This document shows positions 1 through 64,000 of a DNA stretch of 64,000 nucleotides, piece after piece. A program made the translations under genes and the position numbers. Where the stretch lies: the NCBI GenBank assembly GCA_028286605.1, contig JAQBRE010000002.1:464065-528064 (forward strand), in the 5' to 3' direction. This DNA is from Parcubacteria group bacterium. Lineage in GTDB: Bacteria; Patescibacteriota; Minisyncoccia; Phycocordibacterales; Phycocordibacteraceae. Every line of letters begins with the position of its first letter. Positions within the stretch are counted from its first letter, which is position 1. Below the pieces are notes generated by a model. It worked only from the letters and a program-made list of their open reading frames with translations. It had not been told where the DNA came from and did not search any database.

Positions 1-181
1 GCGGGCTTAACTTTTCGCTGCCGCGGACCGTTCGAATGCGGCATAAGACTATTCGGGAATTTCACCGAAGGCATGTCATTCCATTGTAGCCAGTAATGCG
101 CGATAACGGAACCGTAATTTTCCCCTATTTCATGAACAGCAAATGTGTGGACATGCACTCACTTAGTGCTACGGTCTAACT

Positions 182-733
182 ATGAAGAAGCCCATTACTC
201 CTCCGACGCTTACTGAGCGATTCACCACGTGGATAGGTTCACGCAGCTCGCTCATTGCACATACGATATTCTTCATTGCTTGCTTCTTGCTGGTGGCGCT
301 TTCGCTGGTTACGCTGACGACGATGCTGCTCGTGCTCACCACAGCCGTTTCCCTCGAAGCGATCTATCTCGCCATTTTCATTCAGATGACGGTGAACAAG
401 AACACGGCCAGCCTTCGTGAGGTGGAGGAAGACATCGATGAGATTCAAGAGGATGTGGAGGAGCTCGGCGAAGACCTGGATGAGATTCAGGAGGATATCG
501 GAGAAATTCAGGAAGACGTTGAAGAGATGTCCGAGGATATTGATGAGATTCAAGAGGACGTTGAAGAAATGTCTGAAGATATTGAGGAGATGAGCGAGGA
601 AGAAAAAGAGGAGGTAGAGAAAGAGGTGAAGCGAAAGAAGAAGATTGCCAGCGAGGCTGAACTCCTCGACAAGCTTTCACAGGATGTCAGCCAGCTTTTG
701 AAAGACCTTGAGGCATTGAAGAAAGGAAAATAG
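182..733 (+). CDS. Membrane protein (2 predicted TM helices) with long acidic heptad-repeat tail (EDxDEIQ x9) and lysine-rich coiled-coil C-terminus; sits where atpI usually is, function unknown
   Basis: ORF track; hydrophobic segments LIAHTIFFIACFLLVALSLVTL / LLVLTTAVSLEAIYLAIFI; nine 21-bp in-frame tandem repeats encoding EDIDEIQ/EDVEEMS units; directly upstream of atpB on same strand. Confidence 0.5.
   Translation: MKKPITPPTLTERFTTWIGSRSSLIAHTIFFIACFLLVALSLVTLTTMLLVLTTAVSLEAIYLAIFIQMTVNKNTASLREVEEDIDEIQEDVEELGEDLDEIQEDIGEIQEDVEEMSEDIDEIQEDVEEMSEDIEEMSEEEKEEVEKEVKRKKKIASEAELLDKLSQDVSQLLKDLEALKKGK
421..609 (+). repeat. 9 x 21-bp imperfect tandem repeat inside the 182-733 CDS (encodes acidic heptads)
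   Basis: gaagacatcgatgagattcaa / gaggatgtggaggagctcggc / gaagacctggatgagattcag ... read directly. Confidence 0.8.
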
Positions 734-770
734 TTGGCCATATAGGCCGTAAATGATAAAATAAGGATAA

Positions 771-1517
771 ATGAGTTCAGGCATACACGTAAGCCTCAAG
801 GCTGAGACCTTGGGCCATATTCTCGGTTTCCCTATCACGAACTCGCTACTTATGACGTGGCTGGTTATGGTGCTGCTTATCGCATTCGCGTATTTCTTCG
901 GCCGTTCGCTGAAGATGATTCCGGGAAAGTTGCAGGCAGCTATCGAGTGGGGATTCGAAGGTGCGTACGCATATATTGCAGAAGTTTTCGAAAGCGATGC
1001 ACTCGCGAAGCGATTCTTTCCTCTTATCGCGACGATCTTCCTATTCATATTGGTTGGCAACGAACTCGAGTTCTTTCCGGGAGTCGGATCGATAGGATTC
1101 TTTCACGGCACAGACTTCGCGCCATTGCTGCGCGCACCCGCTGCAGACCTTAACTTCACCCTCGCACTTACCTTCATCGCGTTCTTCACCATCGAGGTCA
1201 CCGGCATCGCGGTGCTGGGCGGTTTGAAGTACGCCGGCCGATTTGTTAATCTAAAGTCACCGGTCGGCTTTGCCGTTGGCATCATCGAGATCGTCTCGAA
1301 TCTGGGCCGCCTCGTTTCGTTCTCCTTCCGTCTCTTCGGCAATATCTTCGCGGGCGAAGTGATGATCCTGGTCGCAGGATACTTTCTTCCGTATCTGCTG
1401 CCGGTGCCGCTCATCGGCTTCGAGATGTTCATCGGGGCGATTCAGGCACTCGTGTTCGCGATGCTCACGATGTTCTTCATCAAGCTATCGATCACAGATC
1501 CGCACGAGGCGCACTAG
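771..1517 (+). CDS. atpB: F0F1 ATP synthase subunit a
   Basis: Multi-TM protein with typical subunit-a C-terminal region (NIFAGEVMILV...GAIQALVFAMLTMFFI); first gene of atp cluster. Confidence 0.9.
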   Translation: MSSGIHVSLKAETLGHILGFPITNSLLMTWLVMVLLIAFAYFFGRSLKMIPGKLQAAIEWGFEGAYAYIAEVFESDALAKRFFPLIATIFLFILVGNELEFFPGVGSIGFFHGTDFAPLLRAPAADLNFTLALTFIAFFTIEVTGIAVLGGLKYAGRFVNLKSPVGFAVGIIEIVSNLGRLVSFSFRLFGNIFAGEVMILVAGYFLPYLLPVPLIGFEMFIGAIQALVFAMLTMFFIKLSITDPHEAH

Positions 1518-1580
1518 CAGTTGCTAGCGGCTTCATGCGGCTCCGGGATGGAGTCTCAATTAAAAAATTAAGTAACAACT

Positions 1581-1808
1581 ATGGATATTAATTCAGCACG
1601 CATGATAGGTATGGCGCTCGCAGCCGGCCTTGGCGTTATTGGCCCTGGCATCGGCATCGGCATCATCGGTGGCGGCGCTATGCAAGCAATCGGCCGCAAC
1701 CCAGAAGCTTCAGGTAAGATCGTCTCGAACATGATCCTCGCGATCGTGTTCACCGAGGCGCTCGGCATCCTTGCGCTCGTGGTTTCGTTCATCATCAAGT
1801 TCGTCTAG
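1581..1808 (+). CDS. atpE: F0F1 ATP synthase subunit c
   Basis: 75 aa hairpin proteolipid, GxGxGxG motif (GPGIGIGIIGGGAMQAIGRNPEA), conserved carboxylate E in helix 2 (FTEALGILALVV). Confidence 0.9.
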   Translation: MDINSARMIGMALAAGLGVIGPGIGIGIIGGGAMQAIGRNPEASGKIVSNMILAIVFTEALGILALVVSFIIKFV

Positions 1809-1833
1809 TTCTTCACGCGTCTTTACTCTTCTT

Positions 1834-2274
1834 ATGGCAGCTCTCTTCGCAGCATTCGGCCTTCAACTCCCGCTTCTCATCGCGCAGCTGGTGAACTTCG
1901 CCATACTCATGATTGCGCTTACGTACCTGCTGTATAAGCCGGTTATGAAGACTATCGAGGCACGCAAGCAAAAAGTTGCACAGGGAGTCCTGGATGCGGA
2001 AGAGGCTACGAAGAAGCTTTCGACTGCAGACGCAGAAGCGACCGTAACGGTGCAGCAGGCAGAGAAGGAAGCAGAAGGTATCGTCGCTTCTGCACGCGAA
2101 GAAGCGGGGAGCGAGAAGATGCGTATCGTTAAGGAGGCGGATGCTCGCGCAGCGAGTATCGCGGCCGACGCAGATGCGCGTGCCAAGGAAACTGCAGCGA
2201 AGTCTCTTCGCGAAAGCGAAAAGGAAATCGCTCGTCTCGCTATTCTCGCTGCAGAAAAGGCGATGCGCACCTAA
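1834..2274 (+). CDS. atpF: F0F1 ATP synthase subunit b (start trimmed to ATG 1834)
   Basis: N-terminal TM helix then long Ala/Glu/Lys-rich coiled coil; position between atpE and atpH. Confidence 0.8.
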   Translation: MAALFAAFGLQLPLLIAQLVNFAILMIALTYLLYKPVMKTIEARKQKVAQGVLDAEEATKKLSTADAEATVTVQQAEKEAEGIVASAREEAGSEKMRIVKEADARAASIAADADARAKETAAKSLRESEKEIARLAILAAEKAMRT

Positions 2275-2276
2275 CT

Positions 2277-2648
2277 ATGGAGAAAGCATACGCTCAGGCG
2301 CTTCAGTCCTTGCTTTCGAAAGAAGGCGCAGATGAGAAGCGGATCATGGATCAGCTTTTCGCTCAGTTGAAAGCGACGGGCCGTATGAAACTCCTTCCAG
2401 GTATCGCGCGCGAACTGAAAAAGGCGCAGATGTACGCGCGTTCCGAAGAAGCGTTAGTAGAAGTGGCGCACAAAGACGAATCGCACGCCGCACTCGCCGC
2501 AGCTGCGAAGCTCGGCATTGAAGCCAAGCATGCAGAAGTGAATCCATCCCTCATTCGCGGCTGGCGTGCACGCCAGGGCAGCACGCTCATCGATCATTCC
2601 GGCAAGCGCGCACTGGTAGACCTGTACCGACGCATCACGACCGCATAG
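2277..2648 (+). CDS. atpH: F0F1 ATP synthase subunit delta (OSCP), unusually short (123 aa)
   Basis: Position between b and alpha; C-terminal ...[17 protein letters not shown] resembles delta C-terminal motif; N-terminal domain reduced. Confidence 0.7.
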
Positions 2649-2688
2649 CACCTTAGAATCGCTCAATTATTTAATTACTCACAACGTC

Positions 2689-4236
2689 ATGGAAAGCATC
2701 ATCAAGCGCATCGAACAAGAGATCGCCTCGTTCGCACCAGAAATGGGAGCGGAAGAAACAGGTACCGTACGCGCCACGGGCGACGGTATCGCCGAGATCG
2801 ACGGGCTCTCGAACGCCATCATGAGCGAGATGGTGCTTTTCGACCCGACCTTCGATCGCAGCCTCGAAGCAGCGCTGAAGGATGCTGATCCTATCTACGG
2901 CCTGGTGCTGAACCTCGAGGAAGACGGTGTTCGTACCGTTATTCTTGGCGATGGTTCACGCGTGTATGAAGGAATGCTCGTGCGCCGTCTCGGGCGACTT
3001 CTTTCTATTCCTGTCGGTGCAGAGCTCATCGGCCGTGTGGTTAATCCGCTTGGCGAACCGGTTGATGGCAAAGGCCCGACGAATGCGAAGGATATTCGTC
3101 CTATCGAGCGCGAAGCATACGGCGTTATGGATCGTTCAGCCGTGAACCAGCCGCTTCACACCGGCGTGAAGGCTATCGACGCGATGATCCCGGTCGGTCG
3201 CGGCCAGCGCGAGCTCATCATCGGAGACCGCGGCGTTGGAAAGACGGCGATCGCTATCGATACGATCCTTAACCAGAAGAGCGAAGACCCGAAGACGCGT
3301 CCTATCTGTATCTATGTCGCTATCGGCCAGAAAGAATCGAAGACGGCGAAGATCGTCGCGCAGCTCGCTGAAGCGGGAGCTATGGAGTACACGATCGTGG
3401 TAACGGCGCCGGCGTCTTCGCCGGCAGCATTCCAGTTCCTCGCACCATTCGCCGGCGCTACCATCGGCGAAGTATTCATGGAGCAGGGCAAGGACGCGCT
3501 CGTTATCTATGACGATCTTTCCAAGCACGCTGTTGCATACCGTCAGATGTCGCTCCTTCTTCGTCGCCCGCCAGGACGCGAGGCATATCCTGGAGACGTC
3601 TTCTATCTGCACTCTCGTTTGCTCGAGCGCGCGGCGAAGCTCTCGAAGGAAAAGGGCGGCGGTTCGCTTACGGCGCTTCCTATCATCGAAACGCAGGAAG
3701 GAGATATCTCTGCATACATTCCGACCAACGTGATCTCGATCACGGACGGACAGATCTTCCTTCTTGCAGACCTCTTCAACAAGGGTCAGCGCCCGGCTAT
3801 CGATGTGGGTAACTCAGTGTCGCGCGTGGGTTCATCCGCACAGACCAAGGCGATGAAGAAAGTCTCCGGCAAGATCAAGCTGCAGCTCGCGCAGTTCCGT
3901 GAGCTCGAAGCCTTCATGCAGTTCGCTTCGGATCTTGATGCAGACACGAAGCGCCAGATCGATGACGGTCGTCGTATGACAGAAGTGCTTAAGCAGAATG
4001 TGGGTGAGCCGCTTCCATTCGAGATGCAGGCAGCGGTCATTTTCGCCGCTACGAACGGATACTTCGATTCATTCACGCCGGACGAAACGAATGCGCAGGA
4101 GAAGCGCCTACAGGACTACCTTCAGCGCGATGCTGAAGATGTGCTCACGGCAATCCGTACCGAGAAGGCGATCAGCGACGAGACCGAAGCGAAGCTTCGC
4201 AGCGTACTCGAGAAGTTCGTCGCACGCTCCGCATAA
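2689..4236 (+). CDS. atpA: F0F1 ATP synthase subunit alpha
   Basis: Walker A GDRGVGKT, conserved alpha blocks ([70 protein letters not shown]). Confidence 0.95.
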
Positions 4237-4242
4237 TCATCA

Positions 4243-5151
4243 ATGGCACTCAAGGATATCAAAGCGAAGATAGGGGCGACCAAGCGCATGAACACGGTTA
4301 CCCGTGCCATGGAGGCGGTCTCGGCCGTAAAGATGCGCAAGACGCAGGCGTCTGCGCTTTCCGGCCGTTCCTATGCTCGTGCTGCTATCGCTATCCTTAC
4401 GCGCATTGCAGGAACTGAGGCCGTTAAGAAGCATCCGCTCGCGAAAGAACGCGAGGTGAAGAAGATCGCGCTCGTCGTTATGACCAGCGATAAAGGGCTT
4501 GCAGGAGGCCTCAACAGCGGCGTACTGAAGCAGGCAAGCCTCGCAGCGAAGGATTTCACGAAGGAGCAGGTGCTCGTGTACGCCTATGGCCGCAAGGGAG
4601 AAGACTTCTTCACGAATCGCGGCTACACGATCGTGAAATCAATGGAGAACAAGCAGGATGATGTTCCACTTTCAAGCATGGAGGAACTTTCGAACGAACT
4701 CTCTGCAGGATTCCTCGCCGGAGACTTCGATAAGGTGGTCGTCGCGTATACGAACTTCAAATCAACATTCGAACAGATTCCGACCGTTCGCCAGCTCCTT
4801 CCGCTTTCCCTTCCTGCGCTTGCAGAAGTGGTCTCTGGAATCGTGCCAGCGAAAGGAAAGTGGAGCAATGAGCAGTCGCTAGAAGCACCGGCTTCCTACG
4901 AAGTCGAGCCATCTGCAGACGAAGTATTGGGCGTGCTTATCCCGCGCCTCACCGCCATCGCGCTGTATCACATGCTTCTGGAGTCTAAGGCTTCCGAGCA
5001 TTCAGCGCGCATGGTGGCGATGAAGAACGCGTCCGATAAGTCGAAAGAAGTGACTCGTGACCTCACGCGTAAATACAACAAGATTCGTCAGGCTGCTATT
5101 ACGCGCGAGGTTTCGGAGATAGTCAGTGGCCGAGAGGCGCTTGCCGCATAA
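4243..5151 (+). CDS. atpG: F0F1 ATP synthase subunit gamma
   Basis: MALKDIKAKIGATKRMNTVTRAMEAVSAVKMRK N-terminus and C-terminal ITREVSEIVSG typical of gamma; operon position. Confidence 0.9.
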   Translation: MALKDIKAKIGATKRMNTVTRAMEAVSAVKMRKTQASALSGRSYARAAIAILTRIAGTEAVKKHPLAKEREVKKIALVVMTSDKGLAGGLNSGVLKQASLAAKDFTKEQVLVYAYGRKGEDFFTNRGYTIVKSMENKQDDVPLSSMEELSNELSAGFLAGDFDKVVVAYTNFKSTFEQIPTVRQLLPLSLPALAEVVSGIVPAKGKWSNEQSLEAPASYEVEPSADEVLGVLIPRLTAIALYHMLLESKASEHSARMVAMKNASDKSKEVTRDLTRKYNKIRQAAITREVSEIVSGREALAA

Positions 5152-5165
5152 ATTTGATAGATTAA

Positions 5166-6551
<1,386 letters not shown>

Positions 6552-6561
6552 TCACTTCCTG

Positions 6562-6810
6562 ATGGCAAAGACTTTTCACCTCACCATCGCACGCGTCGGC
6601 GAGAACCTGTTCGAAGGACAGGCGAAGAGCGTTACCGTGCCTGGTGGAGAAGGGGTGCTCACCATCCTCGCTGAACACGAAGCATTCGTAACGCCGCTCA
6701 AGCCAGGCACCATACGCATCGATCCTGCAGAAGGCGAGCCGATCACGCTTCAGATTGAAGACAAAGGCCTGGTGGAAGTCTCGAACAACCAAGCGACCGT
6801 GTTGCTGTAA
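6562..6810 (+). CDS. atpC: F0F1 ATP synthase subunit epsilon, short form (82 aa, beta-sandwich domain only)
   Basis: Last gene of cluster; length consistent with epsilon lacking the C-terminal helical inhibitory domain. Confidence 0.8.
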   Translation: MAKTFHLTIARVGENLFEGQAKSVTVPGGEGVLTILAEHEAFVTPLKPGTIRIDPAEGEPITLQIEDKGLVEVSNNQATVLL

Positions 6811-6892
6811 CCTTAAGAAGGTATATAATAGAAAGGTATCAAGACGAAGACGGACCCGAACGGTGTAAGTGCCTAATGGGAGCCCCTTCAAG

Positions 6893-6927
6893 AAAATAGC
6901 CTATTTTATATAGGCTATTTTCTTTTT
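6893..6927. terminator. Bidirectional rho-independent terminator between atpC (+) and the NYN gene (-)
   Basis: aaaatagcctat-ttta-tataggctatttt followed by ctttttac; overlaps last codons of the minus-strand gene. Confidence 0.6.
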
Positions 6928-7413
6928 ACTATCCTCGTCATTTAAGAAAGCAATAAATTTTTCATCAAGTTCCTTATACAAAGAAGATGTAAATGTAAGG
7001 TTTGGAAATAATATCTTTCCAAAGCGATTCTTTTTAATCAAATAATCAATCAGCTTTTTATAATCTCCATCACCAGAAACGACATAGATTTTATTGAATA
7101 CTTCTTTCTCAACCAGCATCTTCATAGCAACAAAGATAATATCGGAATCTACGTTTCCTTTCTTATTGCTTGAAAGACCAGAAGAGTGCTCTTTGAAGTT
7201 CAGAATAAATCCAGCTTGTTCAAGATCGTCATATAAATCTTGGTATTTTTCAGATCTATATCCAAGAAAGTAATACACACTGATAATTTGATGCTTATCT
7301 CTCAAATAGATTCTAAATTTCCTATGATCTATTGCCCAGCCATCAGCTTTTGTTCCAAGATGCAGGTTCTGTCCATCAATAAATGCTATATTTCCTTGTA
7401 ATTCTGTCTCCAT
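6901..7413 (-). CDS. NYN-domain (LabA/YacP-like) predicted RNase; start trimmed to METELQ ATG
   Basis: Motifs IDGQNL, VDSDI, VVSGDGDY; gene body ~33% GC versus ~55% surroundings. Confidence 0.7.
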   Translation of the reverse strand: METELQGNIAFIDGQNLHLGTKADGWAIDHRKFRIYLRDKHQIISVYYFLGYRSEKYQDLYDDLEQAGFILNFKEHSSGLSSNKKGNVDSDIIFVAMKMLVEKEVFNKIYVVSGDGDYKKLIDYLIKKNRFGKILFPNLTFTSSLYKELDEKFIAFLNDEDSKKKIAYIK

Positions 7414-8077
7414 GCCTATTAACCCTATCGGAAACCCTGCGAAGTTGAGCGTAATTACGTATGCGTTTATCGCAATCATCTTGATAGGGATTTTATCTCT
7501 AGGATATATATTCTTCATCCACAAAGCAGCGACCGATTCGACGGCGTGTTCAACCAAGAATTTAAAAGTTGCAGCGTTCGGTGACAGTCTCGTCGCCGGT
7601 TATGGCGCTATGCAGGGGAATGATTTCCCTTCGCTGCTTTCGAAAACGCTTGGCGTACCAGTATCGAATTTTGGCGTTAGCGGAGACACCACTGCAGACG
7701 CGCTCGCGCGAATCAACAATGTCATCAGTGCGAAACCAGACGTAGTAATCGTTCTCCTTGGTGGAAACGATGCGTTACAGAAAGTGCCACTCGCAACGAC
7801 GAAGCAGGATCTTTCAACAATTATTGATACGTTTCAGAAGGCGAATATACAGGTTGTGCTCGTAGGAGTGCTCGGTGGCATTCCAACCGATCCATACGCA
7901 CCGATGTTCTTGAGTCTCGCGCAGCAGTACAAAGTCGTATCCGTATCGAATATTCTTTCTGGTCTTATCGGCAACAGCAATCTTATGAGCGACGAAGTAC
8001 ATCCTAATGACGCTGGGTATGTAAAAGTAGCTGCACGCATCGCACCGGCGGTTGAAAAGGCTTGTTCTTTGAAGTAG
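7412..8077 (+). CDS. SGNH/GDSL-family hydrolase (arylesterase/lipase-like), N-terminal TM anchor; start uncertain (overlaps divergent NYN start by 2 nt)
   Basis: GDS(L) block FGDSLVAGYG, GGNDAL block, DEVHPND block (catalytic triad S/D/H). Confidence 0.75.
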   Translation: MPINPIGNPAKLSVITYAFIAIILIGILSLGYIFFIHKAATDSTACSTKNLKVAAFGDSLVAGYGAMQGNDFPSLLSKTLGVPVSNFGVSGDTTADALARINNVISAKPDVVIVLLGGNDALQKVPLATTKQDLSTIIDTFQKANIQVVLVGVLGGIPTDPYAPMFLSLAQQYKVVSVSNILSGLIGNSNLMSDEVHPNDAGYVKVAARIAPAVEKACSLK

Positions 8078-8088
8078 AAAAGCCCAAC

Positions 8089-8283
8089 TCACGAAGAGTC
8101 GGGCTTTCGCTCGCTGAGAAGGGCAAACGTACCTACCCAGAGACCAAGACCAAAAATGACGAAAACAGGCCATCCACGAAGAATCTCCTCCCACGTCTTG
8201 TCTATGTGAACGAGGAGCGCGAAAAGAAAATCTCCCACGATTGGCGGAATCAGTGCGATTCCCATATCACGAATTAGGCGCAT
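8089..8283 (-). CDS. Small membrane protein (64 aa, 2 TM)
   Basis: GGAGG 5 nt upstream of ATG on minus strand; two hydrophobic helices; 3' end inside terminator hairpin 8081-8113. Confidence 0.45.
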   Translation of the reverse strand: MRLIRDMGIALIPPIVGDFLFALLVHIDKTWEEILRGWPVFVIFGLGLWVGTFALLSERKPDSS

Positions 8284-8392
8284 GTGTTCCTCCAGAACTG
8301 TCCTAGTAGGATGATTCTACCAATCGCACCTTATGTCAATTCTGGTATAATCGGTGCATATGGGTATACAAAATTTTATATTGCAGCAGGCG

Positions 8393-8596
8393 ATGAAAAT
8401 GAAGATGAAGGACGTTCCTCCGGAACAGCGAGACCAGCTTATGGCACTCGTGCAGAAGGACCCTGAACTCTTCAAGAAGATCGGAGAGGAAGTAGATCGT
8501 CGCGTTAAGAAAGGCGGAGAAGACCAGATGAAAGCGACGATGGAAGTCATGAAGAAATATCGCACTGAGCTTTCGCAGCTCATGCAGCCTAAATAG
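8393..8596 (+). CDS. Small hypothetical protein (~67 aa, K/E-rich); start chosen at MKMKMKD
   Basis: Extended -10 (TGGTATAAT, 8343-8351) upstream; ORF track 8354-8596. Confidence 0.4.
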   Translation: MKMKMKDVPPEQRDQLMALVQKDPELFKKIGEEVDRRVKKGGEDQMKATMEVMKKYRTELSQLMQPK

Positions 8597-8601
8597 TAAT
8601 T

Positions 8602-9222
8602 ATGGCCGACACGCTGAATGTTCTGGTATTGAATGCGTCGCTTAAGCACGGCCCTGAGCTGTCTGCGACTGAAGAGGTAGTGAACATGGTTCTTGAGAAT
8701 ATGGGTGCGCACGTAGCGATTGAATCATCCATCGTACGTCTTTCAGACAAGAACATTCCCGTGGGACTCTCATACAAGATGAGTGAAGACGACGAATGGC
8801 CTGGTATTGTTGATCAGATAATCAAGGCAGACGTCATTATCTTTGCAACGCCGATATGGTGGGGCGGCCGTTCGAGCCTAATGCAGCGCGTTATTGAACG
8901 CATGGATGCCTTCGACGAAGGAACGATTCCTGGGGTGAACGGGCGCGAAGGTCTTCTGAATAAAGTCGCCGGTATCGTGATAACCGGAAGCGAAGATGGT
9001 GCGCAAGCCGTTATGGCCGGCATCATGGAGGTGCTTTCATTCATGAACTTCACGCTGCCACCGCAGTGCTGTACGTATTGGGTTGGCGAGGTTGGCATGG
9101 ATCCGAAGACAGACAGCGAGAGACGCCGTAAGAATCCTGCAGTCGCGCACATGGCAGAGGCAACGGCGAAAAGCTTGGTACACTGTGCACAAGCACTAAA
9201 AGCGAATCCATTCACCGCGTAA
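8602..9222 (+). CDS. Flavodoxin-like fold NAD(P)H-dependent FMN reductase family protein
   Basis: LNASLKHG...ATPIWWGG...VITGSEDG pattern typical of flavodoxin-like oxidoreductases. Confidence 0.65.
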   Translation: MADTLNVLVLNASLKHGPELSATEEVVNMVLENMGAHVAIESSIVRLSDKNIPVGLSYKMSEDDEWPGIVDQIIKADVIIFATPIWWGGRSSLMQRVIERMDAFDEGTIPGVNGREGLLNKVAGIVITGSEDGAQAVMAGIMEVLSFMNFTLPPQCCTYWVGEVGMDPKTDSERRRKNPAVAHMAEATAKSLVHCAQALKANPFTA

Positions 9223-9224
9223 TC

Positions 9225-9812
9225 ATGGCAACAAAGACAAAGAAGATATTCATATTAATGGGGAATCCTGACAAGGACGGAACGCTTTCAAGCAAGATCG
9301 CAGACACATACGAAAACGAAGCGAAAGCGGCGGGCCATGAGGTGCGTCGTACGAATCTTGGAGACCTTCAGTTCGATCCGATCCTGCATCTTGGATACAA
9401 GGTGATACAGCCGCTTGAGCCGGATCTTCTGAAAGTTCAAGAGGATATGAAATGGGCCGAGCACTTCGTGCTTATCTATCCCGTCTGGTGGTCTTCGATG
9501 CCAGCACTCCTGAAGGGCTTCATCGATCGCGCATGGATTCCAGGCTTCGCCTTTCATTTCCACAAGGACGGCCTTGGCTGGGACAAGCTCCTCGCTGGCC
9601 GCACGGCTCGCCTCATCATCCTTTCAAAGAGTTGGCCGGTTATGATCATGGCGCTCTTCGGCGACTACACGAACGAAATCTCTCGTGCCATCCTCGGGTT
9701 CTCTGGCTACAAGGTATCCCTGACCGAAGTGGGTATGAGCGAGAAACTCACCGAGCCGCAGAAAGTAAAGTGGATGAAGAAGATCGCTGTTCTTGCTAAG
9801 AAGGGTAAGTAA
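9225..9812 (+). CDS. NAD(P)H dehydrogenase (quinone) / Flavodoxin_2 family protein
   Basis: ILMGNPDKDGT ... LIYPVWWSSMPALLKGFIDR blocks characteristic of MdaB/NQO1-like flavodoxin_2 proteins. Confidence 0.7.
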   Translation: MATKTKKIFILMGNPDKDGTLSSKIADTYENEAKAAGHEVRRTNLGDLQFDPILHLGYKVIQPLEPDLLKVQEDMKWAEHFVLIYPVWWSSMPALLKGFIDRAWIPGFAFHFHKDGLGWDKLLAGRTARLIILSKSWPVMIMALFGDYTNEISRAILGFSGYKVSLTEVGMSEKLTEPQKVKWMKKIAVLAKKGK

Positions 9813-9828
9813 CTGATAGGGTGCGTAT

Positions 9829-10923
9829 ATGAAGATCGGTATCGTCGGACTCCCGAACGTCGGGAAATCAACACTATTCAATGCGCTTACGAAGGCGAGT
9901 GTGCCCGCGGAGAATTATCCGTTCTGCACCATAGACCCCTCCGTGGGCGTCGTTGGTGTGCCGGACGAACGTCTGGATAAGCTCGCTCTCCTTTCAGGTT
10001 CCGATAAGACCATTCCGGCAGCTATTGAGTTCGTCGATATCGCCGGCCTCGTGCAAGGCGCTTCTATGGGTGAAGGTCTGGGCAATCAATTCCTTTCACA
10101 TATCCGTGAAGTTGATGCCATTCTGGAAATGGTTCGTTTCTTCGATGATACCGATATTATCCATGTACATGGGGAAGTTGATCCGGTCCGTGATATCGAG
10201 GTTATCAATCTTGAGCTTATCCTTGCGGACCAGCAGAGCGTTACCGGCCGTCGTGAGCGTCTCACCGGCGATGTTCGTGCACAGAAGAAAGAAGCGGTCG
10301 CAGAAGATGCGGTGCTTTCCAAGATAGAGCAGGTTCTTCTTAAGGGCGGCCTTGCAATAACGGTTGATCTTTCGCCTGAGGAAGCGAAACTCATCAAGCC
10401 GATGAATCTTCTTACGCTGAAGCCGATCCTGTATGCGCTTAACGGAAAGTCTGGCGGCCACAACCTTGATGAAGTTAATGATGGACGTTCTCGTGCCGCG
10501 TTCGAGCTGATCGAATCATATGGCGCAGACTATGTTCGCGTAGACGCAGTAACAGAAGGCGAACTGAACGATGTTGCAGAAGAAGACAAACAGATGTTCC
10601 GCTCAGAGCTCGGCGTGTCTGAAGACGGCCTAGAAGCACTCATCCGTGGCGCATACCGAACACTCGGTCTCATCACCTTCTTCACCACAGGACCGAAGGA
10701 ATCACGCGCGTGGACGGTTGCGAAAGGCGCAACAGCGCCCGAGGCGGGCGCTGCCATTCATACTGATTTCAAAGACAAGTTCATCCGCGCTGAAGTGGTC
10801 GGCTGGGACACGCTCCTCGCAGACGGCTCATGGAGCGCTGCACGCGATAAGGGCGACATTCGTACGGAAGGAAAAACCTACGTCACTAAAGATGGCGACG
10901 TGATGGTTTTCCTGCATAGCTAA
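9829..10923 (+). CDS. ychF: Ribosome-binding ATPase YchF (Obg-family GTPase)
   Basis: MKIGIVGLPNVGKSTLFNALT G1 motif, TGS C-terminal domain (GDIRTEGKTYVTKDGDVMVF). Confidence 0.95.
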   Translation: MKIGIVGLPNVGKSTLFNALTKASVPAENYPFCTIDPSVGVVGVPDERLDKLALLSGSDKTIPAAIEFVDIAGLVQGASMGEGLGNQFLSHIREVDAILEMVRFFDDTDIIHVHGEVDPVRDIEVINLELILADQQSVTGRRERLTGDVRAQKKEAVAEDAVLSKIEQVLLKGGLAITVDLSPEEAKLIKPMNLLTLKPILYALNGKSGGHNLDEVNDGRSRAAFELIESYGADYVRVDAVTEGELNDVAEEDKQMFRSELGVSEDGLEALIRGAYRTLGLITFFTTGPKESRAWTVAKGATAPEAGAAIHTDFKDKFIRAEVVGWDTLLADGSWSAARDKGDIRTEGKTYVTKDGDVMVFLHS

Positions 10924-10930
10924 TCCTCCG

Positions 10931-10961
10931 GTTTGATCCCTAGTCTGCCAGCTCTCAATTT
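10931..10961. repeat. Repeat family A copy 1 (GTTYGATCCCTAGTCTGCCAGC) plus CCAGCTCTCAATTT segment
   Basis: Near-identical copy at 51462-51483; CCAGCTCTCAATTT recurs at 11577-11591. Confidence 0.7.
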
Positions 10962-10973
10962 ATATAAAAGAAA

Positions 10974-10991
10974 CCGCTCCAAATGGAGCGG
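10974..10991. terminator. Hairpin terminator shared by convergent ychF and HNH genes
   Basis: ccgctcc-aaat-ggagcgg preceded by A/T-rich ttatataaaagaaa. Confidence 0.5.
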
Positions 10992-11004
10992 CCAAGTGCC
11001 TGTG

Positions 11005-11349
11005 TTATGAGCGAGCTACATTGCAAACTTTGCAGGCCATTACCATGTTTTCAGGATGATCTAAACCACCCTTGCTTTTAGGGATTACATGCTCAATAGT
11101 TGCTGGTGATGTATCCAGTTCATTCGTTCGTACTCCACAATAACAGCAACGCCAATTTTGAGCTTCGCATAAACATACGAAAAACTCCCTACCTAATTTA
11201 AACGCTCTCCAGAAAATTGTTCCATCATGCCTAAAACTGACATCTTCCAAAGCCCATAACAATTCGATATCGAAGCCTTTTTTATCAAGATCAGGACTAG
11301 TTCGTTGCAAAGCTGCACGAATTGCAACTTCTTGGCACGTTGTCTGCAT
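11005..11349 (-). CDS. HNH endonuclease (115 aa; start trimmed to MQTTCQ with GGAGG RBS)
   Basis: CCYCG...IEHVIPKSKGG...NMVMACKVCN zinc-finger/HNH signature; ~42% GC, lower than flanks. Confidence 0.8.
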   Translation of the reverse strand: MQTTCQEVAIRAALQRTSPDLDKKGFDIELLWALEDVSFRHDGTIFWRAFKLGREFFVCLCEAQNWRCCYCGVRTNELDTSPATIEHVIPKSKGGLDHPENMVMACKVCNVARS

Positions 11350-11385
11350 AGTCAATCCTCCTCTGGACAGAACCCTAACACAGTT

Positions 11386-11420
11386 GCATAAAGGTTCCAA
11401 TATCGTCCCAGACAGCCAGC
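11386..11420. repeat. Repeat family B copy 1 (GCAKAAAGGTTCCAAYATCGTCCCAGACAGCCAGC)
   Basis: 33/35 identity with 52179-52213; shares GCCAGC/CCAGAC core with family A. Confidence 0.7.
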
Positions 11421-11576
11421 TAGTAAAACAGAAAACCGCCCAACGGGAAGCTTTCCGTTGGGCGGCAGTATTGCGCTAGATGAGGTTGAAGTAGCGGGCG
11501 ATAAGGGTTTCGCCAAGAGCGATTAAGCCCGTAACACAGAGAACGGTCGCTTGAAACCGTTCCTCTCGCCGCCTTT

Positions 11577-11591
11577 CCCAGCTCTCAATTT
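11577..11591. repeat. Second copy of CCAGCTCTCAATTT (candidate target-site duplication with 10947-10961)
   Basis: Direct 14-15 bp match read in sequence. Confidence 0.5.
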
Positions 11592-11610
11592 CCTGAGGGC
11601 TCAGAGGGGA

Positions 11611-11641
11611 CAGGGGCGGCCGCTTTGCGGCCGCCCCTGTC
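11611..11641. promoter_or_regulatory. Perfect 14-bp stem hairpin (acaggggcggccgc-ttt-gcggccgcccctgt) followed by TATAAT at 11651-11656, upstream of 11659 gene
   Basis: Seen directly; could be terminator/attenuator or protein-binding palindrome. Confidence 0.4.
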
Positions 11642-11658
11642 CTGTTTAGTGGTATAAT

Positions 11659-12615
11659 ATGGCCTATATGGAACCCATGGCCGCAGCTCCCGCACCCGCA
11701 ACTTCGTCAGCAAAAACCTCGCCAAAAGACTTCTTCCTGTGGGCCGGCGTCATCATCGCGCTCTATGGCAGCATCGGTTCGCTCCTTACGCTTCTGTTCG
11801 AGTACATAAACTACGCATTCCCGGATGCGCTCGCAGGATATGTTGATCCGTACAACGGACCGGTCCGCGTCGCTATGGCTGCGCTTATCGTTCTCGTTCC
11901 TACGCTCATCATCCTGCTCCGTATTATTCGCGACACTATCGAGCGCGAACCAGGGAAGGCGAATATCTGGGTTCGTCGCTGGGCACTCGGCCTTACGCTT
12001 TTCATCGCGACGGTAACGATCCTCATAGACCTCATCACGCTCATCAATACGTTCCTGGGCGGTGAAATAACTGAGCGCTTCGGATTGAAGGTGCTTATGG
12101 TTCTGCTCGTTGCCGCCGGCGTGTTCATGCACTTCCTTGCAGACATGTGGGGGTACTGGATCACGAACCCGCGCAAGGCCACTTCGGTGGGTATCGGCGT
12201 ATTCGTACTCGCTATCGCGGTAGTCGTCGCTGGATTCTTTATCATCGGTACGCCGGGCCAGGTGCGCATGCTTCGCCTCGATGCAGAGAAAGTACAGGAT
12301 CTGCAGAACATTCAGAGCCAGATCACAGACTACTGGCAGCAGAACGGAATGCTTCCTGCAGAACTCGGCGCGCTCACTGATTCGCTTTCCCAAATGAGTA
12401 TTCCTGTTGATCCGCAGTCCGGAGCACCATATACGTATAAGGTTGTGAACCAGACCGCATTCCAGCTTTGCGCGATGTTCAGTTCGGCAACTTCGCCGAA
12501 CGACACCATGGAACAGAATTGGCAACATGGCGCAGGCACGGTCTGTTTCGATCGTACGATTGACCCTAAGCGCTATTCAACCGTTTCTCCTGCACATCCG
12601 ATTAAGCCGCTTTAG
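11659..12615 (+). CDS. Polytopic membrane protein (4-5 TM) with C-terminal soluble domain; hypothetical
   Basis: Several 20-aa hydrophobic stretches; no recognisable catalytic motif. Confidence 0.65.
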   Translation: MAYMEPMAAAPAPATSSAKTSPKDFFLWAGVIIALYGSIGSLLTLLFEYINYAFPDALAGYVDPYNGPVRVAMAALIVLVPTLIILLRIIRDTIEREPGKANIWVRRWALGLTLFIATVTILIDLITLINTFLGGEITERFGLKVLMVLLVAAGVFMHFLADMWGYWITNPRKATSVGIGVFVLAIAVVVAGFFIIGTPGQVRMLRLDAEKVQDLQNIQSQITDYWQQNGMLPAELGALTDSLSQMSIPVDPQSGAPYTYKVVNQTAFQLCAMFSSATSPNDTMEQNWQHGAGTVCFDRTIDPKRYSTVSPAHPIKPL

Positions 12616-12636
12616 CGGCTTCGTGCTTTTCGTACC

Positions 12637-15537
12637 ATGGCAAAGAACAGTTTTGATCATCAGGAGATAGAGAAGAAAGCCCAGGCCAAGTGGGAAGCAT
12701 TGAATATATACGAGAGCGATCTTACGGACACGACGAAAGATCCGTTCTACCTTCTGTTTGAATTCCCGTATCCGTCAGGCGATCTGCATGTGGGGCATTG
12801 GTATGCCTTCGCACTAACCGACATATACGCGCGTTTCCTGCGTATGAAGGGAAAGAATGTGTTGTTTCCTATCGGCTTTGATGCCTTCGGCTTGCCTGCG
12901 GAGAACGCGGCGATAAAGAACGGCGTGAACCCGCGTGATTGGACGTATGCGAACATGGAACGCATGCGTGCGCAGATACGAACGATGGGAACCTCCGTGG
13001 ACTGGAACAAGGAAGTGGTGACCTGCAGCCCTGAATACTACAAGTGGACGCAATGGCTCTTCGCGAAGCTGTATGAGCACAAGCTTGCCGAGCGTCGTAA
13101 TGCATCGGTGAAGTGGTGCCCACATGACCTAACCGTACTCGCGAACGAGCAGGTTATCGATGGTCACTGCGAACGCTGCGGAAGCGTCGTTGAAGAGAAG
13201 TTCCTTACGCAGTGGTTCCTCAAGATCACTGAATACGCCGAACGCTTGCTTACAGATTTGGAACCGCTTCCATGGCGTGAAGATATAAAAGATGCCCAGC
13301 GCGCATGGATAGGAAAGTCTGAAGGCGCGAAGCTTCGCTTCCAGGTGGTGAATGCCGACACGGCGATGGCACCCATAAGCAGTGCAGAAGGCTCAACTGC
13401 AATCGAGGTGTTCACCACGCGCCCTGATACGATATTCGGCGCAACCTATGTAGTGCTCGCCCCGGAACACGCACTTATTGATACATTGATGCCGGTATTC
13501 ACGAATGCAGACGCCGTCAACGCATATCGCGAAACGACTGCACGAAAGACGGAGCGCGAGCGCTCCGAGAATAAGGAGAAGACCGGCGTGCGGCTTGAAG
13601 GCGTAATGGCGGTCAACCCTGCAACGCTGAAAGAGATTCCCATCTACGTCGCAGACTATGTGCTCGGTTCATACGGAACTGGCGCCGTTATGGCCGTACC
13701 TGCGCATGATGAACGTGATTTCGCATTCGCGCAGAAGTTCGATCTCCCTATCGTGCATGTTATTGATCCTGTCACGGGTGAGAAACAGGAGAATCCAACG
13801 GATAAAGCAAAGATTGTCGCACTCGTTGAGAACGCTAAGGGCGAAGTTCTTACCATTCACTGGAAGCCTGAACTTGGCGGGCGATTGCTTGTTGGCGGCA
13901 CTGCAGAAGAGGGCGAAGAGGCAAGCGTAACCGCAGCTCGTGAGATTACAGAAGAAACCGGCTATGCAGACCTTGAACTTGTTGAGCAGGCAGATGAGCA
14001 GGTCCATCATGAATACTTCGCATTCTCGAAGAACAAGGCATGGATAGCGCATTCGACGCTCCTTCACTTCAAGCTGAAGAGCGAGAAGCAGAACGAACAG
14101 GCGCTTGAGGAAGATGAGAAAGGAAAGTTTACGGTTGAGTGGGTTACGCCTGAAGTGGCGGCGCGCGAGATACATGACGAGCTTCACGAATACGTACTAC
14201 AGCGCTTCACGAACTATCAGCCGTATACCGGTAATGGATTACTCCGTAACTCGGGTTCATTCGATGGCCGCAGCAATCAGGAGGTCATGAATGAGATCGT
14301 CGCTGCAGTCGGCGGCGAGATAACGACGAACTATCGCATTCGCGACTGGCTCGTCTCGCGTCAGCGCTATTGGGGATGCCCGATTCCTGTCGTCTATGAT
14401 CCGGAAGGGAATGCGCACCTTGTTCCGACCGAGCACCTACCGTGGCTGCTTCCGGAAGATGTGGACTTTACGCCCGGCGCCGGAGGCGCCGGTAATTCCC
14501 CGCTCGCGACGAGTAAAGAACTTAAAGAGCGCGTCGAGCGCTTGTTCGGCGAAGGCTGGACGCCTGAATATGACACGCTCGATACATTCGTGGATTCTTC
14601 CTGGTATTTCCTTCGGTATCTAGATTCGAAGGACGATCACGATTTCTCGGACCCTGCCATGATGAAGCAATGGCTTCCGGTTAATCGCTATGCCGGCGGC
14701 GCAGAGCATACCACTATGCATCTTCTGTATGCGCGTTTCTTCCAGAAGGCACTGTTCGATCTTGCTCTCGTTCCCACCGCCGAGCCATTTTTCGAACGAT
14801 ACAACCGTGGACTCGTTATGGGTCCTGACGGCCAGAAGATGTCTAAATCGAAAGGGAACGTCATTAACCCTGATGAAGTGGTGGAGAAATACGGCGCAGA
14901 TACTGTGCGCATGTATCTCGCCTTCCTTGGTCCGTACAACGAACCGGGTAATTATCCCTGGAAGCCTGAAGGCGTATTCGCGATGCGAAAGTTCCTGGAC
15001 CGCATCGTCGCCCTTTCCCAGCGCCTCTCGGACGAAGAACCGAATGATGCGACACTGCGCGCCCTTGCTAAGGCAACCGAGAAAGTGGCCCTTGATACCG
15101 AACGCTTCAAGCTGAACACGGCAATCTCTACTCTTATGGTGCTTACGAACGAGCTTGAGGCTTTAGCTTCGGTTCCGAAGAGCGCATATCTTCAGTTGGT
15201 GACGATACTCGCACCCTATGCGCCGCACGTGGCTGAATACCTATTCGAGAGTACGCAGCTAACCAGCACGCATACGGAAATCGATTCCGCGGGTACAAGC
15301 ATCCATCAGCAGCTCTGGCCTGAGGTTGATGAAGCGATGCTGACCAGCGAAACTATCACTATGGGCGTGCAGATCGCTGGAAAACGCCGCGGGGAAGTGA
15401 CGTTGAGCCCTGAAGCGAGCGAAGAAGAAGCGCTTGCGGCAGCCCTTGGGGTGCCAGAAGTGCAGAAGTACCTGGAGGGCCGGCTGCCGGCCCGGGTGAT
15501 ATATGTTCCAGGTCGTATATTGAACCTGATACTCTAG
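12637..15537 (+). CDS. leuS: Leucine--tRNA ligase with an inserted Nudix-box domain
   Basis: HIGH-class motif HVGH (aa 51-54), editing-domain TTRPDT, KMSKS (QKMSKSKG); 966 aa; insertion aa ~385-525 contains exact Nudix box. Confidence 0.95.
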   Translation: MAKNSFDHQEIEKKAQAKWEALNIYESDLTDTTKDPFYLLFEFPYPSGDLHVGHWYAFALTDIYARFLRMKGKNVLFPIGFDAFGLPAENAAIKNGVNPRDWTYANMERMRAQIRTMGTSVDWNKEVVTCSPEYYKWTQWLFAKLYEHKLAERRNASVKWCPHDLTVLANEQVIDGHCERCGSVVEEKFLTQWFLKITEYAERLLTDLEPLPWREDIKDAQRAWIGKSEGAKLRFQVVNADTAMAPISSAEGSTAIEVFTTRPDTIFGATYVVLAPEHALIDTLMPVFTNADAVNAYRETTARKTERERSENKEKTGVRLEGVMAVNPATLKEIPIYVADYVLGSYGTGAVMAVPAHDERDFAFAQKFDLPIVHVIDPVTGEKQENPTDKAKIVALVENAKGEVLTIHWKPELGGRLLVGGTAEEGEEASVTAAREITEETGYADLELVEQADEQVHHEYFAFSKNKAWIAHSTLLHFKLKSEKQNEQALEEDEKGKFTVEWVTPEVAAREIHDELHEYVLQRFTNYQPYTGNGLLRNSGSFDGRSNQEVMNEIVAAVGGEITTNYRIRDWLVSRQRYWGCPIPVVYDPEGNAHLVPTEHLPWLLPEDVDFTPGAGGAGNSPLATSKELKERVERLFGEGWTPEYDTLDTFVDSSWYFLRYLDSKDDHDFSDPAMMKQWLPVNRYAGGAEHTTMHLLYARFFQKALFDLALVPTAEPFFERYNRGLVMGPDGQKMSKSKGNVINPDEVVEKYGADTVRMYLAFLGPYNEPGNYPWKPEGVFAMRKFLDRIVALSQRLSDEEPNDATLRALAKATEKVALDTERFKLNTAISTLMVLTNELEALASVPKSAYLQLVTILAPYAPHVAEYLFESTQLTSTHTEIDSAGTSIHQQLWPEVDEAMLTSETITMGVQIAGKRRGEVTLSPEASEEEALAAALGVPEVQKYLEGRLPARVIYVPGRILNLIL

Positions 15538-15572
15538 ACATTTGATATAAATGTGCTGTTTTGTATAGAAAA

Positions 15573-15600
15573 AATACCGCCTACCTAGGCGGTATTTTTG
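15573..15600 (+). terminator. leuS rho-independent terminator
   Basis: aaaaataccgcctacc-taggcggtatttttg. Confidence 0.7.
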
Positions 15601-15697
15601 TCCCCTTCACCCATAAAACAGGCCAAAAGGACTTGACGCGAAGGACTGGACATGCTACCTTATTGGAGTAAGAGCGCCGCAAGGCGTTTTTGCGTTT

Positions 15698-16309
15698 ATG
15701 CCTTTTCTGATATCAACCCTGGTGGGTTTAATGGTTCTACCGGCTAGCCTCACAGCGCCGATGCCCGCAGCAGTTGTCGCTTCTACAACCGTAGCAGTAA
15801 CGACCGCCCCGACGAGCTTCAAACCTGTGGTGCCTGGCACAAAGGAAGCTACCACTCCCTTTACGGTCAAACTCACCGCTTATAACGCCGTGCCTTCACA
15901 AACGGATGCAAACCCCTTTGTGACGGCAAGCGGCTCGTTCTCGAATCCCGAAGTCGTAGCAGCCCGTTCAGGCGACCTTGCGAGTGATCTTCCTTACGGA
16001 ACGATCATCGCGATCGAGCGATCCGGCAGCGACACCCCCAGCTGTAATTACAGCAAGGTGCAGCAGCAGATCGGTTATCGCGTTATCGCAGATGCCATGA
16101 ACACTCGTATCACGAATACGGTCGACGTGCTTCTCGACCAGAATGATACGGTGCCGCTCGATGGAAAGGAGGTTAATCCGGGCAAAGCGCTCGGCTTGTG
16201 CGGGAAGGTTACGATTCGCGTCGTAGGCCATATTGCGGTCAAGGATATTCCTAAGACCCAGGCTGAACTCGCGGCATTCGTCGCTCCTCCCGTGCTTGCA
16301 ACCCGCTAA
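15698..16309 (+). CDS. Secreted 3D-domain (MltA/YuiC-like) cell-wall protein
   Basis: Signal peptide; TAYNA...TASG, GTIIAIE, YRVIADAMNTRITNTVDVLLD blocks typical of 3D domain. Confidence 0.65.
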   Translation: MPFLISTLVGLMVLPASLTAPMPAAVVASTTVAVTTAPTSFKPVVPGTKEATTPFTVKLTAYNAVPSQTDANPFVTASGSFSNPEVVAARSGDLASDLPYGTIIAIERSGSDTPSCNYSKVQQQIGYRVIADAMNTRITNTVDVLLDQNDTVPLDGKEVNPGKALGLCGKVTIRVVGHIAVKDIPKTQAELAAFVAPPVLATR

Positions 16310-16325
16310 TCTTTTCAGCGCAATG

Positions 16326-16367
16326 AAAAACTACACACCCGATTAATCCTCGGGCGTGTAGTTTTTT
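16326..16367 (+). terminator. Terminator after 3D-domain gene; TATAAT at 16372-16377 follows
   Basis: aaaaactacacacccg-attaatcct-cgggcgtgtagtttttt. Confidence 0.6.
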
Positions 16368-16437
16368 GCATATAATCTTCATGAAGTATGTGTAAGAGTG
16401 TGTGGCCAAAGCCGTCTCAATAAAATATACTCTTTAT

Positions 16438-18093
16438 ATGATTACGAAACGCTCTTTCTTCCTCGTGCTGGCCATTGTTTTTTCTTTTTCTATAATGGCG
16501 CCTGCCACATACGCGGCAACCACTTCAAAAACCACTTTCGTCAGCGTGCTTAAGACTGGCTCATCAGGTGCCGAAGTGACAGCACTTCAGAAAGCACTTG
16601 CGGCGCAGGGCTATTTTAAAGCAACAGCGAACGGTAACTTTGGCCCTGCAACCATGGCTGCGCTCGAGAAGTTCCAGACGGCTCACAAGATCTCTCCCGT
16701 AGGCTACACGGGCCCTTCAACGCGTACCGCTCTTAATTCGCTCAAGGCAGGAACATCCGTATCTACGACAACATCAGTACCAACTACCACCACAACGGCA
16801 ACGACCCCAGCCACACAGCTTGCGGCCCTACAGGCAATGGTCGCAGCCCTTCAGGCACAGCTTGCTAGCACATCAGGCTCAACTTCAACAACGAACACTT
16901 CTACGCCTTCTGTAGCGATAAAGCCGACTCCATCTAACGGCGGACAGTTCGAAGTATCAGGCTGGATTCCGTATTGGGCTGAAGCAAAAGCTGTTGCTGA
17001 CGTTACGCCCCACCTTTCTGAGCTTACAGAGATTAATCCCTTCGGATTCAGCGTGAAGACAGACGGAACGCTTGCAGATACCCTCACTATTGAAGACCCG
17101 ACCTGGCAGGCGCTTATTGTCCAGGCACGCGCACAGAATGTACGTGTCGTCGCGACCATCATGTGGAGCGATACCGGTTCCATTCACAATGTGCTTTCCA
17201 ACCCGACGCTCCGCGCAACGCATATCCAGAGCATCGTGGATACGGTGAACAAATATAATCTTGATGGCGTCGATATCGACTATGAGGGCAAGCTCGCTTC
17301 CGATAAGGATAATTACTCCGCCTTCCTGCGCGAGCTGAACGCTGCACTCGCTGCACAGACCAAGAACAAGTGGCTCGAATGTACTATCGAGGCTCGCACG
17401 CCGCCCGATTCGCTCAATACGAGCGTCGCGCTCAGCGATATTCAGTATGCGAACGACTACAACGTCATAAACCAGTATTGCGACCGTGTTCGCCTCATGA
17501 CCTACGACCAGGACTCCGCAGACCTGAAGCTTGATGCAGCGAATAAAGGCCAGCTGTATGCGCCTATCGCAGACCCAGCATGGATCCAGAAAGTAGTAGC
17601 GCTTACAGAGCAGACTATCGATAAGAATAAGATAGAACTCGGTATCGCGACGTACGGCTACATCTATCAGGTCATGCCAACGACCGATGGCAGCGATTAC
17701 GACTACACGCTTCTTGAGGCCTTTAATCCGGGCTACGCAACGCAAATCGAGCAGCAGTATGGCATCACGCCGACCCGCATGCCAGACGGCGAGATGTCGC
17801 TAACCTACGTACCGAAGGAAACAGTCTCCGCGCTGCCTTCTAACTCGCTTCTTTCCGCGCTGGCGCCGAAGGGAACATCGAATGGCAGCCTTGCTGCAGC
17901 AGGAGCGCTCGCGCTCGCGCAGACGAGCGGCAAGCAGTCTCCAGTACAGGTTCTCTGGTGGAGCGATGCACAGGCGATACAGCAGAAAGTAGCGCTGGCA
18001 AAATCACTCGGCCTGCGCGGCGTATCTATCTTCAAATTCGATGGCGGCGAGGATCCTGCAATGTGGAGCGTCCTTCAGGGTGCGAAGCAGTAA
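16438..18093 (+). CDS. Secreted peptidoglycan-binding domain + glycoside hydrolase family 18 protein
   Basis: Signal peptide MITKRSFFLVLAIVFSFSIMAPATYA; PG_binding_1-like block (GSSGAEVTALQKALAAQGYF...FGPATMAALEKFQ); GH18 catalytic DGVDIDYE. Confidence 0.8.
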   Translation: MITKRSFFLVLAIVFSFSIMAPATYAATTSKTTFVSVLKTGSSGAEVTALQKALAAQGYFKATANGNFGPATMAALEKFQTAHKISPVGYTGPSTRTALNSLKAGTSVSTTTSVPTTTTTATTPATQLAALQAMVAALQAQLASTSGSTSTTNTSTPSVAIKPTPSNGGQFEVSGWIPYWAEAKAVADVTPHLSELTEINPFGFSVKTDGTLADTLTIEDPTWQALIVQARAQNVRVVATIMWSDTGSIHNVLSNPTLRATHIQSIVDTVNKYNLDGVDIDYEGKLASDKDNYSAFLRELNAALAAQTKNKWLECTIEARTPPDSLNTSVALSDIQYANDYNVINQYCDRVRLMTYDQDSADLKLDAANKGQLYAPIADPAWIQKVVALTEQTIDKNKIELGIATYGYIYQVMPTTDGSDYDYTLLEAFNPGYATQIEQQYGITPTRMPDGEMSLTYVPKETVSALPSNSLLSALAPKGTSNGSLAAAGALALAQTSGKQSPVQVLWWSDAQAIQQKVALAKSLGLRGVSIFKFDGGEDPAMWSVLQGAKQ

Positions 18094-18136
18094 GGAATAG
18101 GCTACACTGTTCGCACTACTAGTAGCGATATTCTTC

Positions 18137-18571
18137 ATGGCAAGCAAGTTCGTTCCGGGCGATTACATACTGACGCCGAAGCGCTCCAGCGCCGGTATTG
18201 GTTTATTCGCAGGGCAGGATATTCCGAAAGGCGTCTGCGTTATCGAATATGTTGGCAAAGAGGTCCCTGAAGCAGATCAGTACACCAACAAGAGTCGCTA
18301 CCTATTCGGTATCGGTGAAAAACGCATGGTGGATGGGAAGCCGAAGATAAATAAGGCGGGCTATATCAATCATTCCTGCGCAGCGAATTGCGAGCCTGAA
18401 ATATACAAGGGCCGCATCTTCATCATGTCTAAGAAAACGATCAAGAAAGGCGAGGAGCTTACCTACGACTACGGCGCAGAGTATTTCAATGACATCATCC
18501 TTGGCGATGGCGGCTGCAAGTGCGCGAAGTGCGCCGTTACCGGAAACGGTCAGAAGAAGCGACGAGCCTAA
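18137..18571 (+). CDS. SET-domain protein (putative protein lysine methyltransferase)
   Basis: NHSCAANC, ELTYDYG, post-SET Cys cluster CKCAKC. Confidence 0.75.
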   Translation: MASKFVPGDYILTPKRSSAGIGLFAGQDIPKGVCVIEYVGKEVPEADQYTNKSRYLFGIGEKRMVDGKPKINKAGYINHSCAANCEPEIYKGRIFIMSKKTIKKGEELTYDYGAEYFNDIILGDGGCKCAKCAVTGNGQKKRRA

Positions 18572-18586
18572 TAAGGCTCGTGTTAA

Positions 18587-18614
18587 CAAAACGCCGAGCT
18601 GTGCTCGGCGTTTT
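18587..18614 (+). terminator. Terminator after SET gene
   Basis: aaaacgccgagc-tgt-gctcggcgtttt. Confidence 0.7.
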
Positions 18615-18660
18615 GCGTGTATTAATTGAAGAAGGAGATCAGATAGCCGTTTATCTCGCG

Positions 18661-19503
18661 CTAATCCAGGTCATAAAAGTTCTGGCCTTCTACGTGGAGC
18701 TTGGTGGCAAGGTCTATGCCCACATAACGCCAATGCCATGGCTCGTATTCGTAATACGAATTCCCTTTCGGATACGAAAGGATGAAGCCGTATTGATACG
18801 CATTTGCCTCGAGCCACGTGTAGGTGCTTGTTTTCTCGAAGCCAGTGAAGGTTCCGCCGACTTTCGTTGTGGTGAGGTCGAAGGCAGTGCCCAGCTGGTG
18901 CTCTGAATAGCCCTGATCCGCAGAGAATGAGTTCGCCGTGCCTGCGCCATACGTAACCTTATATTCGCTCTTCAGAGCCGCCTGCGTGCCGAATGAGCGG
19001 TATCCAGAGGCCACGAGCATGTCTACACCGCTTGCTCGTGCTGCATCGAGCATCGCGTACAGATGACCCTGTATAGGTGCGAGCGTCTGCACGGTGCGTG
19101 TCGGCTCGTATAGATATTTCGAATCGATATCTGCAATGGAAGCTGGAGTGTAATTCTCATTCAAGAAATAGACTTTCGAATACTTTGCAAGGAGCTGCGG
19201 GTCTGTCTTTGAAAGCTGGTCCAATTGCCCCACCGTGCCGCTTATCTGTGAGATCTGCTTTTCGAACGTCTGATTCTTATTCTGCTCAGCCGTTAGCGCA
19301 TCCTGCAGTGAATTTCGATCCTGAGTGGTGCGTGCAAGAGTAGCCTGCAACGCATCCTCTGCCGCAGTCGTTGAAGCCAGATTGCTCTGTGCGATGCTCG
19401 CTACGGTGTATTCGTGATAAAGCGCATATCCGCCGCCCAAAAGAATCAGTACCGCCAGTACTGCAGGAACAAGAACACGTGCGGAGAAAGCCATTGCTCC
19501 CAT
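18661..19503 (-). CDS. D-alanyl-D-alanine carboxypeptidase, M15/VanY family, membrane-anchored with coiled-coil linker
   Basis: N-terminal TM; SGYRSF...SEHQLGTAFDL motif of VanY/M15B peptidases. Confidence 0.8.
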   Translation of the reverse strand: MGAMAFSARVLVPAVLAVLILLGGGYALYHEYTVASIAQSNLASTTAAEDALQATLARTTQDRNSLQDALTAEQNKNQTFEKQISQISGTVGQLDQLSKTDPQLLAKYSKVYFLNENYTPASIADIDSKYLYEPTRTVQTLAPIQGHLYAMLDAARASGVDMLVASGYRSFGTQAALKSEYKVTYGAGTANSFSADQGYSEHQLGTAFDLTTTKVGGTFTGFEKTSTYTWLEANAYQYGFILSYPKGNSYYEYEPWHWRYVGIDLATKLHVEGQNFYDLD

Positions 19504-19535
19504 CCTCGCACGCAGTCCCTGACCCGTCTATGCGG

Positions 19536-19778
19536 CTAGGAATGCAGCGTTTGGCGGCTTCGTAGGGTGTTCTTGTACAGAAGGACCGTTCGTTCGCCTA
19601 GCTCATGGTAGAGGGTATGAGCCATGGTGAGGACTAGGGAAAGACGGGCGCGAAGCGCCCGATCAAACTCTGGATACAAAGCAAAGATCACACCGAAAGC
19701 ACCCAGCACGATGGCAAGGAAGAAGAGTCCGAATGTCCCAGCTAACAGAATGAAGGTTATTCGCTCGTATAGATGCAT
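19536..19778 (-). CDS. Small membrane protein (80 aa), hypothetical
   Basis: ORF track; two hydrophobic helices; two TATGCATA palindromes just upstream (19781-19809). Confidence 0.35.
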   Translation of the reverse strand: MHLYERITFILLAGTFGLFFLAIVLGAFGVIFALYPEFDRALRARLSLVLTMAHTLYHELGERTVLLYKNTLRSRQTLHS

Positions 19779-19830
19779 ATGCGCGCAGTATGCATATTTG
19801 GGCCTAAAGGGTCAATGAAGACCTGAACGG

Positions 19831-20511
19831 CTACGGGTATCCGGGGTAATACTCGATCTTAATGTCATCCACCCACTCAGTGCCTGGAATAACACTTAAC
19901 ACCTTACCGAAAATCCTTGAATCCTCCTGATTCACCGGAATAGGCTGATACGTACCGTAATGATTCTGCGGATTCAAGTACACCATTTCATCTATCTTTC
20001 GATACTGCTTGATAACGGCCATGTTACCGAGTACCGCAACCACTTGGTCTCCGTCGCTCACTTCTTCGGTTACCTCAACTATTACGTAGTCGCCGCTGCG
20101 GATACCTGCATCGATCATACTGTCGCCAACTGCACGAACCGCTGCAAGATTCTTCTTGGTGCCAACCAAGCGGCTATCGATAGCGATGAATTCTCCGAAC
20201 TCATTCTGCGCGAACACCTCAACAGCATCACACCCTGCAGAAGCGATGACAGGAATCTGAATGATGCCTGAGTGCGCGAAAGGGAATTCAGTATCAAGGA
20301 TAGTGATGCTGCGATGCTGGTTGCGGTCGCGCTTCGTAAAGCCTTTTCGTTCTAATGATTCAAGACGCTGCGTAACGCTGCGAAGCGAGCGTAGATTCAG
20401 GCCGATACGCATTTCAGTAATGGTCGGAGCCTGCTGATTTTTCGCAAAATACTGCTTTATAAAATTGAGCGTTTCTTCCTGTGCACCGGTGAGAATATTG
20501 TGCGTTGCCAT
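19831..20511 (-). CDS. lexA: LexA repressor (start trimmed to MATHNIL)
   Basis: N-terminal wHTH, S24 peptidase core AVRAVGDSMIDAGIRSGDYVIV with Ser and downstream Lys (VLGNMAVIKQY). Confidence 0.85.
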   Translation of the reverse strand: MATHNILTGAQEETLNFIKQYFAKNQQAPTITEMRIGLNLRSLRSVTQRLESLERKGFTKRDRNQHRSITILDTEFPFAHSGIIQIPVIASAGCDAVEVFAQNEFGEFIAIDSRLVGTKKNLAAVRAVGDSMIDAGIRSGDYVIVEVTEEVSDGDQVVAVLGNMAVIKQYRKIDEMVYLNPQNHYGTYQPIPVNQEDSRIFGKVLSVIPGTEWVDDIKIEYYPGYP

Positions 20512-20685
20512 ATATCTACAAGATACACCCATCACGCATGCATGTTGTATGTTATCCACACAATTTGCACACAACATACACAACTTTACTGCACAGGTAA
20601 AAAGAAAAACCGCTCCTCCTCCTGTGTCTCGCAATAAATGCGATAGCAGGAAGAGGGCGATTTTCAGATTGGCTTGCGCCATAGA

Positions 20686-21396
20686 TCAGGTCGGAACGAC
20701 CACCGGACGCCGAAGCTTCCGGAACATCGCACCGACGCCGCCGAAGCCGACGAGCATCAAAGCCCACATCGACGGTTCGGGAACCGCATGAACTTCGGTG
20801 ATTTGCGCAAAGACGTTGTCGATGGCGATGGCGTTGTGTTCCAGGCCGGTGGTGCCGAGGGGGTCGGTCTCACTGGTGGGCTTCACAGCCAGCCAAAGAT
20901 CGGTGAACGTGCCGCTGGTCGCCTCGATGTTGAGGGTCTCGAAGCTGTGGAACGGAACGCCGCCGAAGGTCTGGGCCGTAACGAAGGTCGTGCCGTTCAT
21001 CACCCGCAGAAGCAGATTGTCGCCCGGCGCGCTGAAGAAGCTGCCGAAGTCGAGGCTCAGCGCTTTGAAGGCGGTGCCGGGAGCCGAGTGGATGTCGATG
21101 TAGCCGAGGTGCTGCGAAGGCGCGAAGCTCGGGTTGGAACCCGCCAGCGTGCTGATGATGTCCTGCGTCGAAGAAAGGCTCTTGACGTCGAAAATCATGC
21201 CGTCATTGGTGTAGGTACTCACACCCGGAGCCGTGCCGGTGAAGCCCGTGAAATCCACGGAGTTCGTGGCGATAAAGCCCGGAGGAACGCCCACCGAAAC
21301 GATGACCGTCGTGGCGTTCGCCGGAGTCGAGAGCGCGAGAAGCGCACCCGCCAAAGCGAGGGCCGAAGCGGCCCCAAGCAGAGAAACGTGTCGCAT
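20686..21396 (-). CDS. PEP-CTERM-anchored secreted protein
   Basis: Signal peptide; C-terminal VPEPSMWALMLVGFGGVGAMFRKLRR; gene ~65% GC. Confidence 0.8.
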   Translation of the reverse strand: MRHVSLLGAASALALAGALLALSTPANATTVIVSVGVPPGFIATNSVDFTGFTGTAPGVSTYTNDGMIFDVKSLSSTQDIISTLAGSNPSFAPSQHLGYIDIHSAPGTAFKALSLDFGSFFSAPGDNLLLRVMNGTTFVTAQTFGGVPFHSFETLNIEATSGTFTDLWLAVKPTSETDPLGTTGLEHNAIAIDNVFAQITEVHAVPEPSMWALMLVGFGGVGAMFRKLRRPVVVPT

Positions 21397-21531
21397 GTAG
21401 ACTCTCCTTCAAGAGACTGTTGAACTAGGTTAATCTATGGGAAGCAAGAAGAACTGTATTTCCTCTATATACTACAAACAACCACGATTCTGTCAAGGGC
21501 TATTCACAGGAAACCCAGTATTTCCAAGGTA

Positions 21532-21560
21532 TTGACAAAATGACCAATATAGATTTAAAT
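21532..21560 (+). promoter_or_regulatory. Candidate sigma70 promoter (TTGACA-17-TTAAAT) for 21642 gene
   Basis: Read in AT-rich divergent intergenic region; GGGAGA RBS before ATG 21642. Confidence 0.4.
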
Positions 21561-21641
21561 ACACGGGACTACAGCGGTTCGCCCTTGGGGGACTGACGGT
21601 ACGTCTTGTACAACACCAACCGGTTCAGGGAGATCTGACCA

Positions 21642-22184
21642 ATGAATATCAAGCTTCTCGCGGGCGCCGCTCTGGCGCTCGGTCTGACCACTGCGGCCTT
21701 CGGGGCGCAGGCCTCGATCTACGACTTCAGCTGGATCGACACCGTCGGCGGCAACGATTCGGCCACCGGGCAATTCACCTTGAACAGCTCGTCTGTGATC
21801 ACCAACTTCACCGGCACGCAAATCGTGGGCACCAGCACCAGCGCAATCGGCGGCACCTCGAGCTTCGGCTCGGCGGATCAGCTCTTCTCGCCGACGGCGG
21901 CGGAGCCCTTCGACTTCAATGGCGCGTCCTACCACACGGCGACCCTCGGCGACTTCAATCTGGCCTTCGACCCGGGGAGCGGCTTGGGCCTCGTGCGCAT
22001 CAGCAGCACCGAAACCCCCGGCGGCACCGCCGACGGCGAACACTCGATCACGTTCTCGGCGACCAAGGTCGCGGGCGGCGTTCCGGAACCGGCGAGCTGG
22101 GCTCTGATGATCCTGGGCTTCGGCGGCGTCGGCGCCACCCTGCGCAACACGAAGCGGAAGACGGCCCTGGCCGCCACCGCCTAG
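21642..22184 (+). CDS. PEP-CTERM-anchored secreted protein
   Basis: Signal peptide; C-terminal VPEPASWALMILGFGGVGATLRNTKRK; GC-rich. Confidence 0.8.
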   Translation: MNIKLLAGAALALGLTTAAFGAQASIYDFSWIDTVGGNDSATGQFTLNSSSVITNFTGTQIVGTSTSAIGGTSSFGSADQLFSPTAAEPFDFNGASYHTATLGDFNLAFDPGSGLGLVRISSTETPGGTADGEHSITFSATKVAGGVPEPASWALMILGFGGVGATLRNTKRKTALAATA

Positions 22185-22237
22185 AACGCAGAAGCGCGAC
22201 GACGACTAAACCACGTGCCGCCGAGGCGGCACGAAAA

Positions 22238-22272
22238 GGGCCTCTCCAGAAATGGAGAGGCCCACTTTTTAT
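22238..22272. terminator. Bidirectional terminator (gggcctctcc-agaaat-ggagaggccc + actttttatac)
   Basis: Between convergent 21642 and 22292 genes. Confidence 0.7.
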
Positions 22273-22291
22273 ACTTTGGTCAGGCGAAAAC

Positions 22292-22798
22292 CTAATCTAC
22301 GATGACGTTGATCGTGTACGGCTTCGCAATATTCGTTGCGGGCCAGTACGGCGTGAACGTCATGTTCGACGCGGCGGTGAAGCTTACCATCTTCGTGCTG
22401 CCAGGAGTAATAGTTCCTGTGGAAAGAGTCGCGCTGCGGTAGTCGAGGCCGCCATGATACGTGGTTCCCGCGTCAGCGCCGAAGGTGATGCTTACCGGCG
22501 TTCCTTTCTTAACCGTAATGGTCTTGAGGTCTGCCGTCGCATCATTTCCGTTTACAACGAAGTGCATCGCTGCGGGAGTGCCCGCTGAAGGTACAGGAGT
22601 CGCTCCGATTGTCACATTCGCTTGCACCATCGCAGGAGCCGCGGTGCCGCTTATATCCATACCAGTTGGCATGGTGGTTGATGACACCGCCTGAGTTGTT
22701 GCTGGTATGGAAGCTGCATTATTCTTCATCCATGCGTATACACCGCCTGCAATGAGGACGAGTACGATGATGAGGCCGATAACGTAAGGAGTTTTCAT
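22292..22798 (-). CDS. Membrane-anchored Ser/Thr/Ala-rich secreted protein, hypothetical
   Basis: N-terminal TM MKTPYVIGLIIVLVLIAGGVYAW; beta-rich C-terminal domain. Confidence 0.5.
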   Translation of the reverse strand: MKTPYVIGLIIVLVLIAGGVYAWMKNNAASIPATTQAVSSTTMPTGMDISGTAAPAMVQANVTIGATPVPSAGTPAAMHFVVNGNDATADLKTITVKKGTPVSITFGADAGTTYHGGLDYRSATLSTGTITPGSTKMVSFTAASNMTFTPYWPATNIAKPYTINVIVD

Positions 22799-22866
22799 AC
22801 GGAATTTCGGTTAGAGGGTATTGAATACTTAGTATACTACGATGAAATACCTTATAATGGTGAATT

Positions 22867-24624
22867 ATGGCTGATAAACAAGCTTCAACCCCTCCTGCGG
22901 AGGGAACTCTTTTTGACCTGCTACGCCCGTACAGCGGGTGGATAATTCTGCTGCTCGTATTCACGATAGGCGGGAACGCGCTTAACCTTGCAGTGCCGCA
23001 GATTCTTTCGCAGGCTATTGATGCGTACACCACGCACACGCTGGTTCTGGGCCGAACGCTTACGCTGTTCGGTTTCGTGGCCTTCGGAATCTTCCTTTTG
23101 AACAACCTGCAGAGCCTGGTGCAGACATATGCATCAGAGCGCGTTGCACGTGATCTGCGTACCCGTATCGCCACTGCTATCTCGCATCAGGACTACGCGA
23201 GCGCGGAAGAGATGACCCCATCGACCCTTCTGACGAACCTTACTTCTGACGTAGACGCAGTGAAGACATTCGTTTCGCAGGCCGTGGCGTCTATCATCTC
23301 TTCGATTTTCCTTATCATCGGCGCGAGCGCGTTGCTACTTTCGATTAACTGGAAGCTCGCGCTCGCCGTGCTTGCCGTTCTTCCATTCATTGGCGGAACC
23401 TTCTATGTAGTGCTCGGTCGCGTTCGTAAGCTATTCCGTAGATCGCAGGAAGCTATTGATCGCCTGAATAAGGTGATTAATGAAAGCGTGTTGGGTGCGG
23501 CGCTTATTCGTCTTCTAAATTCGCAAACACAAGAGTACGGCAAGTTCCTTGATGCGAACGGTAATGCACGAAGCATCAGCATGCAGATATTACGCCTGTT
23601 TGCCGCAATGATTCCGGTTATTACGTTCCTTACGAACGTCGCGACGCTCGTAATTCTTATACTGGGTGGCGAGTTCGTGATCGGAGGAACGATGACGCTT
23701 GGTCAGTTCACGGCGTTCAATAGTTACTTGGGTATCCTTATCTTCCCGATAATCATCATTGGTTTTATGAGCAACGCGATCGCACAGGCGAGTGCATCAT
23801 ATGCGCGTATTTCCGTGGTGCTTGGCAAGCCAGTACGCGATGCAGGAGGCGAGCGAAGTTCGCCTCTGACCGGAGCTATCGAAGTTCACGACCTCTCGCA
23901 ATCGTTCGGCGAACAGAAAGTGCTTCGCGACGTATCCTTCTCCATCAAGCCAGGAACGAAGAACGCTATTCTTGGTCCCACGGCAGCAGGAAAGTCGCAG
24001 CTCCTGTATCTTATGACCGGCCTGCTCGCACCGAACTCCGGTACGGTTTTGTATGACGGCGAACCTATCAATGCATATCAGAAGGCATCATTCTATTCGC
24101 AGATCGGTTTCGTATTCCAGGACAGCAGCATGTTCAACCTTACGCTTCGCGAGAACATCGCATTCAGCACGAGCGTTACGGATGAGCAGCTCGCGAAAGC
24201 TATCGACACCGCAGAGCTACATGATTTCATCGCATCGCTTCCAGATGGCCTCGACACTATCGTTTCCGAACGCGGCACATCGCTTTCCGGCGGCCAGAAG
24301 CAGCGCGTAATGCTTGCCCGTGCACTCGCGCAGGATCCGAAGATCCTGCTGCTTGATGATTTCACTGCGCGTGTAGATACGCGCACCGAGCAATCCATCC
24401 TTGCGAACGTGCGTAAGAATTATCCAGACCTCACGCTCATTTCCGTTACGCAGAAGATCGCGCCGATAGAAGACTACGATCAGATCATCGTACTTATGGA
24501 AGGAGAAATACTGGCGACCGGCGTACACAAGGATCTGATGCACACTTCACCGGAATACGTCCAGATATATGATTCGCAGCAGTCCACTGAACAATATGAT
24601 GCACCGAAGCACCCAACCGCATAA
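22867..24624 (+). CDS. ABC transporter permease/ATP-binding protein (type I exporter half-transporter)
   Basis: 6-TM domain + NBD with Walker A GPTAAGKS, signature LSGGQKQR, Walker B ILLLDD. Confidence 0.9.
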   Translation: MADKQASTPPAEGTLFDLLRPYSGWIILLLVFTIGGNALNLAVPQILSQAIDAYTTHTLVLGRTLTLFGFVAFGIFLLNNLQSLVQTYASERVARDLRTRIATAISHQDYASAEEMTPSTLLTNLTSDVDAVKTFVSQAVASIISSIFLIIGASALLLSINWKLALAVLAVLPFIGGTFYVVLGRVRKLFRRSQEAIDRLNKVINESVLGAALIRLLNSQTQEYGKFLDANGNARSISMQILRLFAAMIPVITFLTNVATLVILILGGEFVIGGTMTLGQFTAFNSYLGILIFPIIIIGFMSNAIAQASASYARISVVLGKPVRDAGGERSSPLTGAIEVHDLSQSFGEQKVLRDVSFSIKPGTKNAILGPTAAGKSQLLYLMTGLLAPNSGTVLYDGEPINAYQKASFYSQIGFVFQDSSMFNLTLRENIAFSTSVTDEQLAKAIDTAELHDFIASLPDGLDTIVSERGTSLSGGQKQRVMLARALAQDPKILLLDDFTARVDTRTEQSILANVRKNYPDLTLISVTQKIAPIEDYDQIIVLMEGEILATGVHKDLMHTSPEYVQIYDSQQSTEQYDAPKHPTA

Positions 24625-24627
24625 CCT

Positions 24628-26394
24628 ATGGATTACACCCTAACCACATCAGGAGGAGACGAAAAAAAGAAAGCGCTCGCAGGCGCGTGGGAAAGCCTTG
24701 CGCCGCTTCTTCGTGATGAGAAGACGAACCTGGCTATCGCGCTTATTGCAGTACTCGTGAACTCTGCAACGAACCTGCTTGCACCTATCGTCATCGCGCA
24801 CGTTATCGATACAGCAATCGCTACGCACAACTTCGTTGAGGTGCTGCGTGAAAGCGCGCTGCTTGGCGTAGTGTATGTTGCCGGCCTTATTGCAGGGTAT
24901 TTGCAGACCATTCGTATGGGAACGGTCGGTCGCGGCGTTCTTTTCAAGCTTCGTAATGCGCTTTTCACCAAGCTTTCTGAACTGCCTATCGCGTTCTTCA
25001 ATCAGAACAAGGCAGGCGATCTTATTTCGCGCATCAACAATGATACCGACAAGCTCAACCAATTCTTCGCGCAGGCGCTGATGCAGTTCATCGGCAGCTT
25101 CTTCGTTATTCTTGGCGCAGGCGTATTGCTACTTGTGCTGAATTGGCACTTAGGCCTCGGCGCACTCTTGCCAGCTGCAGGCGTGCTCATTATCACGCAA
25201 TTCCTTTCACCGTGGGTGAAGCGCAAGAGCCGCGACGGCCTGCAGAGCCTCGGTTCGCTTTCTGCCGAAGTGCAGGAAAGCATCGCGAACTTCAAAGTGA
25301 TCGTCGCCTTCGATCGTTTGGATTATTTCCGTCAGAAGTTCGATCAGGCGAATGTACGAAACTACAAAGCATCCGTCGGCGCTGGTATCGCCTCGAACCT
25401 ATTCACGCCACTGTATACGGTTGCGGCGAACATCGCGCAGATCGTGGTGCTTGGCTATGGCGTCCTGCTGATATCGAACGGTTCGCTCACGGTGGGTCTC
25501 TTGATTGGGTACCTTCTATACGTAACGAGCTTCTATAACCCGCTTCGCCAGCTCGCCAGCGTATGGTCCAGCTTGCAGCTTGCCCTTGCGTCGCTCGACC
25601 GCATTCAGGAAGTGCTCGGTCTTGAAAGCAATCTGCCGATACTGCCGGTTACCTCAACAGATTCGAAGCATGCACACACGCTGCTTTCTTTCGACGACGT
25701 CTCCTTCGCCTATCCTGAAGGGAAGAATGTGCTGCATGATGTTTCCTTCGAGCTTGCGCAGGGAAAGACGTACGCACTCGTTGGTCCCACGGGTGGAGGC
25801 AAAACCACGACCGCATCGCTCATGGCACGTCTCTTTGATCCTGTCTCAGGAACTATCGAACTGAATGGAAAAGATATTCGAACGTATACGCCTGAAGAAC
25901 GCGCGAAACATATCGGTTTTATCTTGCAGGAACCGTTCCTGTTCAGCGGCACTATTCGTGACAACATTTCGTATGGAAATCCTGAACTCGTCGCGATGAA
26001 TGATGATGAGTTGCGAGCGGTATTGAAAGAGAAAAATCTCGTGCAGCTCATTGAACGATTTAATGATGGATTGGATACGAATGTAGTTGCGGCAGGAGAA
26101 GGTATTTCATTGGGGCAGAAGCAGCTCATCGCGTTCATGCGCGCGGTACTCCGCGCGCCGGCACTGCTTATTCTTGATGAAGCAACGGCGAACATCGATA
26201 CCGTTACGGAACAGCTTCTTGAAGAAATCCTTGAACAGCTTCCGCGCACCACGACGAAAGTTATTATCGCGCATCGCCTTAATACTATTCAAAGCGCAGA
26301 TAGTATCTTCTTCGTGAATGGAGGAACCGTTACAGAGGCGGGTTCAATGGAACACGCTGTGGAGATGCTCCTTTCTGGAACGCACGCGAGCTAG
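24628..26394 (+). CDS. ABC transporter permease/ATP-binding protein, partner half-transporter
   Basis: Walker A GPTGGGKTT, signature ISLGQKQL, Walker B LILDEATA; adjacent to first half. Confidence 0.9.
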   Translation: MDYTLTTSGGDEKKKALAGAWESLAPLLRDEKTNLAIALIAVLVNSATNLLAPIVIAHVIDTAIATHNFVEVLRESALLGVVYVAGLIAGYLQTIRMGTVGRGVLFKLRNALFTKLSELPIAFFNQNKAGDLISRINNDTDKLNQFFAQALMQFIGSFFVILGAGVLLLVLNWHLGLGALLPAAGVLIITQFLSPWVKRKSRDGLQSLGSLSAEVQESIANFKVIVAFDRLDYFRQKFDQANVRNYKASVGAGIASNLFTPLYTVAANIAQIVVLGYGVLLISNGSLTVGLLIGYLLYVTSFYNPLRQLASVWSSLQLALASLDRIQEVLGLESNLPILPVTSTDSKHAHTLLSFDDVSFAYPEGKNVLHDVSFELAQGKTYALVGPTGGGKTTTASLMARLFDPVSGTIELNGKDIRTYTPEERAKHIGFILQEPFLFSGTIRDNISYGNPELVAMNDDELRAVLKEKNLVQLIERFNDGLDTNVVAAGEGISLGQKQLIAFMRAVLRAPALLILDEATANIDTVTEQLLEEILEQLPRTTTKVIIAHRLNTIQSADSIFFVNGGTVTEAGSMEHAVEMLLSGTHAS

Positions 26395-26753
26395 TTCTTG
26401 CTAACCAGTTCGCCCAAAATAAGGCGCAGCTCCGCTGCGCCTATCGGCTTCGTTAAATGCGCTGTAAATCCTGCAGCAATAGCCTTCTCCTTATCTTCCT
26501 GCTGGCCGTATCCTGTAAGGGCAACCGCAGGCAATGTGTGGCCGAATGCGCGCATCGCAACAACCGTTGCGTACCCATCCATATCCGGCATGCCGATATC
26601 TATGAACGCGATGCTCGCTTCGGTATCGTGAAGATACTCAATCAGTTCGGCACCGGAATAGAGCGCCTGCGCCTCCCATCCCATCGCTTTCAGCAGCTTC
26701 ACCAATCCATCGGCCGCAGCCTGATTATCATCAACGATGAGGATCTTCTTCAT
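26391..26753 (-). CDS. Single-domain response regulator (CheY-like receiver)
   Basis: ILIVDDN...FIDIGMPDMDG...TAHLTKP receiver motifs. Confidence 0.85.
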   Translation of the reverse strand: MKKILIVDDNQAAADGLVKLLKAMGWEAQALYSGAELIEYLHDTEASIAFIDIGMPDMDGYATVVAMRAFGHTLPAVALTGYGQQEDKEKAIAAGFTAHLTKPIGAAELRLILGELVSKN

Positions 26754-26771
26754 GCACTCACAGTACTGGTA

Positions 26772-27557
26772 TCAGACTGATGGCGCAATAAGCGCAAGCA
26801 GCTTTTTGTGGAATTCCGAAGTGGCTGCTGAAACGAATCCCTTCGTATCGCCATCGTACCGCTGCGGTTCGCCGTGAAGATCTGAGGTTACGCCACCAGC
26901 TTCTTCCACGATTACTTTCGCCGCTGCGCAGTCCCACGGATTCGAAAGAGGGAATACGACGCCATCGAGCTGTCCGGCCGCAACCATCATGTGCGCATAC
27001 ACCGTTGAGCTGTATGAAAGCAGGCGGACGCGTTCTTGCCGTGCCTGCTCAAAAAAATTCAAGTTCTTAAATCCTTTGTGACCATCTGTTTCGATATAGC
27101 TTCCGTCAAGCTCCGTTCGCGCTGCCGTATGGATAGGCAGGTCATTCATGAACGCGCCCTCGCCGTGAACAGCGTGATACAAACGCTTCATGTGAGGGTC
27201 GTACACCACACCCACGACAGGTGTGCCCTTCTTCACTAAGGCTAGTGAAAAAACATTCGTAGGAACGCCGCGCACGAATGCCGCAGTGCCGTCGATCGGG
27301 TCGAAGACCCACACGAACTCGCTCTCCTTCATTCTCTTTCCTTCTTCGCCATATAAGCTGTGTTCGGGATACGCCGCTTCCAAACGTGCCACCACTAACT
27401 GCTGGATGCGTTCATCGGCCACGGTAACAGGGGACTGATTCGAGGCACTCTGAGAATCCTCTTTAAGAGTATATTCAACGTCCATGCCGAAATACTCCGT
27501 CATAATGACGCCCGCTTCTAGCGCGATTTCCTTCGCGATGTCCAAATACTCTTGCAT
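26772..27557 (-). CDS. Inositol monophosphatase family protein (start trimmed to MQEYLD)
   Basis: EEG, DPIDGT, WDCAA motifs. Confidence 0.85.
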   Translation of the reverse strand: MQEYLDIAKEIALEAGVIMTEYFGMDVEYTLKEDSQSASNQSPVTVADERIQQLVVARLEAAYPEHSLYGEEGKRMKESEFVWVFDPIDGTAAFVRGVPTNVFSLALVKKGTPVVGVVYDPHMKRLYHAVHGEGAFMNDLPIHTAARTELDGSYIETDGHKGFKNLNFFEQARQERVRLLSYSSTVYAHMMVAAGQLDGVVFPLSNPWDCAAAKVIVEEAGGVTSDLHGEPQRYDGDTKGFVSAATSEFHKKLLALIAPSV

Positions 27558-27632
27558 TTGCTGGATTATATCAGACCGTACATGAAATCTCCCTAAAGTA
27601 TAAAAAGAGACAGACACCGGTAAGAGTGCCTG

Positions 27633-28307
27633 TCAGAGTTCATCAACCCATTCCCAATTCAAAAGCACGCTATTGTCACGCTTTCTCGGGAGCTTGAAGC
27701 TAGAGGAGAATTGATGGGTTTGTACCGTGTGCCAGAACGTCGTCTTTCTGGTCCAGACCCCCTTGTACACCGATGAGGGGTGGAAGTCATCGAACGCCGG
27801 TAGAGTTATTCCGACTCGTACCGTTTCGCGCGGCATTATGTTGTCGGGCTTGAAACCCATTTCGTCTTGCATGCCGCGCAAGAGCGTTTTGAGAGGATCT
27901 TCACCTTTCTGCATCGTTTCCGAAATTGACCACATTTCAAGAGGAATCACGTCAGGATAGCCGGGGTAGTTTGGAACGGTTTCGCCATCCTCATATGTCC
28001 GACTCATCTCGATGATAAATTTCTTCTGGGTCGGATTGCGGATGATGGCGCGGGATGTCATCGCGTCTCGGACCGCTACGCCCGTATCCGAATCTTGATA
28101 GATCTTGATTTCTTTGAAATGCTTTTCACGATAGAGCGTGATGATCTTCTTGCGGGAGTGTCGATCGAATTCTGCAGCGAATTCTTTCCAGTCTTTAGGG
28201 AATTCATGCTCGCACGACGCGAGGAATTGAATAGTGTCCCTGAGGCCCGCGTCGGGGTCCAGGGTGCGAATCGTACCCATGGGTTCACTCCGGGTTGAGG
28301 GGTTCAA
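27633..28307 (-). CDS. Hypothetical protein (224 aa)
   Basis: ORF track only; no confident motif. Confidence 0.45.
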   Translation of the reverse strand: MNPSTRSEPMGTIRTLDPDAGLRDTIQFLASCEHEFPKDWKEFAAEFDRHSRKKIITLYREKHFKEIKIYQDSDTGVAVRDAMTSRAIIRNPTQKKFIIEMSRTYEDGETVPNYPGYPDVIPLEMWSISETMQKGEDPLKTLLRGMQDEMGFKPDNIMPRETVRVGITLPAFDDFHPSSVYKGVWTRKTTFWHTVQTHQFSSSFKLPRKRDNSVLLNWEWVDEL

Positions 28308-28361
28308 GTCTATCTTGATAGTACCCTAGTATTTGCCTTTAGCAATATATATGTCGTTATC

Positions 28362-29969
28362 TTAAATAAGCGGCAGGAGCACCATGAACTCACTTCCTTT
28401 GCCAACACCCTTGCTGCTCACCGTAACCGAGCCGCCATGAGCTCCTACGAAACTCTGCACAAGCGCCAAGCCGATACCCAAACCGTTCTGCGTGCGCTTG
28501 CCGGTACCCACCTGATGAAACGGCGTGAAGATATGCTGGAGCGATTCAGCGGGAATACCTATACCTTCATCCGTAATTTTTATTTCTACAGTACCGTTGT
28601 TCTTCTTCAAGACTACGGTGATCGAATCGCCGGAATCGGAATATTTGGAAGCGTTCGTAATGAGGTTCGAGAAGATCTGTTCAAGGCGAACAGGATCGCC
28701 CGAGACGAATAGAGATTTAATTCCGTCTTTATAGATAAGCGTCTGGTGGCGCTCCTTGATATGGTGCGCGGTGGAAAGTATCGCGCGCTTGATGATCATC
28801 TCGATGTTCACCCTTTCACGCGTAATACTGAGCTTGCCTTCAGAAATACGCGAGACGTCGAGCAGGTCATCAAGAAGACGACGGACGATCTTCATACGGC
28901 TATCCATCATGTCGAGCGTATCCATTTCTTCTGCATCGCGCGGCGCAGAGATCTTCAGGTAGTCGATAGCGCTCACCACGGGCGCGAGCGGGTTACGGAG
29001 CTCATGAGCAAGCACTGCGATAAAATCATTCTTGGCCTGCGATTCCGCACCGATGCGCGCCACTGCGTTTTCAAGAGTAGAAAGCTGTGAGCGCATAAGG
29101 GTCGTGTTCAGGCGACGATCCTCCTCCAGAGAAACGATGATCAGTATGACAATAGAAATAGTGATAAGAAGCGTCTGTACGGTGAAAAGCTGCACGTTGA
29201 ACAATTCCGGAGGTACGGTGCTAACAACATTCCACACGCCGAAAATACCGGTCAGAAGCAACGCAAGCGTAACGAAACGCGGACGCATGCGCAGCGCGAT
29301 CCAGAATAACGGAAAGAGAAGCAGATATATCAGATAGATACCGAACACATCAGCAACCTTGAATACGAAAAGCGCACTGTTTATAACGATAAGCAGTGCG
29401 AATATTACGAGCGTCTCGATAGTCTCTGCGCGTGAGCGGCTAAAGCGTATCTTTCCGAACCAGCGGAGAATAAACGGCGTAACGATAAGAATGCTGAAAA
29501 TAGCACCGGCATAGTGATGGCCCCAGAAGATACTCGTATAGGGTGCTCCCAAACTCAACCGGGTGATAGCGTCGAGAGTGGGAAATACGAGCGATGTGAT
29601 TCCCGCCATCGCAATCAAAGCGAACATATCGCTGTATTTGCGGAAGAGGGGATCAACGTTTGACTTGCGCAATATCGACGCGCCAAGAAGAGCCTGAACG
29701 ACATCTGCTGCGGCGAGTGTTAAAAGATGAGCGGTGGGAATGTGAAAGGCAAGACCGGCTGTGAGCGAAGCGAGCAGCACGAAGGGCCACAAACGCAGAC
29801 CACCGAAGAACAGGGCAGCGATACCGATAGCGGTTGCGGGATATAGCGCCGCCGAAGGCGGCGCAAACGTGGCCGTCAATCCATACACCACGAAATACGA
29901 CACGAAGAATACTGCGGCCACGCGCAGTTGCTGCATCGTATAGATTTGCCGACCATGGAGTTTCATCAT
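28362..29969 (-). CDS. Sensor histidine kinase with polytopic N-terminal membrane domain
   Basis: HisKA H-box VLAHELRNPL; HATPase_c G-boxes DEGIGIP, GLGIGLALVQSFVGAHGGSV. Confidence 0.85.
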   Translation of the reverse strand: MMKLHGRQIYTMQQLRVAAVFFVSYFVVYGLTATFAPPSAALYPATAIGIAALFFGGLRLWPFVLLASLTAGLAFHIPTAHLLTLAAADVVQALLGASILRKSNVDPLFRKYSDMFALIAMAGITSLVFPTLDAITRLSLGAPYTSIFWGHHYAGAIFSILIVTPFILRWFGKIRFSRSRAETIETLVIFALLIVINSALFVFKVADVFGIYLIYLLLFPLFWIALRMRPRFVTLALLLTGIFGVWNVVSTVPPELFNVQLFTVQTLLITISIVILIIVSLEEDRRLNTTLMRSQLSTLENAVARIGAESQAKNDFIAVLAHELRNPLAPVVSAIDYLKISAPRDAEEMDTLDMMDSRMKIVRRLLDDLLDVSRISEGKLSITRERVNIEMIIKRAILSTAHHIKERHQTLIYKDGIKSLFVSGDPVRLEQIFSNLITNASKYSDSGDSITVVLKKNNGTVEIKITDEGIGIPAESLQHIFTPFHQVGTGKRTQNGLGIGLALVQSFVGAHGGSVTVSSKGVGKGSEFMVLLPLI

Positions 29970-29993
29970 GGTATTCGTAGGAGTCCGTATGAA

Positions 29994-30130
29994 CTACTTC
30001 GCTTTTGAACCTGGATGCTTCGAATCGGGGTGTTTGCGTGCGAGCTTGATAGCAAGACGCTTCGCTGTCTTCTGCGGGTGCTTGCGTGGACGCTTCGGGC
30101 TCACTCCCTGCTTTTTCATTTTTGCCATAG
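29994..30130 (-). CDS. Possible small basic protein (45 aa, MAKMKKQGVSPKRPRKHPQKTAKRLAIKLARKHPDSKHPGSKAK)
   Basis: Translated by eye from minus strand; not in ORF track (<60 aa); no clear RBS. Confidence 0.25.
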
Positions 30131-30145
30131 TATTTTCATCTTACC

Positions 30146-30628
30146 CTAAAAACGCTTACTGTCCATTTTCGCAAGGATACGGTGGATTGTTTTCCAGGTA
30201 CGCGTCGTTATCTCCTTGCTGTGCTTCTTTTCCATTGCACCCATGAATTTGGTAGTTTCCTGCGTATTTAGATCAATCACCGTCGGCACTTCCGGCTTGC
30301 CATCCTTAAAAAAGGTAACGACGAGGTAGTTCGGCTTCTCATCCTTGATTCCTTTGAATGGATTTTTACTAACAAGAGCTTCCAGATCCTCTCGGCTTCG
30401 TACGATTGTGGTGCTCGTAAAGCCGAGTTGCGCAGGCAATGCCTTTTCAATCTTCGCCTCTAGTGCCGTTTTACTTTTAGAAGGCGAGTCGAAGACCACA
30501 TTGCCGCTAGCGATAACCGTGGCGACATTCTTAAATCCTAGCGATTCGAATACGCCTTTCAGTTTCTCGCCCTTCATATTCGAATTCATCGGCATGATGC
30601 CGCGCAACAGGGCTACGTATGTCGTCAT
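30146..30628 (-). CDS. DUF1697-family protein
   Basis: N-terminal MTTYVALLRGI... characteristic of DUF1697. Confidence 0.6.
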   Translation of the reverse strand: MTTYVALLRGIMPMNSNMKGEKLKGVFESLGFKNVATVIASGNVVFDSPSKSKTALEAKIEKALPAQLGFTSTTIVRSREDLEALVSKNPFKGIKDEKPNYLVVTFFKDGKPEVPTVIDLNTQETTKFMGAMEKKHSKEITTRTWKTIHRILAKMDSKRF

Positions 30629-30645
30629 GAATACACTCTATCAAA

Positions 30646-30702
30646 GAACCTGTTTGTATAAAAAGAAGCCGCAGGCGAGGGATGTATCCTCGTACCTGCG
30701 GC
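30646..30702 (-). repeat. Terminator-tail repeat family copy 1 (hairpin + TTCTTTTTATACAAACAGGTTC on minus strand)
   Basis: Shares GAACCTGYTTTGTATAAAARGAAGCCGC with 35583-35660 and 36159-36233. Confidence 0.6.
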
Positions 30703-30709
30703 AGCTGTT

Positions 30710-31582
30710 TTAGTAGAACGAATAGGAGAGCTTGCCGAAAAGTTTCGGCCCCGGTCTCGTCCAGTCCTTCTCAAGCCTGGGAACCGGATTGAGTCGCGCA
30801 TCCCGTTGAGGAAGATACTCGAACCGCGTATCTTCCTTGCTGTACTCGCTGTACGTGGCGCCTAGCGTGCCGACAACGAGGCCGTATAGGAGCCTGCTCA
30901 CGCCTGCTTCGGCATACCACACGTTCTTGTGAGGAACGGCGGTCTCCGAATTGACGTTGTGAACTGAAGTTAAGTTTAGATAGAACTTCGCATCGCTGAG
31001 AATGGGCCCGTTGATGCGAACGCCAGCCATATCCCAGAAGAGCGGATTGTTATGTCCCACCGGAACATCCTTCACCGCCCGAACATAAGGCATGACCTTC
31101 AGCGATCCTACGATTTTCACAGGATAGCCGAGCTGGCCGGTAACCTCGATGTAGTCGTCGCTCATGCCGGCATTGTGGCCCGTGTCGATGAATCGATAGT
31201 TGACGGAGCCCAGATATTCGAAGGTGCCGAGCCGCGTCTGGTCTGCGTTGTGATACGCGAGTTCCAGCTGCTCCTCGTTACCCAAGCCCAAGCGCCCGTA
31301 GCTGCGCCCCGAAGAGAGCATGTTCAGCGTGCGCCAGGTGCCGGTGAAGTGATCGTAAGTGTAGGAGATCGAGGTCTGCGCCACAGTCTTTTCCGGAGCG
31401 AGATCGATCCCATAATTCGGATCGAGATGGCCTTGGGAGAGGCCGATCTCGATCGTGCCGCCGTTACCGTTCGGCGAATTCAATTCTTCCGCATAGGCGG
31501 GAGCTGCGTAGAGAACGACAGCGACCAACACGGAACGTAAGAGAGTTATTCCATTCGTACGCATCGTAGTAAGCCTTTCCAC
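30710..31582 (-). CDS. Secreted protein with signal peptide, possible beta-barrel; ends in aromatic SYSFY
   Basis: Signal peptide LLRSVLVAVVLYAAPAYA; alternating amphipathic strands; assignment as OMP is tentative. Confidence 0.45.
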   Translation of the reverse strand: MERLTTMRTNGITLLRSVLVAVVLYAAPAYAEELNSPNGNGGTIEIGLSQGHLDPNYGIDLAPEKTVAQTSISYTYDHFTGTWRTLNMLSSGRSYGRLGLGNEEQLELAYHNADQTRLGTFEYLGSVNYRFIDTGHNAGMSDDYIEVTGQLGYPVKIVGSLKVMPYVRAVKDVPVGHNNPLFWDMAGVRINGPILSDAKFYLNLTSVHNVNSETAVPHKNVWYAEAGVSRLLYGLVVGTLGATYSEYSKEDTRFEYLPQRDARLNPVPRLEKDWTRPGPKLFGKLSYSFY

Positions 31583-31716
31583 TAACTAAGGAACGGGAGG
31601 GAATACCCTACCCACTGAAGGCAGGTATATAGTAAAAAATACTTTTGTCAAATTATGGGATGAGTACTTCCTATCTTCATGCAATATCCACGAGGAGGAG
31701 GTATCATCAGGCGTAT

Positions 31717-32376
31717 ATGACTACACGACGCTATATTCTCGCTTCGGGCGCAACTCTCGTATTCGTAGCGGTGCTTATGTATGCAGGTACCAGCCTTGCG
31801 CAAGTAAATAATGCTCCGTCTTGCTCGAGCACTATGCAGAACGTAAACGTGAATCAGACCGCGGTCTTCACTGCTTCAGGCGGCAACGGATCCTATGTGT
31901 GGTCTGCTAATAGCTTCAGCTCGATGGGTGATTCTTCAGGCTCGCAGTTTTTAGTAAGCTTCCCGTCATCCGGTACGAATACCGTTCAGGTACGAAGTAA
32001 CGGCCAGACAAGCACGTGCTCGATTACGGTTCTTCCTGCGACGAGCAGCGATTCGAATTTCGTTTCGAACAGTTCCTCATCCGGCACGCTTGAATGTCTT
32101 CCTAGCTCGCAAAGCGTTGCAGCAGGACAGACGGCCTCTCTCACTGCCACCGGCGGCAACGGTTCCTACTTCTGGAACATACCGGAGCTCTCGCTCAATA
32201 ACCCTACTGGTACCGGCTCATACGTAACGTATGTTACTCCGGGCACCCGTACCGTTACGGTAACGAGCGGAGGCGCTTCTGCGACGTGCTCCATAGATGT
32301 GATTGGCACCGCAGTTACGCCCGTGGTTACCGTGCCTGGCCTACCCAATACTGGTGGTGGCTATGGCAAGTGGTAG
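31717..32376 (+). CDS. Secreted tandem-domain protein ending in LPNTG motif (putative sortase substrate); start at ATG 31717 after GGAGGAGG
   Basis: Signal peptide; two ~90-aa internal repeats (ASGGNGSYVWSA...TCSITV / ATGGNGSYFWNI...TCSIDV); C-terminal VPGLPNTGGGYGKW. Confidence 0.6.
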   Translation: MTTRRYILASGATLVFVAVLMYAGTSLAQVNNAPSCSSTMQNVNVNQTAVFTASGGNGSYVWSANSFSSMGDSSGSQFLVSFPSSGTNTVQVRSNGQTSTCSITVLPATSSDSNFVSNSSSSGTLECLPSSQSVAAGQTASLTATGGNGSYFWNIPELSLNNPTGTGSYVTYVTPGTRTVTVTSGGASATCSIDVIGTAVTPVVTVPGLPNTGGGYGKW

Positions 32377-32379
32377 CGC

Positions 32380-33051
32380 ATGAATAAGGGACGCTCGCTT
32401 TCCTGGCAGGCAGCGCTCGTGCTTCCTCTTGCTGCAGGCTTTTTCGGTACCGCGATATCAATCGTGATAAGCGATAGCGTGCATGCCGTGATGAACGATG
32501 GCGCGAGCGCGCTGCAGAAGATAGCTACCACGACCGCAGCCTCCGTGCCTACGACGGTTTCTGTGCAGACTGATGACACTACCGCTGCTGGGAATCCTGT
32601 ACGTCTTATCATTCCCTCAATCGGCATTGATGCTGCGGTGCAATCGGTAGGTATTGCCGAAACGGGTACCGGAGATATCGGTACTCCAAATAATGCGACA
32701 GATGTCGCATGGTATAACCGCGGGCCGGTGCCCGGATCTCCTGGTATCGCTATTATCGACGGCCATCTTGATACCCATACCGTTCCTGAAGCGGTGTTCT
32801 ATCATCTTGGAGATCTCACCGAAGGGGAGAGCATCTATGTAACGGACCGAGCCGGCGTGCAGCAACGGTTCGTGGTTACGGGGCGACAGCAACTTGCCTA
32901 CGATGCAGACACCAGCATGCTTTTCGTACATTCTAATACGCCACAGATTGCCCTTATAACATGCGCGGGCGATTGGGTGCCGGATAAGCACGAGTATACC
33001 GATCGCGTCGTGGTATTCGCCACGCTCGCAAACGAGAGCGTGCATATCTAA
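32380..33051 (+). CDS. Sortase family transpeptidase
   Basis: N-terminal signal anchor; conserved His (IIDGHLD), TLxTC-type catalytic Cys (IALITCAGD), conserved Arg (RVVVFA). Confidence 0.8.
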   Translation: MNKGRSLSWQAALVLPLAAGFFGTAISIVISDSVHAVMNDGASALQKIATTTAASVPTTVSVQTDDTTAAGNPVRLIIPSIGIDAAVQSVGIAETGTGDIGTPNNATDVAWYNRGPVPGSPGIAIIDGHLDTHTVPEAVFYHLGDLTEGESIYVTDRAGVQQRFVVTGRQQLAYDADTSMLFVHSNTPQIALITCAGDWVPDKHEYTDRVVVFATLANESVHI

Positions 33052-33066
33052 AAACCTGAACGGCGT

Positions 33067-34533
33067 TTAACCCTTTGATGGTTGGTATCGTAGAAGAGTG
33101 AGCGTCATGCCAGCATACTGTGGTTTCAGCTCCGCCATGACAACGTTTGAGAATGGGTCGCTCTTGTAGAGCGCCGTCGTCATTAGTACGTACATCGGAC
33201 TCGTGGTGCTATAGCCATTCTGAATGAGAATAAAAGGATCCTTGTCTTTACTATAATATCTAATAGTGTCCCAGTCTGGATCATAGAAGGTAGCGATCGG
33301 AAGTGAGGGCTGCGTGCTGAGTATCGTACCAATGGTATGTTCTTCATATATCACTGCCTGCGGGCTACTGAAGTCAGATTGATAGTGAAACCCGACGTAT
33401 ATGCTGTTAGCAAACCCAAGTAGGACAATGACAATGAGTGAGGTCCAAAAGAATCGCTTATGAAGGATGGTCCTGCACTGCACGTACCAGCGTTCAAAGA
33501 GTAGAGCACTGATGATCGAGAAAAAGATAATACCTGGAAGTGCGTAATACGCGATCTTCGTTTGAGCTACCGCGAAGACTAGGAAGATGAAACAGACGCT
33601 CGCTACCAAAGCAGCCACCGTGCGATAGCGATTACCGAGGAATTTCTTGAAAAATAACGAGAGGATACTTGCAAGAAATAAGACACTCCACGGGAACGCA
33701 AAAAGAAATGTGTCCCGAACATAAACCCAATTGGATTGATAGCCGCCACCATTTACGTTTGAAACGAATCTCTGGAACACCTGATGAAAGAGGTAATCCT
33801 GCCAGAATATAAAACCGAACAAATACGTCTCATATACATGCCACGGCGCCAAAATAAGCAGCCCTATTGCTGCTCCGATCCAAAGGAATTTGCTTTTTAG
33901 CCAAGAAAAATCCTTATCGAATAAGGAAAAAATGATAATGGTTGAAATACCTAATGTGCCGATGATGCTTTTGAACATAATACCGACGGCCACTCCAGCC
34001 AGCACCCCCATGAGCCATCGCTTGTCCTTCTTTGCTCGCAGATAACAATAGAATGTGAAAAGAATTGCCATCATTACGCCAGATTCAATACGAAGCTGTC
34101 GTGCTGATTCGATGAAATCTCCGGTTCCTGCAAGGATAAAACCAGCAAGTATAGCTACGTAGGGACTTGCGGTCAGTTCAAACGCAATTGCCGTAACGAG
34201 CAGAATACTGATAAGACCCAGTACCGCAGCAGGGAGGCGGTAGGAGAGCTCTGGATCATGAAATACTTTGTCAGTCCCGAGCGCAAGCCAGAAATAGAGG
34301 GGAGGCTTGTTGAACCATGGCTGACCTTGGTCATAAAGCACGAAAAATGATGAGTGCTGGACGGTGCTTGCCAGCACCTCCGCATAGATAGCTTCGTCGT
34401 AGTCGGCAAATGGTGATTTCTGAAGATTCCAGAAGAGGAGGCAGGAGCTTGTTAGTAGTAGGGCACCAAGCAATACGAAAACAAGCTTGAAATTCGCTTG
34501 AGCAGCATTAATTAACGGCCCTTTAGGCGGCAT
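33067..34533 (-). CDS. GT-C family glycosyltransferase (ArnT/PMT-like, dolichyl/undecaprenyl-phosphate-sugar dependent)
   Basis: ~11 TM; first-loop DE motif FADYDEAIYAEV typical of GT39/GT83. Confidence 0.75.
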   Translation of the reverse strand: MPPKGPLINAAQANFKLVFVLLGALLLTSSCLLFWNLQKSPFADYDEAIYAEVLASTVQHSSFFVLYDQGQPWFNKPPLYFWLALGTDKVFHDPELSYRLPAAVLGLISILLVTAIAFELTASPYVAILAGFILAGTGDFIESARQLRIESGVMMAILFTFYCYLRAKKDKRWLMGVLAGVAVGIMFKSIIGTLGISTIIIFSLFDKDFSWLKSKFLWIGAAIGLLILAPWHVYETYLFGFIFWQDYLFHQVFQRFVSNVNGGGYQSNWVYVRDTFLFAFPWSVLFLASILSLFFKKFLGNRYRTVAALVASVCFIFLVFAVAQTKIAYYALPGIIFFSIISALLFERWYVQCRTILHKRFFWTSLIVIVLLGFANSIYVGFHYQSDFSSPQAVIYEEHTIGTILSTQPSLPIATFYDPDWDTIRYYSKDKDPFILIQNGYSTTSPMYVLMTTALYKSDPFSNVVMAELKPQYAGMTLTLLRYQPSKG

Positions 34534-34610
34534 ACATTCTATACGTAGCCAGATTGCAAAACGTTGCATCGTACACAGGAAGAGCCCAGAACATATTCGC
34601 GACAGAGTAT

Positions 34611-35036
34611 TTATGTAGCTGCAAATTCAACCATCCATTCGATGCCATATTTGTCTCTGAGCATGCCAAAATACGTACCCCATGCACCCTCACTCATTGG
34701 AACCTCAACTTCACCTCCTGCTGAAAGACCATCAAATATCGCGTCTGCTTCTTCCTTACTATCTGCGCTGACCGAAATCTTGCTTCGGTTTTCATTTTCA
34801 CTCACGGTACCCATAGACGAAGGCACATCATTAGCCATCAGTATGCTGTTCATACCAATCGGTAGCGAGATGAGTATGATTTTCTCTGCATCTGCGTCTG
34901 ATACGTGGGATCCTTGGCTCGCGAGATCCTTGAAACGAGTGATCTTCGTAAACTCACCACCGAATACTGATTTATAAAATGTAAACGCTTCTTCCGCATT
35001 GCCGTTGAAGTTGATCCAGGGATTTATTCTTGCCAT
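34611..35036 (-). CDS. VOC (glyoxalase/bleomycin-resistance fold) family protein
   Basis: PhnB-like pattern FYKSVFGGE...GAWGTYFGMLRDKYGIEWM. Confidence 0.65.
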   Translation of the reverse strand: MARINPWINFNGNAEEAFTFYKSVFGGEFTKITRFKDLASQGSHVSDADAEKIILISLPIGMNSILMANDVPSSMGTVSENENRSKISVSADSKEEADAIFDGLSAGGEVEVPMSEGAWGTYFGMLRDKYGIEWMVEFAAT

Positions 35037-35140
35037 ATTTGGTAATTATATCAGGAAGGCGAGTTGTCGTGCTCTATACTATTTAGCTCACCAAACTAAT
35101 AGTTATCAAAATCCCCGCACGTTTCCATGCGGGGTTTCTG

Positions 35141-35485
35141 TTATTTGAAGTTGAACAGACGTAACTTGAAACGCCTCGGCTTCCAGTCGTAATGAGCGTC
35201 TGCCCATCTTCTAGCCAGAGTGAGCAGCAAGATTCCTCCCAAACCCATAAAACCGGGAATCCGTTGGCTCGTGGGTTCTATAAGCATCATGCCTAAGCAC
35301 AACACTAATGCAGCCGCCATGCTGCCTAAGAATAGCAACAAGAATTTGTAAGGCCTTCGTGCGAATGGCGGAGGCTTCGAAGCTGGCAATGATCCAGACT
35401 TCGTGGTCGCATCATCAAGATGAACGACCTTGTCGCCATGGGAGCGAAAAAACCTCCCACGCTTTCTTACTTCAAGATAGGACAT
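35141..35485 (-). CDS. Hypothetical membrane protein
   Basis: ORF track; 2 hydrophobic helices. Confidence 0.35.
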   Translation of the reverse strand: MSYLEVRKRGRFFRSHGDKVVHLDDATTKSGSLPASKPPPFARRPYKFLLLFLGSMAAALVLCLGMMLIEPTSQRIPGFMGLGGILLLTLARRWADAHYDWKPRRFKLRLFNFK

Positions 35486-35582
35486 CGTGAATCGCTCCAA
35501 GTGACAATGGTTCCTCTTGTATCTCAACAAAACCTTCGATTAAAGTCAACACGACCCAGCTCGTCTAAGCATACTGGAAGAG

Positions 35583-35660
35583 GTTAGAACCTGTTTTGTA
35601 TAAAAGAAAGCCGCCCGGAGGAACGCGGCAAGGATATTCCTCCGGGTTCGCTTCGGGCGG
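35583..35660 (-). repeat. Terminator-tail repeat family copy 2
   Basis: hairpin ccgcccgaagcgaacccggagg/cctccgggcggc then TTTCTTTTATACAAAACAGGTTCTAAC (minus strand). Confidence 0.6.
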
Positions 35661-36068
35661 TCATGATGCCGTTTCGGGTTCCTGCTTGGGCACAGCGTAC
35701 ATATTCCAGTCATCGTCGAAACGGATCGACAGGTCAGTCTTCTGTTCGGGATATGCCCTGTGTACTGACCACTTAAGCATCTCGAACAGTATCGGTCTCA
35801 TTACATGCAGTTCGAAATGGTCGAAATCCACATATGGATTGATGCCGAACGGCTCGCCGCTAATCACATGCATTCGGTCGTGGCTCAGCACGACCTGACT
35901 ATAGAGCAACGCGATAGCCCGCTGCTCTTTGGTCGCTTTGCCGATCAGGATCTCGTCCGGCCTTCTCTTGAGCAGGAGTTGCGGCGGTGCAGCGGAGTTT
36001 TTGTGCGACAGTAGCTCCGAGAGGCTTTCATAAAGTCTCGCAGTGATTGCCAGAATATCCTCTTCCAA
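35661..36068 (-). CDS. Hypothetical protein (135 aa)
   Basis: ORF track; own terminator. Confidence 0.45.
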   Translation of the reverse strand: MEEDILAITARLYESLSELLSHKNSAAPPQLLLKRRPDEILIGKATKEQRAIALLYSQVVLSHDRMHVISGEPFGINPYVDFDHFELHVMRPILFEMLKWSVHRAYPEQKTDLSIRFDDDWNMYAVPKQEPETAS

Positions 36069-36158
36069 AGATCTCTCCTTTGTCTAGCCGATAGGCTTAG
36101 TTACTTTATTGAATATTTAATATGAATTGTCAAGTATTTGCTCCACTGGCTGGAGGAT

Positions 36159-36233
36159 GTTCGAACCTGCTTTGTATAAAAAGAAGCCGCCCGAAGAGCG
36201 GGGAGATTGCTCTCCGGTCGGCTCTTCGAGCGG
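36159..36233 (-). repeat. Terminator-tail repeat family copy 3
   Basis: hairpin ccgctcgaagagccgaccggagagc...gctcttcgggcggc then TTCTTTTTATACAAAGCAGGTTCGAAC (minus strand). Confidence 0.6.
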
Positions 36234-36461
36234 TTAGTTGAAATCGTTGATGAACTTCTCCATCTCTTCTGGCTTGCTTAGATGTCCGCCCATCATGAGC
36301 TGCATACCAAGCATAATTGCCGGATGGTTTTCAGTCGAAGAGTCGCTCCTGAGATCAGTCACCATCGAAGCATAGGCTCCAGGTATGTCGCCCGACTTCA
36401 GGACATCGAGTGCACGTACCTTGCACCATTCAAGATGATTTTGTTCTGCCATTTCAAACAC
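36234..36461 (-). CDS. Small hypothetical protein (75 aa)
   Basis: ORF track; own terminator copy. Confidence 0.4.
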   Translation of the reverse strand: MFEMAEQNHLEWCKVRALDVLKSGDIPGAYASMVTDLRSDSSTENHPAIMLGMQLMMGGHLSKPEEMEKFINDFN

Positions 36462-36561
36462 TCCATTTTGCTAAGAACAATTCTCAATGAGACCACGACC
36501 GAAATTATGGGCTCAATAGAGGGGAAGATATAAACCGTCTTCCCAAGTCGGTAGGCATAAT

Positions 36562-36930
36562 CTAGTGAAGGGTATCCTCATAGCTACGTTCACGGCGGAT
36601 ACGACGTAGCGTTGCCAGTTGCGCCACACTTTCGGGTGGAAGCCACTTGCCTTCGCGCCGTTGCCGCCGGAGGTAGTGCAGCTGTTCGTCATGGCAGAAA
36701 CTGCCGACAACGTTCACATGCTCGTCTTTAGTCTCGATTGCCCAATAGCAGGACGGACACCGGTGGTATCCGTCGTCGATGAGCATCTGAGTGGCTGCAT
36801 ACGCCGCGTTGAGCTTAGCGAGTCTTATCTTTGGGCTTGCGCTGCCCCAGCAATTGCTGACGCGCAGCACGTGCTTGTGGAAGCCTAGCAGAAGCGCGAC
36901 GGCGAAGTAGGCACGATAAAGCTTGTGCAT
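36562..36930 (-). CDS. Hypothetical Cys/His-containing basic protein (possible zinc-binding)
   Basis: HRCPSC...FCHDEQLH cluster; arginine-rich C-terminus. Confidence 0.4.
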   Translation of the reverse strand: MHKLYRAYFAVALLLGFHKHVLRVSNCWGSASPKIRLAKLNAAYAATQMLIDDGYHRCPSCYWAIETKDEHVNVVGSFCHDEQLHYLRRQRREGKWLPPESVAQLATLRRIRRERSYEDTLH

Positions 36931-37011
36931 GACGCACCTTTCTAAAACGGCAAAGAGCCTGTTGATTCAGGCTCTATAATAAACATATTTATACTACATT
37001 GTCAACTCGAG

Positions 37012-37083
37012 CTCCGCGGGTAGGATTCGAACCTACGACCAAGTCGTTAACAGCGACCTGCTCTACCACTGAGCTACCGCGGA
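37012..37083 (-). tRNA. tRNA-Asn (anticodon GTT), CCA not encoded
   Basis: Minus strand TCCGCGGTAGCTCAGTGGTAGAGCAGGTCGCTGTTAACGACTTGGTCGTAGGTTCGAATCCTACCCGCGGAG folds into cloverleaf: 7-bp acceptor, D-arm GCTC/GAGC, anticodon loop CTGTTAA, T-loop TTCGAAT. Confidence 0.9.
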
Positions 37084-37190
37084 ATAGTCGTATTCTAGCC
37101 GAAAAATCTGATTCGGCAATGGGGAATCTGGTGTTGACGCTTCGCCTGTTGGTGGGCTACGCTTCTGCTGGAGTTTGGAGAGTACAGGGG

Positions 37191-37586
37191 ATGAGTGATG
37201 CGCACCGGCTTGAAGGATATGAACGAACGAGAATTGAGGAACTGCATGCGTGGGTGGTCAGGCTCTATATGGTTGCCGTCGCGCCAGGTGGTGAATACAG
37301 CGTCGAGCATCAGAAGATTCTCGAACTGATATCACCTGAAATTTATCAGGATACGGAGGGGAAACGATTCCGTGTCCTTGGAATTGAGCGGGGTCGCACT
37401 GCAACGGGCCACACGGCATACTTCGTCCTGACCGCGTCAGCGGATACGAAGACGAAGAGGCCGAATGGCCGGCGACTGCTCGTTGGTACGGAGCACGGAG
37501 AGAAGTCCGGATGGTTCCAGTATCTGAGCATGCCGGACGGTTCGCAGCGCGAGCGATTTACCTTATGTGCAAAAGAAGCGCTCTAG
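37191..37586 (+). CDS. Hypothetical protein (131 aa); track ORF trimmed to ATG 37191 so it no longer overlaps the tRNA
   Basis: ACAGGGG RBS-like 5 nt upstream. Confidence 0.45.
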   Translation: MSDAHRLEGYERTRIEELHAWVVRLYMVAVAPGGEYSVEHQKILELISPEIYQDTEGKRFRVLGIERGRTATGHTAYFVLTASADTKTKRPNGRRLLVGTEHGEKSGWFQYLSMPDGSQRERFTLCAKEAL

Positions 37587-37667
37587 CGAGCCAGCCCCAC
37601 GGTCTTCATCGATCGTGGGGCTTTCGTTTGATACACTGAACCCATTACACGCTTACCTCATTCACCT

Positions 37668-37910
37668 ATGCTCACACTGTATGTTAAGACCGGCTGTCCG
37701 TATTGCGCGAAAGTACTCGCCGCAGGCGAGGAGCTCGGGATTGAATTTGATCTGAAGAATAGCAGTGACCCAGCAATGGTTGAAGAACTCATTGCACGCG
37801 GGGGTAAGCGGCAATTTCCGTATCTGGTTGATAGTGACAACAATACGGAGATGTATGAGTCGGACGATATCGTAGAATATCTGCACAAGCATTTTGGAAA
37901 AGAAGCGTAA
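37668..37910 (+). CDS. Glutaredoxin
   Basis: CPYC active site in MLTLYVKTGCPYCAKV; 80 aa thioredoxin fold. Confidence 0.85.
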   Translation: MLTLYVKTGCPYCAKVLAAGEELGIEFDLKNSSDPAMVEELIARGGKRQFPYLVDSDNNTEMYESDDIVEYLHKHFGKEA

Positions 37911-37920
37911 CAAAAAACAT

Positions 37921-38292
37921 ATGGAAATATACTTCAAGCTCATACATCAGGATGTGCCGAAGGACCTTCTGGCACGAACGGAGAAAAAGATCGCACGGCT
38001 TGATAAGCTCACCGGCGAAGGGAAGTTCGAGGCACAGGCCTATGTTGAAATAACGAAAGTCACCGGTTCGCAGCATTCTGAAGCGGCGTGGCGTGCAAGC
38101 ATCAATGTGGACGCCGCAGGCGATCGCTTCCATGCAGAGGCGTCGGAAGCGACGCCCGAGAGAGCAGCAGATCGTGCGGTACGGGAACTAGAAAGCGAGC
38201 TGCGAACGCATCATGCACGTGGGCGTAGCATTCATCGAAAGGAGAACGGGTTCTGGAAATCGCTTATGCAGAACGATTTCAGATCACCGTAG
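37921..38292 (+). CDS. hpf: Ribosome hibernation promoting factor / RaiA family (short form)
   Basis: MEIYFKLIHQDVPKDLLARTEKKIARLDKL...AYVEITKV...FHAEASEATPERAADRAVRELESEL. Confidence 0.8.
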   Translation: MEIYFKLIHQDVPKDLLARTEKKIARLDKLTGEGKFEAQAYVEITKVTGSQHSEAAWRASINVDAAGDRFHAEASEATPERAADRAVRELESELRTHHARGRSIHRKENGFWKSLMQNDFRSP

Positions 38293-39136
38293 CGCTGAAC
38301 TGGGCGTAGGGCATCGCACGCTTGCCTTCGGGAACGACTTCTTCGATAACGAAGGAGTCGTTTTCGTATGAGGCTTTCGTTATTTTCACGCGCATCTGCT
38401 TGTCGTTCCTCTGTACGAAAAAATAAAGGCCGGGCCAGCCTTCGTAAGCACAGTATTTAAGATAGTTCGCGCGGGCCGGGCCATTCGGGTCGATGAGTCC
38501 GTCTTCCTTCTCTGTCTTGCGCGTGTAGGTGGCAAGGTCGTGCTGCTGCGGGGTTGGCGTGATGGTGCCCGCGACCCATACGGGCATCGTGGCGGCCGCC
38601 ATGCGGCCGCCGGCGCGTGCCAGCACTTCTGAAAGTGCGCTTCGCATAATCGGCCATCCTGCAATCTCGATACGTTCCTGCGCGATGATCGGTCCGTGAT
38701 CCATTTCTGCATCCATCTGCATCAAGCTCACGCCAACGCCCTGTTCATCAGCAAGCAGCTGCGCTTCGATAGGTGCGGCACCGCGATACTTCGGCAGAAG
38801 CGAAGGGTGCACGTTCAGGCATCCGCCTGGCGTAAGCGTCAGGATGTTGTCGCGAAGGATCTTTCCATATGCCGCAACGAGCAACACGTCGCAGCCATAT
38901 TCTGCAAGTGATGCCACAAAGACGTCATCAAGCTTCTCGGGCTGCAATACCGGAATGCCGTGCGCTTCGCCCCATACCTTCACTTCGGGCTTCGTGAGCT
39001 GCATGCCGCGCCCTGCGGGCTTATCTGGTGCTGTAACGATGACGGCAGGCAGCATGCCTGCCGTCTCTAGTTCTTCCAATACCCACACCGCAACCATCGG
39101 CGTACCGAAGAACCCATAGCAAAGATCAGTCTTCAT
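38279..39136 (-). CDS. fmt: Methionyl-tRNA formyltransferase
   Basis: Formyl-transferase motif NVHPSLLPKYRGAAPI; overlapped 11 nt by upstream def. Confidence 0.9.
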   Translation of the reverse strand: MKTDLCYGFFGTPMVAVWVLEELETAGMLPAVIVTAPDKPAGRGMQLTKPEVKVWGEAHGIPVLQPEKLDDVFVASLAEYGCDVLLVAAYGKILRDNILTLTPGGCLNVHPSLLPKYRGAAPIEAQLLADEQGVGVSLMQMDAEMDHGPIIAQERIEIAGWPIMRSALSEVLARAGGRMAAATMPVWVAGTITPTPQQHDLATYTRKTEKEDGLIDPNGPARANYLKYCAYEGWPGLYFFVQRNDKQMRVKITKASYENDSFVIEEVVPEGKRAMPYAQFSATVI

Positions 39137-39656
39137 GGTGGATGTATTCGCCTGCACGTGCCGATTCGAACTGTATGTGCGCATGGTCCGTGAAGAGAAT
39201 ACCATCCAAATGATTCGTCTCGTGCTGGAACACCTGCGCAAGGATACCGCCTCCGCCACGCTCGAACTTCTTTCCATTCGCATCATACGCACGCAGCGTC
39301 GCGCGATCATGACGAATGGTCTTTCCATAGATACCGCGCACAGAAAGACAGCCTTCATCCATTTCCACTTGGCGGCGCGAAGACTTTATGAATTCAGGAT
39401 TGATATATACGCCGAGCTGCGTACCCATGGCAGCTGCTTCTTCGCTGGATACGAGCCGATCATAGCGAACGATGAACAGGCGCTTTGAAACGCCAACCTG
39501 GGGTGCTGCAAGGGCAACGCCGTCCGGCTCTGCATCGAGCGTCCGCGCCATATCATCAATGAGATCCTGCAGGGCAGGCGTGCCGAATTCCTCCGCAGGC
39601 ATTTGCGGAGCTATTTCACGAAGTACGGGGTCGCCGTCCTGAACTATTACAGACAT
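39126..39656 (-). CDS. def: Peptide deformylase
   Basis: GVALAAPQVG, EGCLS, QHETNHLDG metal-binding motifs. Confidence 0.9.
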   Translation of the reverse strand: MSVIVQDGDPVLREIAPQMPAEEFGTPALQDLIDDMARTLDAEPDGVALAAPQVGVSKRLFIVRYDRLVSSEEAAAMGTQLGVYINPEFIKSSRRQVEMDEGCLSVRGIYGKTIRHDRATLRAYDANGKKFERGGGGILAQVFQHETNHLDGILFTDHAHIQFESARAGEYIHHED

Positions 39657-39960
39657 GCGGACACCATAGCATATACACGGGTACGAAAAAGCCGACTTCA
39701 TTTGAAGTCGGCGATAAAGACATAAAGCACGGCAACAGAAAATCTGGTGCCGCCAGCGCATACAGCAAGGCCAAAGGGAGGGACGACCCCGCGCAAGAAC
39801 GTCCTCCAGGGGAGAGCAGGCCTCAAACCGTAGCGCTAGCGGCACCTCCGTCGCAAGATACTTTCGTTTGTTGTCTTTCAGCGTTATATATCGCCTATGA
39901 CACGATTTCTCCTACGACAGAACTTGATTCCAAAATGAACTGGTCCCACGCATCCTATGA

Positions 39961-41835
39961 TTAAAAAGCTTCAGGGTCAATAAGGACACGAACTGAGGGC
40001 GGAAGGGCATGCAGGCGGCTCGAAAGCTCCTGTTCAGGCCATACGCCTTCTGGAAGACGCAGCACATATGAACGACGCGCCTGAGTGCGCGTAAGCGAGC
40101 GATCAGGAAGAATGGTGAATGCGTATGCGGCGATAGCTTCACGGATAGGCGTGTCGAGTGCGTCAAGCTGCGTACGTGTCGCTTCAGCCTGTAGCGCAAT
40201 GAGCGTGCCGAACGGCGGATAGCCGAGCGCTTTGCGTAGACCGGATTCTTCTTTGAAGAATCCGGTTGTCTCAGGATGTTCAATTGCATTCGCTGCGGCG
40301 TCCTCAGGCAAACGCGTACCAAGCAGGACGCGATTCGCCATTGAGGTGAGAAGAAGACCGAGTCGCACGAAGCGTTCGCGCGCGCGCCAGAACGGCAGAG
40401 CAAGCAAACTATCTGCAGAGGCTACGACCGCAAGATTGAACTGGTGCGCATGTACGGCGAGCAGCCACGGAAGCGCACCTTCCGTACCGATGACGATTGT
40501 GTTCGGCTCACCCGCACCCTCGAGCGCTTTCTTCGCCATAGCGATAGTGCGAACCGTGTCGCCATCGAAACGGATGATGCGAGCATCAGGAAACGCTGAA
40601 CGCATTTCCTCTTCAACTCGCTCAACGCCCACGCCAAGCGGCATAAGGTTCCAGCTGCCGCATATGGCACAAAGTACGTTCGTACTCTCGATGACGCGGC
40701 CGTCAACGCTCCTGAATGCGCGACCGTGCGGACCTTCTTTCGTGAAGGTGAGGACGTTACCGAATTCATCAGTACGCGCCGTGCCGCAATCCCTGCAGAT
40801 AACGCTCGGTGCGTACCCCTTACGCACCGCAAGCACCAATGCACGACCTCCATCGTTCAGAACATTCGCGATCTCTTCGCGCATTAGCTTCGGCACTGCC
40901 GCCCACGCTTCTTGCTCAGTTTCTAGCACCACTGCTTCACCAGGCTTCGGCTTAACTTCTTCTATCTTTTCACGACGCAAATCCAGTATGGAAACGCTGC
41001 TTGGCGCAGCAACGAGAGGAGCTTCAGTATACGTACGATATTCAAGCGGAAGCGGATAGTCTCCGTATGCAAGCTGCAGGGAACGGGAGCGAGCGAGTTC
41101 GGTGAGGGCGATGCGGAAATCAAGATACGGACGCTTCGGCGAGCGATAGCTGCCGGCGCCCGTACGCTCGATGATGATACTGCCAAGCGTGAGTATCGGC
41201 GTCCACGAGAATAAAGGAGTAGCGATAACGAGGCCGGTGGAAGACACCGCGGCCTGTAGCGCCGCTTCGCGGCGCCTTCCCGTTATCGCACCTGAAAGCA
41301 CCAATGGTTTCTTATCAGCGAACTCCTGCTTCCAATACTCAGTCTCGGCTATCGTCGGCACCACGATAAGCGTTGCAACAGCATGAACGGCATTCGCCTC
41401 AACGATAGCGCGATAGCGCGCTGCGCGCGCCTCAAGCGGCATCTCAACCGTATCAATAGAAAACCCTGTACCATGCTTCATCTCTATCGTGTCCGCCAAC
41501 GATAAGTCACTTCTAATATGCTCGCCGAACAAGCTCGCGAGCGCGCTACCAAGCGTCGCCGCGTGCAATTGCGCAATGCCTTCCGCAGCGCTTCGTAAGC
41601 TTTCCGGCAGCACGCTCGAGGCATGTGGCACCGTCTTCGTCAGCATGAAGGTCGCATTCTTCAGCACTGCTTTCGCTTCTGCAACGCTCTGGCAACTCAC
41701 CACCAACCCCTGCACTATCCTTCTACGTAGCGAGACTTCAACAATGGTCCCTTCGGCAAGCGCATCACGGCTCCTATACGAAAGCGTTCCGGGAGGAGCC
41801 GTGCGCGAGAAGGGAATAACTTCGACCACATACAT
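39961..41835 (-). CDS. priA: Primosomal protein N' (PriA)-like, lacking Walker A and DEAH motifs
   Basis: N-terminal 3'-DNA-binding-domain pattern (MYVVEVIPFS...GTIVEVSLRRRIVQGLVV), Cys-rich zinc region (CRDCG...CAICG); no GxGKT or DExH. Confidence 0.7.
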   Translation of the reverse strand: MYVVEVIPFSRTAPPGTLSYRSRDALAEGTIVEVSLRRRIVQGLVVSCQSVAEAKAVLKNATFMLTKTVPHASSVLPESLRSAAEGIAQLHAATLGSALASLFGEHIRSDLSLADTIEMKHGTGFSIDTVEMPLEARAARYRAIVEANAVHAVATLIVVPTIAETEYWKQEFADKKPLVLSGAITGRRREAALQAAVSSTGLVIATPLFSWTPILTLGSIIIERTGAGSYRSPKRPYLDFRIALTELARSRSLQLAYGDYPLPLEYRTYTEAPLVAAPSSVSILDLRREKIEEVKPKPGEAVVLETEQEAWAAVPKLMREEIANVLNDGGRALVLAVRKGYAPSVICRDCGTARTDEFGNVLTFTKEGPHGRAFRSVDGRVIESTNVLCAICGSWNLMPLGVGVERVEEEMRSAFPDARIIRFDGDTVRTIAMAKKALEGAGEPNTIVIGTEGALPWLLAVHAHQFNLAVVASADSLLALPFWRARERFVRLGLLLTSMANRVLLGTRLPEDAAANAIEHPETTGFFKEESGLRKALGYPPFGTLIALQAEATRTQLDALDTPIREAIAAYAFTILPDRSLTRTQARRSYVLRLPEGVWPEQELSSRLHALPPSVRVLIDPEAF

Positions 41836-41916
41836 CCCTCTATCGTATCAAATTAGATTTGAATCTTTATGAAGTCGTGATAGGTTCTGTCCAGAGTTCA
41901 TCAGGGAGAGTTTACG

Positions 41917-42111
41917 ATGCACCGTATAACATTCATGCCGCTCGCAAGGAATCGCTATCGAGTACAGGTTGATCACTATCTGACCAAGCAGGTAGTGAAG
42001 CGGCACCAAATCGCAGCAACGCGCAGCATGCTTCAGAGCAGGGCGCGAATGCCCGAGCGGCTTCCCGAATTGGTTTCCTACAGAGAAAACATACATAGGG
42101 AGCGGTGGTAA
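41917..42111 (+). CDS. Possible small basic protein (64 aa) or sRNA
   Basis: GGGAGAG 6 nt before ATG; followed by strong terminator 42115-42164. Confidence 0.3.
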   Translation: MHRITFMPLARNRYRVQVDHYLTKQVVKRHQIAATRSMLQSRARMPERLPELVSYRENIHRERW

Positions 42112-42114
42112 TTA

Positions 42115-42164
42115 AAAAGCCGCCACATACAAAAGCCGTTGCGCTTTTGTATGTGGCGGCTTTT
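42115..42164. terminator. Bidirectional hairpin terminator
   Basis: aaaagccgccacatacaaaagc-cgttgcg-cttttgtatgtggcggctttt. Confidence 0.7.
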
Positions 42165-42174
42165 GTGTTGATGA

Positions 42175-42972
42175 CTAGAACGCGATCGTGAACGTCTTGC
42201 CTGCATCGCGAACAACTATGTGCTTCGCGTCGAAGGTTGCCGCTGCGGGCTGAAGGCCCGTGTAGAGCGGTGCGAAGAATTGCGGCTTGAGCGGATCGAT
42301 TTCAATCACAGCAAGTACGCTTCCGTAGGAAACGATGAGTGCATCCTGGCGGCCAGGATACGGAAGGACGGCGCGAAGCGGTGCTGTTGGTGCGAAGACA
42401 ACTGTCGTTGCGCAGGTGCCGCCGATGCAAAGGTATGAAGGAGGTACCGCGCCGGTAGTTGTTGCGGGAGATGCGACGATGCGATTATTCAGAACGTATA
42501 CGTTCGCGTTTCCATTTTCCATAACGAGCGGCTTCGTTTCGCTTGGCGGTACATACGAAGTGATGTCTGTGTTCGCTGCATCTGCCTGCGCTGCCGTTAC
42601 GAAGACCGCTTCACCCTTTAGCGGCACGAGGATCGGAGACGCCTTCGTGTCCATTCGTGGAGAAATGCTTATCACATCATTCCATGGGTTATCGCCAGGA
42701 ACATCTACGATGATGTTGTGGCTGCCTGGCTCAAGATCGATACGTACATCCTTGCCTACGGAAGTGGCGCGCTTGGTCTGGTCTGCATATACGACGCCGC
42801 CTGCAGGAATGCCTGAAAGAGTCAGGTTACCGGCGCGAACCACGGTGAAACTAGGACCAGGGCGGTAGCCGAGCGCATAGCCGATAACAAGCAGCACGAA
42901 GAGCAGTACTATGAGCAATAGCAATACGTGGCGGCGGATATAAGCCCAGATACGGAGAAGAATCGTATTCAT
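42175..42972 (-). CDS. Membrane-anchored hypothetical protein (start trimmed to MNTILL)
   Basis: N-terminal TM; beta-rich exported domain. Confidence 0.5.
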   Translation of the reverse strand: MNTILLRIWAYIRRHVLLLLIVLLFVLLVIGYALGYRPGPSFTVVRAGNLTLSGIPAGGVVYADQTKRATSVGKDVRIDLEPGSHNIIVDVPGDNPWNDVISISPRMDTKASPILVPLKGEAVFVTAAQADAANTDITSYVPPSETKPLVMENGNANVYVLNNRIVASPATTTGAVPPSYLCIGGTCATTVVFAPTAPLRAVLPYPGRQDALIVSYGSVLAVIEIDPLKPQFFAPLYTGLQPAAATFDAKHIVVRDAGKTFTIAF

Positions 42973-42988
42973 AATAATGCTAACGATA

Positions 42989-44299
42989 TCACAGAGCTGA
43001 AATCTGTGCCCCAATAGAGGTGAGGCGGGAAATCAGTGCTTCATAGCCACGATTCACTATATATATGTTGCGAAGTATGGAGGTGCCTTCAGCGGCAAGC
43101 ATTGCGATGATAAGAATGGACGCAGGGCGAAGCGCCGGAGGCGCGACGATGTCTGCAGCGCGCAACTTCTTAGGCCCCGTTATCTGTATGCGATGCGGAT
43201 CGAGCAGCAGGGTGGTTGCACCCAAGTTATCGAGCTCCGTGTAATAAATAGCGCGCTTCTCGAAGACCCAATCGTTGATGAGCGTATCGCCATCGGCCTG
43301 TGTTGCAATCACGGCGAAGAACGGGAGGTTGTCTATGTTGAGACCAGGATACGGACGCGGATGAATGCGCTCTGGGTATGCAACAAGTTCCGACGGCTTG
43401 ATATGAATATCTACGAGTTTCGTAACGCCGTTCTCGGAAACGCCCGCATCGCTCAGCGTGAAAATGAGCCCCATCTTTTCAAGGATAGAAAGTTCGATCT
43501 CAAGAAACTCGATAGGTGCGTTCTTAACGGTAAGTTCTGATTTCGTAGTTGCAGCAGCCGCGATGAAGAACATCGCATCTATCGGATCTTCGCCGATAGT
43601 GCACTCGACATCCATATCGATATTTGAAACGCCCGTAACAGTTAGCGTCGAGGTGCCGAAGCCTTCTATCGTTACGCCAAGCTGCTGCAGGAACGCGCAC
43701 ACTTCCTGCACCTGATAGTTCGCCGATGCGTATTTTATGACTGACGTGCCAGGAATAAGCGCCGCTGCGAAAAGAGCGTTCTCGGTTGCGGTGTCGCTCG
43801 ACTCCTGAAGAACGATGGTCGCCGGCAGAAGCTTCGTATGCGAAACGATGAAGCGATCAGAACGAACTTCGATAGAAACGCCGAAGCGTTCGAGCGCCCA
43901 TAGGTGCGGACGAATCGTACGATTCCCGAAATCGCAGCCGCCGGACTGCGGAAGGTCAAAGGTCTTGAACTGATGAATCAGCGGACCGATGAACATCAGG
44001 ATGCTTCGCGTGCGAATAGCGGCTTCTGTATCAAGCCCATCAAGGGAAACCTTTTCTGGCGGGGTGATCTTCAGTGCATGATCGCTTCGCTCCACTTTCA
44101 CACCGATCGACTCAAGCACCTCAACGAGGCGATTGACTTCTTCGATGTTTGGCACTTTCTTCAACGTCGTCGTGCCTTTATTTAAAAGGGAAGCGGCAAG
44201 CAGTGCGACCGCGCCGTTCTTCGAGCGATTCGTGACGACAGATCCATGCAGCTTCTTTCCGCCTTCGATCACGAATCCCATTTCCGCAGCAGGTGCCAT
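42989..44299 (-). CDS. murA: UDP-N-acetylglucosamine 1-carboxyvinyltransferase (start may be ATG 44281)
   Basis: EPT fold, active-site Cys region QSGGCDFGNRTIRPH, N-terminus aligns with MurA. Confidence 0.9.
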   Translation of the reverse strand: MAPAAEMGFVIEGGKKLHGSVVTNRSKNGAVALLAASLLNKGTTTLKKVPNIEEVNRLVEVLESIGVKVERSDHALKITPPEKVSLDGLDTEAAIRTRSILMFIGPLIHQFKTFDLPQSGGCDFGNRTIRPHLWALERFGVSIEVRSDRFIVSHTKLLPATIVLQESSDTATENALFAAALIPGTSVIKYASANYQVQEVCAFLQQLGVTIEGFGTSTLTVTGVSNIDMDVECTIGEDPIDAMFFIAAAATTKSELTVKNAPIEFLEIELSILEKMGLIFTLSDAGVSENGVTKLVDIHIKPSELVAYPERIHPRPYPGLNIDNLPFFAVIATQADGDTLINDWVFEKRAIYYTELDNLGATTLLLDPHRIQITGPKKLRAADIVAPPALRPASILIIAMLAAEGTSILRNIYIVNRGYEALISRLTSIGAQISAL

Positions 44300-44389
44300 T
44301 GGTGGGTATTGTACACCGAAGAGATATGTATAAGAAAAGGCCCATCGCGTGGTGCGACGGGCCTTTGGCGAACGGCGTAACGAATTACG

Positions 44390-44614
44390 TCAGTGCCATC
44401 CGTTCTGAATTTTTTGCGAAAGCGTCGGCTCCGTCGTAACGCAGCCTTCGATTTCAACAGGACCCATGAAGCCGCTGAAGTGCTCGGTTTCGGTCGGGAA
44501 AAGCTTATCGCCACTAAAACCCTGGATCGTTTTCTCTTCCAGATATTTTTCAATAGTGACTTGCTTGAAATCCGAGCCGGCCGACTTGATCCAGAAATAG
44601 AATTGTTGAGACAT
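44390..44614 (-). CDS. Small hypothetical protein (74 aa)
   Basis: Strong RBS AGGAGG 7 nt upstream. Confidence 0.5.
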   Translation of the reverse strand: MSQQFYFWIKSAGSDFKQVTIEKYLEEKTIQGFSGDKLFPTETEHFSGFMGPVEIEGCVTTEPTLSQKIQNGWH

Positions 44615-44708
44615 TTGACACCTCCTCTACTATTATGTCCTATTTATATAGAATAGTCAATGGGAGTTCGGGTGCATATTTGTTGCCTATTCTTAAAAGA
44701 AGTATGAT

Positions 44709-45731
44709 GTGCAGGTAATGGCATCCTTTTCTCCGAAACTGGGTATCGATCTTGGCACGACCAATGTGCTTGTCTTCGTCCCTGGCCGCGGCGTCGTGCT
44801 GAATGAGCCCTCCGTCGTTGCGGTTTCCACGGAAACGAACAAAGTGCTCGCGATAGGCGCTGAAGCGAAAGCGATGATCGGCCGCACGCCCGACACCATC
44901 ACCGCATACCGCCCGATGAAAGACGGCGTGATCGCGGACTATCGCGTAACCGAAGCGATGCTTCGATACTTCATGCGCAAAGCGCTCGGCAAATGGAATC
45001 TCTTCAAGCCGATTGTTCTCATTTCCGTTCCTGCCGGCGTCACTTCAACCGAGAAGCGCGCGGTTATCGAAGCGGCAGCGAAAGCAGGAGCATCTAATGC
45101 GTTCGTCGTGAAGGAGCCTATCCTTGCAGCTATCGGTGCCGGCATTCCTATTCAGGAAGCGCTCGGCCGCATGGTTGCAGACATCGGTGGCGGCACTATC
45201 GACGTCGCCGTGATCTCGCTTGGCGGCATCGTCGCTTCAACGAGCGTGAAGTGCGCAGGCACGAAACTTGATCGCGCGATCATAGACTACGTGAAAAGGA
45301 AGTACAACCTCGCTATCGGCGACAAGACTGCAGAAGAAATAAAGATAACGATTGGTTCAGCTGTGCCGGTGAATGAAGAACTCGCGATGGCGGTGAAGGG
45401 TCGCGATTTGGTTTCCGGATTGCCGCGCACCATCGAGCTGAAGACTAATGAAGTGGTGCAGGCGATGAGCCGCGAGCTACGCGAGATGATGGGCGCTATC
45501 CGCAAAGTGCTTCAGGAAACGCCGCCGGAACTCGCCAGCGACATCATCGACAACGGCATCATCCTTACGGGCGGCACCTCGCAGCTCCGCCATCTTCCTG
45601 AACTCGTGTTCCGCCGCACCGGCGTGCAGAGCAAGCTCGCGCAGGATGCATACTTCTGCGTCGCGCGCGGTACGGGTATCGCGCTCAAGCATCTGGATAC
45701 CTACCAGAAGAGCATCATCTCGAAGCGCTAA
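44709..45731 (+). CDS. mreB: Rod shape-determining protein MreB
   Basis: GIDLGTTNVLVFV...VLNEPSVVAV; actin-fold phosphate motifs DIGGGT. Confidence 0.9.
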   Translation: MQVMASFSPKLGIDLGTTNVLVFVPGRGVVLNEPSVVAVSTETNKVLAIGAEAKAMIGRTPDTITAYRPMKDGVIADYRVTEAMLRYFMRKALGKWNLFKPIVLISVPAGVTSTEKRAVIEAAAKAGASNAFVVKEPILAAIGAGIPIQEALGRMVADIGGGTIDVAVISLGGIVASTSVKCAGTKLDRAIIDYVKRKYNLAIGDKTAEEIKITIGSAVPVNEELAMAVKGRDLVSGLPRTIELKTNEVVQAMSRELREMMGAIRKVLQETPPELASDIIDNGIILTGGTSQLRHLPELVFRRTGVQSKLAQDAYFCVARGTGIALKHLDTYQKSIISKR

Positions 45732-45841
45732 AGAATTTATAAAATCTTTATGAAGAGAATTGAGGTTATCCCTCTACACAAGTAGGCGCTAAAGCCTTTG
45801 AGTTGAATATCATTTAAGTACGCCCTTCGGGGCGTTTTTAT

Positions 45842-46315
45842 ATGAAAGAAAACTCATCTGCAGAAAATAGAATTACAAAAATTATTTCGTTAGTGGACGA
45901 GTACTTTCTACTTGATAAAGGAGACCTGATAGATAATCATGTGGAACTTTTACGTATTGCTGACATTCCAAATAATGCATCTCTCAAACATCCGCATGCT
46001 CTATGTAGAGTTTATATCTCCAGAAGAGCACGAAAACATTTTGTTGAGGAACGAAAGGAGGCTTTTTTTATTAAGCATTCAGAAGTTGAAACTTTAGATG
46101 CAATACATTTTGCAATACGCATGATTAGCGACGTGCTGTCAGATTTTGATTATCTCGAATACGAACCTAAAACTATACCTTCAAAATATTTTTACTCGAA
46201 AGACTATCGAGACATCGGGCGTCCAGCAGTACGTATTCTTGTTGAGGAGAAAGAAAAAACGCTTCAAATACGTTCAATACATTTCCAAACCCGTGACGAT
46301 GATAGGCAGAAATGA
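45842..46315 (+). CDS. Hypothetical protein in AT-rich islet
   Basis: ORF track; ~36% GC; terminator 46315-46342. Confidence 0.45.
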   Translation: MKENSSAENRITKIISLVDEYFLLDKGDLIDNHVELLRIADIPNNASLKHPHALCRVYISRRARKHFVEERKEAFFIKHSEVETLDAIHFAIRMISDVLSDFDYLEYEPKTIPSKYFYSKDYRDIGRPAVRILVEEKEKTLQIRSIHFQTRDDDRQK

Positions 46316-46534
46316 AAAAACACCTCCTTGGAGGTGTTTTTTCTGCTCGGGATGACGGCAGGGATTTCTCCCATTTCATCCATGAGTACACCGTTTGATT
46401 GGTGTCCGCAGCAGGCCGATATAATTTTCTGTCGTCGAGCGTGAACAGGGTAAGTATACAAAATTTACATACTGTTTGCAAGATAAAAATAGGGCCCGCA
46501 CGTAGGTGCGGGCCCTTCTTCGTTTGTCTTGCCG

Positions 46535-47014
46535 TTAGTCTTTATGCGCGAACAGCCACGCAAGATTGAACATGAACTTTTTTTCGTTTGGCTCATGTCC
46601 GACTCGTTGCGCCATCGACGAAGGATCGTGAGTGTCGAACGAGTCAGCATGATGACCGCTGCGCATGAACAGCGTGGCGCCGAACTTCACGATCGGGTGA
46701 TCGGCAGCATAGGCCCTGAAGGCAAGCTGGCTGGTGGTCATGTCCTGGCCGCTTTCAGGAACGCGCCACTCTTCAGCGGTGCGTTTGAGCGAATAGCTCG
46801 GCTCAACCGTGAAGCGCCCAAACGTAACCGTACTGTACGGCGCAGCCTGAATGTTCCAGGTGTAGTTGGAGGGTCGTTCAGCGAATGCCGCATCATGGAG
46901 ACGCTGCGCGTCGCCAGCTTCCTGCGCATGAGCGGGGAAGGCAAAGCTATAAAATAGAGCGAAAAGAGCGAAGAATGCTAAGCGCATCGTAGTCCCCCTT
47001 CTGGTTACTGACAT
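46535..47014 (-). CDS. Secreted hypothetical protein with signal peptide
   Basis: MRLAFFALFALFYSFAFPAHA signal peptide. Confidence 0.45.
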   Translation of the reverse strand: MSVTRRGTTMRLAFFALFALFYSFAFPAHAQEAGDAQRLHDAAFAERPSNYTWNIQAAPYSTVTFGRFTVEPSYSLKRTAEEWRVPESGQDMTTSQLAFRAYAADHPIVKFGATLFMRSGHHADSFDTHDPSSMAQRVGHEPNEKKFMFNLAWLFAHKD

Positions 47015-47111
47015 CCGAGCGCGAATGCACCCTGACCTGCACGTAGTATGCGCCCCGCACCCTTGGAATCAAGAGATTCTGGTGCGCGAGAAAATAGACT
47101 AGAATAGGGCC

Positions 47112-47819
47112 ATGGCGCACCACGCATATTTTGTAACAGGCGAAAGCGAGCAGGGAATCGAGCGTGCGCTTGCGCACGCTAAAAACGAGCTCGGCCTCAC
47201 GCGTGAAAATAATCCGGATCTAGTAGTGCTTCGGCATGGGCTGTTTTCTGTGGACGATGCCCGCAAGCTGGCGGACATGACGAATCGTGCTGCGATGAAC
47301 GGTTCACAGAAAGCGATCGTCGTCTCAGCGCTTCGCTTATTCCACGAAGCGCAGAACGCGATGCTAAAGATATTCGAAGAGCCGTCACCCGGCACGACAC
47401 TTATATTAGTTATTCCAGCCGAAGGCATGCTGCTGCCGACACTACGTTCACGATTACTTCCGCTTCCTTCTGCAACGATTGCCGAAGATGGGATAGAACA
47501 AACATCACCAGAAGTTCAAGCATTTCTTAAGGCAAGTTCACCGGAACGTGAAAAACTAGTCGCAAAGCTCCTGGATAGGGCAAAATCAGACACGGACACC
47601 GTTAAGCAGGGGGCTCGGAACGAAGCGGTGCTTCTTGTAGAAGGCTTGATCGAGGCTTCGTACGCTAAAAGGGAGGTAGCGAAGGATGCCGTTGAGCAGG
47701 AAGAGCTCATGGCGTTCCTCTCGGACCTCGACGCATTCCTTCCTATTCTTCATGAACGCTCGGCACCGTTAAAGCTCATATTTGAACACATATTACTGGT
47801 TATCCCCAAGGACCTTTGA
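47112..47819 (+). CDS. holB: DNA polymerase III subunit delta' (short form)
   Basis: HAYFVTG ... ALRLFHEAQNAMLKIFEEP...TLILV...LLPTLRSR matches delta' core; Walker A degenerate as expected. Confidence 0.65.
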   Translation: MAHHAYFVTGESEQGIERALAHAKNELGLTRENNPDLVVLRHGLFSVDDARKLADMTNRAAMNGSQKAIVVSALRLFHEAQNAMLKIFEEPSPGTTLILVIPAEGMLLPTLRSRLLPLPSATIAEDGIEQTSPEVQAFLKASSPEREKLVAKLLDRAKSDTDTVKQGARNEAVLLVEGLIEASYAKREVAKDAVEQEELMAFLSDLDAFLPILHERSAPLKLIFEHILLVIPKDL

Positions 47820-47876
47820 ATATGGCCTAGTTGACGGATTAAAAGGTATCTGGTAAAGTTATAACACATTAATTCA

Positions 47877-48995
47877 TTGCATTATCCAACTCTTATGGCC
47901 GCAAAAAGCACCAAGAAGGTTCCTGCTAAGAAAAAGACCGCCACCAAGGCGGCAAGCAAGACTGCGGCCGTAAAGATGCCATTCGATAGTGCGGTGCTGG
48001 TCAAAAAGCTCCTTTCTGAGGTGCCGGAACGCGCTCGCGAAGTGCTCGTCTATCGTTTCGGCCTCGGCACTTCTGCAGACCGCGAGACCCTCGAGGCTAT
48101 CGGCGAGCGCTGGAGCATTACGCGTGAACGCGTACGACAGATCGAAGCAGCCGGCCTCGAAGCGATTCGCTCGAGCAAGGCATTCAAGGATGCGACCGGT
48201 TCATTCGATGAGCTCGCCGCATACGTGCGTACGCTCGGCGCCGTCGTTGAAGAAGAGACGCTCCTTAACGGACTCGCTTCAGACGAAAAGGCACGCAACC
48301 GTTTCCGTTTCCTTCTCGTCGTGGGGTCTGCATTCTTCCGCGAACGCGAGACAGACGAATTCTACGCACGCTGGCATGTTGACCACGCGACGGCTGAACT
48401 CGTGCACAAGGCTCTCACCAGCCTCTACGCGCAGCTTTCCGATACGCAGGACCTTGCCGAAGGCGAGATGATGGACAAGTTCCTCGACGAACTGAAGGAT
48501 ATCAACGAGGCATACCGCAACGAGGAAGTCCTCAAGCGTTGGCTCTCTCTTTCCAAGACGATCTCTTCGAACCCGCTCGCTGAATGGGGACGCGCTGAAG
48601 CTCCGGCTATCCGTACGAAGGGTATCCGCGACTACGCATACCTCGTTATAAAGCGTGCCGGCGCTCCTATGCACTTCTCTGACGTAGCGAAGTCCATCAG
48701 CACGATGTTCGCGAAGGAGGCTCATGTCGCAACCACGCACAACGAGCTCATCAAGGATGCTCGCTTCGTGCTGGTCGGTCGCGGCCTCTACGCGCTTTCT
48801 GAATGGGGCTACCAGCCAGGCGTCGTACGCGACGTCATCAAGGTCGTCCTTAAGAAGGAAGGTCCCCTTACGCGCGAACGCGTCATGGAAGAAGTGAAGA
48901 AGGTCCGCTACGTGAAGGACAACACGATTCTCGTGAACCTGAACGACCCGCGCTACTTCAAGCGCAACAAGAACGGCACGTACACCGTCGCGTAA
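47877..48995 (+). CDS. Lys/Ala-rich histone-like tail + sigma-70 region-4-like HTH protein with C-terminal domain of unknown function
   Basis: KKVPAKKKTATKAASKTAAVK; EVLVYRFGLGTSADRETLEAIGERWSITRERVRQIEAAGL resembles sigma70 r4. Confidence 0.55.
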   Translation: MHYPTLMAAKSTKKVPAKKKTATKAASKTAAVKMPFDSAVLVKKLLSEVPERAREVLVYRFGLGTSADRETLEAIGERWSITRERVRQIEAAGLEAIRSSKAFKDATGSFDELAAYVRTLGAVVEEETLLNGLASDEKARNRFRFLLVVGSAFFRERETDEFYARWHVDHATAELVHKALTSLYAQLSDTQDLAEGEMMDKFLDELKDINEAYRNEEVLKRWLSLSKTISSNPLAEWGRAEAPAIRTKGIRDYAYLVIKRAGAPMHFSDVAKSISTMFAKEAHVATTHNELIKDARFVLVGRGLYALSEWGYQPGVVRDVIKVVLKKEGPLTRERVMEEVKKVRYVKDNTILVNLNDPRYFKRNKNGTYTVA

Positions 48996-49010
48996 TACAT
49001 TCCGTACACA

Positions 49011-49047
49011 GAAGAAGGGCCGGCTCCGCAGGAGCCGGCCCTTCTTC
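49011..49047 (+). terminator. Terminator (gaagaagggccggctcc-gca-ggagccggcccttcttc)
   Basis: Seen directly. Confidence 0.7.
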
Positions 49048-49064
49048 TTGCTATACTGCAGGCA

Positions 49065-50435
49065 ATGGATTGGTCTTCGCTTCCGGGAATTAAAACGATC
49101 GAGAACATTCACGGCTATGCTGCGAGTCACGGACGCTTCGTCGACTGGAAACCGATCGCGTATACGTTCGCAGGCCTTAATATCATATTCCTTATCATCG
49201 CTCCGGTGCAGACGTTCCGTAACTACGAATTCTTGCTCTTCTTCGCACCGCTCTGGCTGCCGATAGTACTGGTACAAGCTGCAACGCTTCGCAAACTCCA
49301 GGCGAACCGCGAAGATTTCCTGCTTAAGCAGAAATACGTACTCCTTGAAATGCGTCTGCCGCGCGACACCATGAAGACGCCGCTCGCTATGGAAACGTTC
49401 TTCTCCAATATGCACTTCGGGCCGGGTGAATCGACCACGTACAAGATAAAGGCAGGTGCTATGCGCCCGTGGTGGTCCTTCGAGATAGCTTCAATTGAAG
49501 GACGTGTTCATTTCTTTATTTGGACACGTGAAATGCAGCGACGTGGTATCGAAAGCTATCTGTATTCGCAGTATCCGGACATGGAAATAATCGAAGCAGA
49601 AGACTACAGCCGTATCTTCGACCCATCGGATTTCAGCAAGAACAGCATGTTCGGCGAAGAATTCAAGAAAGTGCATGCGAACAAGGATGCAAAAGCAGAT
49701 CCGTATCCGATAAAGACATACGTAGACTACGGTCTCGATAAAGCGGGAACGAAACCGGAAGAGCAGATCGATCCGCTCGCGCAGGTTATCGAGCTCTTAG
49801 GATCAATCGGTCCGAAGGAACAGTTCTGGATACAATTCATTATTCGCCAGAGCAAGGCCGAAAAGCATGGCGAAGACTGGAAGAAGGTCGGCGCAGCCGA
49901 AGTGGAGAAAATTCGTGCAGCAACCGTGAAGAAAACCACGCGCGTAGACCCCGTAACCGGTAACACGATAGAGACGAGCGGCTTCCCGAACCCAACCAAG
50001 GGTCAGCAGGAAACGATCAACGCTATCGAGCGCAACACGAACAAAGCGGGCTTCGATGTCGGCATACGCATGATCTATTCCGCGCCGAAGGATGCGTACC
50101 AGGGTGGCATGATCGCGTTTTTCATGTCGCTCTTCAAGCCGTTCACGAATGAGAACGGCGCAGGTTTCGCGCCCGTTCAGCAATACTCCGCTGCGTTCAA
50201 CGACTATCCATGGGAAGACCCGAAAGGATACGCGCATCGCGCGGTCGAGAAGAAGGTCGTGGACCTCTATCGTCAGCGGGCGTATTTCAATCAGCCGTAC
50301 AACGGCCCGTGGTCAATCATGAGTACCGAAGAACTCGCGACGCTTTTCCATGTGCCTTCAAGTACCGTGCAGACGCCGGCACTTCCGCGCATGCAATCTT
50401 CAACAAGCGGCGCGCCGTCGAATCTCCCTATCTAG
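49065..50435 (+). CDS. Membrane protein (2 N-terminal TM) with large cytoplasmic domain, hypothetical
   Basis: ORF track; hydrophobic segments; stop immediately precedes mltG ATG. Confidence 0.5.
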   Translation: MDWSSLPGIKTIENIHGYAASHGRFVDWKPIAYTFAGLNIIFLIIAPVQTFRNYEFLLFFAPLWLPIVLVQAATLRKLQANREDFLLKQKYVLLEMRLPRDTMKTPLAMETFFSNMHFGPGESTTYKIKAGAMRPWWSFEIASIEGRVHFFIWTREMQRRGIESYLYSQYPDMEIIEAEDYSRIFDPSDFSKNSMFGEEFKKVHANKDAKADPYPIKTYVDYGLDKAGTKPEEQIDPLAQVIELLGSIGPKEQFWIQFIIRQSKAEKHGEDWKKVGAAEVEKIRAATVKKTTRVDPVTGNTIETSGFPNPTKGQQETINAIERNTNKAGFDVGIRMIYSAPKDAYQGGMIAFFMSLFKPFTNENGAGFAPVQQYSAAFNDYPWEDPKGYAHRAVEKKVVDLYRQRAYFNQPYNGPWSIMSTEELATLFHVPSSTVQTPALPRMQSSTSGAPSNLPI

Positions 50436-50436
50436 C

Positions 50437-51462
50437 ATGACTGTTCGCGAGCGAGCTCACTCGATGTTCGTGTCCGTGCGATTCTGGCTGACCGAACAGA
50501 AACTCCGCACAAGAGCACTGAAAGGAAAATGGCGTTATGTGGTCGCAGCAATCGTGCTCGTATTGCTCATTCCTATATACATCCTCTTCACGCCAGCGGT
50601 TGGTTTCCCGAAAGGACAGATCATTTCGATTCCTGCAGACAGCGCGAGCGATCAGATCGCGAGCCAGCTTGCTGCACAGCATGTGATACGAAGCGCGTTT
50701 CAGTTCAAAGTACTCGCACGCCTCACCGGACAGGATCGTCAGCTTGAATCCGGCATGTACGTATTCAAACAGTCACTCGGACTCGTGAGTGTTATGAATC
50801 GACTCGCCACCGGTAATCACGGCATCGCCGAAGCACGCGTTACGTTAACGGAAGGCATGACGGCGAAAGACATGGCACAGGTAATCGCAGCACAGCTTCC
50901 TGGCTTCGATACCACAGGATTCCTGAACGCCGCATCAACGAGCGAAGGGTATCTGTTCCCCGATACCTATTTCATTCTCCCTGGCACGACACCGGAAGAT
51001 ATCGTACAGCGTTTACACACTCAATTCGATGCGAAGGTTGCGACCATACAGCCACAGATCACTAAGTTCGGAAAACCGCTTCGCGATGATGTGATTATCG
51101 CCTCAATACTCGAGCGCGAAGTGAAAGGTACGAAAGATGAGCGTATTGTTGCAGGAATTCTTTATAATCGCCTCAATAAAGGCATGCCGTTGCAAGTTGA
51201 TGCTGCGTTCGGCTATGCGCATGACATAGATGGCTACACGCCGACTTCTGCAGATCTCACCGGAAACTCTCCGTACAACACGTATCGTTTCTCTGGCCTC
51301 CCGCCGACACCAATATCTAACCCCGGCTTGGATTCGCTTCTTGCTGCCGTTACTCCTACGAAAACTTCCTACATCTATTACATAACCGGCACCGATGGCA
51401 CGATGCATTACGCGACGACGTTCGCACAGCACGAAGCCAACATCGCAAAGTATTTAAAATAG
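50437..51462 (+). CDS. mltG: Endolytic murein transglycosylase MltG (YceG-like); start trimmed
   Basis: N-terminal TM; SILEREV...GILYNRL...GMPLQVDAAFGY YceG signature. Confidence 0.8.
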   Translation: MTVRERAHSMFVSVRFWLTEQKLRTRALKGKWRYVVAAIVLVLLIPIYILFTPAVGFPKGQIISIPADSASDQIASQLAAQHVIRSAFQFKVLARLTGQDRQLESGMYVFKQSLGLVSVMNRLATGNHGIAEARVTLTEGMTAKDMAQVIAAQLPGFDTTGFLNAASTSEGYLFPDTYFILPGTTPEDIVQRLHTQFDAKVATIQPQITKFGKPLRDDVIIASILEREVKGTKDERIVAGILYNRLNKGMPLQVDAAFGYAHDIDGYTPTSADLTGNSPYNTYRFSGLPPTPISNPGLDSLLAAVTPTKTSYIYYITGTDGTMHYATTFAQHEANIAKYLK

Positions 51463-51483
51463 TTCGATCCCTAGTCTGCCAGC
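51462..51483. repeat. Repeat family A copy 2
   Basis: GTTCGATCCCTAGTCTGCCAGC immediately after mltG stop; then TTTTTATAAAAGAAAA + hairpin gcgctgagttc-gagta-gaactcagcgc. Confidence 0.7.
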
Positions 51484-51537
51484 AATATTTTTATAAAAGA
51501 AAAGCGCTGAGTTCGAGTAGAACTCAGCGCCGTTTTC

Positions 51538-52071
51538 TTAGGTCAAGAACAACGCACGAACCTCAAAAGGAGAGACAAGACGGAGATAGGCATGCGCCGC
51601 CACCTTCACGCTCTCGCTTGAGGTATTGTCTCCAGCGCTGACGATAAAGCGCTTCAGCTTTTTCCCGTGCCGATGCTCCTCAACAGTGAAAGGTATAGTC
51701 GATCTGAATCGCATCGTTGCTTCGCGTTCTTTGAGGAACTCGGAAAAACGATTCGCGATTTCTTTACGGGCGGACTCTGCCCATTTCGTTGAATGGATGG
51801 CTTTCGCCAACTTTTCTTCGAGGACTTCATCAAAGGTTTCTGCCCACCCGCGCAATACGAGCCCGTACAATATTGCGTGCTGCTCGAAATAAAACGCACC
51901 GGTAGGTAATGACGTGATGATGCGTTCTCCTACTCTGGCGCCCAGAGCAGTATCTGCAGCAGTCAGTTCCCAGATACCGCCGAGGACGGCGGCAACCGCG
52001 GAGCCGTCTCTTCGCTGGTCAGCCGCAAGGACAAAATCAATTAGTCTCTTGTACTCAGTAATACCGGCCAT
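51538..52071 (-). CDS. Hypothetical protein (177 aa) inside A/B-flanked cassette 2
   Basis: ORF track. Confidence 0.45.
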   Translation of the reverse strand: MAGITEYKRLIDFVLAADQRRDGSAVAAVLGGIWELTAADTALGARVGERIITSLPTGAFYFEQHAILYGLVLRGWAETFDEVLEEKLAKAIHSTKWAESARKEIANRFSEFLKEREATMRFRSTIPFTVEEHRHGKKLKRFIVSAGDNTSSESVKVAAHAYLRLVSPFEVRALFLT

Positions 52072-52178
52072 GGCCGATTCCTTCCTGCACCGTGGTGCAA
52101 CTGGGTTGTGGTCCGTGGACCAAGAGGACCGTAGTCCAGAGAGACTATGTCATACGAATAGAGTGTTGTCATTACGCT

Positions 52179-52213
52179 GCAGAAAGGTTCCAACATCGTC
52201 CCAGACAGCCAGC
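52179..52213. repeat. Repeat family B copy 2
   Basis: GCAGAAAGGTTCCAACATCGTCCCAGACAGCCAGC; followed by hairpin gcccccacacgccggattgcggtgggggc. Confidence 0.7.
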
Positions 52214-52261
52214 AACGAAAAGCCCCCACACGCCGGATTGCGGTGGGGGCATAAAAATAAT

Positions 52262-52675
52262 CTAAAACTCGACAGCTGCCGCGAGACGATATGGCTCGAG
52301 ACGTTCCTTGAGGGCAGGGAACTGTTCAAGAATCCCGTTTAGAAAGATAGGAAGCATTTGGTGCATGGCCAAGACATTCTTGAGATTTGGTTGCACACTA
52401 TATCCCAATGAAGCTCCACACTGACCTGCATAGATTAGGTTTCCGTGTGGAGTCCAGCAGTGCAGAACATATAGATACTCCTGTGAGTAGACGCCAGTTA
52501 TACGCCATCTGCCAGTGGAATCAGTACCAATATCCAACGCGTCTTTAGTGCTACCGTGAAGAAATTCTTCTGCCGTAAGGCTGCTCATACACAGCCGAAT
52601 GGTCGTATCTATATCCTTCTTCATACGGTCGATATTTTCTTGTCCTCGAACAAGGTCTGAAACTGAAAGGTTCAT
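52262..52675 (-). CDS. Hypothetical protein (137 aa)
   Basis: ORF track. Confidence 0.4.
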   Translation of the reverse strand: MNLSVSDLVRGQENIDRMKKDIDTTIRLCMSSLTAEEFLHGSTKDALDIGTDSTGRWRITGVYSQEYLYVLHCWTPHGNLIYAGQCGASLGYSVQPNLKNVLAMHQMLPIFLNGILEQFPALKERLEPYRLAAAVEF

Positions 52676-52818
52676 AGAACGTTCCTATTCACTAGGACCC
52701 TCACGGGTGTTAATAGGCATCACTGCCTTGGGTTCTACCCGAAACCACTTTGATACTATTTACATAATGTGTCAAATACAACGGTTCAAACAGCCAGCAA
52801 AAGAGCGCAACATGCGGT

Positions 52819-53871
52819 ATGGTAGCGATAATGGAATCGGTAAAAGGAAAGAAAGTATTCGTGGGGCTTTCTGGCGGCGTAGATTCGGCGGTTTCGGCTG
52901 CGTTATTGCAACACGCAGGCGCTGAGCTGACCGGCGTATTCATAAAAGGATGGTATCCGCCCGGCATGCCGTGTACCTGGGCGCAGGATCGCCGTGATGC
53001 GATGCGCGTTGCTGCGCATCTAGGTATTCCATTTCATACACTCGATGCATCTAGCGAATACAAGAAAGGAGTAATTGATTACCTGCTCAGCGAATATGCT
53101 GCAGGACGGACGCCGAATCCGGACATCATGTGCAACCGGGAAGTGAAGTTCGGCGCGTTCTATCAGTTCGCGAAAGCGCACGGCGCAGATTTCATTGCGA
53201 CGGGGCATTATGCACGCACTGAGAGTGGACGACTGCTGCGAGGTATTGATGAGGGAAAGGACCAGAGTTATTTCCTGTGGGCGATTCCGGAGGAATCGCT
53301 TACACATACGCTGTTCCCGGTTGGCGACATGCCGAAGAGCGAAGTACGTACGCTTGCAGAGAAGTTCAAGCTTCCCGTTGCAGACAAGCGCGATAGCCAG
53401 GGAATCTGTTTCCTTGGTTCGATTTCTGTTGGTGAGTTCCTGCGACAAGAACTCGGTACCACGCCTGGCAAAGCAATAGATGAAAGCGGGAAGGATATCG
53501 GCATGCACGACGGCGCCGTACTGCACACGCTTGGCGCGCGCATCAGCTTGCAGGATGCAGATGCTGGCCCTTGGTATGTGATTAGGAAAGATTTAGATAC
53601 GAACGTGCTTACGGTACGCAAGGGAAACGTCGAGCTCGCTGCACCGGCTGGCTCGCTCACGCTTCGTGAAGTGAATTGGTTCGAGCCTGCACTATTAGAA
53701 GGTGCGGTTGAAGCGCAATACCGTTATCACGGGCCGCGCATCGCGGGCCGCTATAACACGCACGCAAAATCCTTCACTCCGGACGATGCATTCCGTGAAC
53801 CTGTCGCGGCAGGGCAGTCGCTCGTGCTGTATTTCGGCGATACCTGTATCGGAGGTGGTATCATCGAGTAA
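52819..53871 (+). CDS. mnmA: tRNA-specific 2-thiouridylase
   Basis: PP-loop VFVGLSGGVDSAV; conserved Cys residues; C-terminal beta-barrel. Confidence 0.9.
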   Translation: MVAIMESVKGKKVFVGLSGGVDSAVSAALLQHAGAELTGVFIKGWYPPGMPCTWAQDRRDAMRVAAHLGIPFHTLDASSEYKKGVIDYLLSEYAAGRTPNPDIMCNREVKFGAFYQFAKAHGADFIATGHYARTESGRLLRGIDEGKDQSYFLWAIPEESLTHTLFPVGDMPKSEVRTLAEKFKLPVADKRDSQGICFLGSISVGEFLRQELGTTPGKAIDESGKDIGMHDGAVLHTLGARISLQDADAGPWYVIRKDLDTNVLTVRKGNVELAAPAGSLTLREVNWFEPALLEGAVEAQYRYHGPRIAGRYNTHAKSFTPDDAFREPVAAGQSLVLYFGDTCIGGGIIE

Positions 53872-54702
53872 ATGGCTGAAATAGTTAAAGCAGACGGAAC
53901 GATAGAGACATTCCTTCCGGAGAAACTCGAGGATTCGCTGCGTCGTGCAGGCGCAGGTGCCGGTGCTGCAGAAAAGATCCGTCGTACCATCGAAGCGAGC
54001 ATCGCGCCGGGTTCAGAGAGCAATGACATCTATAGGCGCGCGTTCCAGATGCTTCGCACGGAAGGGCGGGCCGCAGCGGCACGCTACAGCCTGCGTCGCG
54101 CACTTTTCGAATTCGGTCCATCTGGCCACCCGTTCGAAGACTTCGTTGGCGAGCTTTTCAAGAAAGAGGGCTGGAATATCGAGACGCGACGACTCATCCC
54201 TGGAAAGTGCGTCACGCATGAGGTGGATGTGTATGCGACGCGTGGAAAAGAAACGCTTGCTGCGGAACTCAAATATCATAATGATCCAGGATACAAGACC
54301 GACGTGAAGATCGCACTCTATGTAAAAGCGCGCTTCGACGACATCTGGCAGTGCGATCCGAACGTGCAGGGAACCTGCCCGATAGATCGCGGATACCTTA
54401 TCACCAACACGAAGTTCACGTCGCAGGCTATCGAATACGCTACCTGTTCCGGCATGAATCTTCTTGGCTGGAGCTATCCGCATCACGGAAACCTGTATGA
54501 CCGCATCATCGCGAGCGCACTGTATCCGATAACCGCACTCACTACGCTGCGCAAAGCAGAGAAGCGCCTCCTTATCGATCGCAACATCTCCACCACGGAC
54601 CTCCTTCGCCAGCATCGTGAATTGCTCCGCGAGATCGGCGTATCGCCTGAACGCGTCGGCGCTATCGTCGCAGAAATTGAGACCTTGAACGATACGCGAT
54701 AG
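53872..54702 (+). CDS. ATP-cone domain fused to Mrr-like (PD-(D/E)XK) restriction-endonuclease domain
   Basis: N-terminal ATP-cone-like MAEIVKADGTIETFLPEKLEDSLRRAG...AEKIRRTIEASI; nuclease core FEDFVGELF...HEVDVYA...AELKY (D...E-x-K); ATG abuts mnmA TAA. Confidence 0.7.
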   Translation: MAEIVKADGTIETFLPEKLEDSLRRAGAGAGAAEKIRRTIEASIAPGSESNDIYRRAFQMLRTEGRAAAARYSLRRALFEFGPSGHPFEDFVGELFKKEGWNIETRRLIPGKCVTHEVDVYATRGKETLAAELKYHNDPGYKTDVKIALYVKARFDDIWQCDPNVQGTCPIDRGYLITNTKFTSQAIEYATCSGMNLLGWSYPHHGNLYDRIIASALYPITALTTLRKAEKRLLIDRNISTTDLLRQHRELLREIGVSPERVGAIVAEIETLNDTR

Positions 54703-54711
54703 AATAGGTGC

Positions 54712-55512
54712 ATGGCTGAATACGTTAAGAGATATAACCCGAACCGTAGTCCTGATTGGAACTATGGCGGCCCGAAGTGGCGTCTCTCACGTTCGAAGAT
54801 AGAGCTTTTCACTGAATGCCCGCGTTGTTTCTATTTAGATAATAAGCTCGGCACCGCACGTCCGCGCGGCCCTTCCTTCACGCTCAACATCGCCGTTGAT
54901 GCGCTCCTGAAGAAAGAATTCGATGAGCATCGCATAGAAGGTTCGGCGCACCCACTCATGGAGCAGTACGGCATCGACGCGATTCCGTTCAAGCATAAGA
55001 ATATGAATACATGGCGCGAGAACTTCGAGGGCGTGGAGTTTAAGCATAAAGAAACGGGCTTCACTATTTCTGGTGCCGTTGACGATATCTGGGTTAATCC
55101 AGAAGGCGAGCTTATCGTCGTGGACTACAAGGCGACATCAAAGGAAGGAAAGATCGTAACGCTCGACGACTCCTCGTGGAAAGACCAGTACAGCCGGCAG
55201 ATGGGCGTGTATCAGTGGCTGCTCCGTAACAACGGCTTCACCGTTTCACCGAAGGGATATTTCGTATATGCGAATGCAAGCAGCGACAAAGCAGCGTTCG
55301 ATGGCCAGCTTGAGTTCGATGTGACTGTCGTGCCGATGGAGGGCGACACTTCATGGATAGATGAGATCCTTCCGAAGATAAAGACAGCACTCGATAGCGA
55401 TGAGATTCCCGCAACCGGAAGCGCCTGCGAGTTCTGCCCGTACCGTGAAGCAGCAGGGAAGAAGCTGCTCGATCTCCACAAGAAAAGCCTGCACATCAAG
55501 AAGACAGACTAG
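54712..55512 (+). CDS. PD-(D/E)XK nuclease with four-Cys cluster (Cas4/RecB-nuclease-like, DUF83-type)
   Basis: N-terminal CPRC, VVDYKATS (D-x-K), C-terminal CEFCPY. Confidence 0.65.
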   Translation: MAEYVKRYNPNRSPDWNYGGPKWRLSRSKIELFTECPRCFYLDNKLGTARPRGPSFTLNIAVDALLKKEFDEHRIEGSAHPLMEQYGIDAIPFKHKNMNTWRENFEGVEFKHKETGFTISGAVDDIWVNPEGELIVVDYKATSKEGKIVTLDDSSWKDQYSRQMGVYQWLLRNNGFTVSPKGYFVYANASSDKAAFDGQLEFDVTVVPMEGDTSWIDEILPKIKTALDSDEIPATGSACEFCPYREAAGKKLLDLHKKSLHIKKTD

Positions 55513-55575
55513 CCTTAACGAGCCATACAGGTTCGTGCGTTCATACTGATTCCGAACGCCCTTTAGGAGGAACCG

Positions 55576-55764
55576 ATGGCTGAAGAGACTGACGTACCGA
55601 TTACGAAAGATGACCTGGTCCGCAAAGGACCGAATCTCCATCCGTATTACGAGGTTGTCTGGATAGACGGCGAAGAAGTATGGCTGCGCAACGCCAACAC
55701 TCGCGAAAGCCACGTGTGCCTGCTGAGCGAATGCACGAAGATAGAGCTTCAGCCGATCCTGTAG
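55576..55764 (+). CDS. Small hypothetical protein (62 aa)
   Basis: AGGAGG RBS 6 nt upstream; terminator 55773-55800. Confidence 0.45.
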   Translation: MAEETDVPITKDDLVRKGPNLHPYYEVVWIDGEEVWLRNANTRESHVCLLSECTKIELQPIL

Positions 55765-55810
55765 CTAAGACGAAAGGGCCGCGCGTTGCGCGGCCCTTGG
55801 CTTGTCCATC

Positions 55811-56047
55811 TTATTTCGGGCGATGGATTATTCGTGCGAGATTATCCAGGCCTTCCTGACGATTGAATTTAAGATGGCCCATGATAACCCATCTGATTTC
55901 CGCATTTTCGACAAGTTGCATCCGTGCGTCTTCGACCGAGATCGTATAGACAGACACAGAGTCCGCTTGTTCTCCGAAAATCCGCTCTGCACGGAGTTTC
56001 TGTTCCTCCATAGACCCTTCAACGAACATCGTTTTCGGAATCATCAT
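55811..56047 (-). CDS. Small hypothetical protein (78 aa)
   Basis: AGGAGGGAGAGG RBS upstream on minus strand. Confidence 0.45.
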   Translation of the reverse strand: MMIPKTMFVEGSMEEQKLRAERIFGEQADSVSVYTISVEDARMQLVENAEIRWVIMGHLKFNRQEGLDNLARIIHRPK

Positions 56048-56243
56048 CTGCCTCTCCCTCCTGTTCAGCTAAAACTATTATACTAATAAATTTAATTCAT
56101 GTAAAGAATACCAATAATTGACTCCTGCTGCCGAAGGCGTATATTCATTGTAGTACTCGTGGCCGTAAGGCCTTCCCCCGCTACACTTTTGTGTTGAGCG
56201 AGCAACGAGTATCATGAAAAACCCGAGGTTCGCCTCGGGTTTT

Positions 56244-56630
56244 TCACATTTTACATTTACGTTCACACATCACGCTTAAGAAATGAAGCTTTCCTGAAGG
56301 CTTATTGCGTATAACAACAACTTTTACCTCACATTCAACACCATTGGTGAATACAGGAAATGATAGACCCCACGTTACTACGAGCGGGTCTTCAGATTTA
56401 ATCATTTCAAATGCTTGAATAGCATTTGAAAGAACAATATGAATATAGGGAAGAAGGCTCAATCGATAGCGCCTCTGGGATTTTATTCTTGGGCGCTGCG
56501 TACGTCTGTCATATAACAAGTGGTGTAACCCTTCCGAGTTAAAGTAAATCATTTCCTGCAAGGCTGCACAGAAGATAGGTTGGAAAGATCTATAAAGTGA
56601 CTTCTGTTTCTCCTCAAAGGACTTTTGCAT
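56244..56630 (-). CDS. Hypothetical protein in AT-rich islet
   Basis: ORF track; ~38% GC region 56080-56700. Confidence 0.35.
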   Translation of the reverse strand: MQKSFEEKQKSLYRSFQPIFCAALQEMIYFNSEGLHHLLYDRRTQRPRIKSQRRYRLSLLPYIHIVLSNAIQAFEMIKSEDPLVVTWGLSFPVFTNGVECEVKVVVIRNKPSGKLHFLSVMCERKCKM

Positions 56631-56713
56631 TTGAGAAGTATTCCACCATCAGAATAGGCGGCAAATTTCACGTCATATATTCTTTATATCTTCTTTAACT
56701 TATACTCATTGAC

Positions 56714-57382
56714 ATGGAAGTAAAGATCGAATCATCGTGGAAAAAGCATCTGAAAGATGAATTCGAGAAACCTTATTTCAAGGAACTCACTGAATTCGTA
56801 AAGAAAGAGTATGAGAAAGGCAGTGTCTATCCTGCGCCGAAGAATATATTCCGTGCTTTCGAGCTGACGCCGTTCGATGAGGTGAAAGTGGTAATACTTG
56901 GTCAGGATCCGTACCACGGACCGAAGCAGGCTATCGGCCTTTCGTTCGCGGTGAATGAAGGCGTGCGCAACCCTCCTTCGCTGCAGAATATTTTCAAGGA
57001 AATCGAGAGCGACTTCAGCACGCCGATGGTGCATACGGGTGGTGATCTTTCCCGCTGGGCAGAACAAGGAGTGCTGCTTCTGAATGCAACGCTCACGGTA
57101 CGTGCCGCTACGGCAGGTTCGCATCAGGGAAAGGGGTGGGAAGAATTCACCGATGCCGTGATACAGAAACTTTCGGATGAGCGTGAGCATTTGGTGTTTA
57201 TCCTGTGGGGGAACTATGCGCGCGCCAAAGGCGCGCGCATAGACCGCACGAAGCATCTCGTTATCGAATCCGCGCACCCCTCACCATTCTCTGCATACAA
57301 TGGCTTTTTCGGTTCAAAACCCTTTAGCAAAGCCAACGCATACCTCAAAGCGCACGGTGAAAAACCGATCGATTGGCTATAG
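56714..57382 (+). CDS. ung: Uracil-DNA glycosylase family 1
   Basis: VVILGQDPYHGPKQAIGLSFAV and HPSPFSA motifs. Confidence 0.9.
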   Translation: MEVKIESSWKKHLKDEFEKPYFKELTEFVKKEYEKGSVYPAPKNIFRAFELTPFDEVKVVILGQDPYHGPKQAIGLSFAVNEGVRNPPSLQNIFKEIESDFSTPMVHTGGDLSRWAEQGVLLLNATLTVRAATAGSHQGKGWEEFTDAVIQKLSDEREHLVFILWGNYARAKGARIDRTKHLVIESAHPSPFSAYNGFFGSKPFSKANAYLKAHGEKPIDWL

Positions 57383-57409
57383 AAACAAGAGCTGGTATCT
57401 TGAATAGAT

Positions 57410-58744
57410 ATGGCGGCAAAAGCAGCAACAAAATCAGCCAGGAAAGCTGCTCCAACAGCATCAACTATTCCCGGCATCACCTTCGTACAAGAACTCGAAG
57501 GTATCAAGGAATACACGCTCACCAGCAACGGCCTGCGTATCCTTCTCGTTCCCGATGATTCTGTACCGGTCGCAGGCGTGATGATCACCTATCATGTCGG
57601 TTCTCGAAACGAAGCCATCGGATATACCGGCGCAACGCACCTTCTTGAACACCTTATGTTCAAGGGCTCGGAAAAGTTCAATCGTGAGAATGGAAACTTA
57701 ATGGAAATAACTATCGAGTCGCTCGGCGGCATGCTGAACGCGACTACTTGGTTCGATCGTACGAATTACTATTCCATCGTTCCCGCAAGCAGCGTTCATC
57801 TGCCTATCGAGATCGAAGCTGATCGCATGCGTACCGCACGTATAACGGAGAAAGATCGTGCAAGCGAGATGCCGATCGTCCGTAATGAATATGAGCGTGG
57901 CGAGAATAATCCAATGGAAGCGCTCGATAAAGAGATGTGGTCCGCAGCATTCCTTGCGCATCCGTATCACCATTCGACCATTGGATGGAAGAGTGACATC
58001 GAGGGAGTTTCCATAGAACGACTCAATCAGTTTTACAATGATTTCTACTGGCCGAATAACGCAACGCTGACCGTAACTGGAAAGTTCGATGAACTCGCCA
58101 TCCTGAAGCTCGTAAAGAAAGAATTCGGCCAGCATACGAAATCTCCGAAACCGTTTCCGGCGATGTATACCGAAGAGCCGCCGCAGCAAGGCCAGCGCCG
58201 CGTGATAGTGAAGCGATCAGGTACGAACATGATTGCTATCGCGCACAAGATACCGAACGCGCATCATGCCGATATTCCTGCGTTGCTCGTCCTCACGAAT
58301 GTGCTCGCCGGAGGCGATACGAGCCGTCTGTATCGTGCGTTCGTTGATTCCGCTAAGGCCACGGATGCAAGCACGTACTGCTATGAGCTGCATGATCCTT
58401 CTCTTTTCCTTTCCTATATAACGCTAACGCCGAAAACAACGCATGCGGAAGGCGAGAAGATTCTTCTTCGTGAGTATGCAGCAATAAAAGAAAAGGGGAT
58501 TACCGCCGCAGAGCTGGCGCGTGCGAAGCGCGCCGTTCGCAGGTTCATTGCCAGCCGTCGTGACGGCGCATACGCATTCCTCTCGAGCCTGAATGAAGAC
58601 CTTGCGACAGGCGACTGGACGCGATTCGCGAAACAGCCGGAACAGATAATGAATGTAACCGCAGCAGATGTGAAGCGCGTCGCGAATACGTATTTCAATG
58701 AAGATCAGTCCGTATTCGGCCAGTTCATCGCAACCAACTCATAA
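57410..58744 (+). CDS. M16-family zinc peptidase, catalytic subunit
   Basis: Inverted zinc motif HLLEHLMFKGSEKF (HxxEH). Confidence 0.85.
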   Translation: MAAKAATKSARKAAPTASTIPGITFVQELEGIKEYTLTSNGLRILLVPDDSVPVAGVMITYHVGSRNEAIGYTGATHLLEHLMFKGSEKFNRENGNLMEITIESLGGMLNATTWFDRTNYYSIVPASSVHLPIEIEADRMRTARITEKDRASEMPIVRNEYERGENNPMEALDKEMWSAAFLAHPYHHSTIGWKSDIEGVSIERLNQFYNDFYWPNNATLTVTGKFDELAILKLVKKEFGQHTKSPKPFPAMYTEEPPQQGQRRVIVKRSGTNMIAIAHKIPNAHHADIPALLVLTNVLAGGDTSRLYRAFVDSAKATDASTYCYELHDPSLFLSYITLTPKTTHAEGEKILLREYAAIKEKGITAAELARAKRAVRRFIASRRDGAYAFLSSLNEDLATGDWTRFAKQPEQIMNVTAADVKRVANTYFNEDQSVFGQFIATNS

Positions 58745-58748
58745 CACT

Positions 58749-60029
58749 ATGGAACCTATCGCTTCAAACGTAACTGAACTGGAACTCGCCGATGGTGTTC
58801 GCATCTTCATCGCACCAACAAAAGCGAAAGATGTCGTAACCCTGCAGGGAAGCGTCTTAGGTGGCATGCTCATGCTGCCGCGCGGAAAAGAAATAACTCA
58901 GGCACTTGCCGTTGAACTCCTGGACGCTGGAACGGTAGAAAAAACCAAAGATCAAATTCGCGAGGCTCTTGCTGCGCGCGGCATAGGCCTTTCATTCTCG
59001 TCAGGCACCGATCGTACTTTTTTCTCTGGTTCCTGCCTTCCGGAAGACTTTTCATTCTTACTAAAGACGATAGTTGAGTGCCTCACCGGCGCGACATTTC
59101 CTACGAAAGAAATCGCACTCGCTAAGGAGCGTATGCGCGGCGAACTAGAAGAAGGAAAAACTGACACGAACTTCCGCGCCACCATCGCGCTGAGCAGGAT
59201 GATGTATGACCCGTCACATATCAATTACGCAGACACCATCGAGGAGCGAATAAAATTTCTTAATTCAATTACACGCGCAGAACTTCTTGCATTCCGAAAG
59301 ATGCTCGGTCGCGAAGGACTCGTGATTTCCGTTGCGGGAGACATCACGCCAGCATCTGCCGAACGCTCTATTCGTTCAGCAATCGAGAAGCTACCTAAGG
59401 GTACGACTGAAACGCCAGTGCGAAAACTTAATCAGAAGAGGCCAGAGGCAAAAGAGCTGCTCGTGCCTATTACTGACAAAGCGAATATCGATACGTATCT
59501 CGGAGTCGCGCTTCCAATTAATTACGACCATCCGTTATATCTCGCCTTCACTATATTCAACAGCATGCTCGGTGCGCGTGGCCTCTCAAGCGGCCACCTA
59601 ATGAGCACAATCCGTGAACGTGATGGCTTAACCTATGGCATTTATGTGCGTGCGGGCGGATTTGGCGCTCTAAGTGAAGGGTTCTTTCGTATCTGGGCAA
59701 CTTTCTCTCCTGCGACATTCAAGGTGGCTGTAGAGAAAACTCGTAAGGAAATTTCTATATTCCTAAAAACGAAGCTCACAGAACAAGGGCTTCTTGCGCG
59801 ACAGGATCAATTCGCAGGTTCCTACGTTGTCGGGCTTTCAACGACCAATGGCCTTGCGTCGACCCTGCATAGCATCGGTATCGAAGGAAAGCCGCTCTCT
59901 TATATCGACGCGTATCCGGATTTAATCCGTGCCGTTACGCTAGACGACTTGAAAGCAGTCGCGAAACTCATTCCATTCGACAAGCTTTCACTCGCTGCGT
60001 CAGGAAGTTTTGACACAAAGGCGAAGTAG
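58749..60029 (+). CDS. M16-family peptidase, non-catalytic partner subunit (start trimmed to MEPIAS)
   Basis: M16 fold similarity to upstream gene, no HxxEH; 4-nt intergenic gap. Confidence 0.75.
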   Translation: MEPIASNVTELELADGVRIFIAPTKAKDVVTLQGSVLGGMLMLPRGKEITQALAVELLDAGTVEKTKDQIREALAARGIGLSFSSGTDRTFFSGSCLPEDFSFLLKTIVECLTGATFPTKEIALAKERMRGELEEGKTDTNFRATIALSRMMYDPSHINYADTIEERIKFLNSITRAELLAFRKMLGREGLVISVAGDITPASAERSIRSAIEKLPKGTTETPVRKLNQKRPEAKELLVPITDKANIDTYLGVALPINYDHPLYLAFTIFNSMLGARGLSSGHLMSTIRERDGLTYGIYVRAGGFGALSEGFFRIWATFSPATFKVAVEKTRKEISIFLKTKLTEQGLLARQDQFAGSYVVGLSTTNGLASTLHSIGIEGKPLSYIDAYPDLIRAVTLDDLKAVAKLIPFDKLSLAASGSFDTKAK

Positions 60030-60339
60030 GGTTATAAAGAAAACTGGTGCAATACAAGGGATACGAGTAGTGTCAGGAAAACTTCTTTCACCAAATGTGG
60101 TGACTAAGCTGAAACGCCAGAAGAATCGACTGAGCAATCCGGCGGGCCTTGCTCCTGATGTGTTGAAAAACCGCGAAAGCATTATGGAAAATATTGAGTT
60201 CCGTCTTCGGCAACACATGAGGGCTGAAAAACGCAGTACGCGAGCAGAGCGGCATCAGTCCGCCTGACAAGTCCCGAAGGAGTCCCGACTCCGCTCGGGG
60301 CTTCTTCATTTATATACGTCTCGTGGTATCTTCATCTCT

Positions 60340-62406
60340 ATGACTGTTTCAGAAGTACGCAAGCGATTCCTCGATTTCTACGCGGCTCGGGGCCACGTGA
60401 TCATCCCGTCCGCGCCTATCGTGCCTGGCAATGACCCCACCACGCTCTTCACCTCTTCGGGGATGCAGCCGCTGGTGCCGTACCTGCTTGGGAAGGATCA
60501 TCCAGCAGGGGTTCGCCTCGCGAACTCCCAGATGAGCTTCCGTGCAGGAGACATCGAAGAGGTCGGCGACAACCGCCACACTACATTCTTCGAGATGCTC
60601 GGTAACTGGTCACTTGGTGACTATTTCAAGGAAAAACAACTTCCTTGGTTGTTTGATTTTTTAACAGATGAAGAACTTGGATTGGGATTAGATATTGATA
60701 AGCTTTTTGTCACAGTATTTGCTGGCGATACTGAAAGTGGAATGAAAGCAGATAACGAATCTGTCGAGATATGGAAAGAGCTTTTCAAAGCAAAAAATAT
60801 TGATGCGCATTTTTCTGATGTTGGTTCCGAAACGAATGGTTATAAGAAGGGTATGTGGAGCGATGAAAATGCTCCAGACGCACAAATGACCAAGGCACGA
60901 ATTTTTGCATATGACGCGAAGAAAAACTGGTGGAGTCGCGCAGGCATTCCAAGCAATATGCCCGCGGGGGAGCCAGGTGGTCCAGATTCTGAAGTTTTCT
61001 ATGACTTTATGCCGAACTCTGGTTTTGATGGTGGTCATGCAACTCTTGATTCAGCAAAAATATGGGGAGTAAATTGCCATCCGAATTGCGATTGCGGTCG
61101 TTTCATAGAAATAGGTAACTCGGTGTTTATGCAGTTCGTAAAAAATCAAGACGGATCATTCTCAAATCTTCCGAAGCAGAATGTCGACTTTGGCGGAGGT
61201 CTTGAGCGACTCGCTGCTGCAACAAATAACGATGCTGATGTCTTTAATATTGATGTCTTCGCCTCTGCAAAGGCTCAAATTGCTTCTTTAACTGGTGTCT
61301 CCTATTCGGACAATGGTGGTCCATCAGAAAATCCGAGTGGGATTATAGTAATTGGCAAAGAAAATCCTGTGGGCATGCCAGCAGGTACTATGCGATTCTT
61401 CTATCGTGTAATTCTTGATCACTTACGCGCATCAACATTCCTTATCGCAGGAAGTGTACAGCCAAGCAAAAGCGATCAGGGCTACGTGGTACGACGTCTC
61501 CTTCGTAGAGCAATACGCTTTTCCGATAATCTTGCTATTCCCGCAGGAAATCTTTCAAAGATAGCAAGTATTTATGTTCATGAATATGAGCAGGCCTATC
61601 CTATATTGCTGGAGCACCATAAAACTATTGTTGAAACGATAGAGAAGGAAGAGGAGGATTTCAGAATCATTTTAAAGCGTGAAGGTGCCAGGCTAGACAA
61701 TGCCTTACAGGAAGCCATTTTCAATGGAGGTGTTTTGGATGCCCAAATTGCTTTTCAGTTCGCAACTACACACGGATATCCATTCGAGATGATTGTTGAG
61801 CAGGCTCAAGAAAGAGGTGTCAGAATTGACCGAGACGCTTTTGAAAGTTTAATGGAGCAGCATCAGGAAACATCGCGCGCCGGAGGCGCGCAGCGTTTCG
61901 CAGGCGGCCTTGCAGACCATGCAGAGCAGACGGTCCGCTACCACACCACGCATCACATCCTTCTTGCCGCGCTTCAGCAAGTGCTCGGCCCCGAAGTGAA
62001 GCAGCGCGGCTCCAATATTACGAGCGAACGTCTTCGTATCGACTTCTCTTCACCCGGCAAGATGACGGACGAGCAGAAAGCAGAAGTTGAGCGCATCGTG
62101 AACGAAGTTATCTATCAGGATCTTCCTGTATCGCGCACGGTGATGCCAAAAGAGGAAGCAGAGAAACTTGGTGCACAGATGGAGTTCGGCGTTAAGTATC
62201 CCGACATGGTCTCGGTCTATTCGGTGGGCCCTATCCACGCAACGGAAGAGAACCCTGATATTCCGAACGCATTCTCACTTGAGTTCTGCGGCGGTCCGCA
62301 CGTTTCAAATACGAAAGAGATTCACGAAGGCGGCACGCATTTCAAGATTCAGAAAGAGGAAGCAGTGGCAGCCGGTATTCGTCGCATCAAGGCGGTAATT
62401 GCCTAA
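60340..62406 (+). CDS. alaS: Alanine--tRNA ligase, short form lacking C-Ala domain
   Basis: Class II core (FTSSGM, GNWSLGDYF, RFIEIGNSVFMQF), editing HTTHHILLAALQ + FCGGPHV; ends right after editing domain (688 aa). Confidence 0.9.
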   Translation: MTVSEVRKRFLDFYAARGHVIIPSAPIVPGNDPTTLFTSSGMQPLVPYLLGKDHPAGVRLANSQMSFRAGDIEEVGDNRHTTFFEMLGNWSLGDYFKEKQLPWLFDFLTDEELGLGLDIDKLFVTVFAGDTESGMKADNESVEIWKELFKAKNIDAHFSDVGSETNGYKKGMWSDENAPDAQMTKARIFAYDAKKNWWSRAGIPSNMPAGEPGGPDSEVFYDFMPNSGFDGGHATLDSAKIWGVNCHPNCDCGRFIEIGNSVFMQFVKNQDGSFSNLPKQNVDFGGGLERLAAATNNDADVFNIDVFASAKAQIASLTGVSYSDNGGPSENPSGIIVIGKENPVGMPAGTMRFFYRVILDHLRASTFLIAGSVQPSKSDQGYVVRRLLRRAIRFSDNLAIPAGNLSKIASIYVHEYEQAYPILLEHHKTIVETIEKEEEDFRIILKREGARLDNALQEAIFNGGVLDAQIAFQFATTHGYPFEMIVEQAQERGVRIDRDAFESLMEQHQETSRAGGAQRFAGGLADHAEQTVRYHTTHHILLAALQQVLGPEVKQRGSNITSERLRIDFSSPGKMTDEQKAEVERIVNEVIYQDLPVSRTVMPKEEAEKLGAQMEFGVKYPDMVSVYSVGPIHATEENPDIPNAFSLEFCGGPHVSNTKEIHEGGTHFKIQKEEAVAAGIRRIKAVIA

Positions 62407-62435
62407 GAAATATTTAGCGTTCGATTCCCAGCAGC

Positions 62436-62897
62436 ATGCATAAAATACTCTTGCTCATACTAGTGGCTTTAGTGCTGTGCGGTATGGGCTACGAATACGT
62501 TGTCTCGCACCAAGCGTTTCCTCCTAAATCGAACGTGTGCTTCGAGATGCTCACGAGCTCTCTTGAAGTAGCGAAATCGAATCCTGCTATTAGGGTTCCT
62601 AATTTTTCTCTAGATTCCATACGATATATTCGTTGTGCTGCAATACCTGGCATAACCAATTTCACTATTGCCGGGATCGATTCATTTGGAAAAGAGTTCC
62701 GCATCTACGAAACGGTCGGGGGCAGGGCAGCGTCAGGAGGTGATAGCATTCTTGATTACTGCTATACGCAGGATGGAAAAATCATATCCCAAATTCGCAT
62801 CACGGGACACGAAGGAAAGCACTCAAATTCCGCATGTATCTATGATGAGTCTCTTCTTGCTCACCCTGTAACATATGAATACGGATTGACCAAATAA
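62436..62897 (+). CDS. Secreted/lipoprotein-like hypothetical protein, AT-rich
   Basis: Signal peptide MHKILLLILVALVLCG. Confidence 0.4.
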   Translation: MHKILLLILVALVLCGMGYEYVVSHQAFPPKSNVCFEMLTSSLEVAKSNPAIRVPNFSLDSIRYIRCAAIPGITNFTIAGIDSFGKEFRIYETVGGRAASGGDSILDYCYTQDGKIISQIRITGHEGKHSNSACIYDESLLAHPVTYEYGLTK

Positions 62898-62971
62898 GCA
62901 GCAACAATTCATACAAAAATTGATAACTAGGTATAGAATGGAAAATATCATTCATAATTAACTGATTACCT

Positions 62972-63322
62972 ATGAACAAGTATTTCGTGTTGTTTGGCAT
63001 TCCTGCTGCATCGATTCAGGAGTGGATGACGAACGTTGATGAAGCGACGCGCAAAGAACAGATGGATAAGATGATGATCGATTGGGAGACGTGGATGACG
63101 GCGCATGCGGATGCGATTCTTGATAAGGGTCTTCCGCTCGGAAAGACGAAGCGCGTTGATGCGAATGGTGTGAGCGACATTAAGAATGATTTGAACTGGT
63201 ACCTACTCGTACAGGCAGAATCACATGAAGCAGCGGCAGCGATGTTCGTAGGTCATCCGCATCTAGTGGAGATTCCAAGCGCATACGCCGAAATAATGGA
63301 TGCGAACCGAATGGGAATGTAG
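62972..63322 (+). CDS. Hypothetical protein (116 aa)
   Basis: ORF track. Confidence 0.4.
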   Translation: MNKYFVLFGIPAASIQEWMTNVDEATRKEQMDKMMIDWETWMTAHADAILDKGLPLGKTKRVDANGVSDIKNDLNWYLLVQAESHEAAAAMFVGHPHLVEIPSAYAEIMDANRMGM

Positions 63323-63397
63323 GTTCTTGTCCTCACGGATTCTTAATCGAGGTAGTGCTTTTATGGTGGACGTACCCGCTTAACTAAACACACTTGT

Positions 63398-63643
63398 ATG
63401 GGAATTATTCTTTGGATTGTATTCGGTGCTATCGCTGGTTGGATCGCTTCGATGATCGTTAAGAGCAATCAGGGCCTTCTGATCGATATCATTGTGGGTA
63501 TCGTCGGTGCGCTTATCGGTGGCTGGATCATGAGCCTTCTGGGTTACGGCGGCGTGAGCGGCTTCAATATCTACAGCCTCCTCGTTGCAATCCTCGGTGC
63601 AGTCGTCCTTCTGGTTATCGTGAAGGCGATTCGACGCGCGTAA
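63398..63643 (+). CDS. GlsB/YeaQ/YmgE-family (transglycosylase-associated) small membrane protein
   Basis: MGIILWIVFGAIAGWIASMIV...IVGIVGALIGGWIMSLLG repeat pattern. Confidence 0.8.
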   Translation: MGIILWIVFGAIAGWIASMIVKSNQGLLIDIIVGIVGALIGGWIMSLLGYGGVSGFNIYSLLVAILGAVVLLVIVKAIRRA

Positions 63644-63719
63644 TCGCGGTTCCTTGTGTGCGGAATGGCGCAGGCATAGCCTGCGCCATTCCTTTATCCA
63701 AATACGATAGAATACTCCT

Positions 63720-64000
63720 ATGCAAATAAAAGAACTCGGACACGTCGTGCTCTATGTTACAGATGCCACGACGATGGCAGATTTCTATCGCGACACGCTC
63801 GGCTTCAGACAGATCGCACGTGAGCCGGGCATCGCTATCTTCTCTGGCGGACGTACGCATCACGAGATGCTGATGATTGAAGTGGGAGGGAAGCCAAAGC
63901 CTGCGCATGCGCCAGAACCGGGGTTGTATCACATTGGCTTCAAGATAGGAGATAGCACCGAAGATGTAAAGAAAGCATTCAACGAGTTACGGGCACAGAA
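63720..64000 (+). CDS. VOC/glyoxalase-family protein, 3'-truncated by window end
   Basis: IKELGHVVLYVTDATTMADFYRDTLGF...HHEMLMIEV pattern. Confidence 0.55.
   Translation, partial: MQIKELGHVVLYVTDATTMADFYRDTLGFRQIAREPGIAIFSGGRTHHEMLMIEVGGKPKPAHAPEPGLYHIGFKIGDSTEDVKKAFNELRAQ

Follow-up and report, generated by a model that had tools for sequence, protein, structure and literature searches.

Single-gene cassette arrays bounded by tRNA-like motifs at ychF and mltG in a Parcubacteria group bacterium, with an HNH gene as recently moved cargo

Introduction

Free-standing HNH homing genes, such as the mob genes of phage T4, are small ORFs with their own promoter and terminator that are situated between conserved genes. 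The pdif modules of Acinetobacter plasmids are bounded by 28-bp XerC/XerD sites, which have an 11-6-11 inverted-repeat layout and alternate in orientation; these modules have no recombinase and are thought to be moved by the host recombinase acting in trans. The minimal mobile elements of Neisseria, reportedly described by Saunders and Snyder in 2002, are said to be strain-specific cassettes in one spacer between conserved genes, at a site that has neither a recombinase nor inverted repeats and that is compatible with homologous recombination. They reportedly lack boundary motifs of their own, and their movement is confined to a single pair of flanking genes. In CPR bacteria, whose genomes are very small (~0.5 Mb in the present case), the acquisition of genes is, to our knowledge, little understood.

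Partial tRNA repeats around tandem integrated elements are an accepted sign of integrase action at tRNA genes (10.1101/2020.12.28.424599). A limited literature search found no cassette system of the kind described below in these CPR bacteria.

Here, we analyzed a stretch of 64,000 nucleotides (the window) from a Parcubacteria group bacterium (assembly GCA_028286605.1, contig JAQBRE010000002.1, positions 464,065 to 528,064). We observed that the spacer between ychF and a DUF5671 gene is a short array of single-gene cassettes, all on the minus strand, in which the HNH cassette is the one nearest to the A-type site. Each cassette consists of a B-type module, a leader and one ORF, and the A-type site closes the array.

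Results

The ORF to the left of the array is ychF (9829-10923), and its stop codon lies 6 nt before the A-type site (repeat A; 10930-10952, minus strand), which contains a recurring core and reads GGTTTGATCCCTAGTCTGCCAGC on the plus strand and GCTGGCAGACTAGGGATCAAACC on the minus strand. A first-pass annotation had placed this repeat at the left edge of the HNH segment; it is present there, with its true start one base further to the left. The B-type site (11385-11420, minus strand; GCTGGCTGTCTGGGACGATATTGGAACCTTTATGCA) opens cassette 1; it takes in repeat B, which had been noted at the right edge of the same segment and was found at the coordinates given (11386-11420).

The cargo of cassette 1 is an HNH endonuclease ORF of 114 aa (11005-11349, minus strand). 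Its nuclease domain is intact according to Pfam (HNH/HNH_5, PF01844 and PF14279, residues 68-112, E = 1.9e-9). The ORF also matches the HNH families of PHROGs and, in the PDB, the HNH domains of the Cas9/IscB type (E = 1e-4); known HNH domains are matched only by its C-terminal ~55 aa. Homologs of this ORF are rare: a cutoff of E <= 1e-3 yields 16 proteins, and only 3 of these, the window's own protein aside, are near-full-length (49-56% identity), the nearest full-length one being 56% identical. Viral contigs hold relatives with 33-56% identity. The low GC content claimed for this gene (~42% against ~55% in the flanks) was borne out by our measurements, with a GC fraction of 0.409 in the HNH ORF; the values for ychF, the DUF5671 gene and the window as a whole are 0.531, 0.545 and 0.518, respectively.

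From the folding predictions, an intrinsic terminator is found 3' of the HNH gene (10972-10993, minus strand; 9-bp stem, then TCTTTTATAT) and another one upstream of B (11435-11466, minus strand; 12-bp stem, then TTTCTGTTTT). The promoter-like element and leader of cassette 1 (11350-11400, minus strand) consist of a -35 TTGGAA (11395-11400), a 17-nt spacer, a TG plus TAGGGT (11372-11380), TGTCCAGA at 11362-11369 and the RBS GGAGGA at 11356-11361; the same module is found elsewhere. The element fails a strict sigma-70 scan, and we therefore treat it as a putative promoter.

We observed that repeats A and B recur in the window at 51461-52800, around two unrelated small ORFs. Taken alone, A and B match each other weakly (12/15). 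The 17-nt core GCTGGCWGWCTRGGGAY is repeated exactly at 51467-51483 (expected number of matches, 0.08); repeat A matches 51462-51503 (79% over 42 nt) and repeat B matches 52178-52221 (89% over 44 nt). The window holds two arrays of the same build, one between ychF and the DUF5671 gene and the other between mltG and mnmA. The A-type site of array 2 (51461-51483, minus strand), with the exact 17-nt core, abuts the stop codon of mltG (YceG). The first cargo is a 177-aa ORF (51538-52071, minus strand) with a terminator at ~51503-51533, and the B-type site that opens its cassette (52178-52213, minus strand) matches B and has a terminator ahead of it at 52222-52250. The second cargo is a 137-aa ORF (52262-52675, minus strand), which has no family match in any library. 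Array 2 starts, 20 nt from the mnmA start codon, with a B-type copy (52783-52798, minus strand) that has an 11-nt internal deletion (GCTGGCTGT joined to TTGAACC). Each cassette carries one small ORF or none, and none of these ORFs is an integrase (HNH or no family match). The cargo proteins have no similarity to one another. Seven small ORFs other than the HNH gene, namely six cargos and an 83-aa gene next to them, matched nothing in PHROGs or PADLOC, so that no defence or phage label can be attached to them.

Next, we compared the motifs with related loci (given L numbers). A-type copies with 20-22 of 23 matching bases are found in L001, L175 (two copies), L194 and L195, and near-identical B-type copies in L175 (three), L194 and L195. 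L175/L176 have three B-type copies and, in addition to these, one partial copy, along with two A-type copies; the motif layout is also found in L194, L195 and L196, decayed copies are found in L197, and no motifs are found in L198-L202. The carriers are only about six independent genomes and belong to one genus-level clade (YchF identity of at least 88% where the full protein is known). It had been considered that the motifs might be ubiquitous terminator context; they are absent from further ychF loci of CPR and other bacteria, ~1.3 Mb in total, which speaks against this. A YchF scan of metagenome contigs gave nothing closer than 72% identity and no further motif-bearing locus, and exact-product look-ups with the DUF5671 and MnmA proteins were empty, probably due to differing recorded start codons. 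The boundary motifs are under constraint: in L194, 21 of 23 bases of the A-type site match, although identity drops to 76% over the final 200 nt of ychF. The tetranucleotide CTAG, whose rarity had been pointed out, is indeed strongly under-represented in the window (62 occurrences, whereas base composition predicts 249 and trinucleotide counts predict 91).

The A-type site (GCTGGCAGACTAGGGATCGAAC), when reverse-complemented, is like the 3' end of a tRNA-Gln gene, covering the last 23 nt from the T-loop to the discriminator. This look-alike had escaped the first-pass annotation. On the plus strand, the T-loop GGTTTGATC, the T-stem CCTAG, the acceptor TCTGCCA and the discriminator G, then a C, can be recognized. 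Among 48 tRNA genes, the best matches of the A-type site are tRNA-Gln 3' ends in register, the top one (19/23) being a CPR tRNA-Gln; tRNA-Gln makes up 12 of the 15 top matches, in a set that over-represents it because the loci were chosen through ychF. The A-type site of L194 has a complete T-arm (CTAGG-TTCGAAC-CCTAG). The conserved stretch of the A-type site is limited by the T-loop and, at its opposite edge, by the point where a tRNA would terminate. The B-type module (~36 nt) is a related tRNA-like block, a diverged version of the same reverse-complemented tRNA-Gln-like end, and is fused to the promoter-like element with its -35. No intact tRNA was found at the proximal end of either array, where the upstream sequence is the coding sequence of ychF or mltG, and the sole tRNA of the window by ARAGORN and Rfam is a tRNA-Asn (37011-37083). 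We rejected the reading of the motif as a retroelement primer-binding site, as there is no reverse transcriptase and the position of the CCA complement does not match.

The two site types differ in their placement. A-type sites are terminal in the arrays, beside a conserved chromosomal gene, and B-type sites open cassettes. In L001, L194, L195 and the two window arrays, the gene next to the A-type site is convergent and has its 3' end towards the site; in L175, both A-type copies are located 12-35 nt upstream of the -10 elements of co-oriented genes. A promoter module (TTGGAA, 17 nt, TGnTAnnnT) follows the B block in at least five cassettes from five genomes and precedes four unrelated ORFs, and some B-type copies are without a convincing -10. 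An intrinsic terminator lies ahead of most motif copies; those that have none (B'' in the window, the B-type of L195 and the first A-type copy of L175) are copies that lack a co-oriented gene immediately upstream. In L203, the promoter module is present without the tRNA-like block, and in one L175 cassette the ORF is inverted relative to the B-type site, which together argue that the tRNA-like block is more than a part of a promoter.

These observations bear on the possibility that the motifs are a vertically inherited promoter and operator for a clade-specific regulator, around which genes have been gained and lost in the ordinary way. The conserved promoter module in the B-type sites of five cassettes and the A-type copies of L175 ahead of -10 elements would fit such regulatory DNA. 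We consider it very improbable: the A-type site has nothing to regulate in the window arrays, L001, L194 and L195, one cassette ORF is inverted relative to B, identical modules are attached to unrelated cargos, one cargo occurs at two sites, and a zero-mismatch tract (see below) shows recent transfer. By inspection, sigma-54, ECF-sigma and LexA-box readings of the motif were discarded for misfits in spacing and half-sites. The suggestion that the motifs are transcribed as sRNAs gained no support, since Rfam, which cannot score a fragment as short as the A-type site, recognized no RNA family at the arrays (nothing apart from tRNA-Asn in the window, the L175 array and L194); the motif is located upstream of the promoter-like element.

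Matches to viral contigs were also inspected. A-type 18- and 19-mers have none. A B-type 18-mer is found in 11 viral contigs, which we attribute to chance, as they represent one prophage family with unrelated flanks. The 17-mer GGGACGATRTTGGAACC matches 44 viral contigs; about 36 of these contigs have a high GC and share one coding stretch (..VVWDDVGTF..), and a further four encode VWDDIGT in the large polyprotein of a second family (2,449 aa in L243). We judged these matches to be coincidences of codon constraint, and a 24-nt identity stays unexplained.

The cassette adjoining the A-type site varies between genomes. Beside ychF and the A-type site, the cargo is the HNH gene in the window and L001, and an unrelated 95-aa ORF in L195. 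At the ychF site of L194, a homolog of the 177-aa ORF of the window lies between B and A, and at that of L197 a 101-aa ORF lies beside decayed copies of both motifs. It had been overlooked that there are many unrelated cargos, of which the HNH gene is just one. The 177-aa cassette is found at mltG with A' in the window as compared with ychF and A in L194, which has the sole homolog of this ORF (60% identity), and the nucleotide homology of the two cassettes begins within 2 nt of the B motif. In L175, an HNH gene with 56% identity to that of the window lies downstream of one of the B-type copies. At the ychF locus, the HNH gene is polymorphic for presence and absence, and a diverged background contains an identical copy of it. 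The array is absent in the ancestral state: in more distant relatives ychF and the DUF5671 gene are directly next to each other, and in L006 the spacer between them measures 33 nt. The presence of the same modules on unrelated cargos and of one cargo at two sites indicates that the units move. The proposed mobility of the HNH segment, which looks foreign and whose edges repeats A and B mark, is upheld by unrelated genes between the same motifs in relatives as well as by an identical tract in a diverged strain.

This tract was revealed by the strain comparison with L001/L003. It spans 472 bp (10988-11459, minus strand) without any difference, whereas ychF and the flanking spacers of these strains have identities of 92-94.5% and 90-95%, respectively; the flanks of the tract differ by 5-10%. 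The absence of mismatches shows a recent transfer of the HNH cassette, and the cassette that moved is the one adjacent to the A-type site. The HNH gene is thus a recently moved cargo of a cassette array. The tract does not end at the motif edges. One end is between the HNH stop codon and the terminator, and the other is 39 nt past B, an overhang that has a probability of ~0.1 by chance. The terminator at 10972-10993 has 4 substitutions relative to L001, two of them compensatory, as compared with none in the HNH gene, and it goes with the A-type site and not with the HNH cassette. In L001, the terminator at 11435-11466 has two mismatches in the 5' arm, which indicates that its hairpin is a hybrid.

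The positions of these ends are what flanking-homology crossovers within homologous terminators would predict, hybrid hairpin included, and raise the possibility of homologous recombination alone, in the style of minimal mobile elements and with no dedicated recombinase. Imported DNA of relatives would then take the place of the sequence between conserved anchors, either ychF and the DUF5671 gene or the 23-45-nt A/B modules, which would persist as suppliers of promoters and terminators and as homology anchors. The window without a recombinase, the site between conserved genes in all relatives and the L203 promoter module without a tRNA-like block are consistent with this. However, the 177-aa cassette is found at two sites that share only 23-36-nt motifs, which is very short for RecA-type recombination. 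The exact copying of a tRNA 3' end by the A-type site from T-loop to discriminator, its better preservation than the neighbouring coding sequence, and the strictly terminal A-type and internal B-type positions also stay unaccounted for. We consider homologous recombination alone rather unlikely as the full explanation.

The identical tract in a diverged strain would also suit a free-standing homing endonuclease, which cuts HNH-less alleles close to the ychF spacer and whose gene is copied in by repair, the repeats being either its target or co-converted flanks. The intact catalytic domain, the low GC, the promoter-like element and terminator of its own and the relatives in viral contigs agree with such a gene. 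On the other hand, the A/B boundaries also surround four or more further cargos, which are unrelated and are not nucleases, in HNH-less arrays (array 2, L194 and L195), and a nuclease therefore cannot be the general driver. Moreover, the HNH family is very rare while the motifs are found in several genomes, and a cleavage site cannot be defined. We regard the homing reading as improbable.

The first-pass annotation had also described a 14-mer (CCAGCTCTCAATTT) as a target-site duplication around an inserted segment of ~630 bp. The direct repeat itself is exact (10948-10961 and 11578-11591, plus strand), whereas the duplication reading is not supported, since the segment has two ages: the recently moved tract is much shorter and ends inside it. 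The stretches 10962-10987 and 11460-11577 mismatch L001 at about the rate of the neighbouring chromosome, and 11460-11600 diverges from L001 like the chromosome (5.7%). A single insertion of a ~630-bp non-autonomous transposon would account for the exact 14-mer at both ends of the span, as such pairs are several-fold rarer in simulation, and removal of the span leaves a tidy order of ychF, A-type site, hairpin and DUF5671 promoter. We nevertheless regard it as highly improbable, the least probable of the explanations considered. There is no transposase, and no terminal inverted repeats join the ends of 10948-11591. Of the 14 bases, five are no more than the beginning of the shared motif. In L001, one base distinguishes the two copies, neither array 2 nor the arrays of other genomes have a flanking duplication of this kind, and no empty site was found. 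Finally, the 14-mer is unusual to a modest degree only: three independent exact 14-mer pairs within 1 kb, this one and two others, are present in the window, with 0.44 expected.

On its far side, the array ends in a GC-rich hairpin (11608-11642), which the TGGTATAAT promoter of the DUF5671 gene follows closely. Its arms form a perfect 16-bp inverted repeat (11608-11623 and 11627-11642), and it folds as a 17-bp stem (-45.3 kcal/mol, z = -6.8). The hairpin noted after the segment is therefore real and strong, and its stem of 16-17 bp is larger than the 14 bp that had been given. Between the moved tract and this hairpin lies an open frame (11478-11600, minus strand) that has no ATG, GTG or TTG start, has no homolog in any fetched locus and is preceded by a very degenerate motif copy (GCTGGGAAAGG...GGAAC). 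It is probably a decayed older cassette. We rejected the reading of this frame as a small membrane protein, as it is startless and all three of its differences from L001 change an amino acid.

Discussion

We give a probability of roughly 0.5 to the reading that this cassette array has been moved by serial site-specific recombination at tRNA-like sites, with the recombinase located elsewhere. According to this model, cassettes would insert one by one beside the A-type site, recombination joining the tRNA-like site of the cassette to that of the chromosome. A helper element or another part of the genome would supply the recombinase. With every insertion, the older cassettes would be displaced outward, where decay would set in. 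The HNH nuclease would be cargo, and a homing-like drive may be an extra that the other cassettes do not need. We infer site-specific recombination, as opposed to observing it, because no recombinase was seen: Pfam found no recombinase domain in the ~45 window ORFs that were scanned, and the gene tables of L175 and L195-L197 list none. Neither a circular cassette nor an empty A-type site was observed, and the motif is without an obvious inverted-repeat core of the type that tyrosine recombinases usually bind.

A wider proposal is that this lineage of Parcubacteria has its own system of cassette capture, in which 23-nt mimics of the tRNA-Gln 3' end, placed next to housekeeping genes, serve as landing pads for a recombinase encoded elsewhere. 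At these pads, the enzyme would insert in succession single-gene cassettes that bring their own promoter and are each marked by a derived tRNA-like site. We hold this to be possible but doubtful. If true, it would be a functional analogue of the integron that uses an attachment site of the tRNA type and is spread across several small arrays in each genome, and the swapping of promoter-equipped single genes would explain a flexible gene pool without large mobile elements. If a dedicated recombinase exists, its target is narrowed to ~23 nt. In these arrays, partial-tRNA attachment-site repeats would operate away from any tRNA gene, and such arrays would escape standard island finders because these anchor on intact tRNAs. 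The A-type and B-type motifs together provide a simple sequence signature by which CPR metagenomes can be searched for accessory ORFan genes. For annotation purposes, the HNH gene would be better described as a recently acquired cargo than as a member of the ychF neighbourhood.

With the homing genes of the T4 mob type, the HNH cassette shares the small HNH ORF between conserved genes, with a promoter-like element and a terminator of its own, the low GC and the identical copy in a diverged background. It differs in its setting on a CPR chromosome, in boundary modules that are common to non-nuclease cassettes, and in having no recognized target site. Like the pdif modules, the cassettes are small gene modules without a recombinase that are bounded by short conserved sites; unlike in pdif modules, these sites are directly repeated, non-palindromic and tRNA-like. 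The swapping of cassettes at one spacer, the lack of a recombinase and tracts that fit homologous recombination are reminiscent of the Neisseria minimal mobile elements, whereas the cassettes described here have A/B boundaries and are found at different chromosomal sites.

The tycheposon islands of Prochlorococcus (10.1101/2020.12.28.424599) are similar in that partial copies of tRNA 3' ends separate the elements, variation peaks near the tRNA-like site while older material decays farther out, and the host has a small streamlined genome with no classical mobile elements nearby. In contrast to tycheposons, there is no full-length proximal tRNA in our arrays: the 23-nt site abuts the stop codon of a protein gene, and the same tRNA-like site is found at several non-tRNA loci. 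The units are of 0.45-0.7 kb with one gene and have no integrase, replication or packaging genes, and the B-type site is a distinct conserved derivative and not a plain copy of a tRNA end.

Compared with integrons, there is no intI beside the arrays, which are flanked by ychF, the DUF5671 gene, mltG and mnmA. The boundary is a non-palindromic block of 23-36 nt and not an attC hairpin with R''/L''/L'/R' boxes. By inspection, no GTTRRRY/RYYYAAC pair is visible at the arrays, and an attC-like folding of terminator plus motif was rejected, as the hairpins are not conserved between homologous cassettes. Most cassettes seem to carry a promoter-like element and an insulating terminator instead of depending on a Pc, the fixed site mimics a tRNA 3' end, and the arrays are very short (1-3 cassettes), with at least two per 64 kb. 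What the two have in common are arrays of single-gene units whose cargo is unrelated and mostly of no assigned function, one type of site bounding each cassette with a distinct site fixed at the array end, and a newest cassette that seemingly adjoins this fixed site. As in integrons, the cassettes themselves have no recombinase, and their capture would resemble the attI x attC reaction.

Array 1: the HNH locus

We re-read the segment 10500-12100, which includes the spacer between ychF and the DUF5671 gene (array 1), and its first-pass annotation was borne out, apart from one-base shifts in some coordinates. ychF ends at 10923 and is followed by repeat A (GGTTTGATCCCTAGTCTGCCAGC, 10930-10952), a 114-aa HNH ORF on the minus strand (11349 to 11005; HNH domain, Pfam E = 1.9e-9), repeat B (11386-11420) and a perfect 16-bp inverted repeat (11608-11642; fold −45.3 kcal/mol). 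Following the direction of transcription, A and B are each closely preceded by an intrinsic terminator on the minus strand (10993-10972 and 11466-11435, respectively). The GC content of the HNH ORF is 0.409, compared with 0.53-0.55 in the adjoining genes. CTAG, earlier described as rare, is indeed under-represented four-fold relative to base composition.

An 18-nt imperfect direct repeat (16/18) is also present at 10912-10929 (CTGCATAGCTAATCCTCC, the ychF end plus 6 nt) and 11344-11361 (CTGCATAGTCAATCCTCC, antisense of the HNH start codon and ribosome-binding site). It is poorer (13/18) in the strain of contig L001, and could be a chance occurrence or the trace of an old recombination event.

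A second array with the same grammar

The repeats are not confined to the HNH locus. An exact copy of the 17-nt core recurs at 51467-51483 (0.08 matches expected), and long second copies of A (42 nt at 79%) and B (44 nt at 89%) in the window frame another array, between mltG (YceG) and mnmA (array 2). On the minus strand, this array consists of a B-type copy with an 11-nt deletion (B'', 52798-52783), a 137-aa ORF with its own terminator, B' (52213-52178), a 177-aa ORF with its own terminator, and A' (51483-51461), which adjoins the mltG stop codon. The 177-aa product is identical to the NCBI protein JWM39_616. As these copies frame the same layout, the two window arrays share one grammar: a B-type site opens each cassette, and an A-type site ends the array, facing a convergent housekeeping gene. 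A T-tailed terminator precedes most motif copies, the exception being B'', which has no co-oriented upstream gene. A purely regulatory role of the motifs is quite improbable, because the A-type site mostly faces the end of a convergent gene, where this reading fails.

Immediately downstream of mnmA and adjoining array 2 are two nuclease-like genes (53872-55512); the first has an ATP-cone and matches an Mrr-like restriction endonuclease domain weakly, below threshold, and the second encodes a PD-(D/E)XK / Cas4-like nuclease.

A-type sites as putative mimics of tRNA 3' ends

On the plus strand the A-type site reads GGTTCGATC-CCTAG-TCTGCCA-G-C, in which a T-loop is followed by the 3' half of a T-stem, then by an acceptor strand of 7 nt and a discriminator. 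The tRNA-Asn of the window has the same kind of ending, with CCA not encoded. Among the 48 tRNA genes in the fetched loci, the best in-register matches were tRNA-Gln 3' ends (12 of the top 15; highest, 19/23 to a Paceibacterota tRNA-Gln), support that is weakened somewhat because tRNA-Gln genes are over-represented in this set. Across seven A-type copies, conservation extends from the T-loop to two bases past the discriminator. In the groundwater locus L194, a complete T-arm at the A-type site overlaps the ychF stop codon, and the site is conserved at 21/23 positions versus 76% in the adjoining coding sequence. In sequence, the A-type site mimics a tRNA 3' end.

B-type sites share GCTGGCWGTCTRGG (acceptor and T-stem part) with A-type sites and continue with GACGATGTTGGAACCTTT, the source of a −35-like TTGGAA. 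In five cassettes TGnTAnnnT occurs 17 nt after TTGGAA, followed by a conserved TGTCCAGA and a ribosome-binding site. A strict sigma-70 scan made no call on this element, so we only infer its promoter function; B-type is an A-type-related derivative fused to a promoter-like element. In one cassette of L175, from another Parcubacteria genome, the ORF is inverted relative to B, and L203 (90% YchF identity) has the promoter part of B alone, before a 54-aa ORF; the tRNA-like block therefore plays a part distinct from that of the promoter.

A 24-nt part of B-type (TGTCTGGGACGATGTTGGAACCTT, 52183-52206) is identical to a conserved coding stretch (..VVWDDVGTF..) of ~36 high-GC viral contigs among loci L208-L249; although the match exceeds the search seed length, it is probably a coincidence from codon constraint.

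A third array-like region (35141-36300) lies downstream of tRNA-Asn (37011-37083). A 47-nt repeat (35574-35620 and 36150-36196, 85% identical; AGGTTCGAACATCCTCCAGCCAG on the minus strand) follows the terminators of two small minus-strand ORFs (35141-35530 and 35661-36068), neither of which has a family match. It resembles an inverted B-type motif that has lost 5 nt, and also the tRNA-Asn 3' end plus downstream TTGACAAT.

Recent transfer of the HNH cassette

We compared the locus with L001 and L003, contigs of a strain that shares 92-94.5% identity with the window in ychF. Over 10988-11459, a tract that takes in the HNH gene and its leader as well as B and one half of the terminator upstream, there were 0 differences in 472 bp, whereas the flanking spacers were 90-95% identical. 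Downstream of the HNH gene, the terminator has four differences, a compensatory pair among them, and therefore goes with the A-type site and not with the transferred piece. Identity extends 39 nt beyond B; given the divergence of the flanks, chance would produce such a run with ~10% probability, so the upstream end of the tract may be at the B site. When homologous cassettes are compared, nucleotide similarity begins at the B motif and stops near the stop codon, and the terminators are not conserved.

The 14-mer CCAGCTCTCAATTT (exact copies at 10948 and 11578) had been proposed as the target-site duplication of a ~630-bp insert. The two ages within the enclosed segment speak against this, and so does the overlap of the duplication with the motif; inverted repeats were not found, and the other arrays have no such duplication. 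Hence, a transposon is the least probable of the explanations considered. Another exact 14-mer direct pair (CGAAGATAGAGCTT) occurs at 54794 and 55736, 942 nt apart, so the HNH locus is not alone in having such a pair.

Cargo exchange among relatives

The YchF proteins of the nearest GTDB representatives are only 77-79% identical to that of the window. In one of them (L006) the DUF5671 gene follows ychF after 33 nt; the whole 735-nt spacer of the window is therefore a lineage-specific addition. L195/L196 (93% YchF identity) have the order ychF, A-type, terminator, an unrelated 95-aa ORF and B-type, and L197 (91%) has a 101-aa ORF amid decayed copies of both motifs; the motifs are absent from the 21 kb examined in each of L198 (90%) and L199-L202 (88%). 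In the 1.4 Mb of loci that were fetched, this clade alone has the motifs.

Homologs of the HNH protein are few. The best (56% identity) is near dnaA-dnaN in L175/L176, with GCTGGCAGTCTGGGACGATGTTGGAACCTTTCTGCAAC before it, another B-type copy after it and GCTGGCAGACTAGGGATCGAACC at the array end. The sole homolog of the 177-aa ORF (60%) lies in L194 between B-type and A-type sites, the far side of the latter being the 3' end of ychF; thus, a cassette of the window's mltG site sits at the ychF site elsewhere. The cargo proteins have no mutual relationship, and none except the HNH protein has a family match. Homing driven by the HNH protein, which we consider improbable, cannot account for the arrays in general, because those lacking HNH have the same boundaries.

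After dnaN in L175 (3871-4600) are two units with neither a credible ORF nor an Rfam match. A TTGGAACC −35-like element heads one of them and a full B-type motif the other, and both could be non-coding RNA cassettes.

Other features of the window

Two more low-GC orphan ORFs (45842-46315 and 56244-56630; GC 0.36 and 0.39) have strong flanking terminators, with no Pfam match and no A-type or B-type motif; they are probably separate acquisitions. In leucyl-tRNA synthetase (12637-15537), a NUDIX hydrolase domain (residues 393-523, Pfam E = 1.7e-11) is inserted directly after the editing domain, an architecture also found in close relatives (L195-L202 gene tables). An imperfect 21/33-nt tandem repeat (419-619) encodes an acidic E/D-rich repeat in the first ORF (182-733), which has coiled-coil and DUF948-like Pfam matches.

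Proposed mode of cassette insertion

The terminal site of the arrays is fixed and resembles a tRNA end, and a derived site is found on every cassette. One site accommodates unrelated cargos and one cargo occurs at two sites; the newest material adjoins the terminal site, with decay farther out. Partial-tRNA repeats between tandem elements are an accepted footprint of integrases at tRNA genes, where older elements are displaced from the tRNA by new arrivals (10.1101/2020.12.28.424599). Based on these array properties and this footprint, we favour, with a probability of about 0.5, that a recombinase provided in trans inserted the cassettes at the A-type site, serially and site-specifically. No recombinase gene was present among the ~45 ORFs scanned, there was no intact tRNA at either window array, and neither an excised circle nor an empty site was found for the cassettes. 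Homologous recombination alone, via flanking genes or short modules, is the main rival and would agree with the hybrid terminator in L001, but is hard to reconcile with cassettes moving between ychF and mltG and with an A-type site shaped exactly like a tRNA end; we consider it unlikely, though less so than the other alternatives.

Comparison with known systems

A limited literature search turned up no account of arrays like these in CPR bacteria. They may, though this is less likely than not, represent a CPR-specific cassette-capture system with tRNA-end mimics as landing pads. Like integrons, they combine a fixed site with cassette sites and line up single genes that are unrelated to one another; unlike integrons, they have no adjacent integrase and no attC structure, and the cassettes carry their own promoter-like elements. 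With tRNA-anchored islands they share partial-tRNA repeats and the newest material at the proximal end, but a full-length tRNA is missing and the elements themselves contain no integrase. The arrays thus miss defining features of both systems. From the minimal mobile elements of Neisseria they are distinguished by their own conserved boundaries and by movement between sites.

Follow-up and report, generated by a model that had tools for sequence, protein, structure and literature searches.

The PEP-CTERM/exosortase (EpsH, XrtA) system, to which floc proteins such as PepA belong, handles proteins that carry a signal peptide together with a tripartite C-terminal tail. According to the founding study (Haft et al. 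2006, PMC1569441), the cores of such proteins are diverse and have little known homology, their genes form single-gene units behind a large upstream intergenic region, the habitat is soil, and the system was found in no bacteria other than those that possess both an outer membrane and EPS genes. The PEP-CTERM regulon of Proteobacteria is further marked by a sigma-54 upstream element and a PrsK/R/T context. A variant of the tail, PEPxxWA-CTERM (NF035944), is found in small proteins of Alphaproteobacteria such as Phenylobacterium and Sphingomonas, which possess a signal peptide and a beta-rich core and end in …VPEPASWALMILGFGGVGA…R.RR. In archaea, the corresponding system is PGF-CTERM/archaeosortase A, reportedly known from work of Haft in 2012 and from studies of Haloferax ArtA, in which an exosortase-family enzyme processes a tripartite C-terminal signal on a single-membrane cell; this case is therefore a precedent for such tails working without an outer membrane, although its motif (PGF) and the domain of life differ from those of the tails considered here. 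Furthermore, conserved 5' and 3' ends that frame exchangeable cores are known from the mycoplasma variable lipoproteins and from neisserial pilE/pilS.

Bacteria of the candidate phyla radiation are generally thought to be without an outer membrane, and to rely for their way of life on attaching to other cells. In a search of the literature, PEP-CTERM or exosortase was linked to this radiation only in passing or in a reference list, and no mention of 'PEPxxWA' was found. In this paper, we analyse two genes with PEP-CTERM tails, hereafter genes A and B, in a stretch of 64,000 nucleotides from a soil Parcubacteria genome (the window, 64 kb), part of a 532,551-bp contig recorded as 'Parcubacteria group bacterium', and compare the locus with these systems and with related loci, which are denoted by L numbers. 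The features of the locus are listed in Table 1.

Table 1. Features at and around the A-B locus, in window positions
Feature	Positions	Strand	Basis
lexA, conserved left flank	19831-20511	minus	TIGR00498, 140 bits
Gene A (MDB5265866.1)	20686-21396	minus	236-aa ORF
Gene A sorting-tail part, encodes AVPEPSMWALMLVGFGGVGAMFRKLRRPVVVPT and stop codon	20686-20787	minus	direct reading, HMM match aa 205-230
Divergent spacer, both promoters and gene B leader	21397-21641		43.7% GC
Sigma-70-like promoter toward A, TTGACA-16-TAGTAT	21496 to 21469	minus	consensus scan 10/12, pattern match only
Sigma-70-like promoter toward B, TTGACA-N17-TTAAAT	21532-21560	plus	conserved in relatives
Predicted stem-loop, 5' end of gene B leader	21563-21609	plus	minimum free energy fold, z only -1.2
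Gene B (MDB5265867.1)	21642-22184	plus	180-aa ORF
Replaceable core of gene B, codons ~17-142	21692-22068	plus	428-bp unrelated stretch at the same place in L008
Gene B sorting-tail part, encodes GVPEPASWALMILGFGGVGATLRNTKRKTALAATA and stop codon	22077-22184	plus	HMM match aa 147-168
GC-rich hairpin, T-runs on both strands	22238-22263		11-pair stem, 8 G-C pairs
Two ABC exporter genes, conserved right flank	22867-26394	plus	86.7% and 85.5% aa identity to L090 genes
Sortase	32380-33051		PF04203, 69.9 bits

Both proteins have the architecture of the PEP-CTERM family. Their signal peptides, identified by reading only, begin with basic residues, continue with a hydrophobic stretch and end at an AXA site (residues 1-28 in A, with ANA before T; residues 1-24 in B, with AQA before S). 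Membership in the family was defined by scores above the curated cut-offs of three HMMs, and both C-termini exceed all of them: NF035944 (cut-off 35 bits; A 37, B 48.2), TIGR02595 (16; A 19.6, B 18.6) and PF07589 (20.7; A 27.5, B 25.2), with the PEPxxWA-CTERM variant (NF035944) being the best-fitting model for both tails. The tails are tripartite, with PEP, a hydrophobic helix and a basic cluster: in A, PEP lies at residues 206-208 and the helix at 208-227, followed by RKLRR and six residues to the end, and in B, PEP lies at 148-150 and the modelled helix at 149-177, followed by RNTKRK and eight residues. When all six frames are considered, these are the only two PEP-type tails in the window, and their coding ends form an inverted repeat of 56 nt (84%; left arm 20729-20784, right arm 22080-22135). 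An earlier note on this DNA had assigned signal peptides and PEP-CTERM C-termini to both proteins, and it was right on both counts: the tails read exactly as it quoted them, and the TIGR02595 scores agree. We conclude that A and B are genuine PEP-CTERM-tailed secreted proteins, and new members of a known family in an unexpected lineage. As for their ectodomains, the AlphaFold2 model of A (pLDDT 75.6) has beta strands at residues 30-201 ahead of the tail helix and looks like a beta-jelly-roll of the carbohydrate-binding-module type, with weak matches to folds of such modules (TM-scores 0.3-0.47); that of B (pLDDT 66) has strands at 25-142 and is predicted to be beta-rich, with no significant match among solved structures. 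As for the envelope of the host, the 64 kb encode a sortase, PMT_2 and peptidoglycan enzymes, and no outer-membrane or EPS genes were found in them.

The layout of the locus also resembles that described for the family, as each gene is a single-gene unit behind a large upstream region, here a common 245-bp spacer, with a likely terminator after gene B, and the genes occur in several copies, of which the window has two and each related locus 1-3. The spacer is AT-rich and promoter-bearing, as the earlier note stated, with a sigma-70-like site facing each gene. The site facing gene B is also found upstream of B-type genes in three related lineages (L091, L009 and L002), the L005 spacer aligns across the same stretch, and the spacer of the strain variant L008 differs from that of the window at 7 positions. 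The spacers of relatives are similarly AT-rich (43.5% GC in L005 and 47.5% in L091). By these comparisons of sequence, the promoter is native and conserved. The locus thereby differs from the NF035944 genes of Alphaproteobacteria in having AT-rich, sigma-70-like promoters, and from the proteobacterial PEP-CTERM regulon in that neither its sigma-54 element nor the PrsK/R/T context is present; no sigma-54 GG-N10-GC core was found in the window spacer or in the upstream regions of L091 and L002. A stem-loop like that predicted in the gene B leader is also predicted at the matching place in L005 (z -3.0), L009 (z -3.9) and L091 (z -1.7), and the inner-stem sequences differ. The hairpin downstream of gene B is likely a bidirectional terminator shared with a convergent 168-aa gene (22292-22798). 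An Rfam scan of positions 20400-22900 returned nothing except a chance microRNA match.

The composition of the two genes sets them apart from the rest of the window. The earlier note had put both genes at about 65% GC against a background of about 55%; the former estimate holds (62.6% for A and 67.2% for B), and the latter was slightly high, as the window overall is 51.8% GC. At third codon positions, the GC content (GC3) is 0.80 in A and 0.90 in B, compared with 0.567 ± 0.083 in the 62 other ORFs of the window (top value 0.691), so that both genes lie above every other ORF (z-scores of 2.8 and 4.0, respectively). The A-ending codons GGA, GCA, ACA, TCA, GTA, CCA, CTA and TTA are almost absent from both genes, and their usage elsewhere in the window is 5-32%. 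The codon deviation raised in the earlier note is thus real, and the genes are strong outliers.

Comparison with related loci revealed that the site is established and its occupants are changeable. The gene order VanY-lexA-pair-ABC-ABC-RR-InoP-HK is kept in L090/L091, which represent another species of the clade: a PEP-CTERM pair again stands upstream of lexA in L091, and the ABC genes in L090 stand directly after the pair. The flanking proteins are 70-88% identical to those of the window (LexA of L091 88.5%, the ABC proteins 86-87%), and the pair merely ~29-39%; as in variable surface-protein loci, the pair thus diverges much faster than its flanks. In L172, a third lineage, an A-type gene (47% identity) is located upstream of lexA. 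Genes of the B type, or of the type of P0008 (the product of L008), lie near a GH18-SET neighbourhood in L005, L009 and L246. In L002, where the ATP synthase shares 71-81% identity with that of the window, one lies at a different place. A scan of metagenomes with LexA yielded one further match of 66% identity (L092), without synteny and with no PEP-CTERM gene within 4 kb, and otherwise generic LexA proteins of ~30% identity. For A, only two close homologues (47% and 44% identity) were found among 1.84 billion cluster representatives. The partner of the B-type gene in L005 (232 aa) was considered as an orthologue of A and rejected, since the tails alone match.

The most direct view of this change comes from L008, where the core of gene B is replaced by a stretch of 64% GC without detectable DNA similarity to it, bordered by DNA that is 99% identical on the left and 100% identical on the right, such that P0008 and B have only their first 17 and last 38 residues in common. 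Identical ends with a replaced middle between near-identical strains recall the mycoplasma and neisserial variable loci; unlike in those, neither silent cassettes nor a site-specific recombinase nor a repeat array is seen in the window, and the single swap observed here separates two strains instead of members of one clone. When 13 proteins of the clade are compared, the tails are on average 67% identical and the cores 24.5%, and neither PEP nor the W after it varies in any of the 13. The tails have the form known from Alphaproteobacteria, with scores of 37-56 bits against NF035944 (cut-off 35), which is passed by A, B and ten further proteins. The retention of the tails while the cores diverge argues, on sequence grounds, that the tail is functional. 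Because related strains keep the site and swap its alleles, the locus is an established, fast-changing surface-protein site and not a one-off import.

The reading we prefer, to which we assign a probability of about 0.6, is that a soil Parcubacteria clade within the candidate phyla radiation has here a resident locus for surface proteins that evolves fast, of alphaproteobacterial ancestry, whose products are processed by an exosortase. The two single-gene units would be read outward from the common spacer by native sigma-70-type promoters, each giving a product with a Sec signal peptide, a small predicted beta-sandwich ectodomain and a PEPxxWA-type PEP-CTERM tail. The proteins would be exported via the Sec pathway, with the tail helix anchoring them in the cytoplasmic membrane, and an enzyme of the exosortase family, which the earlier note also expected from another part of the genome, would then cut at or near PEP, leaving them on the cell surface. 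There, to judge from the weak fold matches of A, they would probably bind glycans, either of the matrix or of a partner cell. The tail at least, if not the whole family, would have been acquired from Alphaproteobacteria of the Caulobacterales/Sphingomonadales type, prior to the divergence of the sampled lineages, and recombination within the conserved ends that encode signal peptide and tail would since have exchanged the ectodomain cores, of which the swap between gene B and L008 is one directly seen case. Such turnover of the cores by recombination is probably also the reason why the codons have remained GC-rich and foreign to the surrounding genome. Recombinational turnover alone leaves the source of the GC-rich alleles unsaid.

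The first alternative, which we regard as somewhat unlikely, is that the genes are resident and expressed in an organism with no exosortase, and that the tail is a plain C-terminal membrane anchor inherited from the donor. No exosortase or archaeosortase candidate was found among the window proteins with at least three predicted membrane helices, each of which belongs to some other family (ATP synthase a, DUF5671, two ABC transporters, a MASE1 kinase and PMT_2), and no exosortase appears in the Pfam assignments of ~50 kb of the relatives' loci. It is with outer-membrane bacteria that the founding study associates the system, and the passing treatment of the subject in the literature on the candidate phyla radiation points in the same direction. 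A bare anchor, however, would require just hydrophobicity and a basic end, and this is difficult to reconcile with a PEP and a W that stay invariant in 13 proteins whose cores fall to 24.5% identity, and with the fact that every one of these clade proteins continues to pass the PEPxxWA model. The conservation of PEP and W thus speaks indirectly for an exosortase in the genome.

It is also conceivable, and in our opinion quite unlikely, that the genes are old residents whose GC enrichment is intrinsic, GC3 being upheld by GC-biased gene conversion or by selection on codons or mRNA at high expression. Such a process would fit an anomaly that is limited to the coding sequence and spares the AT-rich spacer, that accompanies observed recombination at the locus, and that persists in related contigs irrespective of whether the genome has 48% or 60% GC; moreover, between lineages the GC3 of the flanking ABC genes has moved from 0.80 to 0.59, and that of the pair has not. 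On the other hand, the ATP synthase and MreB genes of the window, which are probably highly expressed, reach a GC3 of only 0.62-0.69, and such a process gives no reason why the tail is of an alphaproteobacterial type. To our knowledge, a GC3 shift from 0.57 to 0.90 also far exceeds biased gene conversion known in bacteria.

A recent island, i.e. the acquisition of both genes by this genome from a high-GC alphaproteobacterium so recently that their composition has not yet ameliorated, is what the earlier note had seen in the compositional jump. The deviant GC3 and the avoided A-ending codons are indeed what such an island would display, and the tail does lead to Alphaproteobacteria. When species-representative genomes were scanned with the B-family alignment, the tail pattern was matched by more than 599 stretches, mostly in the tail alone, and the best 80 loci are all in Alphaproteobacteria or Pseudomonadota MAGs (median GC of the alphaproteobacterial tail loci 67.9%). 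The tail-coding DNA of B is 88-93% identical over 60-77 bp to the corresponding gene ends in Phenylobacterium and other alphaproteobacterial MAG loci (Caulobacterales, Pseudomonadota), and cores of the P0008 type are 44-46% identical to relatives named as Phenylobacterium proteins by NCBI. The NF035944 genes of Alphaproteobacteria are, besides, similar to A and B in GC and GC3; the host here is a Parcubacteria bacterium with a genome of ~52% GC. We consider an alphaproteobacterial origin of the family likely, and one that predates this genome. The cores here are, however, at most ~50% identical to anything alphaproteobacterial, A has no close relative there, and the closest relatives of each allele are just 41-54% identical, so that no donor of the GC-rich alleles was identified; the nearest full-length relatives with readable contigs, in the same range of identity, stand on contigs whose flanking genes are homologous to those of the window. 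Neither A nor B was matched in plasmids, and viral contigs gave tail-only matches, none of them close, so that nothing points to a plasmid or phage as vehicle. No tRNA, integrase, transposase or direct repeat was found at the borders, the sole tRNA of the window being at 37011-37083 and the only bordering repeat being the inverted tail pair. Above all, a recent island should be missing from the site in relatives, and when the lexA-proximal locus is followed through them, as the earlier note proposed, it is occupied in L008, by the same pair at the lexA-ABC site in L090/L091 and by an A-type gene in L172. Together with a promoter and leader that are AT-rich and appear native and conserved, this synteny largely refutes the island, which we now hold to be very unlikely. 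That the stretch is a proteobacterial fragment spliced into a Parcubacteria contig during assembly or binning, as its compositional contrast and MAG source might suggest, has a practically negligible probability: the 1.5 kb have host-like genes on both sides within one 532-kb contig, a Logan contig is 100% identical over window positions 18470-22118 with the lexA/A/B junction included, a JGI contig of separate sampling origin (L008) has both junctions as well, with flanks 96-100% identical, and other samples show orthologous arrangements in their ENA and Logan assemblies, so the locus is not a chimera.

The locus has several consequences for the group. Thirteen HMM-positive proteins from several lineages, on contigs related to the window and with evidently constrained tails, extend the range of PEP-CTERM to the candidate phyla radiation, and raise the question of whether these organisms have an exosortase and to what the proteins are attached on such an envelope. 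The locus is among few candidate sites of surface variation in the group, its partners may be hinted at by the alphaproteobacterial character of the tail, and the codon anomaly, which persists in genomes from 48% to 60% GC, poses a minor evolutionary puzzle by itself. A bolder proposal, rather unlikely in its full extent, is that this soil clade carries out exosortase-type sorting without an outer membrane on small hypervariable lectin-like proteins whose genes came from, and are still refreshed by, GC-rich Alphaproteobacteria, possibly their hosts; if true, the locus would be an attachment or mimicry device as well as a genomic pointer to the host.

A second system of sorting by C-terminal motif lies 10 kb away in the same genome, namely LPXTG/sortase, whose enzyme belongs to a family unrelated to exosortase. 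The earlier note had described it as an LPXTG/sortase pair. The sortase, with its catalytic domain, is present as described; the putative substrate, a PKD-domain protein encoded by the preceding gene, ends in ...LPNTGGGYGKW, with the LPXTG motif followed by six residues, and has neither a membrane helix nor a basic tail.

The islet was placed immediately upstream of lexA by the earlier note, and lexA does adjoin gene A on the same strand. Membership of the pair in the SOS regulon was considered and found no supporting evidence, as a palindrome resembling a LexA box occurs upstream of lexA only, with none in the A-B spacer. This near-palindrome, TTGTATGTTATCCACACAA, at 20545-20563, is a single match in the whole window, and the true start of lexA is probably the M at 20511 rather than that at 20682.

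Genes A and B are PEP-CTERM genes of a known type in an unexpected lineage, the Parcubacteria, and the pair is best read as a surface-protein locus that resides and recombines in a clade of these bacteria. Both open reading frames (ORFs) were found at the positions assigned to them in the earlier note. Their products have NCBI entries (JWM39_579 and JWM39_580; MDB5265866.1, MDB5265867.1), annotated as hypothetical proteins, on a 532,551-bp contig of a metagenome-assembled genome (MAG) labelled 'Parcubacteria group bacterium', and the gene content of the window (DUF5671, PMT_2, sortase, a short AlaRS and an ATP synthase operon) is consistent with this label. An assembly artefact is ruled out, as the locus is reproduced in a Logan contig (run SRR13312974) with 100% identity to window positions 18470-22118, and both of its junctions are present in L008, a JGI contig from a different sample.

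Positions of features in the window and in related contigs
Feature	Sequence	Position	Strand	Remarks
AT-rich patch	Window	7001-7500		34% GC
Leucyl-tRNA synthetase	Window	12637-15537		966 aa
Near-palindrome upstream of lexA	Window	20545-20563		TTGTATGTTATCCACACAA
Equivalent place	L172	~840-880		GTTGTGTGGATAACACACAAC
Gene A	Window	20686-21396	minus	236 aa; GC 62.6%, GC3 0.80
A-B spacer	Window	21397-21641		245 bp; GC 43.7%
Upstream element of B	Window	21532-21560		TTGACA-N17-TTAAAT
Predicted leader stem-loop	Window	21561-21641
Predicted leader stem-loop	L005	1478-1556
Predicted leader stem-loop	L091	3077-3150
Predicted leader stem-loop	L009	596-690
Gene B	Window	21642-22184	plus	180 aa; GC 67.2%, GC3 0.90
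Inverted pair	Window	20729-20784 / 22080-22135		56 nt, 84%
168-aa protein gene	Window	22292-22798	minus	Membrane-anchored product; between B and ABC genes in window and L008
Sortase and PKD-domain protein region	Window	31645-33051
AT-rich ORF	Window	45842-46315		35.9% GC, GC3 0.26
AT-rich ORF	Window	56244-56630		39.3% GC
Upstream regions of tandem PEP-CTERM genes	L246	5893-6147; 6760-6990

The PEP-CTERM assignment of the earlier note was borne out by three HMMs, whose curated cut-offs both proteins exceed: NF035944, the PEPxxWA-CTERM variant (A 37 bits, B 48.2 bits, cut-off 35), PF07589 (27.5 and 25.2 bits, cut-off 20.7) and TIGR02595 (19.6 and 18.6 bits, cut-off 16). All ten of the relatives' proteins tested also pass NF035944, with 39-56 bits, and in the window no other PEP-type tail was found in any frame. 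By inspection of the N-termini, putative signal peptides end at ANA|T after residue 28 of A and at AQA|S after residue 24 of B. AlphaFold2 models of both proteins (pLDDT 75.6 for A and 66 for B) consist of a beta-sandwich and then one long helix at the C-terminus. The A model weakly resembles jelly-roll carbohydrate-binding modules (Foldseek E 3e-5 to 1e-3, TM-scores 0.3-0.47); for B, a search of solved structures gave nothing significant.

The two genes are indeed compositional outliers, as their GC3 values compare with 0.567 +/- 0.083 and a maximum of 0.691 among the 62 other ORFs of the window, and the A-ending codons used at 5-32% elsewhere in the window are almost missing from them. The gene GC of about 65% given in the earlier note holds, while its background of about 55% is slightly above the 51.8% of the entire window. 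Since the spacer between A and B is AT-rich, again as described there, the GC enrichment is restricted to the coding parts.

From this contrast the earlier note had suggested that the pair was a horizontally acquired islet. The foreign look and a probable alphaproteobacterial ancestry stand; a recent islet of this genome does not, and the main ground for departing from that interpretation is synteny in relatives. Two contigs, L090/L091 (from ENA forest soil and a Logan run; genome ~59% GC), have the gene order of the window: VanY, a small ORF, LexA, a 230-aa PEP-CTERM gene on the minus strand, a 238-bp spacer with 47.5% GC, a 186-aa PEP-CTERM gene on the plus strand, two ABC genes, a response regulator, inositol monophosphatase, a 207-aa ORF and a MASE1 kinase. 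Identity to the window is 88.5% for LexA, 86-87% for the ABC proteins and 71% for the kinase; the PEP-CTERM pair is ~29% identical to A, and ~39% identical to B over part of its length. In L172, a contig of the run that also yielded the window's strain, an A-type gene (47% identical to A, GC3 0.835) is followed by a terminator and then lexA (GC3 0.59). Three PEP-CTERM genes (GC3 0.92-0.93) occur in L005, including a divergent pair with a 285-bp spacer at 43.5% GC, and adjoin homologues of window gene 15698-16309 and GH18; L246 carries the 15698-16309 homologue, GH18, SET and then two tandem PEP-CTERM genes, and in L009 a B-type gene comes after SET. L002 belongs to a 109-kb contig with 48% GC, and the ATP synthase encoded there has 71-81% identity to that of the window. 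The single B-type gene of L002 (GC3 0.79) lies in a different context. At the borders of the A/B locus no tRNA, integrase or direct repeat was found, and the sole bordering repeat, an inverted pair, consists of the two tail-coding ends. The window and L002, L005, L090 and L246 share homologous, partly syntenic genes with 59-88% protein identity, and their genomic GC spans ~48% to ~60%, which is wide for such close relatives.

As to the ultimate source, the peptide pattern W[AG]LMI[LM]GF occurs in more than 599 stretches of species-representative genomes, and the best 80 of these loci all belong to Alphaproteobacteria or Pseudomonadota MAGs, including Phenylobacterium, Sphingomonas and Caulobacterales, with a median GC of 67.9%; between the alphaproteobacterial loci and B, the tail-coding DNA has 88-93% identity. 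The most economical reading is therefore that the family, or at minimum its tail, is of alphaproteobacterial origin and was acquired before the lineages of L090/L091, L172, L005, L009, L246, L002 and the window split. The PEP-CTERM genes have GC3 values of 0.79-0.93 irrespective of the surrounding genome, the flanking genes ranging from ~0.45 in L002 through 0.52-0.60 in L005 and 0.57 in the window to 0.72-0.84 in L246 and L090. One flanking ABC gene encodes proteins that are 87% identical, yet its GC3 differs, at 0.59 for the window copy and 0.80 for that of L090; thus, the synonymous sites of the flanks have re-equilibrated since the split, and those of the pair have not. Either GC-rich alleles continue to be introduced from high-GC relatives or Alphaproteobacteria, or the GC-rich codons of the pair are upheld by local bias or selection.

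Recombination at the resident locus is seen in L008, a strain variant of the window, which is ~99% identical to it across lexA, A (8 nucleotide and 2 residue differences) and the spacer, 100% identical at 22069-22816, and only ~89% identical in VanY (18845-19500). In place of window positions 21692-22068, L008 has 428 bp with 64% GC and without detectable DNA similarity, and its B-site product, P0008, has the first 17 and last 38 residues in common with B. Shared ends in a near-identical background indicate that the ectodomain-coding core was swapped between the signal-peptide- and tail-coding ends. Across 18845-22816 the two strain genomes are mosaic, which suggests that the whole segment from lexA to the 168-aa gene is a recent recombination tract or sweep. 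Identity to the nearest core relatives is no more than 41-50% for either allele. All such relatives with readable contigs (P0005, P0006 and P0007 for B; P0124 and P0129 for P0008) lie on contigs that share homologous flanking genes with the window. The P0008-type cores have a tight group of relatives at 44-46% identity, two of which carry the name Phenylobacterium at NCBI. For A, just two close homologues (47% and 44% identity) were found among 1.84 billion cluster representatives.

When 13 clade proteins are compared, mean identity is 67% over the 22-residue stretch around PEP, in which PEP and W never vary, and 24.5% over the cores. Such conservation goes beyond the needs of a plain membrane anchor and, at the level of sequence, points to a putative cognate processing enzyme; no exosortase-like protein was found in the 64-kb window or in ~50 kb of the relatives' loci. 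Haft et al. (2006, PMC1569441) reported PEP-CTERM exclusively from bacteria that possess an outer membrane as well as EPS genes and EpsH. For candidate phyla radiation bacteria, our literature search found no report of a PEP-CTERM/exosortase system. The precedent for sorting of this kind in a cell with a single membrane is archaeal, the PGF-CTERM/archaeosortase system.

The neighbouring lexA and the sortase are both what the earlier note had taken them to be, the former probably starting at 20511. The near-palindrome upstream of lexA, which is found again at the equivalent place in L172, is a candidate LexA box of this clade; its pattern has one match in the window but at 3 mismatches is not statistically unusual, and no similar site was found in the A-B spacer. 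Beside the sortase, a PKD-domain protein has the C-terminal end VPGLPNTGGGYGKW*. Two C-terminal sorting signals, PEP-CTERM and LPXTG, thus do coexist in the window as proposed, with the qualification that the latter protein, ending in LPNTGGGYGKW, has its LPXTG motif 6 residues from the end and lacks the usual membrane helix and basic tail. The 168-aa protein gives a faint match of the nitrosocyanin/cupredoxin type, at E 0.003 far under the cut-off, and its gene is absent from that position in L090.

L091, L009 and L002 also have the element that lies upstream of B; the upstream regions compared contain no sigma-54 motif. In all four lineages folded, a stem-loop is predicted at the leader start of B-type genes, with differing inner-stem sequences and similar outer bases (GGGAC…GUCUUG), and it may act as an mRNA-stabilising 5' hairpin. 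In L246, a common motif, AAAAGGGCTTGC…GCGAGC(C/T)TTCTTG, lies upstream of both tandem PEP-CTERM genes and may be a duplicated leader or regulatory element.

Elsewhere in the window, the leucyl-tRNA synthetase has a NUDIX domain (residues 393-523) directly after its editing-domain match (222-388). An AT-rich patch, the opposite of the A/B enrichment, and two AT-rich ORFs are also present.

Follow-up and report, generated by a model that had tools for sequence, protein, structure and literature searches.

A candidate sortase-substrate cassette with a minimal sorting signal in Patescibacteria

For three decades, the textbook requirement for a sortase substrate has been a signal made of three parts, namely the LPXTG motif, a hydrophobic segment and a charged tail. 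A housekeeping sortase serves many scattered substrates, and deleting the hydrophobic and charged part from protein A of S. aureus reportedly leads to secretion of the protein. The prototype of class F, SrtF of Propionibacterium/Cutibacterium acnes, recognises LPXTG. In the canonical view (PMC4617865), the sortase can act because translocation is arrested by the hydrophobic and charged part of the signal. What class F enzymes do physiologically is still given as unknown (PMC13251363), and sortases are enriched in bacteria of the CPR (PMC6744442). Our literature searches found no description of short-tail LPXTG substrates.

Here, we analyzed a locus in a stretch of 64,000 nucleotides from a Parcubacteria group bacterium (contig JAQBRE010000002.1, positions 464,065 to 528,064), hereafter the window, where a secreted protein ending shortly after LPNTG is encoded directly upstream of a sortase. 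Like the carriers of the canonical tripartite signal, this protein starts with a signal peptide and has a strictly conserved LPxTG near its C-terminus, preceded by a Pro-/Thr-rich linker, whereas it has six post-motif residues only, a conserved stub of its own (GG[YF]G[QKRH]) and neither a hydrophobic stretch nor a K/R tail. The sortase resembles class F, its best-scoring class, in the His-Cys-Arg triad, the N-terminal anchor and the LPxTG-type motif of its partner, but it scores under the cutoff of that class and is located directly downstream of a dedicated substrate without the membrane-spanning part of the signal. Adjacent and co-oriented genes for an enzyme and its substrate, forming a small dedicated system, are also found in the operon pairs of class B (SrtB-IsdC), of class D in Bacillus and of the class C pilin sortases; however, the substrates of these pairs keep the full membrane-anchor tail. 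In contrast to the class C systems, the window substrate has neither the pilin lysine motif nor the CnaA/CnaB fold. A further likeness is with the engineered 'sortag', where a soluble protein ends in LPETG and a few more residues. Both combine LPxTG with a leaving group that is short, rich in Gly and free to diffuse, and LPNT-GGG looks like what ligation to an oligoglycine nucleophile would yield. Sortags are nevertheless artificial in vitro constructs, whereas the tail described here is natural, conserved and genomically paired with an enzyme.

Organization of the locus and class of the sortase

The substrate ORF starts with the ATG at 31717, encodes the protein MTTRRYILASGATLVFVAVLMYAGTSLAQ...VPGLPNTGGGYGKW and finishes with the C-terminus ...PGLPNTGGGYGKW before a TAG stop (32374-32376). 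One codon (CGC) past this stop, at 32380, we found the ATG of the sortase, the two starts being 663 nt apart and in the same frame. The preliminary description had reported an LPNTG protein without a membrane anchor tail, in frame 5' of a sortase, with two internal repeats in the substrate and an anchor at the N-terminus of the enzyme, and our analysis bore out each of these features (Table 1). Considering the 3-nt spacing, the two genes probably belong to one operon. A scan of 31400-33300 for promoter and terminator consensus sequences found none. The window also contains genes of the MurA-type, VanY, MreB and PG_binding families, which indicates that the organism makes peptidoglycan.

Table 1. 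Coordinates of the substrate and sortase features in the window.
Feature	Position	Strand	Basis
Substrate gene, 219 aa, secreted, two Ig-like domains, end LPNTGGGYGKW-TAG	31717..32376	+	ORF and sequence
Predicted Sec signal peptide, residues 1-28 (MTTRR, 19-aa hydrophobic core, SLA|Q)	31717..31800	+	Sequence inspection, AF2 helix 3-23
Ig-like domain 1, residues 35-106, between invariant Cys36 and Cys101	31819..32034	+	AF2, invariant columns
Ig-like domain 2, residues 126-196, between invariant Cys127 and Cys191	32092..32304	+	AF2, invariant columns, Foldseek
LPNTG sortase recognition pentapeptide, residues 209-213	32341..32355	+	Sequence, family conservation
Stub tail GGYGKW and TAG stop, without hydrophobic segment or charged tail	32356..32376	+	Family consensus, codon variation
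3-nt spacer CGC, stop codon to sortase ATG	32377..32379	+	Sequence
Sortase gene, 223 aa, class-F-like cysteine transpeptidase	32380..33051	+	PF04203, NF033748, AF2, Foldseek
Sortase N-terminal membrane anchor, residues 9-32, followed by a disordered linker of ~40 residues (33-72)	32404..32475	+	AF2
Sortase catalytic beta-barrel, residues 73-222	32596..33045	+	pLDDT >90 over most of the domain
Sortase His129; Cys195 (LITC motif); Arg209	32764-32766; 32962-32964; 33004-33006	+	Invariance in homologues

Local alignment of the two halves of the substrate gave a score of 143, compared to 35 ± 6 for 300 shuffles, and a PKD domain (PF00801) was detected in the protein with an E-value of 6e-8. The AF2 model has a mean pLDDT of 82.5, with values of 90-95 for the strands of Ig-like domain 1, which bears a GGNGxYxW signature, and it presents the protein as a tandem Ig rod with the N- and C-termini at opposite ends. 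The best Foldseek matches were to tandem bacterial Ig (Big/Ig) domains from intimin, invasin and LigA, to phage decoration proteins and to S-layer proteins, and the top 50 included no pilin. The same Ig domain occurs in giant proteins as encoded arrays of up to 47 repeats. Around the predicted signal-peptide cleavage site, at least 90% of 46 sequences share Ala28, and all of them have Gln29, the first residue past the site. Lysine is absent from the mature substrate before LPNTG, as it is in 28 of 86 relatives, and the one common Lys position of the family is an Arg in the window protein. The peptide around the predicted T|G cleavage site is VTVPGLPNTGGGYGKW.

The sortase matched PF04203 over residues 77-216 with 69.9 bits (cutoff 26.6, E-value 2.1e-19). 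His129 (IDGHLD), Cys195 (LITCAG, a motif of the TLxTC type) and Arg209 were invariant in 32 homologues and in 23 sortases adjoining family genes. The AF2 model of the enzyme (pLDDT 81.5) drops to ~47-57 across residues 31-70, with values <50 in 38-47 and 59-65. In a Foldseek search of the PDB, the model matched class A, C, D and E sortases (E-values ~1e-9, TM 0.5-0.78), and phmmer against the PDB sequences gave no match at E <= 0.01. With the invariant triad, and with a sortase beta-barrel and an N-terminal transmembrane helix in the model, the enzyme is intact. As for its class, the class F model NF033748 scored best, with 121 bits against a cutoff of 166 and model positions 6-154 of 155 covered, and the next-best class was GN (30.6 bits). 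Ten relatives likewise scored 115-129 bits with NF033748, all of them below the cutoff. Judging from these scores, the enzyme is a member of a divergent sister group of class F in Patescibacteria and, since it stays under the class F cutoff, specificity is not transferable from the characterised enzymes. NCBI lists a relative, P0108, under the name 'class F sortase'. Exact-sequence look-ups of the window sortase (P0095) and of a neighbouring protein (P0276) gave no entry.

Conservation of the short tail and pairing with sortase genes

A total of 94 homologues of the substrate was found, and the 92 with a C-terminal LPxTG, nearly all in Patescibacteria/Parcubacteria MAGs, were compared for tail length. 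In 86 of them, with 40-99% identity to the window protein, the tail after LPxTG measures 3-9 residues, mostly 5-6. By this comparison, the stub is a conserved trait of the whole family. The consensus of the C-terminus is PGLPNTG-GG[YF]G[QKRH] with a final (W/Q). Among the 86 short-tail homologues, the motif positions were occupied by L (75), F (10) or M (1), then P (86), N (69) or D (12), T (86) and G (85), and the following tail positions by G (75/86), G (80/86), Y/F (77/86) and G (68/86). The family alignment indicated a stronger conservation of the stub than of the linker preceding the motif, and tail codons vary synonymously among relatives. A tail that is conserved while its codons vary in this way points to selection on the peptide and not on the DNA or a ribosome-binding site. 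The hypothesis that the tail Gly codons are kept as the ribosome-binding site of the sortase was itself rejected, considering the synonymous variation and a gap to the sortase start that ranges from overlapping to ~40 nt.

In the window protein, LPNTG is followed by the six residues GGYGKW only, a tail too short to accommodate a hydrophobic segment, and the sortase gene begins 3 nt past the stop. The single Lys of this tail is penultimate, and family members end with Q, K, R or H, to which a W or Q may be added. Full anchors, i.e., LPNTG followed by a transmembrane segment and K/R, were found in distant relatives (P0086, P0087, P0091-93 and L047-L051). Since these keep the transmembrane segment and the K/R, the ancestor probably had a full signal, and truncation of a canonical signal in an ancestor is the likely evolutionary origin of the stub. 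The NCBIfam LPXTG-anchor models did not match the window protein, nor did they match the canonical-tail positive controls P0087, P0092, P0223 and P0266.

A sortase ORF was present immediately downstream, on the same strand, in 19/19 distinct short-tail loci with downstream DNA. This recurrence in every homologous locus examined argues that an LPxTG end beside a sortase is not due to chance. Only the substrate and sortase genes are conserved in the neighbourhood of the 19 loci. Signalling genes were found near the cassettes: of the 19 loci, 8 have two-component systems, 7 have ECF sigma factors and 7 have cytoplasmic PAS proteins. A third conserved component was looked for by neighbourhood clustering and rejected, the clustering having returned only variable signalling genes at non-conserved positions. 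A 290-aa secreted neighbour (30710-31582), considered as an outer-membrane-like retention factor, was unsupported, with 6 homologues and a loose linkage in a relative.

We also performed a sortase-centred census of 80 metagenome loci by inspecting the upstream ORF, a short tail being defined as LPxTG plus <=12 residues. The upstream ORFs comprised 24 short tails, 23 with LPxTG, a hydrophobic segment and K/R, and 2 intermediates. An upstream LPxTG gene was not detectable in 28/80 loci, and the adjacency is thus frequent and not universal in the wider clade. For the sortases scoring >136 bits against the window sortase, all 18 LPxTG-bearing census loci had short tails. Neighbour-joining placed the sortases that accompany long tails apart from those that accompany short ones, with a 76% bootstrap. 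A GH5 cellulase, an unrelated substrate encoded directly upstream of a homologous sortase, ends with PPGLPPTGSDPNRKT, and its stub resembles a shortened form of the LPPTGSDPNA...TM...RRR tails found elsewhere in the census.

Proposed mechanism and competing explanations

Taken together, the anatomy of the locus, a stub that is conserved and strictly paired with a sortase, and the intact triad lead us to regard the two genes as probably a dedicated cassette of a class-F-like sortase and its substrate, with a minimal sorting signal that lacks a membrane-retention segment. For its mode of action, we infer cleavage, acceptor and substrate retention as follows. The substrate would be exported by Sec via its N-terminal signal peptide, and the catalytic domain of the sortase, held outside the membrane on its flexible linker of ~40 residues, would bind LPNTG and the Gly-rich stub. 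Cleavage between the Thr and the Gly of LPNTG would release a hexapeptide (here the heptapeptide GGGYGKW) with formation of a thioacyl-enzyme, and the Ig protein would then be passed to an amine, in the likeliest case that of a peptidoglycan precursor or of the wall. Since C-terminal retention is canonically needed, a soluble substrate might simply escape; its retention near the enzyme could instead depend on co-expression and co-insertion of the two products, on a transiently uncleaved signal peptide or on confinement under the envelope or an S-layer.

The preliminary description had offered three explanations for the missing anchor, of which the non-canonical sorting signal held up, in view of the stub shared by 86/92 relatives and its pairing with a sortase in 19/19 testable loci, and the other two did not. 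According to one of these, stop-codon read-through or suppression fuses the substrate to the N-terminus of the sortase, from which it borrows the anchor, and in the window the ORFs are indeed in frame with only TAG-CGC between them. However, by the frame of the sortase relative to the substrate, the 19 genome pairs split 9/7/3 and the 24 metagenome pairs 9/6/9. The in-frame share (18/43 overall, 9/19 and 9/24, respectively) compared to the expected 1/3 is about chance. On this near-random relation and on the grounds that follow, we rejected read-through as a conserved mechanism. In the closest relative (L001, 68% identity), the sortase lies in the +1 frame with a 14-nt overlap, and the in-frame pairs L009 and L012 possess a second in-frame stop. 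The substrate stops of the family are TAG or TAA, never the leaky TGA, and TAG is an ordinary stop in the window, ending 27/72 long ORFs, LeuRS included. Moreover, the fusion would set basic residues outside the membrane and the catalytic domain in the cytoplasm, resulting in a non-functional sortase. We give this explanation practically no credence, and from the gaps and frames, which differ between the homologous pairs, we judge the in-frame junction in the window to be coincidental. It is equally hard to believe that a standard anchor was lost because a longer gene recently decayed or became a pseudogene, or through a mistake in assembly or sequencing. The distant relatives with a full signal would agree with such a loss, but 86 independently assembled relatives share the same end, an anchor would not fit ahead of the sortase gene, and the tail is under purifying selection at the amino-acid level. 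An error at the TAG itself, which had also been envisaged, is contradicted by P0001, an independent assembly with 99% identity and the same C-terminal end. These observations exclude read-through, decay and error.

Other readings concern the function of the cassette. The LPNT end might be joined in the soluble phase to a protein amine, for instance head-to-tail onto the N-terminus left by signal-peptide cleavage, which would generate strings of Ig domains, or to a non-wall acceptor. A short diffusible leaving group is used by engineered and natural ligases of soluble substrates (sortagging, asparaginyl-endopeptidase), and the invariant Gln29, the opposite ends of the rod, the encoded arrays of the same domain and a pairing of pilin and sortase genes typical of pilus operons all point in this direction. 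We nonetheless consider such ligation or polymerisation unlikely: no conserved lysine is present, which excludes pilin-type Lys isopeptide polymerisation, no sortase is known to use the alpha-amine of an N-terminal Gln, a residue that tends to cyclise, and the fold matches generic Big/Ig domains and not CnaA/CnaB pilins. A small chance, in our opinion, also goes to a mode of sortase action not yet described, in which the substrate is soluble once its translocation is complete, the Gly-rich leaving group diffuses away and the acceptor is something other than the cell's own lipid II. The substrate might be joined head-to-tail into Ig-domain fibres built after translation, or onto another surface, possibly that of a host, cultivated CPR bacteria being episymbionts. 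If true, a lost membrane-retention segment would mark the switch to a non-lipid II acceptor. Maturation or release only, where the stub is trimmed by another protease or by the sortase working chiefly as a hydrolase, leaving the Ig protein free or non-covalently bound, or where the Gly-rich hexapeptide is itself the product, e.g., a signal, appears quite unlikely. Without membrane retention, water could compete as an acceptor, and signalling genes are enriched nearby; but these neighbours have no positional conservation, the stub hardly differs between distant species, as would be atypical for a signalling peptide, the strong conservation of the Ig domains suggests that the protein itself is the functional product, and sortases favour transpeptidation when an acceptor is present. 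That the LPNTG end is not a sortase substrate, its adjacency being coincidental or regulatory, would fit a motif without two of the three canonical signal parts, for which cleavage is deduced from the sequence. We hold this to be very unlikely, given that 86 sequences retain the Pro and Thr of the motif without exception and its Gly in all but one, that a sortase adjoins the family gene in every one of the 19 loci and that relatives with a full signal occupy the same position beside homologous sortases.

Significance for Patescibacteria and class-F-like sortases

If the two genes are a dedicated cassette with a minimal sorting signal, as we consider probable, a natural and widespread family, apparently part of a whole sortase subclade of Patescibacteria, dispenses with the membrane-retention part of the signal and keeps a short conserved stub. 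This would challenge the view that C-terminal membrane retention is obligatory, and how CPR envelopes hold substrates near the enzyme now becomes a question. The poorly understood class-F-like sortases would gain a concrete, dedicated candidate substrate. Finally, users of sortase-mediated ligation may take an interest in the enzyme together with its tag (LPNTGGG[YF]G), a pair shaped by evolution for substrates with short tails.

Anatomy of the substrate and the sortase

The arrangement read in the preliminary description, an LPNTG substrate gene in frame with a sortase gene, was borne out in both coordinates and junction: a single codon (CGC) separates the two ORFs, leaving the genes 3 nt apart. 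We ruled out the upstream TTG (31645) as the substrate start, because homologues open with MTTRRY... or MKTNQKY....

Coordinates of the cassette and of other window features discussed here
Feature	Position	Strand	Remarks
Substrate ORF	ATG 31717, stop TAG 32374-32376	+	219 aa, MTTRRYILASGATLVFVAVLMYAGTSLAQ...VPGLPNTGGGYGKW
Sortase ORF	ATG 32380 to 33051	+	223 aa; same frame as substrate ORF
Gln29 of substrate	31801-31803		just after predicted cleavage site
LeuRS	12637-15537	+	966 aa
Signalling neighbour	28362-29969		
Secreted protein	30710-31582	-	290 aa; divergent from substrate gene
Membrane glycosyltransferase	33067-34569	-	500 aa, PMT_2 / GT39-type; convergent with sortase gene

The internal repeats claimed for the substrate were recovered by local alignment of its two halves, which scored 143 compared to 35 +/- 6 for shuffles. 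A PKD-type Ig domain was recognised (Pfam), and the structural model (pLDDT 82.5) comprises an N-terminal helix (residues 3-23) and two beta-sandwiches resembling the tandem bacterial Ig domains of intimin, invasin and LigA, and also phage decoration and S-layer proteins. Two invariant cysteines bracket each Ig-like domain of the family, which suggests one disulfide per domain. The signal peptide was called by inspection alone; Gln29, which follows ..SLA at the predicted cleavage site, is invariant in 46 aligned family members; such strictness is unusual at a +1 position and might reflect pyroglutamate capping or an acceptor role. Ahead of the motif, the mature protein contains no lysine, nor do 28 of 86 relatives, and pilin-type polymerisation through lysine isopeptide bonds was therefore excluded.

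The same Ig-like domain (GGNGxYxW signature, Cys-bracketed) is also the repeat module of giant surface proteins (P0131-P0275). A profile search gave 4019 matches; the longest of the proteins has 5426 aa, and the number of matched stretches in one protein reaches 47. A PKTG motif followed by a transmembrane or hydrophobic segment and K/R, perhaps a variant sorting signal, closes some of the giant proteins (P0159, P0165, P0186).

HMM classification of the downstream protein, left to be done in the preliminary description, identified a sortase (PF04203, 69.9 bits for a cutoff of 26.6) and gave class F as the best class (NCBIfam), but at 121 bits the curated cutoff of 166 was not reached. The protein is 100% identical to the NCBI entry 'MAG: peptidase sortase [Parcubacteria group bacterium]', encoded on a contig of 532 kb. 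Its model (pLDDT 81.5) shows a helix (9-32), a disordered linker (33-72) and a confident beta-barrel (73-222) about equally like solved sortases of classes C, A, E and D; His129, Cys195 and Arg209 are invariant in homologues.

Conservation of the short tail and pairing with sortase

Searching 5.8 billion proteins yielded 94 substrate homologues, most of ~200-219 aa and, where an origin was named, from Parcubacteria, Paceibacterota or Patescibacteria MAGs. A C-terminal LPxTG was present in 92, and the motif was followed by just 3-9 residues in 86 of them (5 residues in 57, 6 in 25). The family consensus is P-G-L-P-N-T-G-G-G-[Y/F]-G-[Q/K/R/H], at times with an added W or Q, and conservation of the stub (G 75/86, G 80/86, Y/F 77/86, G 68/86) exceeds that of the linker immediately preceding the motif. 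A comparison of 17 distinct loci showed free synonymous variation in the stub codons with constant amino acids, indicating that selection acts on the peptide.

We analyzed the pairing on contigs carrying homologues and on 80 loci from species-representative genomes. A sortase ORF lies immediately downstream, on the same strand, in all 19 distinct short-tail genes having downstream DNA; the substrate is strictly co-inherited with an intact, membrane-anchored sortase. In the orthologous pairs, whose inspection the preliminary description had proposed, an intact anchor occurs in a few distant relatives, and canonical-tail relatives exist with the same arrangement. One lies on a contig attributed to an archaeon of DPANN type (GW2011_AR5, JWKQ01000003.1; L049:4809-5366), where the gene for a homologous Ig protein whose signal is complete (LPNTG, transmembrane segment and tail) directly precedes a homologous sortase gene.

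Among six homologous sortases, four have a short-tail substrate-family gene directly upstream (three two-domain, one single-domain), one has no adjacent substrate and one is paired with a GH5 cellulase ending PPGLPPTGSDPNRKT, a stub-tailed LPxTG on an unrelated, enzymatic putative substrate. This cellulase (472 aa, PF00150; L089:1568-2986, DAOTTL010000527.1, GCA_034438135.1) lies directly upstream of sortase P0130, which shares 36% identity with the window sortase.

Among 80 metagenome loci chosen by sortase for a census, the upstream LPxTG ORF had a short tail (no more than 12 residues beyond the motif) in 24, carried a hydrophobic stretch and K/R in 23 and was intermediate in 2; 3 loci were too short, and the 28 without a detected LPxTG ORF may conceal substrates placed elsewhere or having variant motifs. 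Wherever an LPxTG was present and the sortase scored >136 bits against the window enzyme (18 loci), the tail was short; long tails accompanied only more distant sortases. In a neighbour-joining analysis of 23 cassette sortases, the long-tail-linked enzymes, only four in number, separated from the short-tail-linked ones (76% bootstrap).

Alternative readings of the tail

The preliminary description offered a non-canonical sorting signal, read-through or decay. The first reading was upheld, the stub being a family trait paired with a sortase at 19/19 loci. As 86 of the 92 LPxTG homologues share the short end with conserved stub residues, decay of a longer gene was rejected for the present gene. 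An error at the stop was discarded, since the ending is the same in P0001, from an independent assembly and at 99% identity. A few distant relatives (P0086, P0087, P0091-93) carry the full LPNTG, hydrophobic and K/R signal, and the ancestor probably did as well. There are several stub types (GGG[YF]G[Q], GALPE, GF[ADQ]P.., SDPNRKT), some of which resemble the opening residues of full tails at other loci, e.g. LPNTGFAPNGW...TM and LPPTGSDPNA...TM; truncation may thus have happened more than once.

Read-through would lend the substrate the sortase anchor. The genes are in frame in 9/19 genome and 9/24 metagenome pairs (18/43 in total), no clear excess over the one-third that chance predicts. In the closest relative (L001, 68% identity) the sortase lies in the +1 frame with a 14-nt overlap; among pairs the gap varies from an overlap to a spacing of about 40 nt, a second in-frame stop occurs in L009 and L012, and substrate stops are TAG or TAA, never TGA. 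TAG ends 27/72 long ORFs of the window and is therefore an ordinary stop codon here. In a fusion, the sortase helix after the exported part would run outside-to-inside; its basic residues would end up on the external side of the membrane and the catalytic domain in the cytoplasm. Overall, we rejected read-through and recoding and retained the short sorting signal.

Gene context and proposed sorting

The gene content of the window is ordinary chromosomal, including ATP synthase, LeuRS, AlaRS and LexA; MreB, a MurA-type enzyme, VanY and a GH18 enzyme with a peptidoglycan-binding domain indicate that the organism makes peptidoglycan. LeuRS contains an unusual NUDIX insertion (PF00293, E 1.7e-11; residues 393-523) right behind the editing domain.

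Neighbourhood clustering retained only substrate and sortase as conserved genes, the other recurrent neighbours being variable signalling genes. Enriched near cassettes were cytoplasmic PAS or PAS-histidine-kinase genes (7 loci), ECF sigma factors (7 loci) and two-component systems (8 loci), lying within about 4 kb at L003, L005, L012, L014, L011, L016, L017 and in the window, whose own two-component system has a MASE1 histidine kinase; none is positionally conserved. The 290-aa secreted protein gave no match in Pfam, NCBIfam or PDB sequences, and its aromatic C-terminus (...KLSYSFY) is reminiscent of outer-membrane beta-barrels. Its homologues number only 6, all from related Parcubacteria, and its linkage to the cassette is not tight in relative L087. 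At the place of the PMT_2 / GT39-type gene, relative L094 has a GT87 glycosyltransferase; the substrate linkers are Ser/Thr-rich.

We propose that the substrate would be exported by Sec and that the tethered catalytic domain would recognise LPNTG with its Gly-rich stub, cutting between Thr and Gly and freeing a short peptide with GGG as its own N-terminus. An acceptor amine, most probably that of a wall precursor, would then receive the Ig protein. Since the leaving-group site of a sortase doubles as its nucleophile site, the conserved GGG hints, speculatively, at an enzyme accepting Gly-rich nucleophiles. Lacking a stop-transfer segment, the substrate could be kept near the sortase by coupled expression and co-insertion of the adjoining gene products, by a slowly cleaved signal peptide or by confinement within the envelope.

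Class F sortases, known from P. acnes SrtF, still have unknown physiological roles (PMC13251363, PMC8225981). Sortase enrichment in CPR bacteria has been reported (PMC6744442), and the recently described CPR pilus Pam relies on donor-strand exchange for its assembly, without sortase. Literature searches for sortase substrates bearing a conserved stub tail returned no description. Judged from sequence, the pair therefore appears to be an undescribed variant of known sortase-substrate systems, a cassette with a minimal sorting signal.
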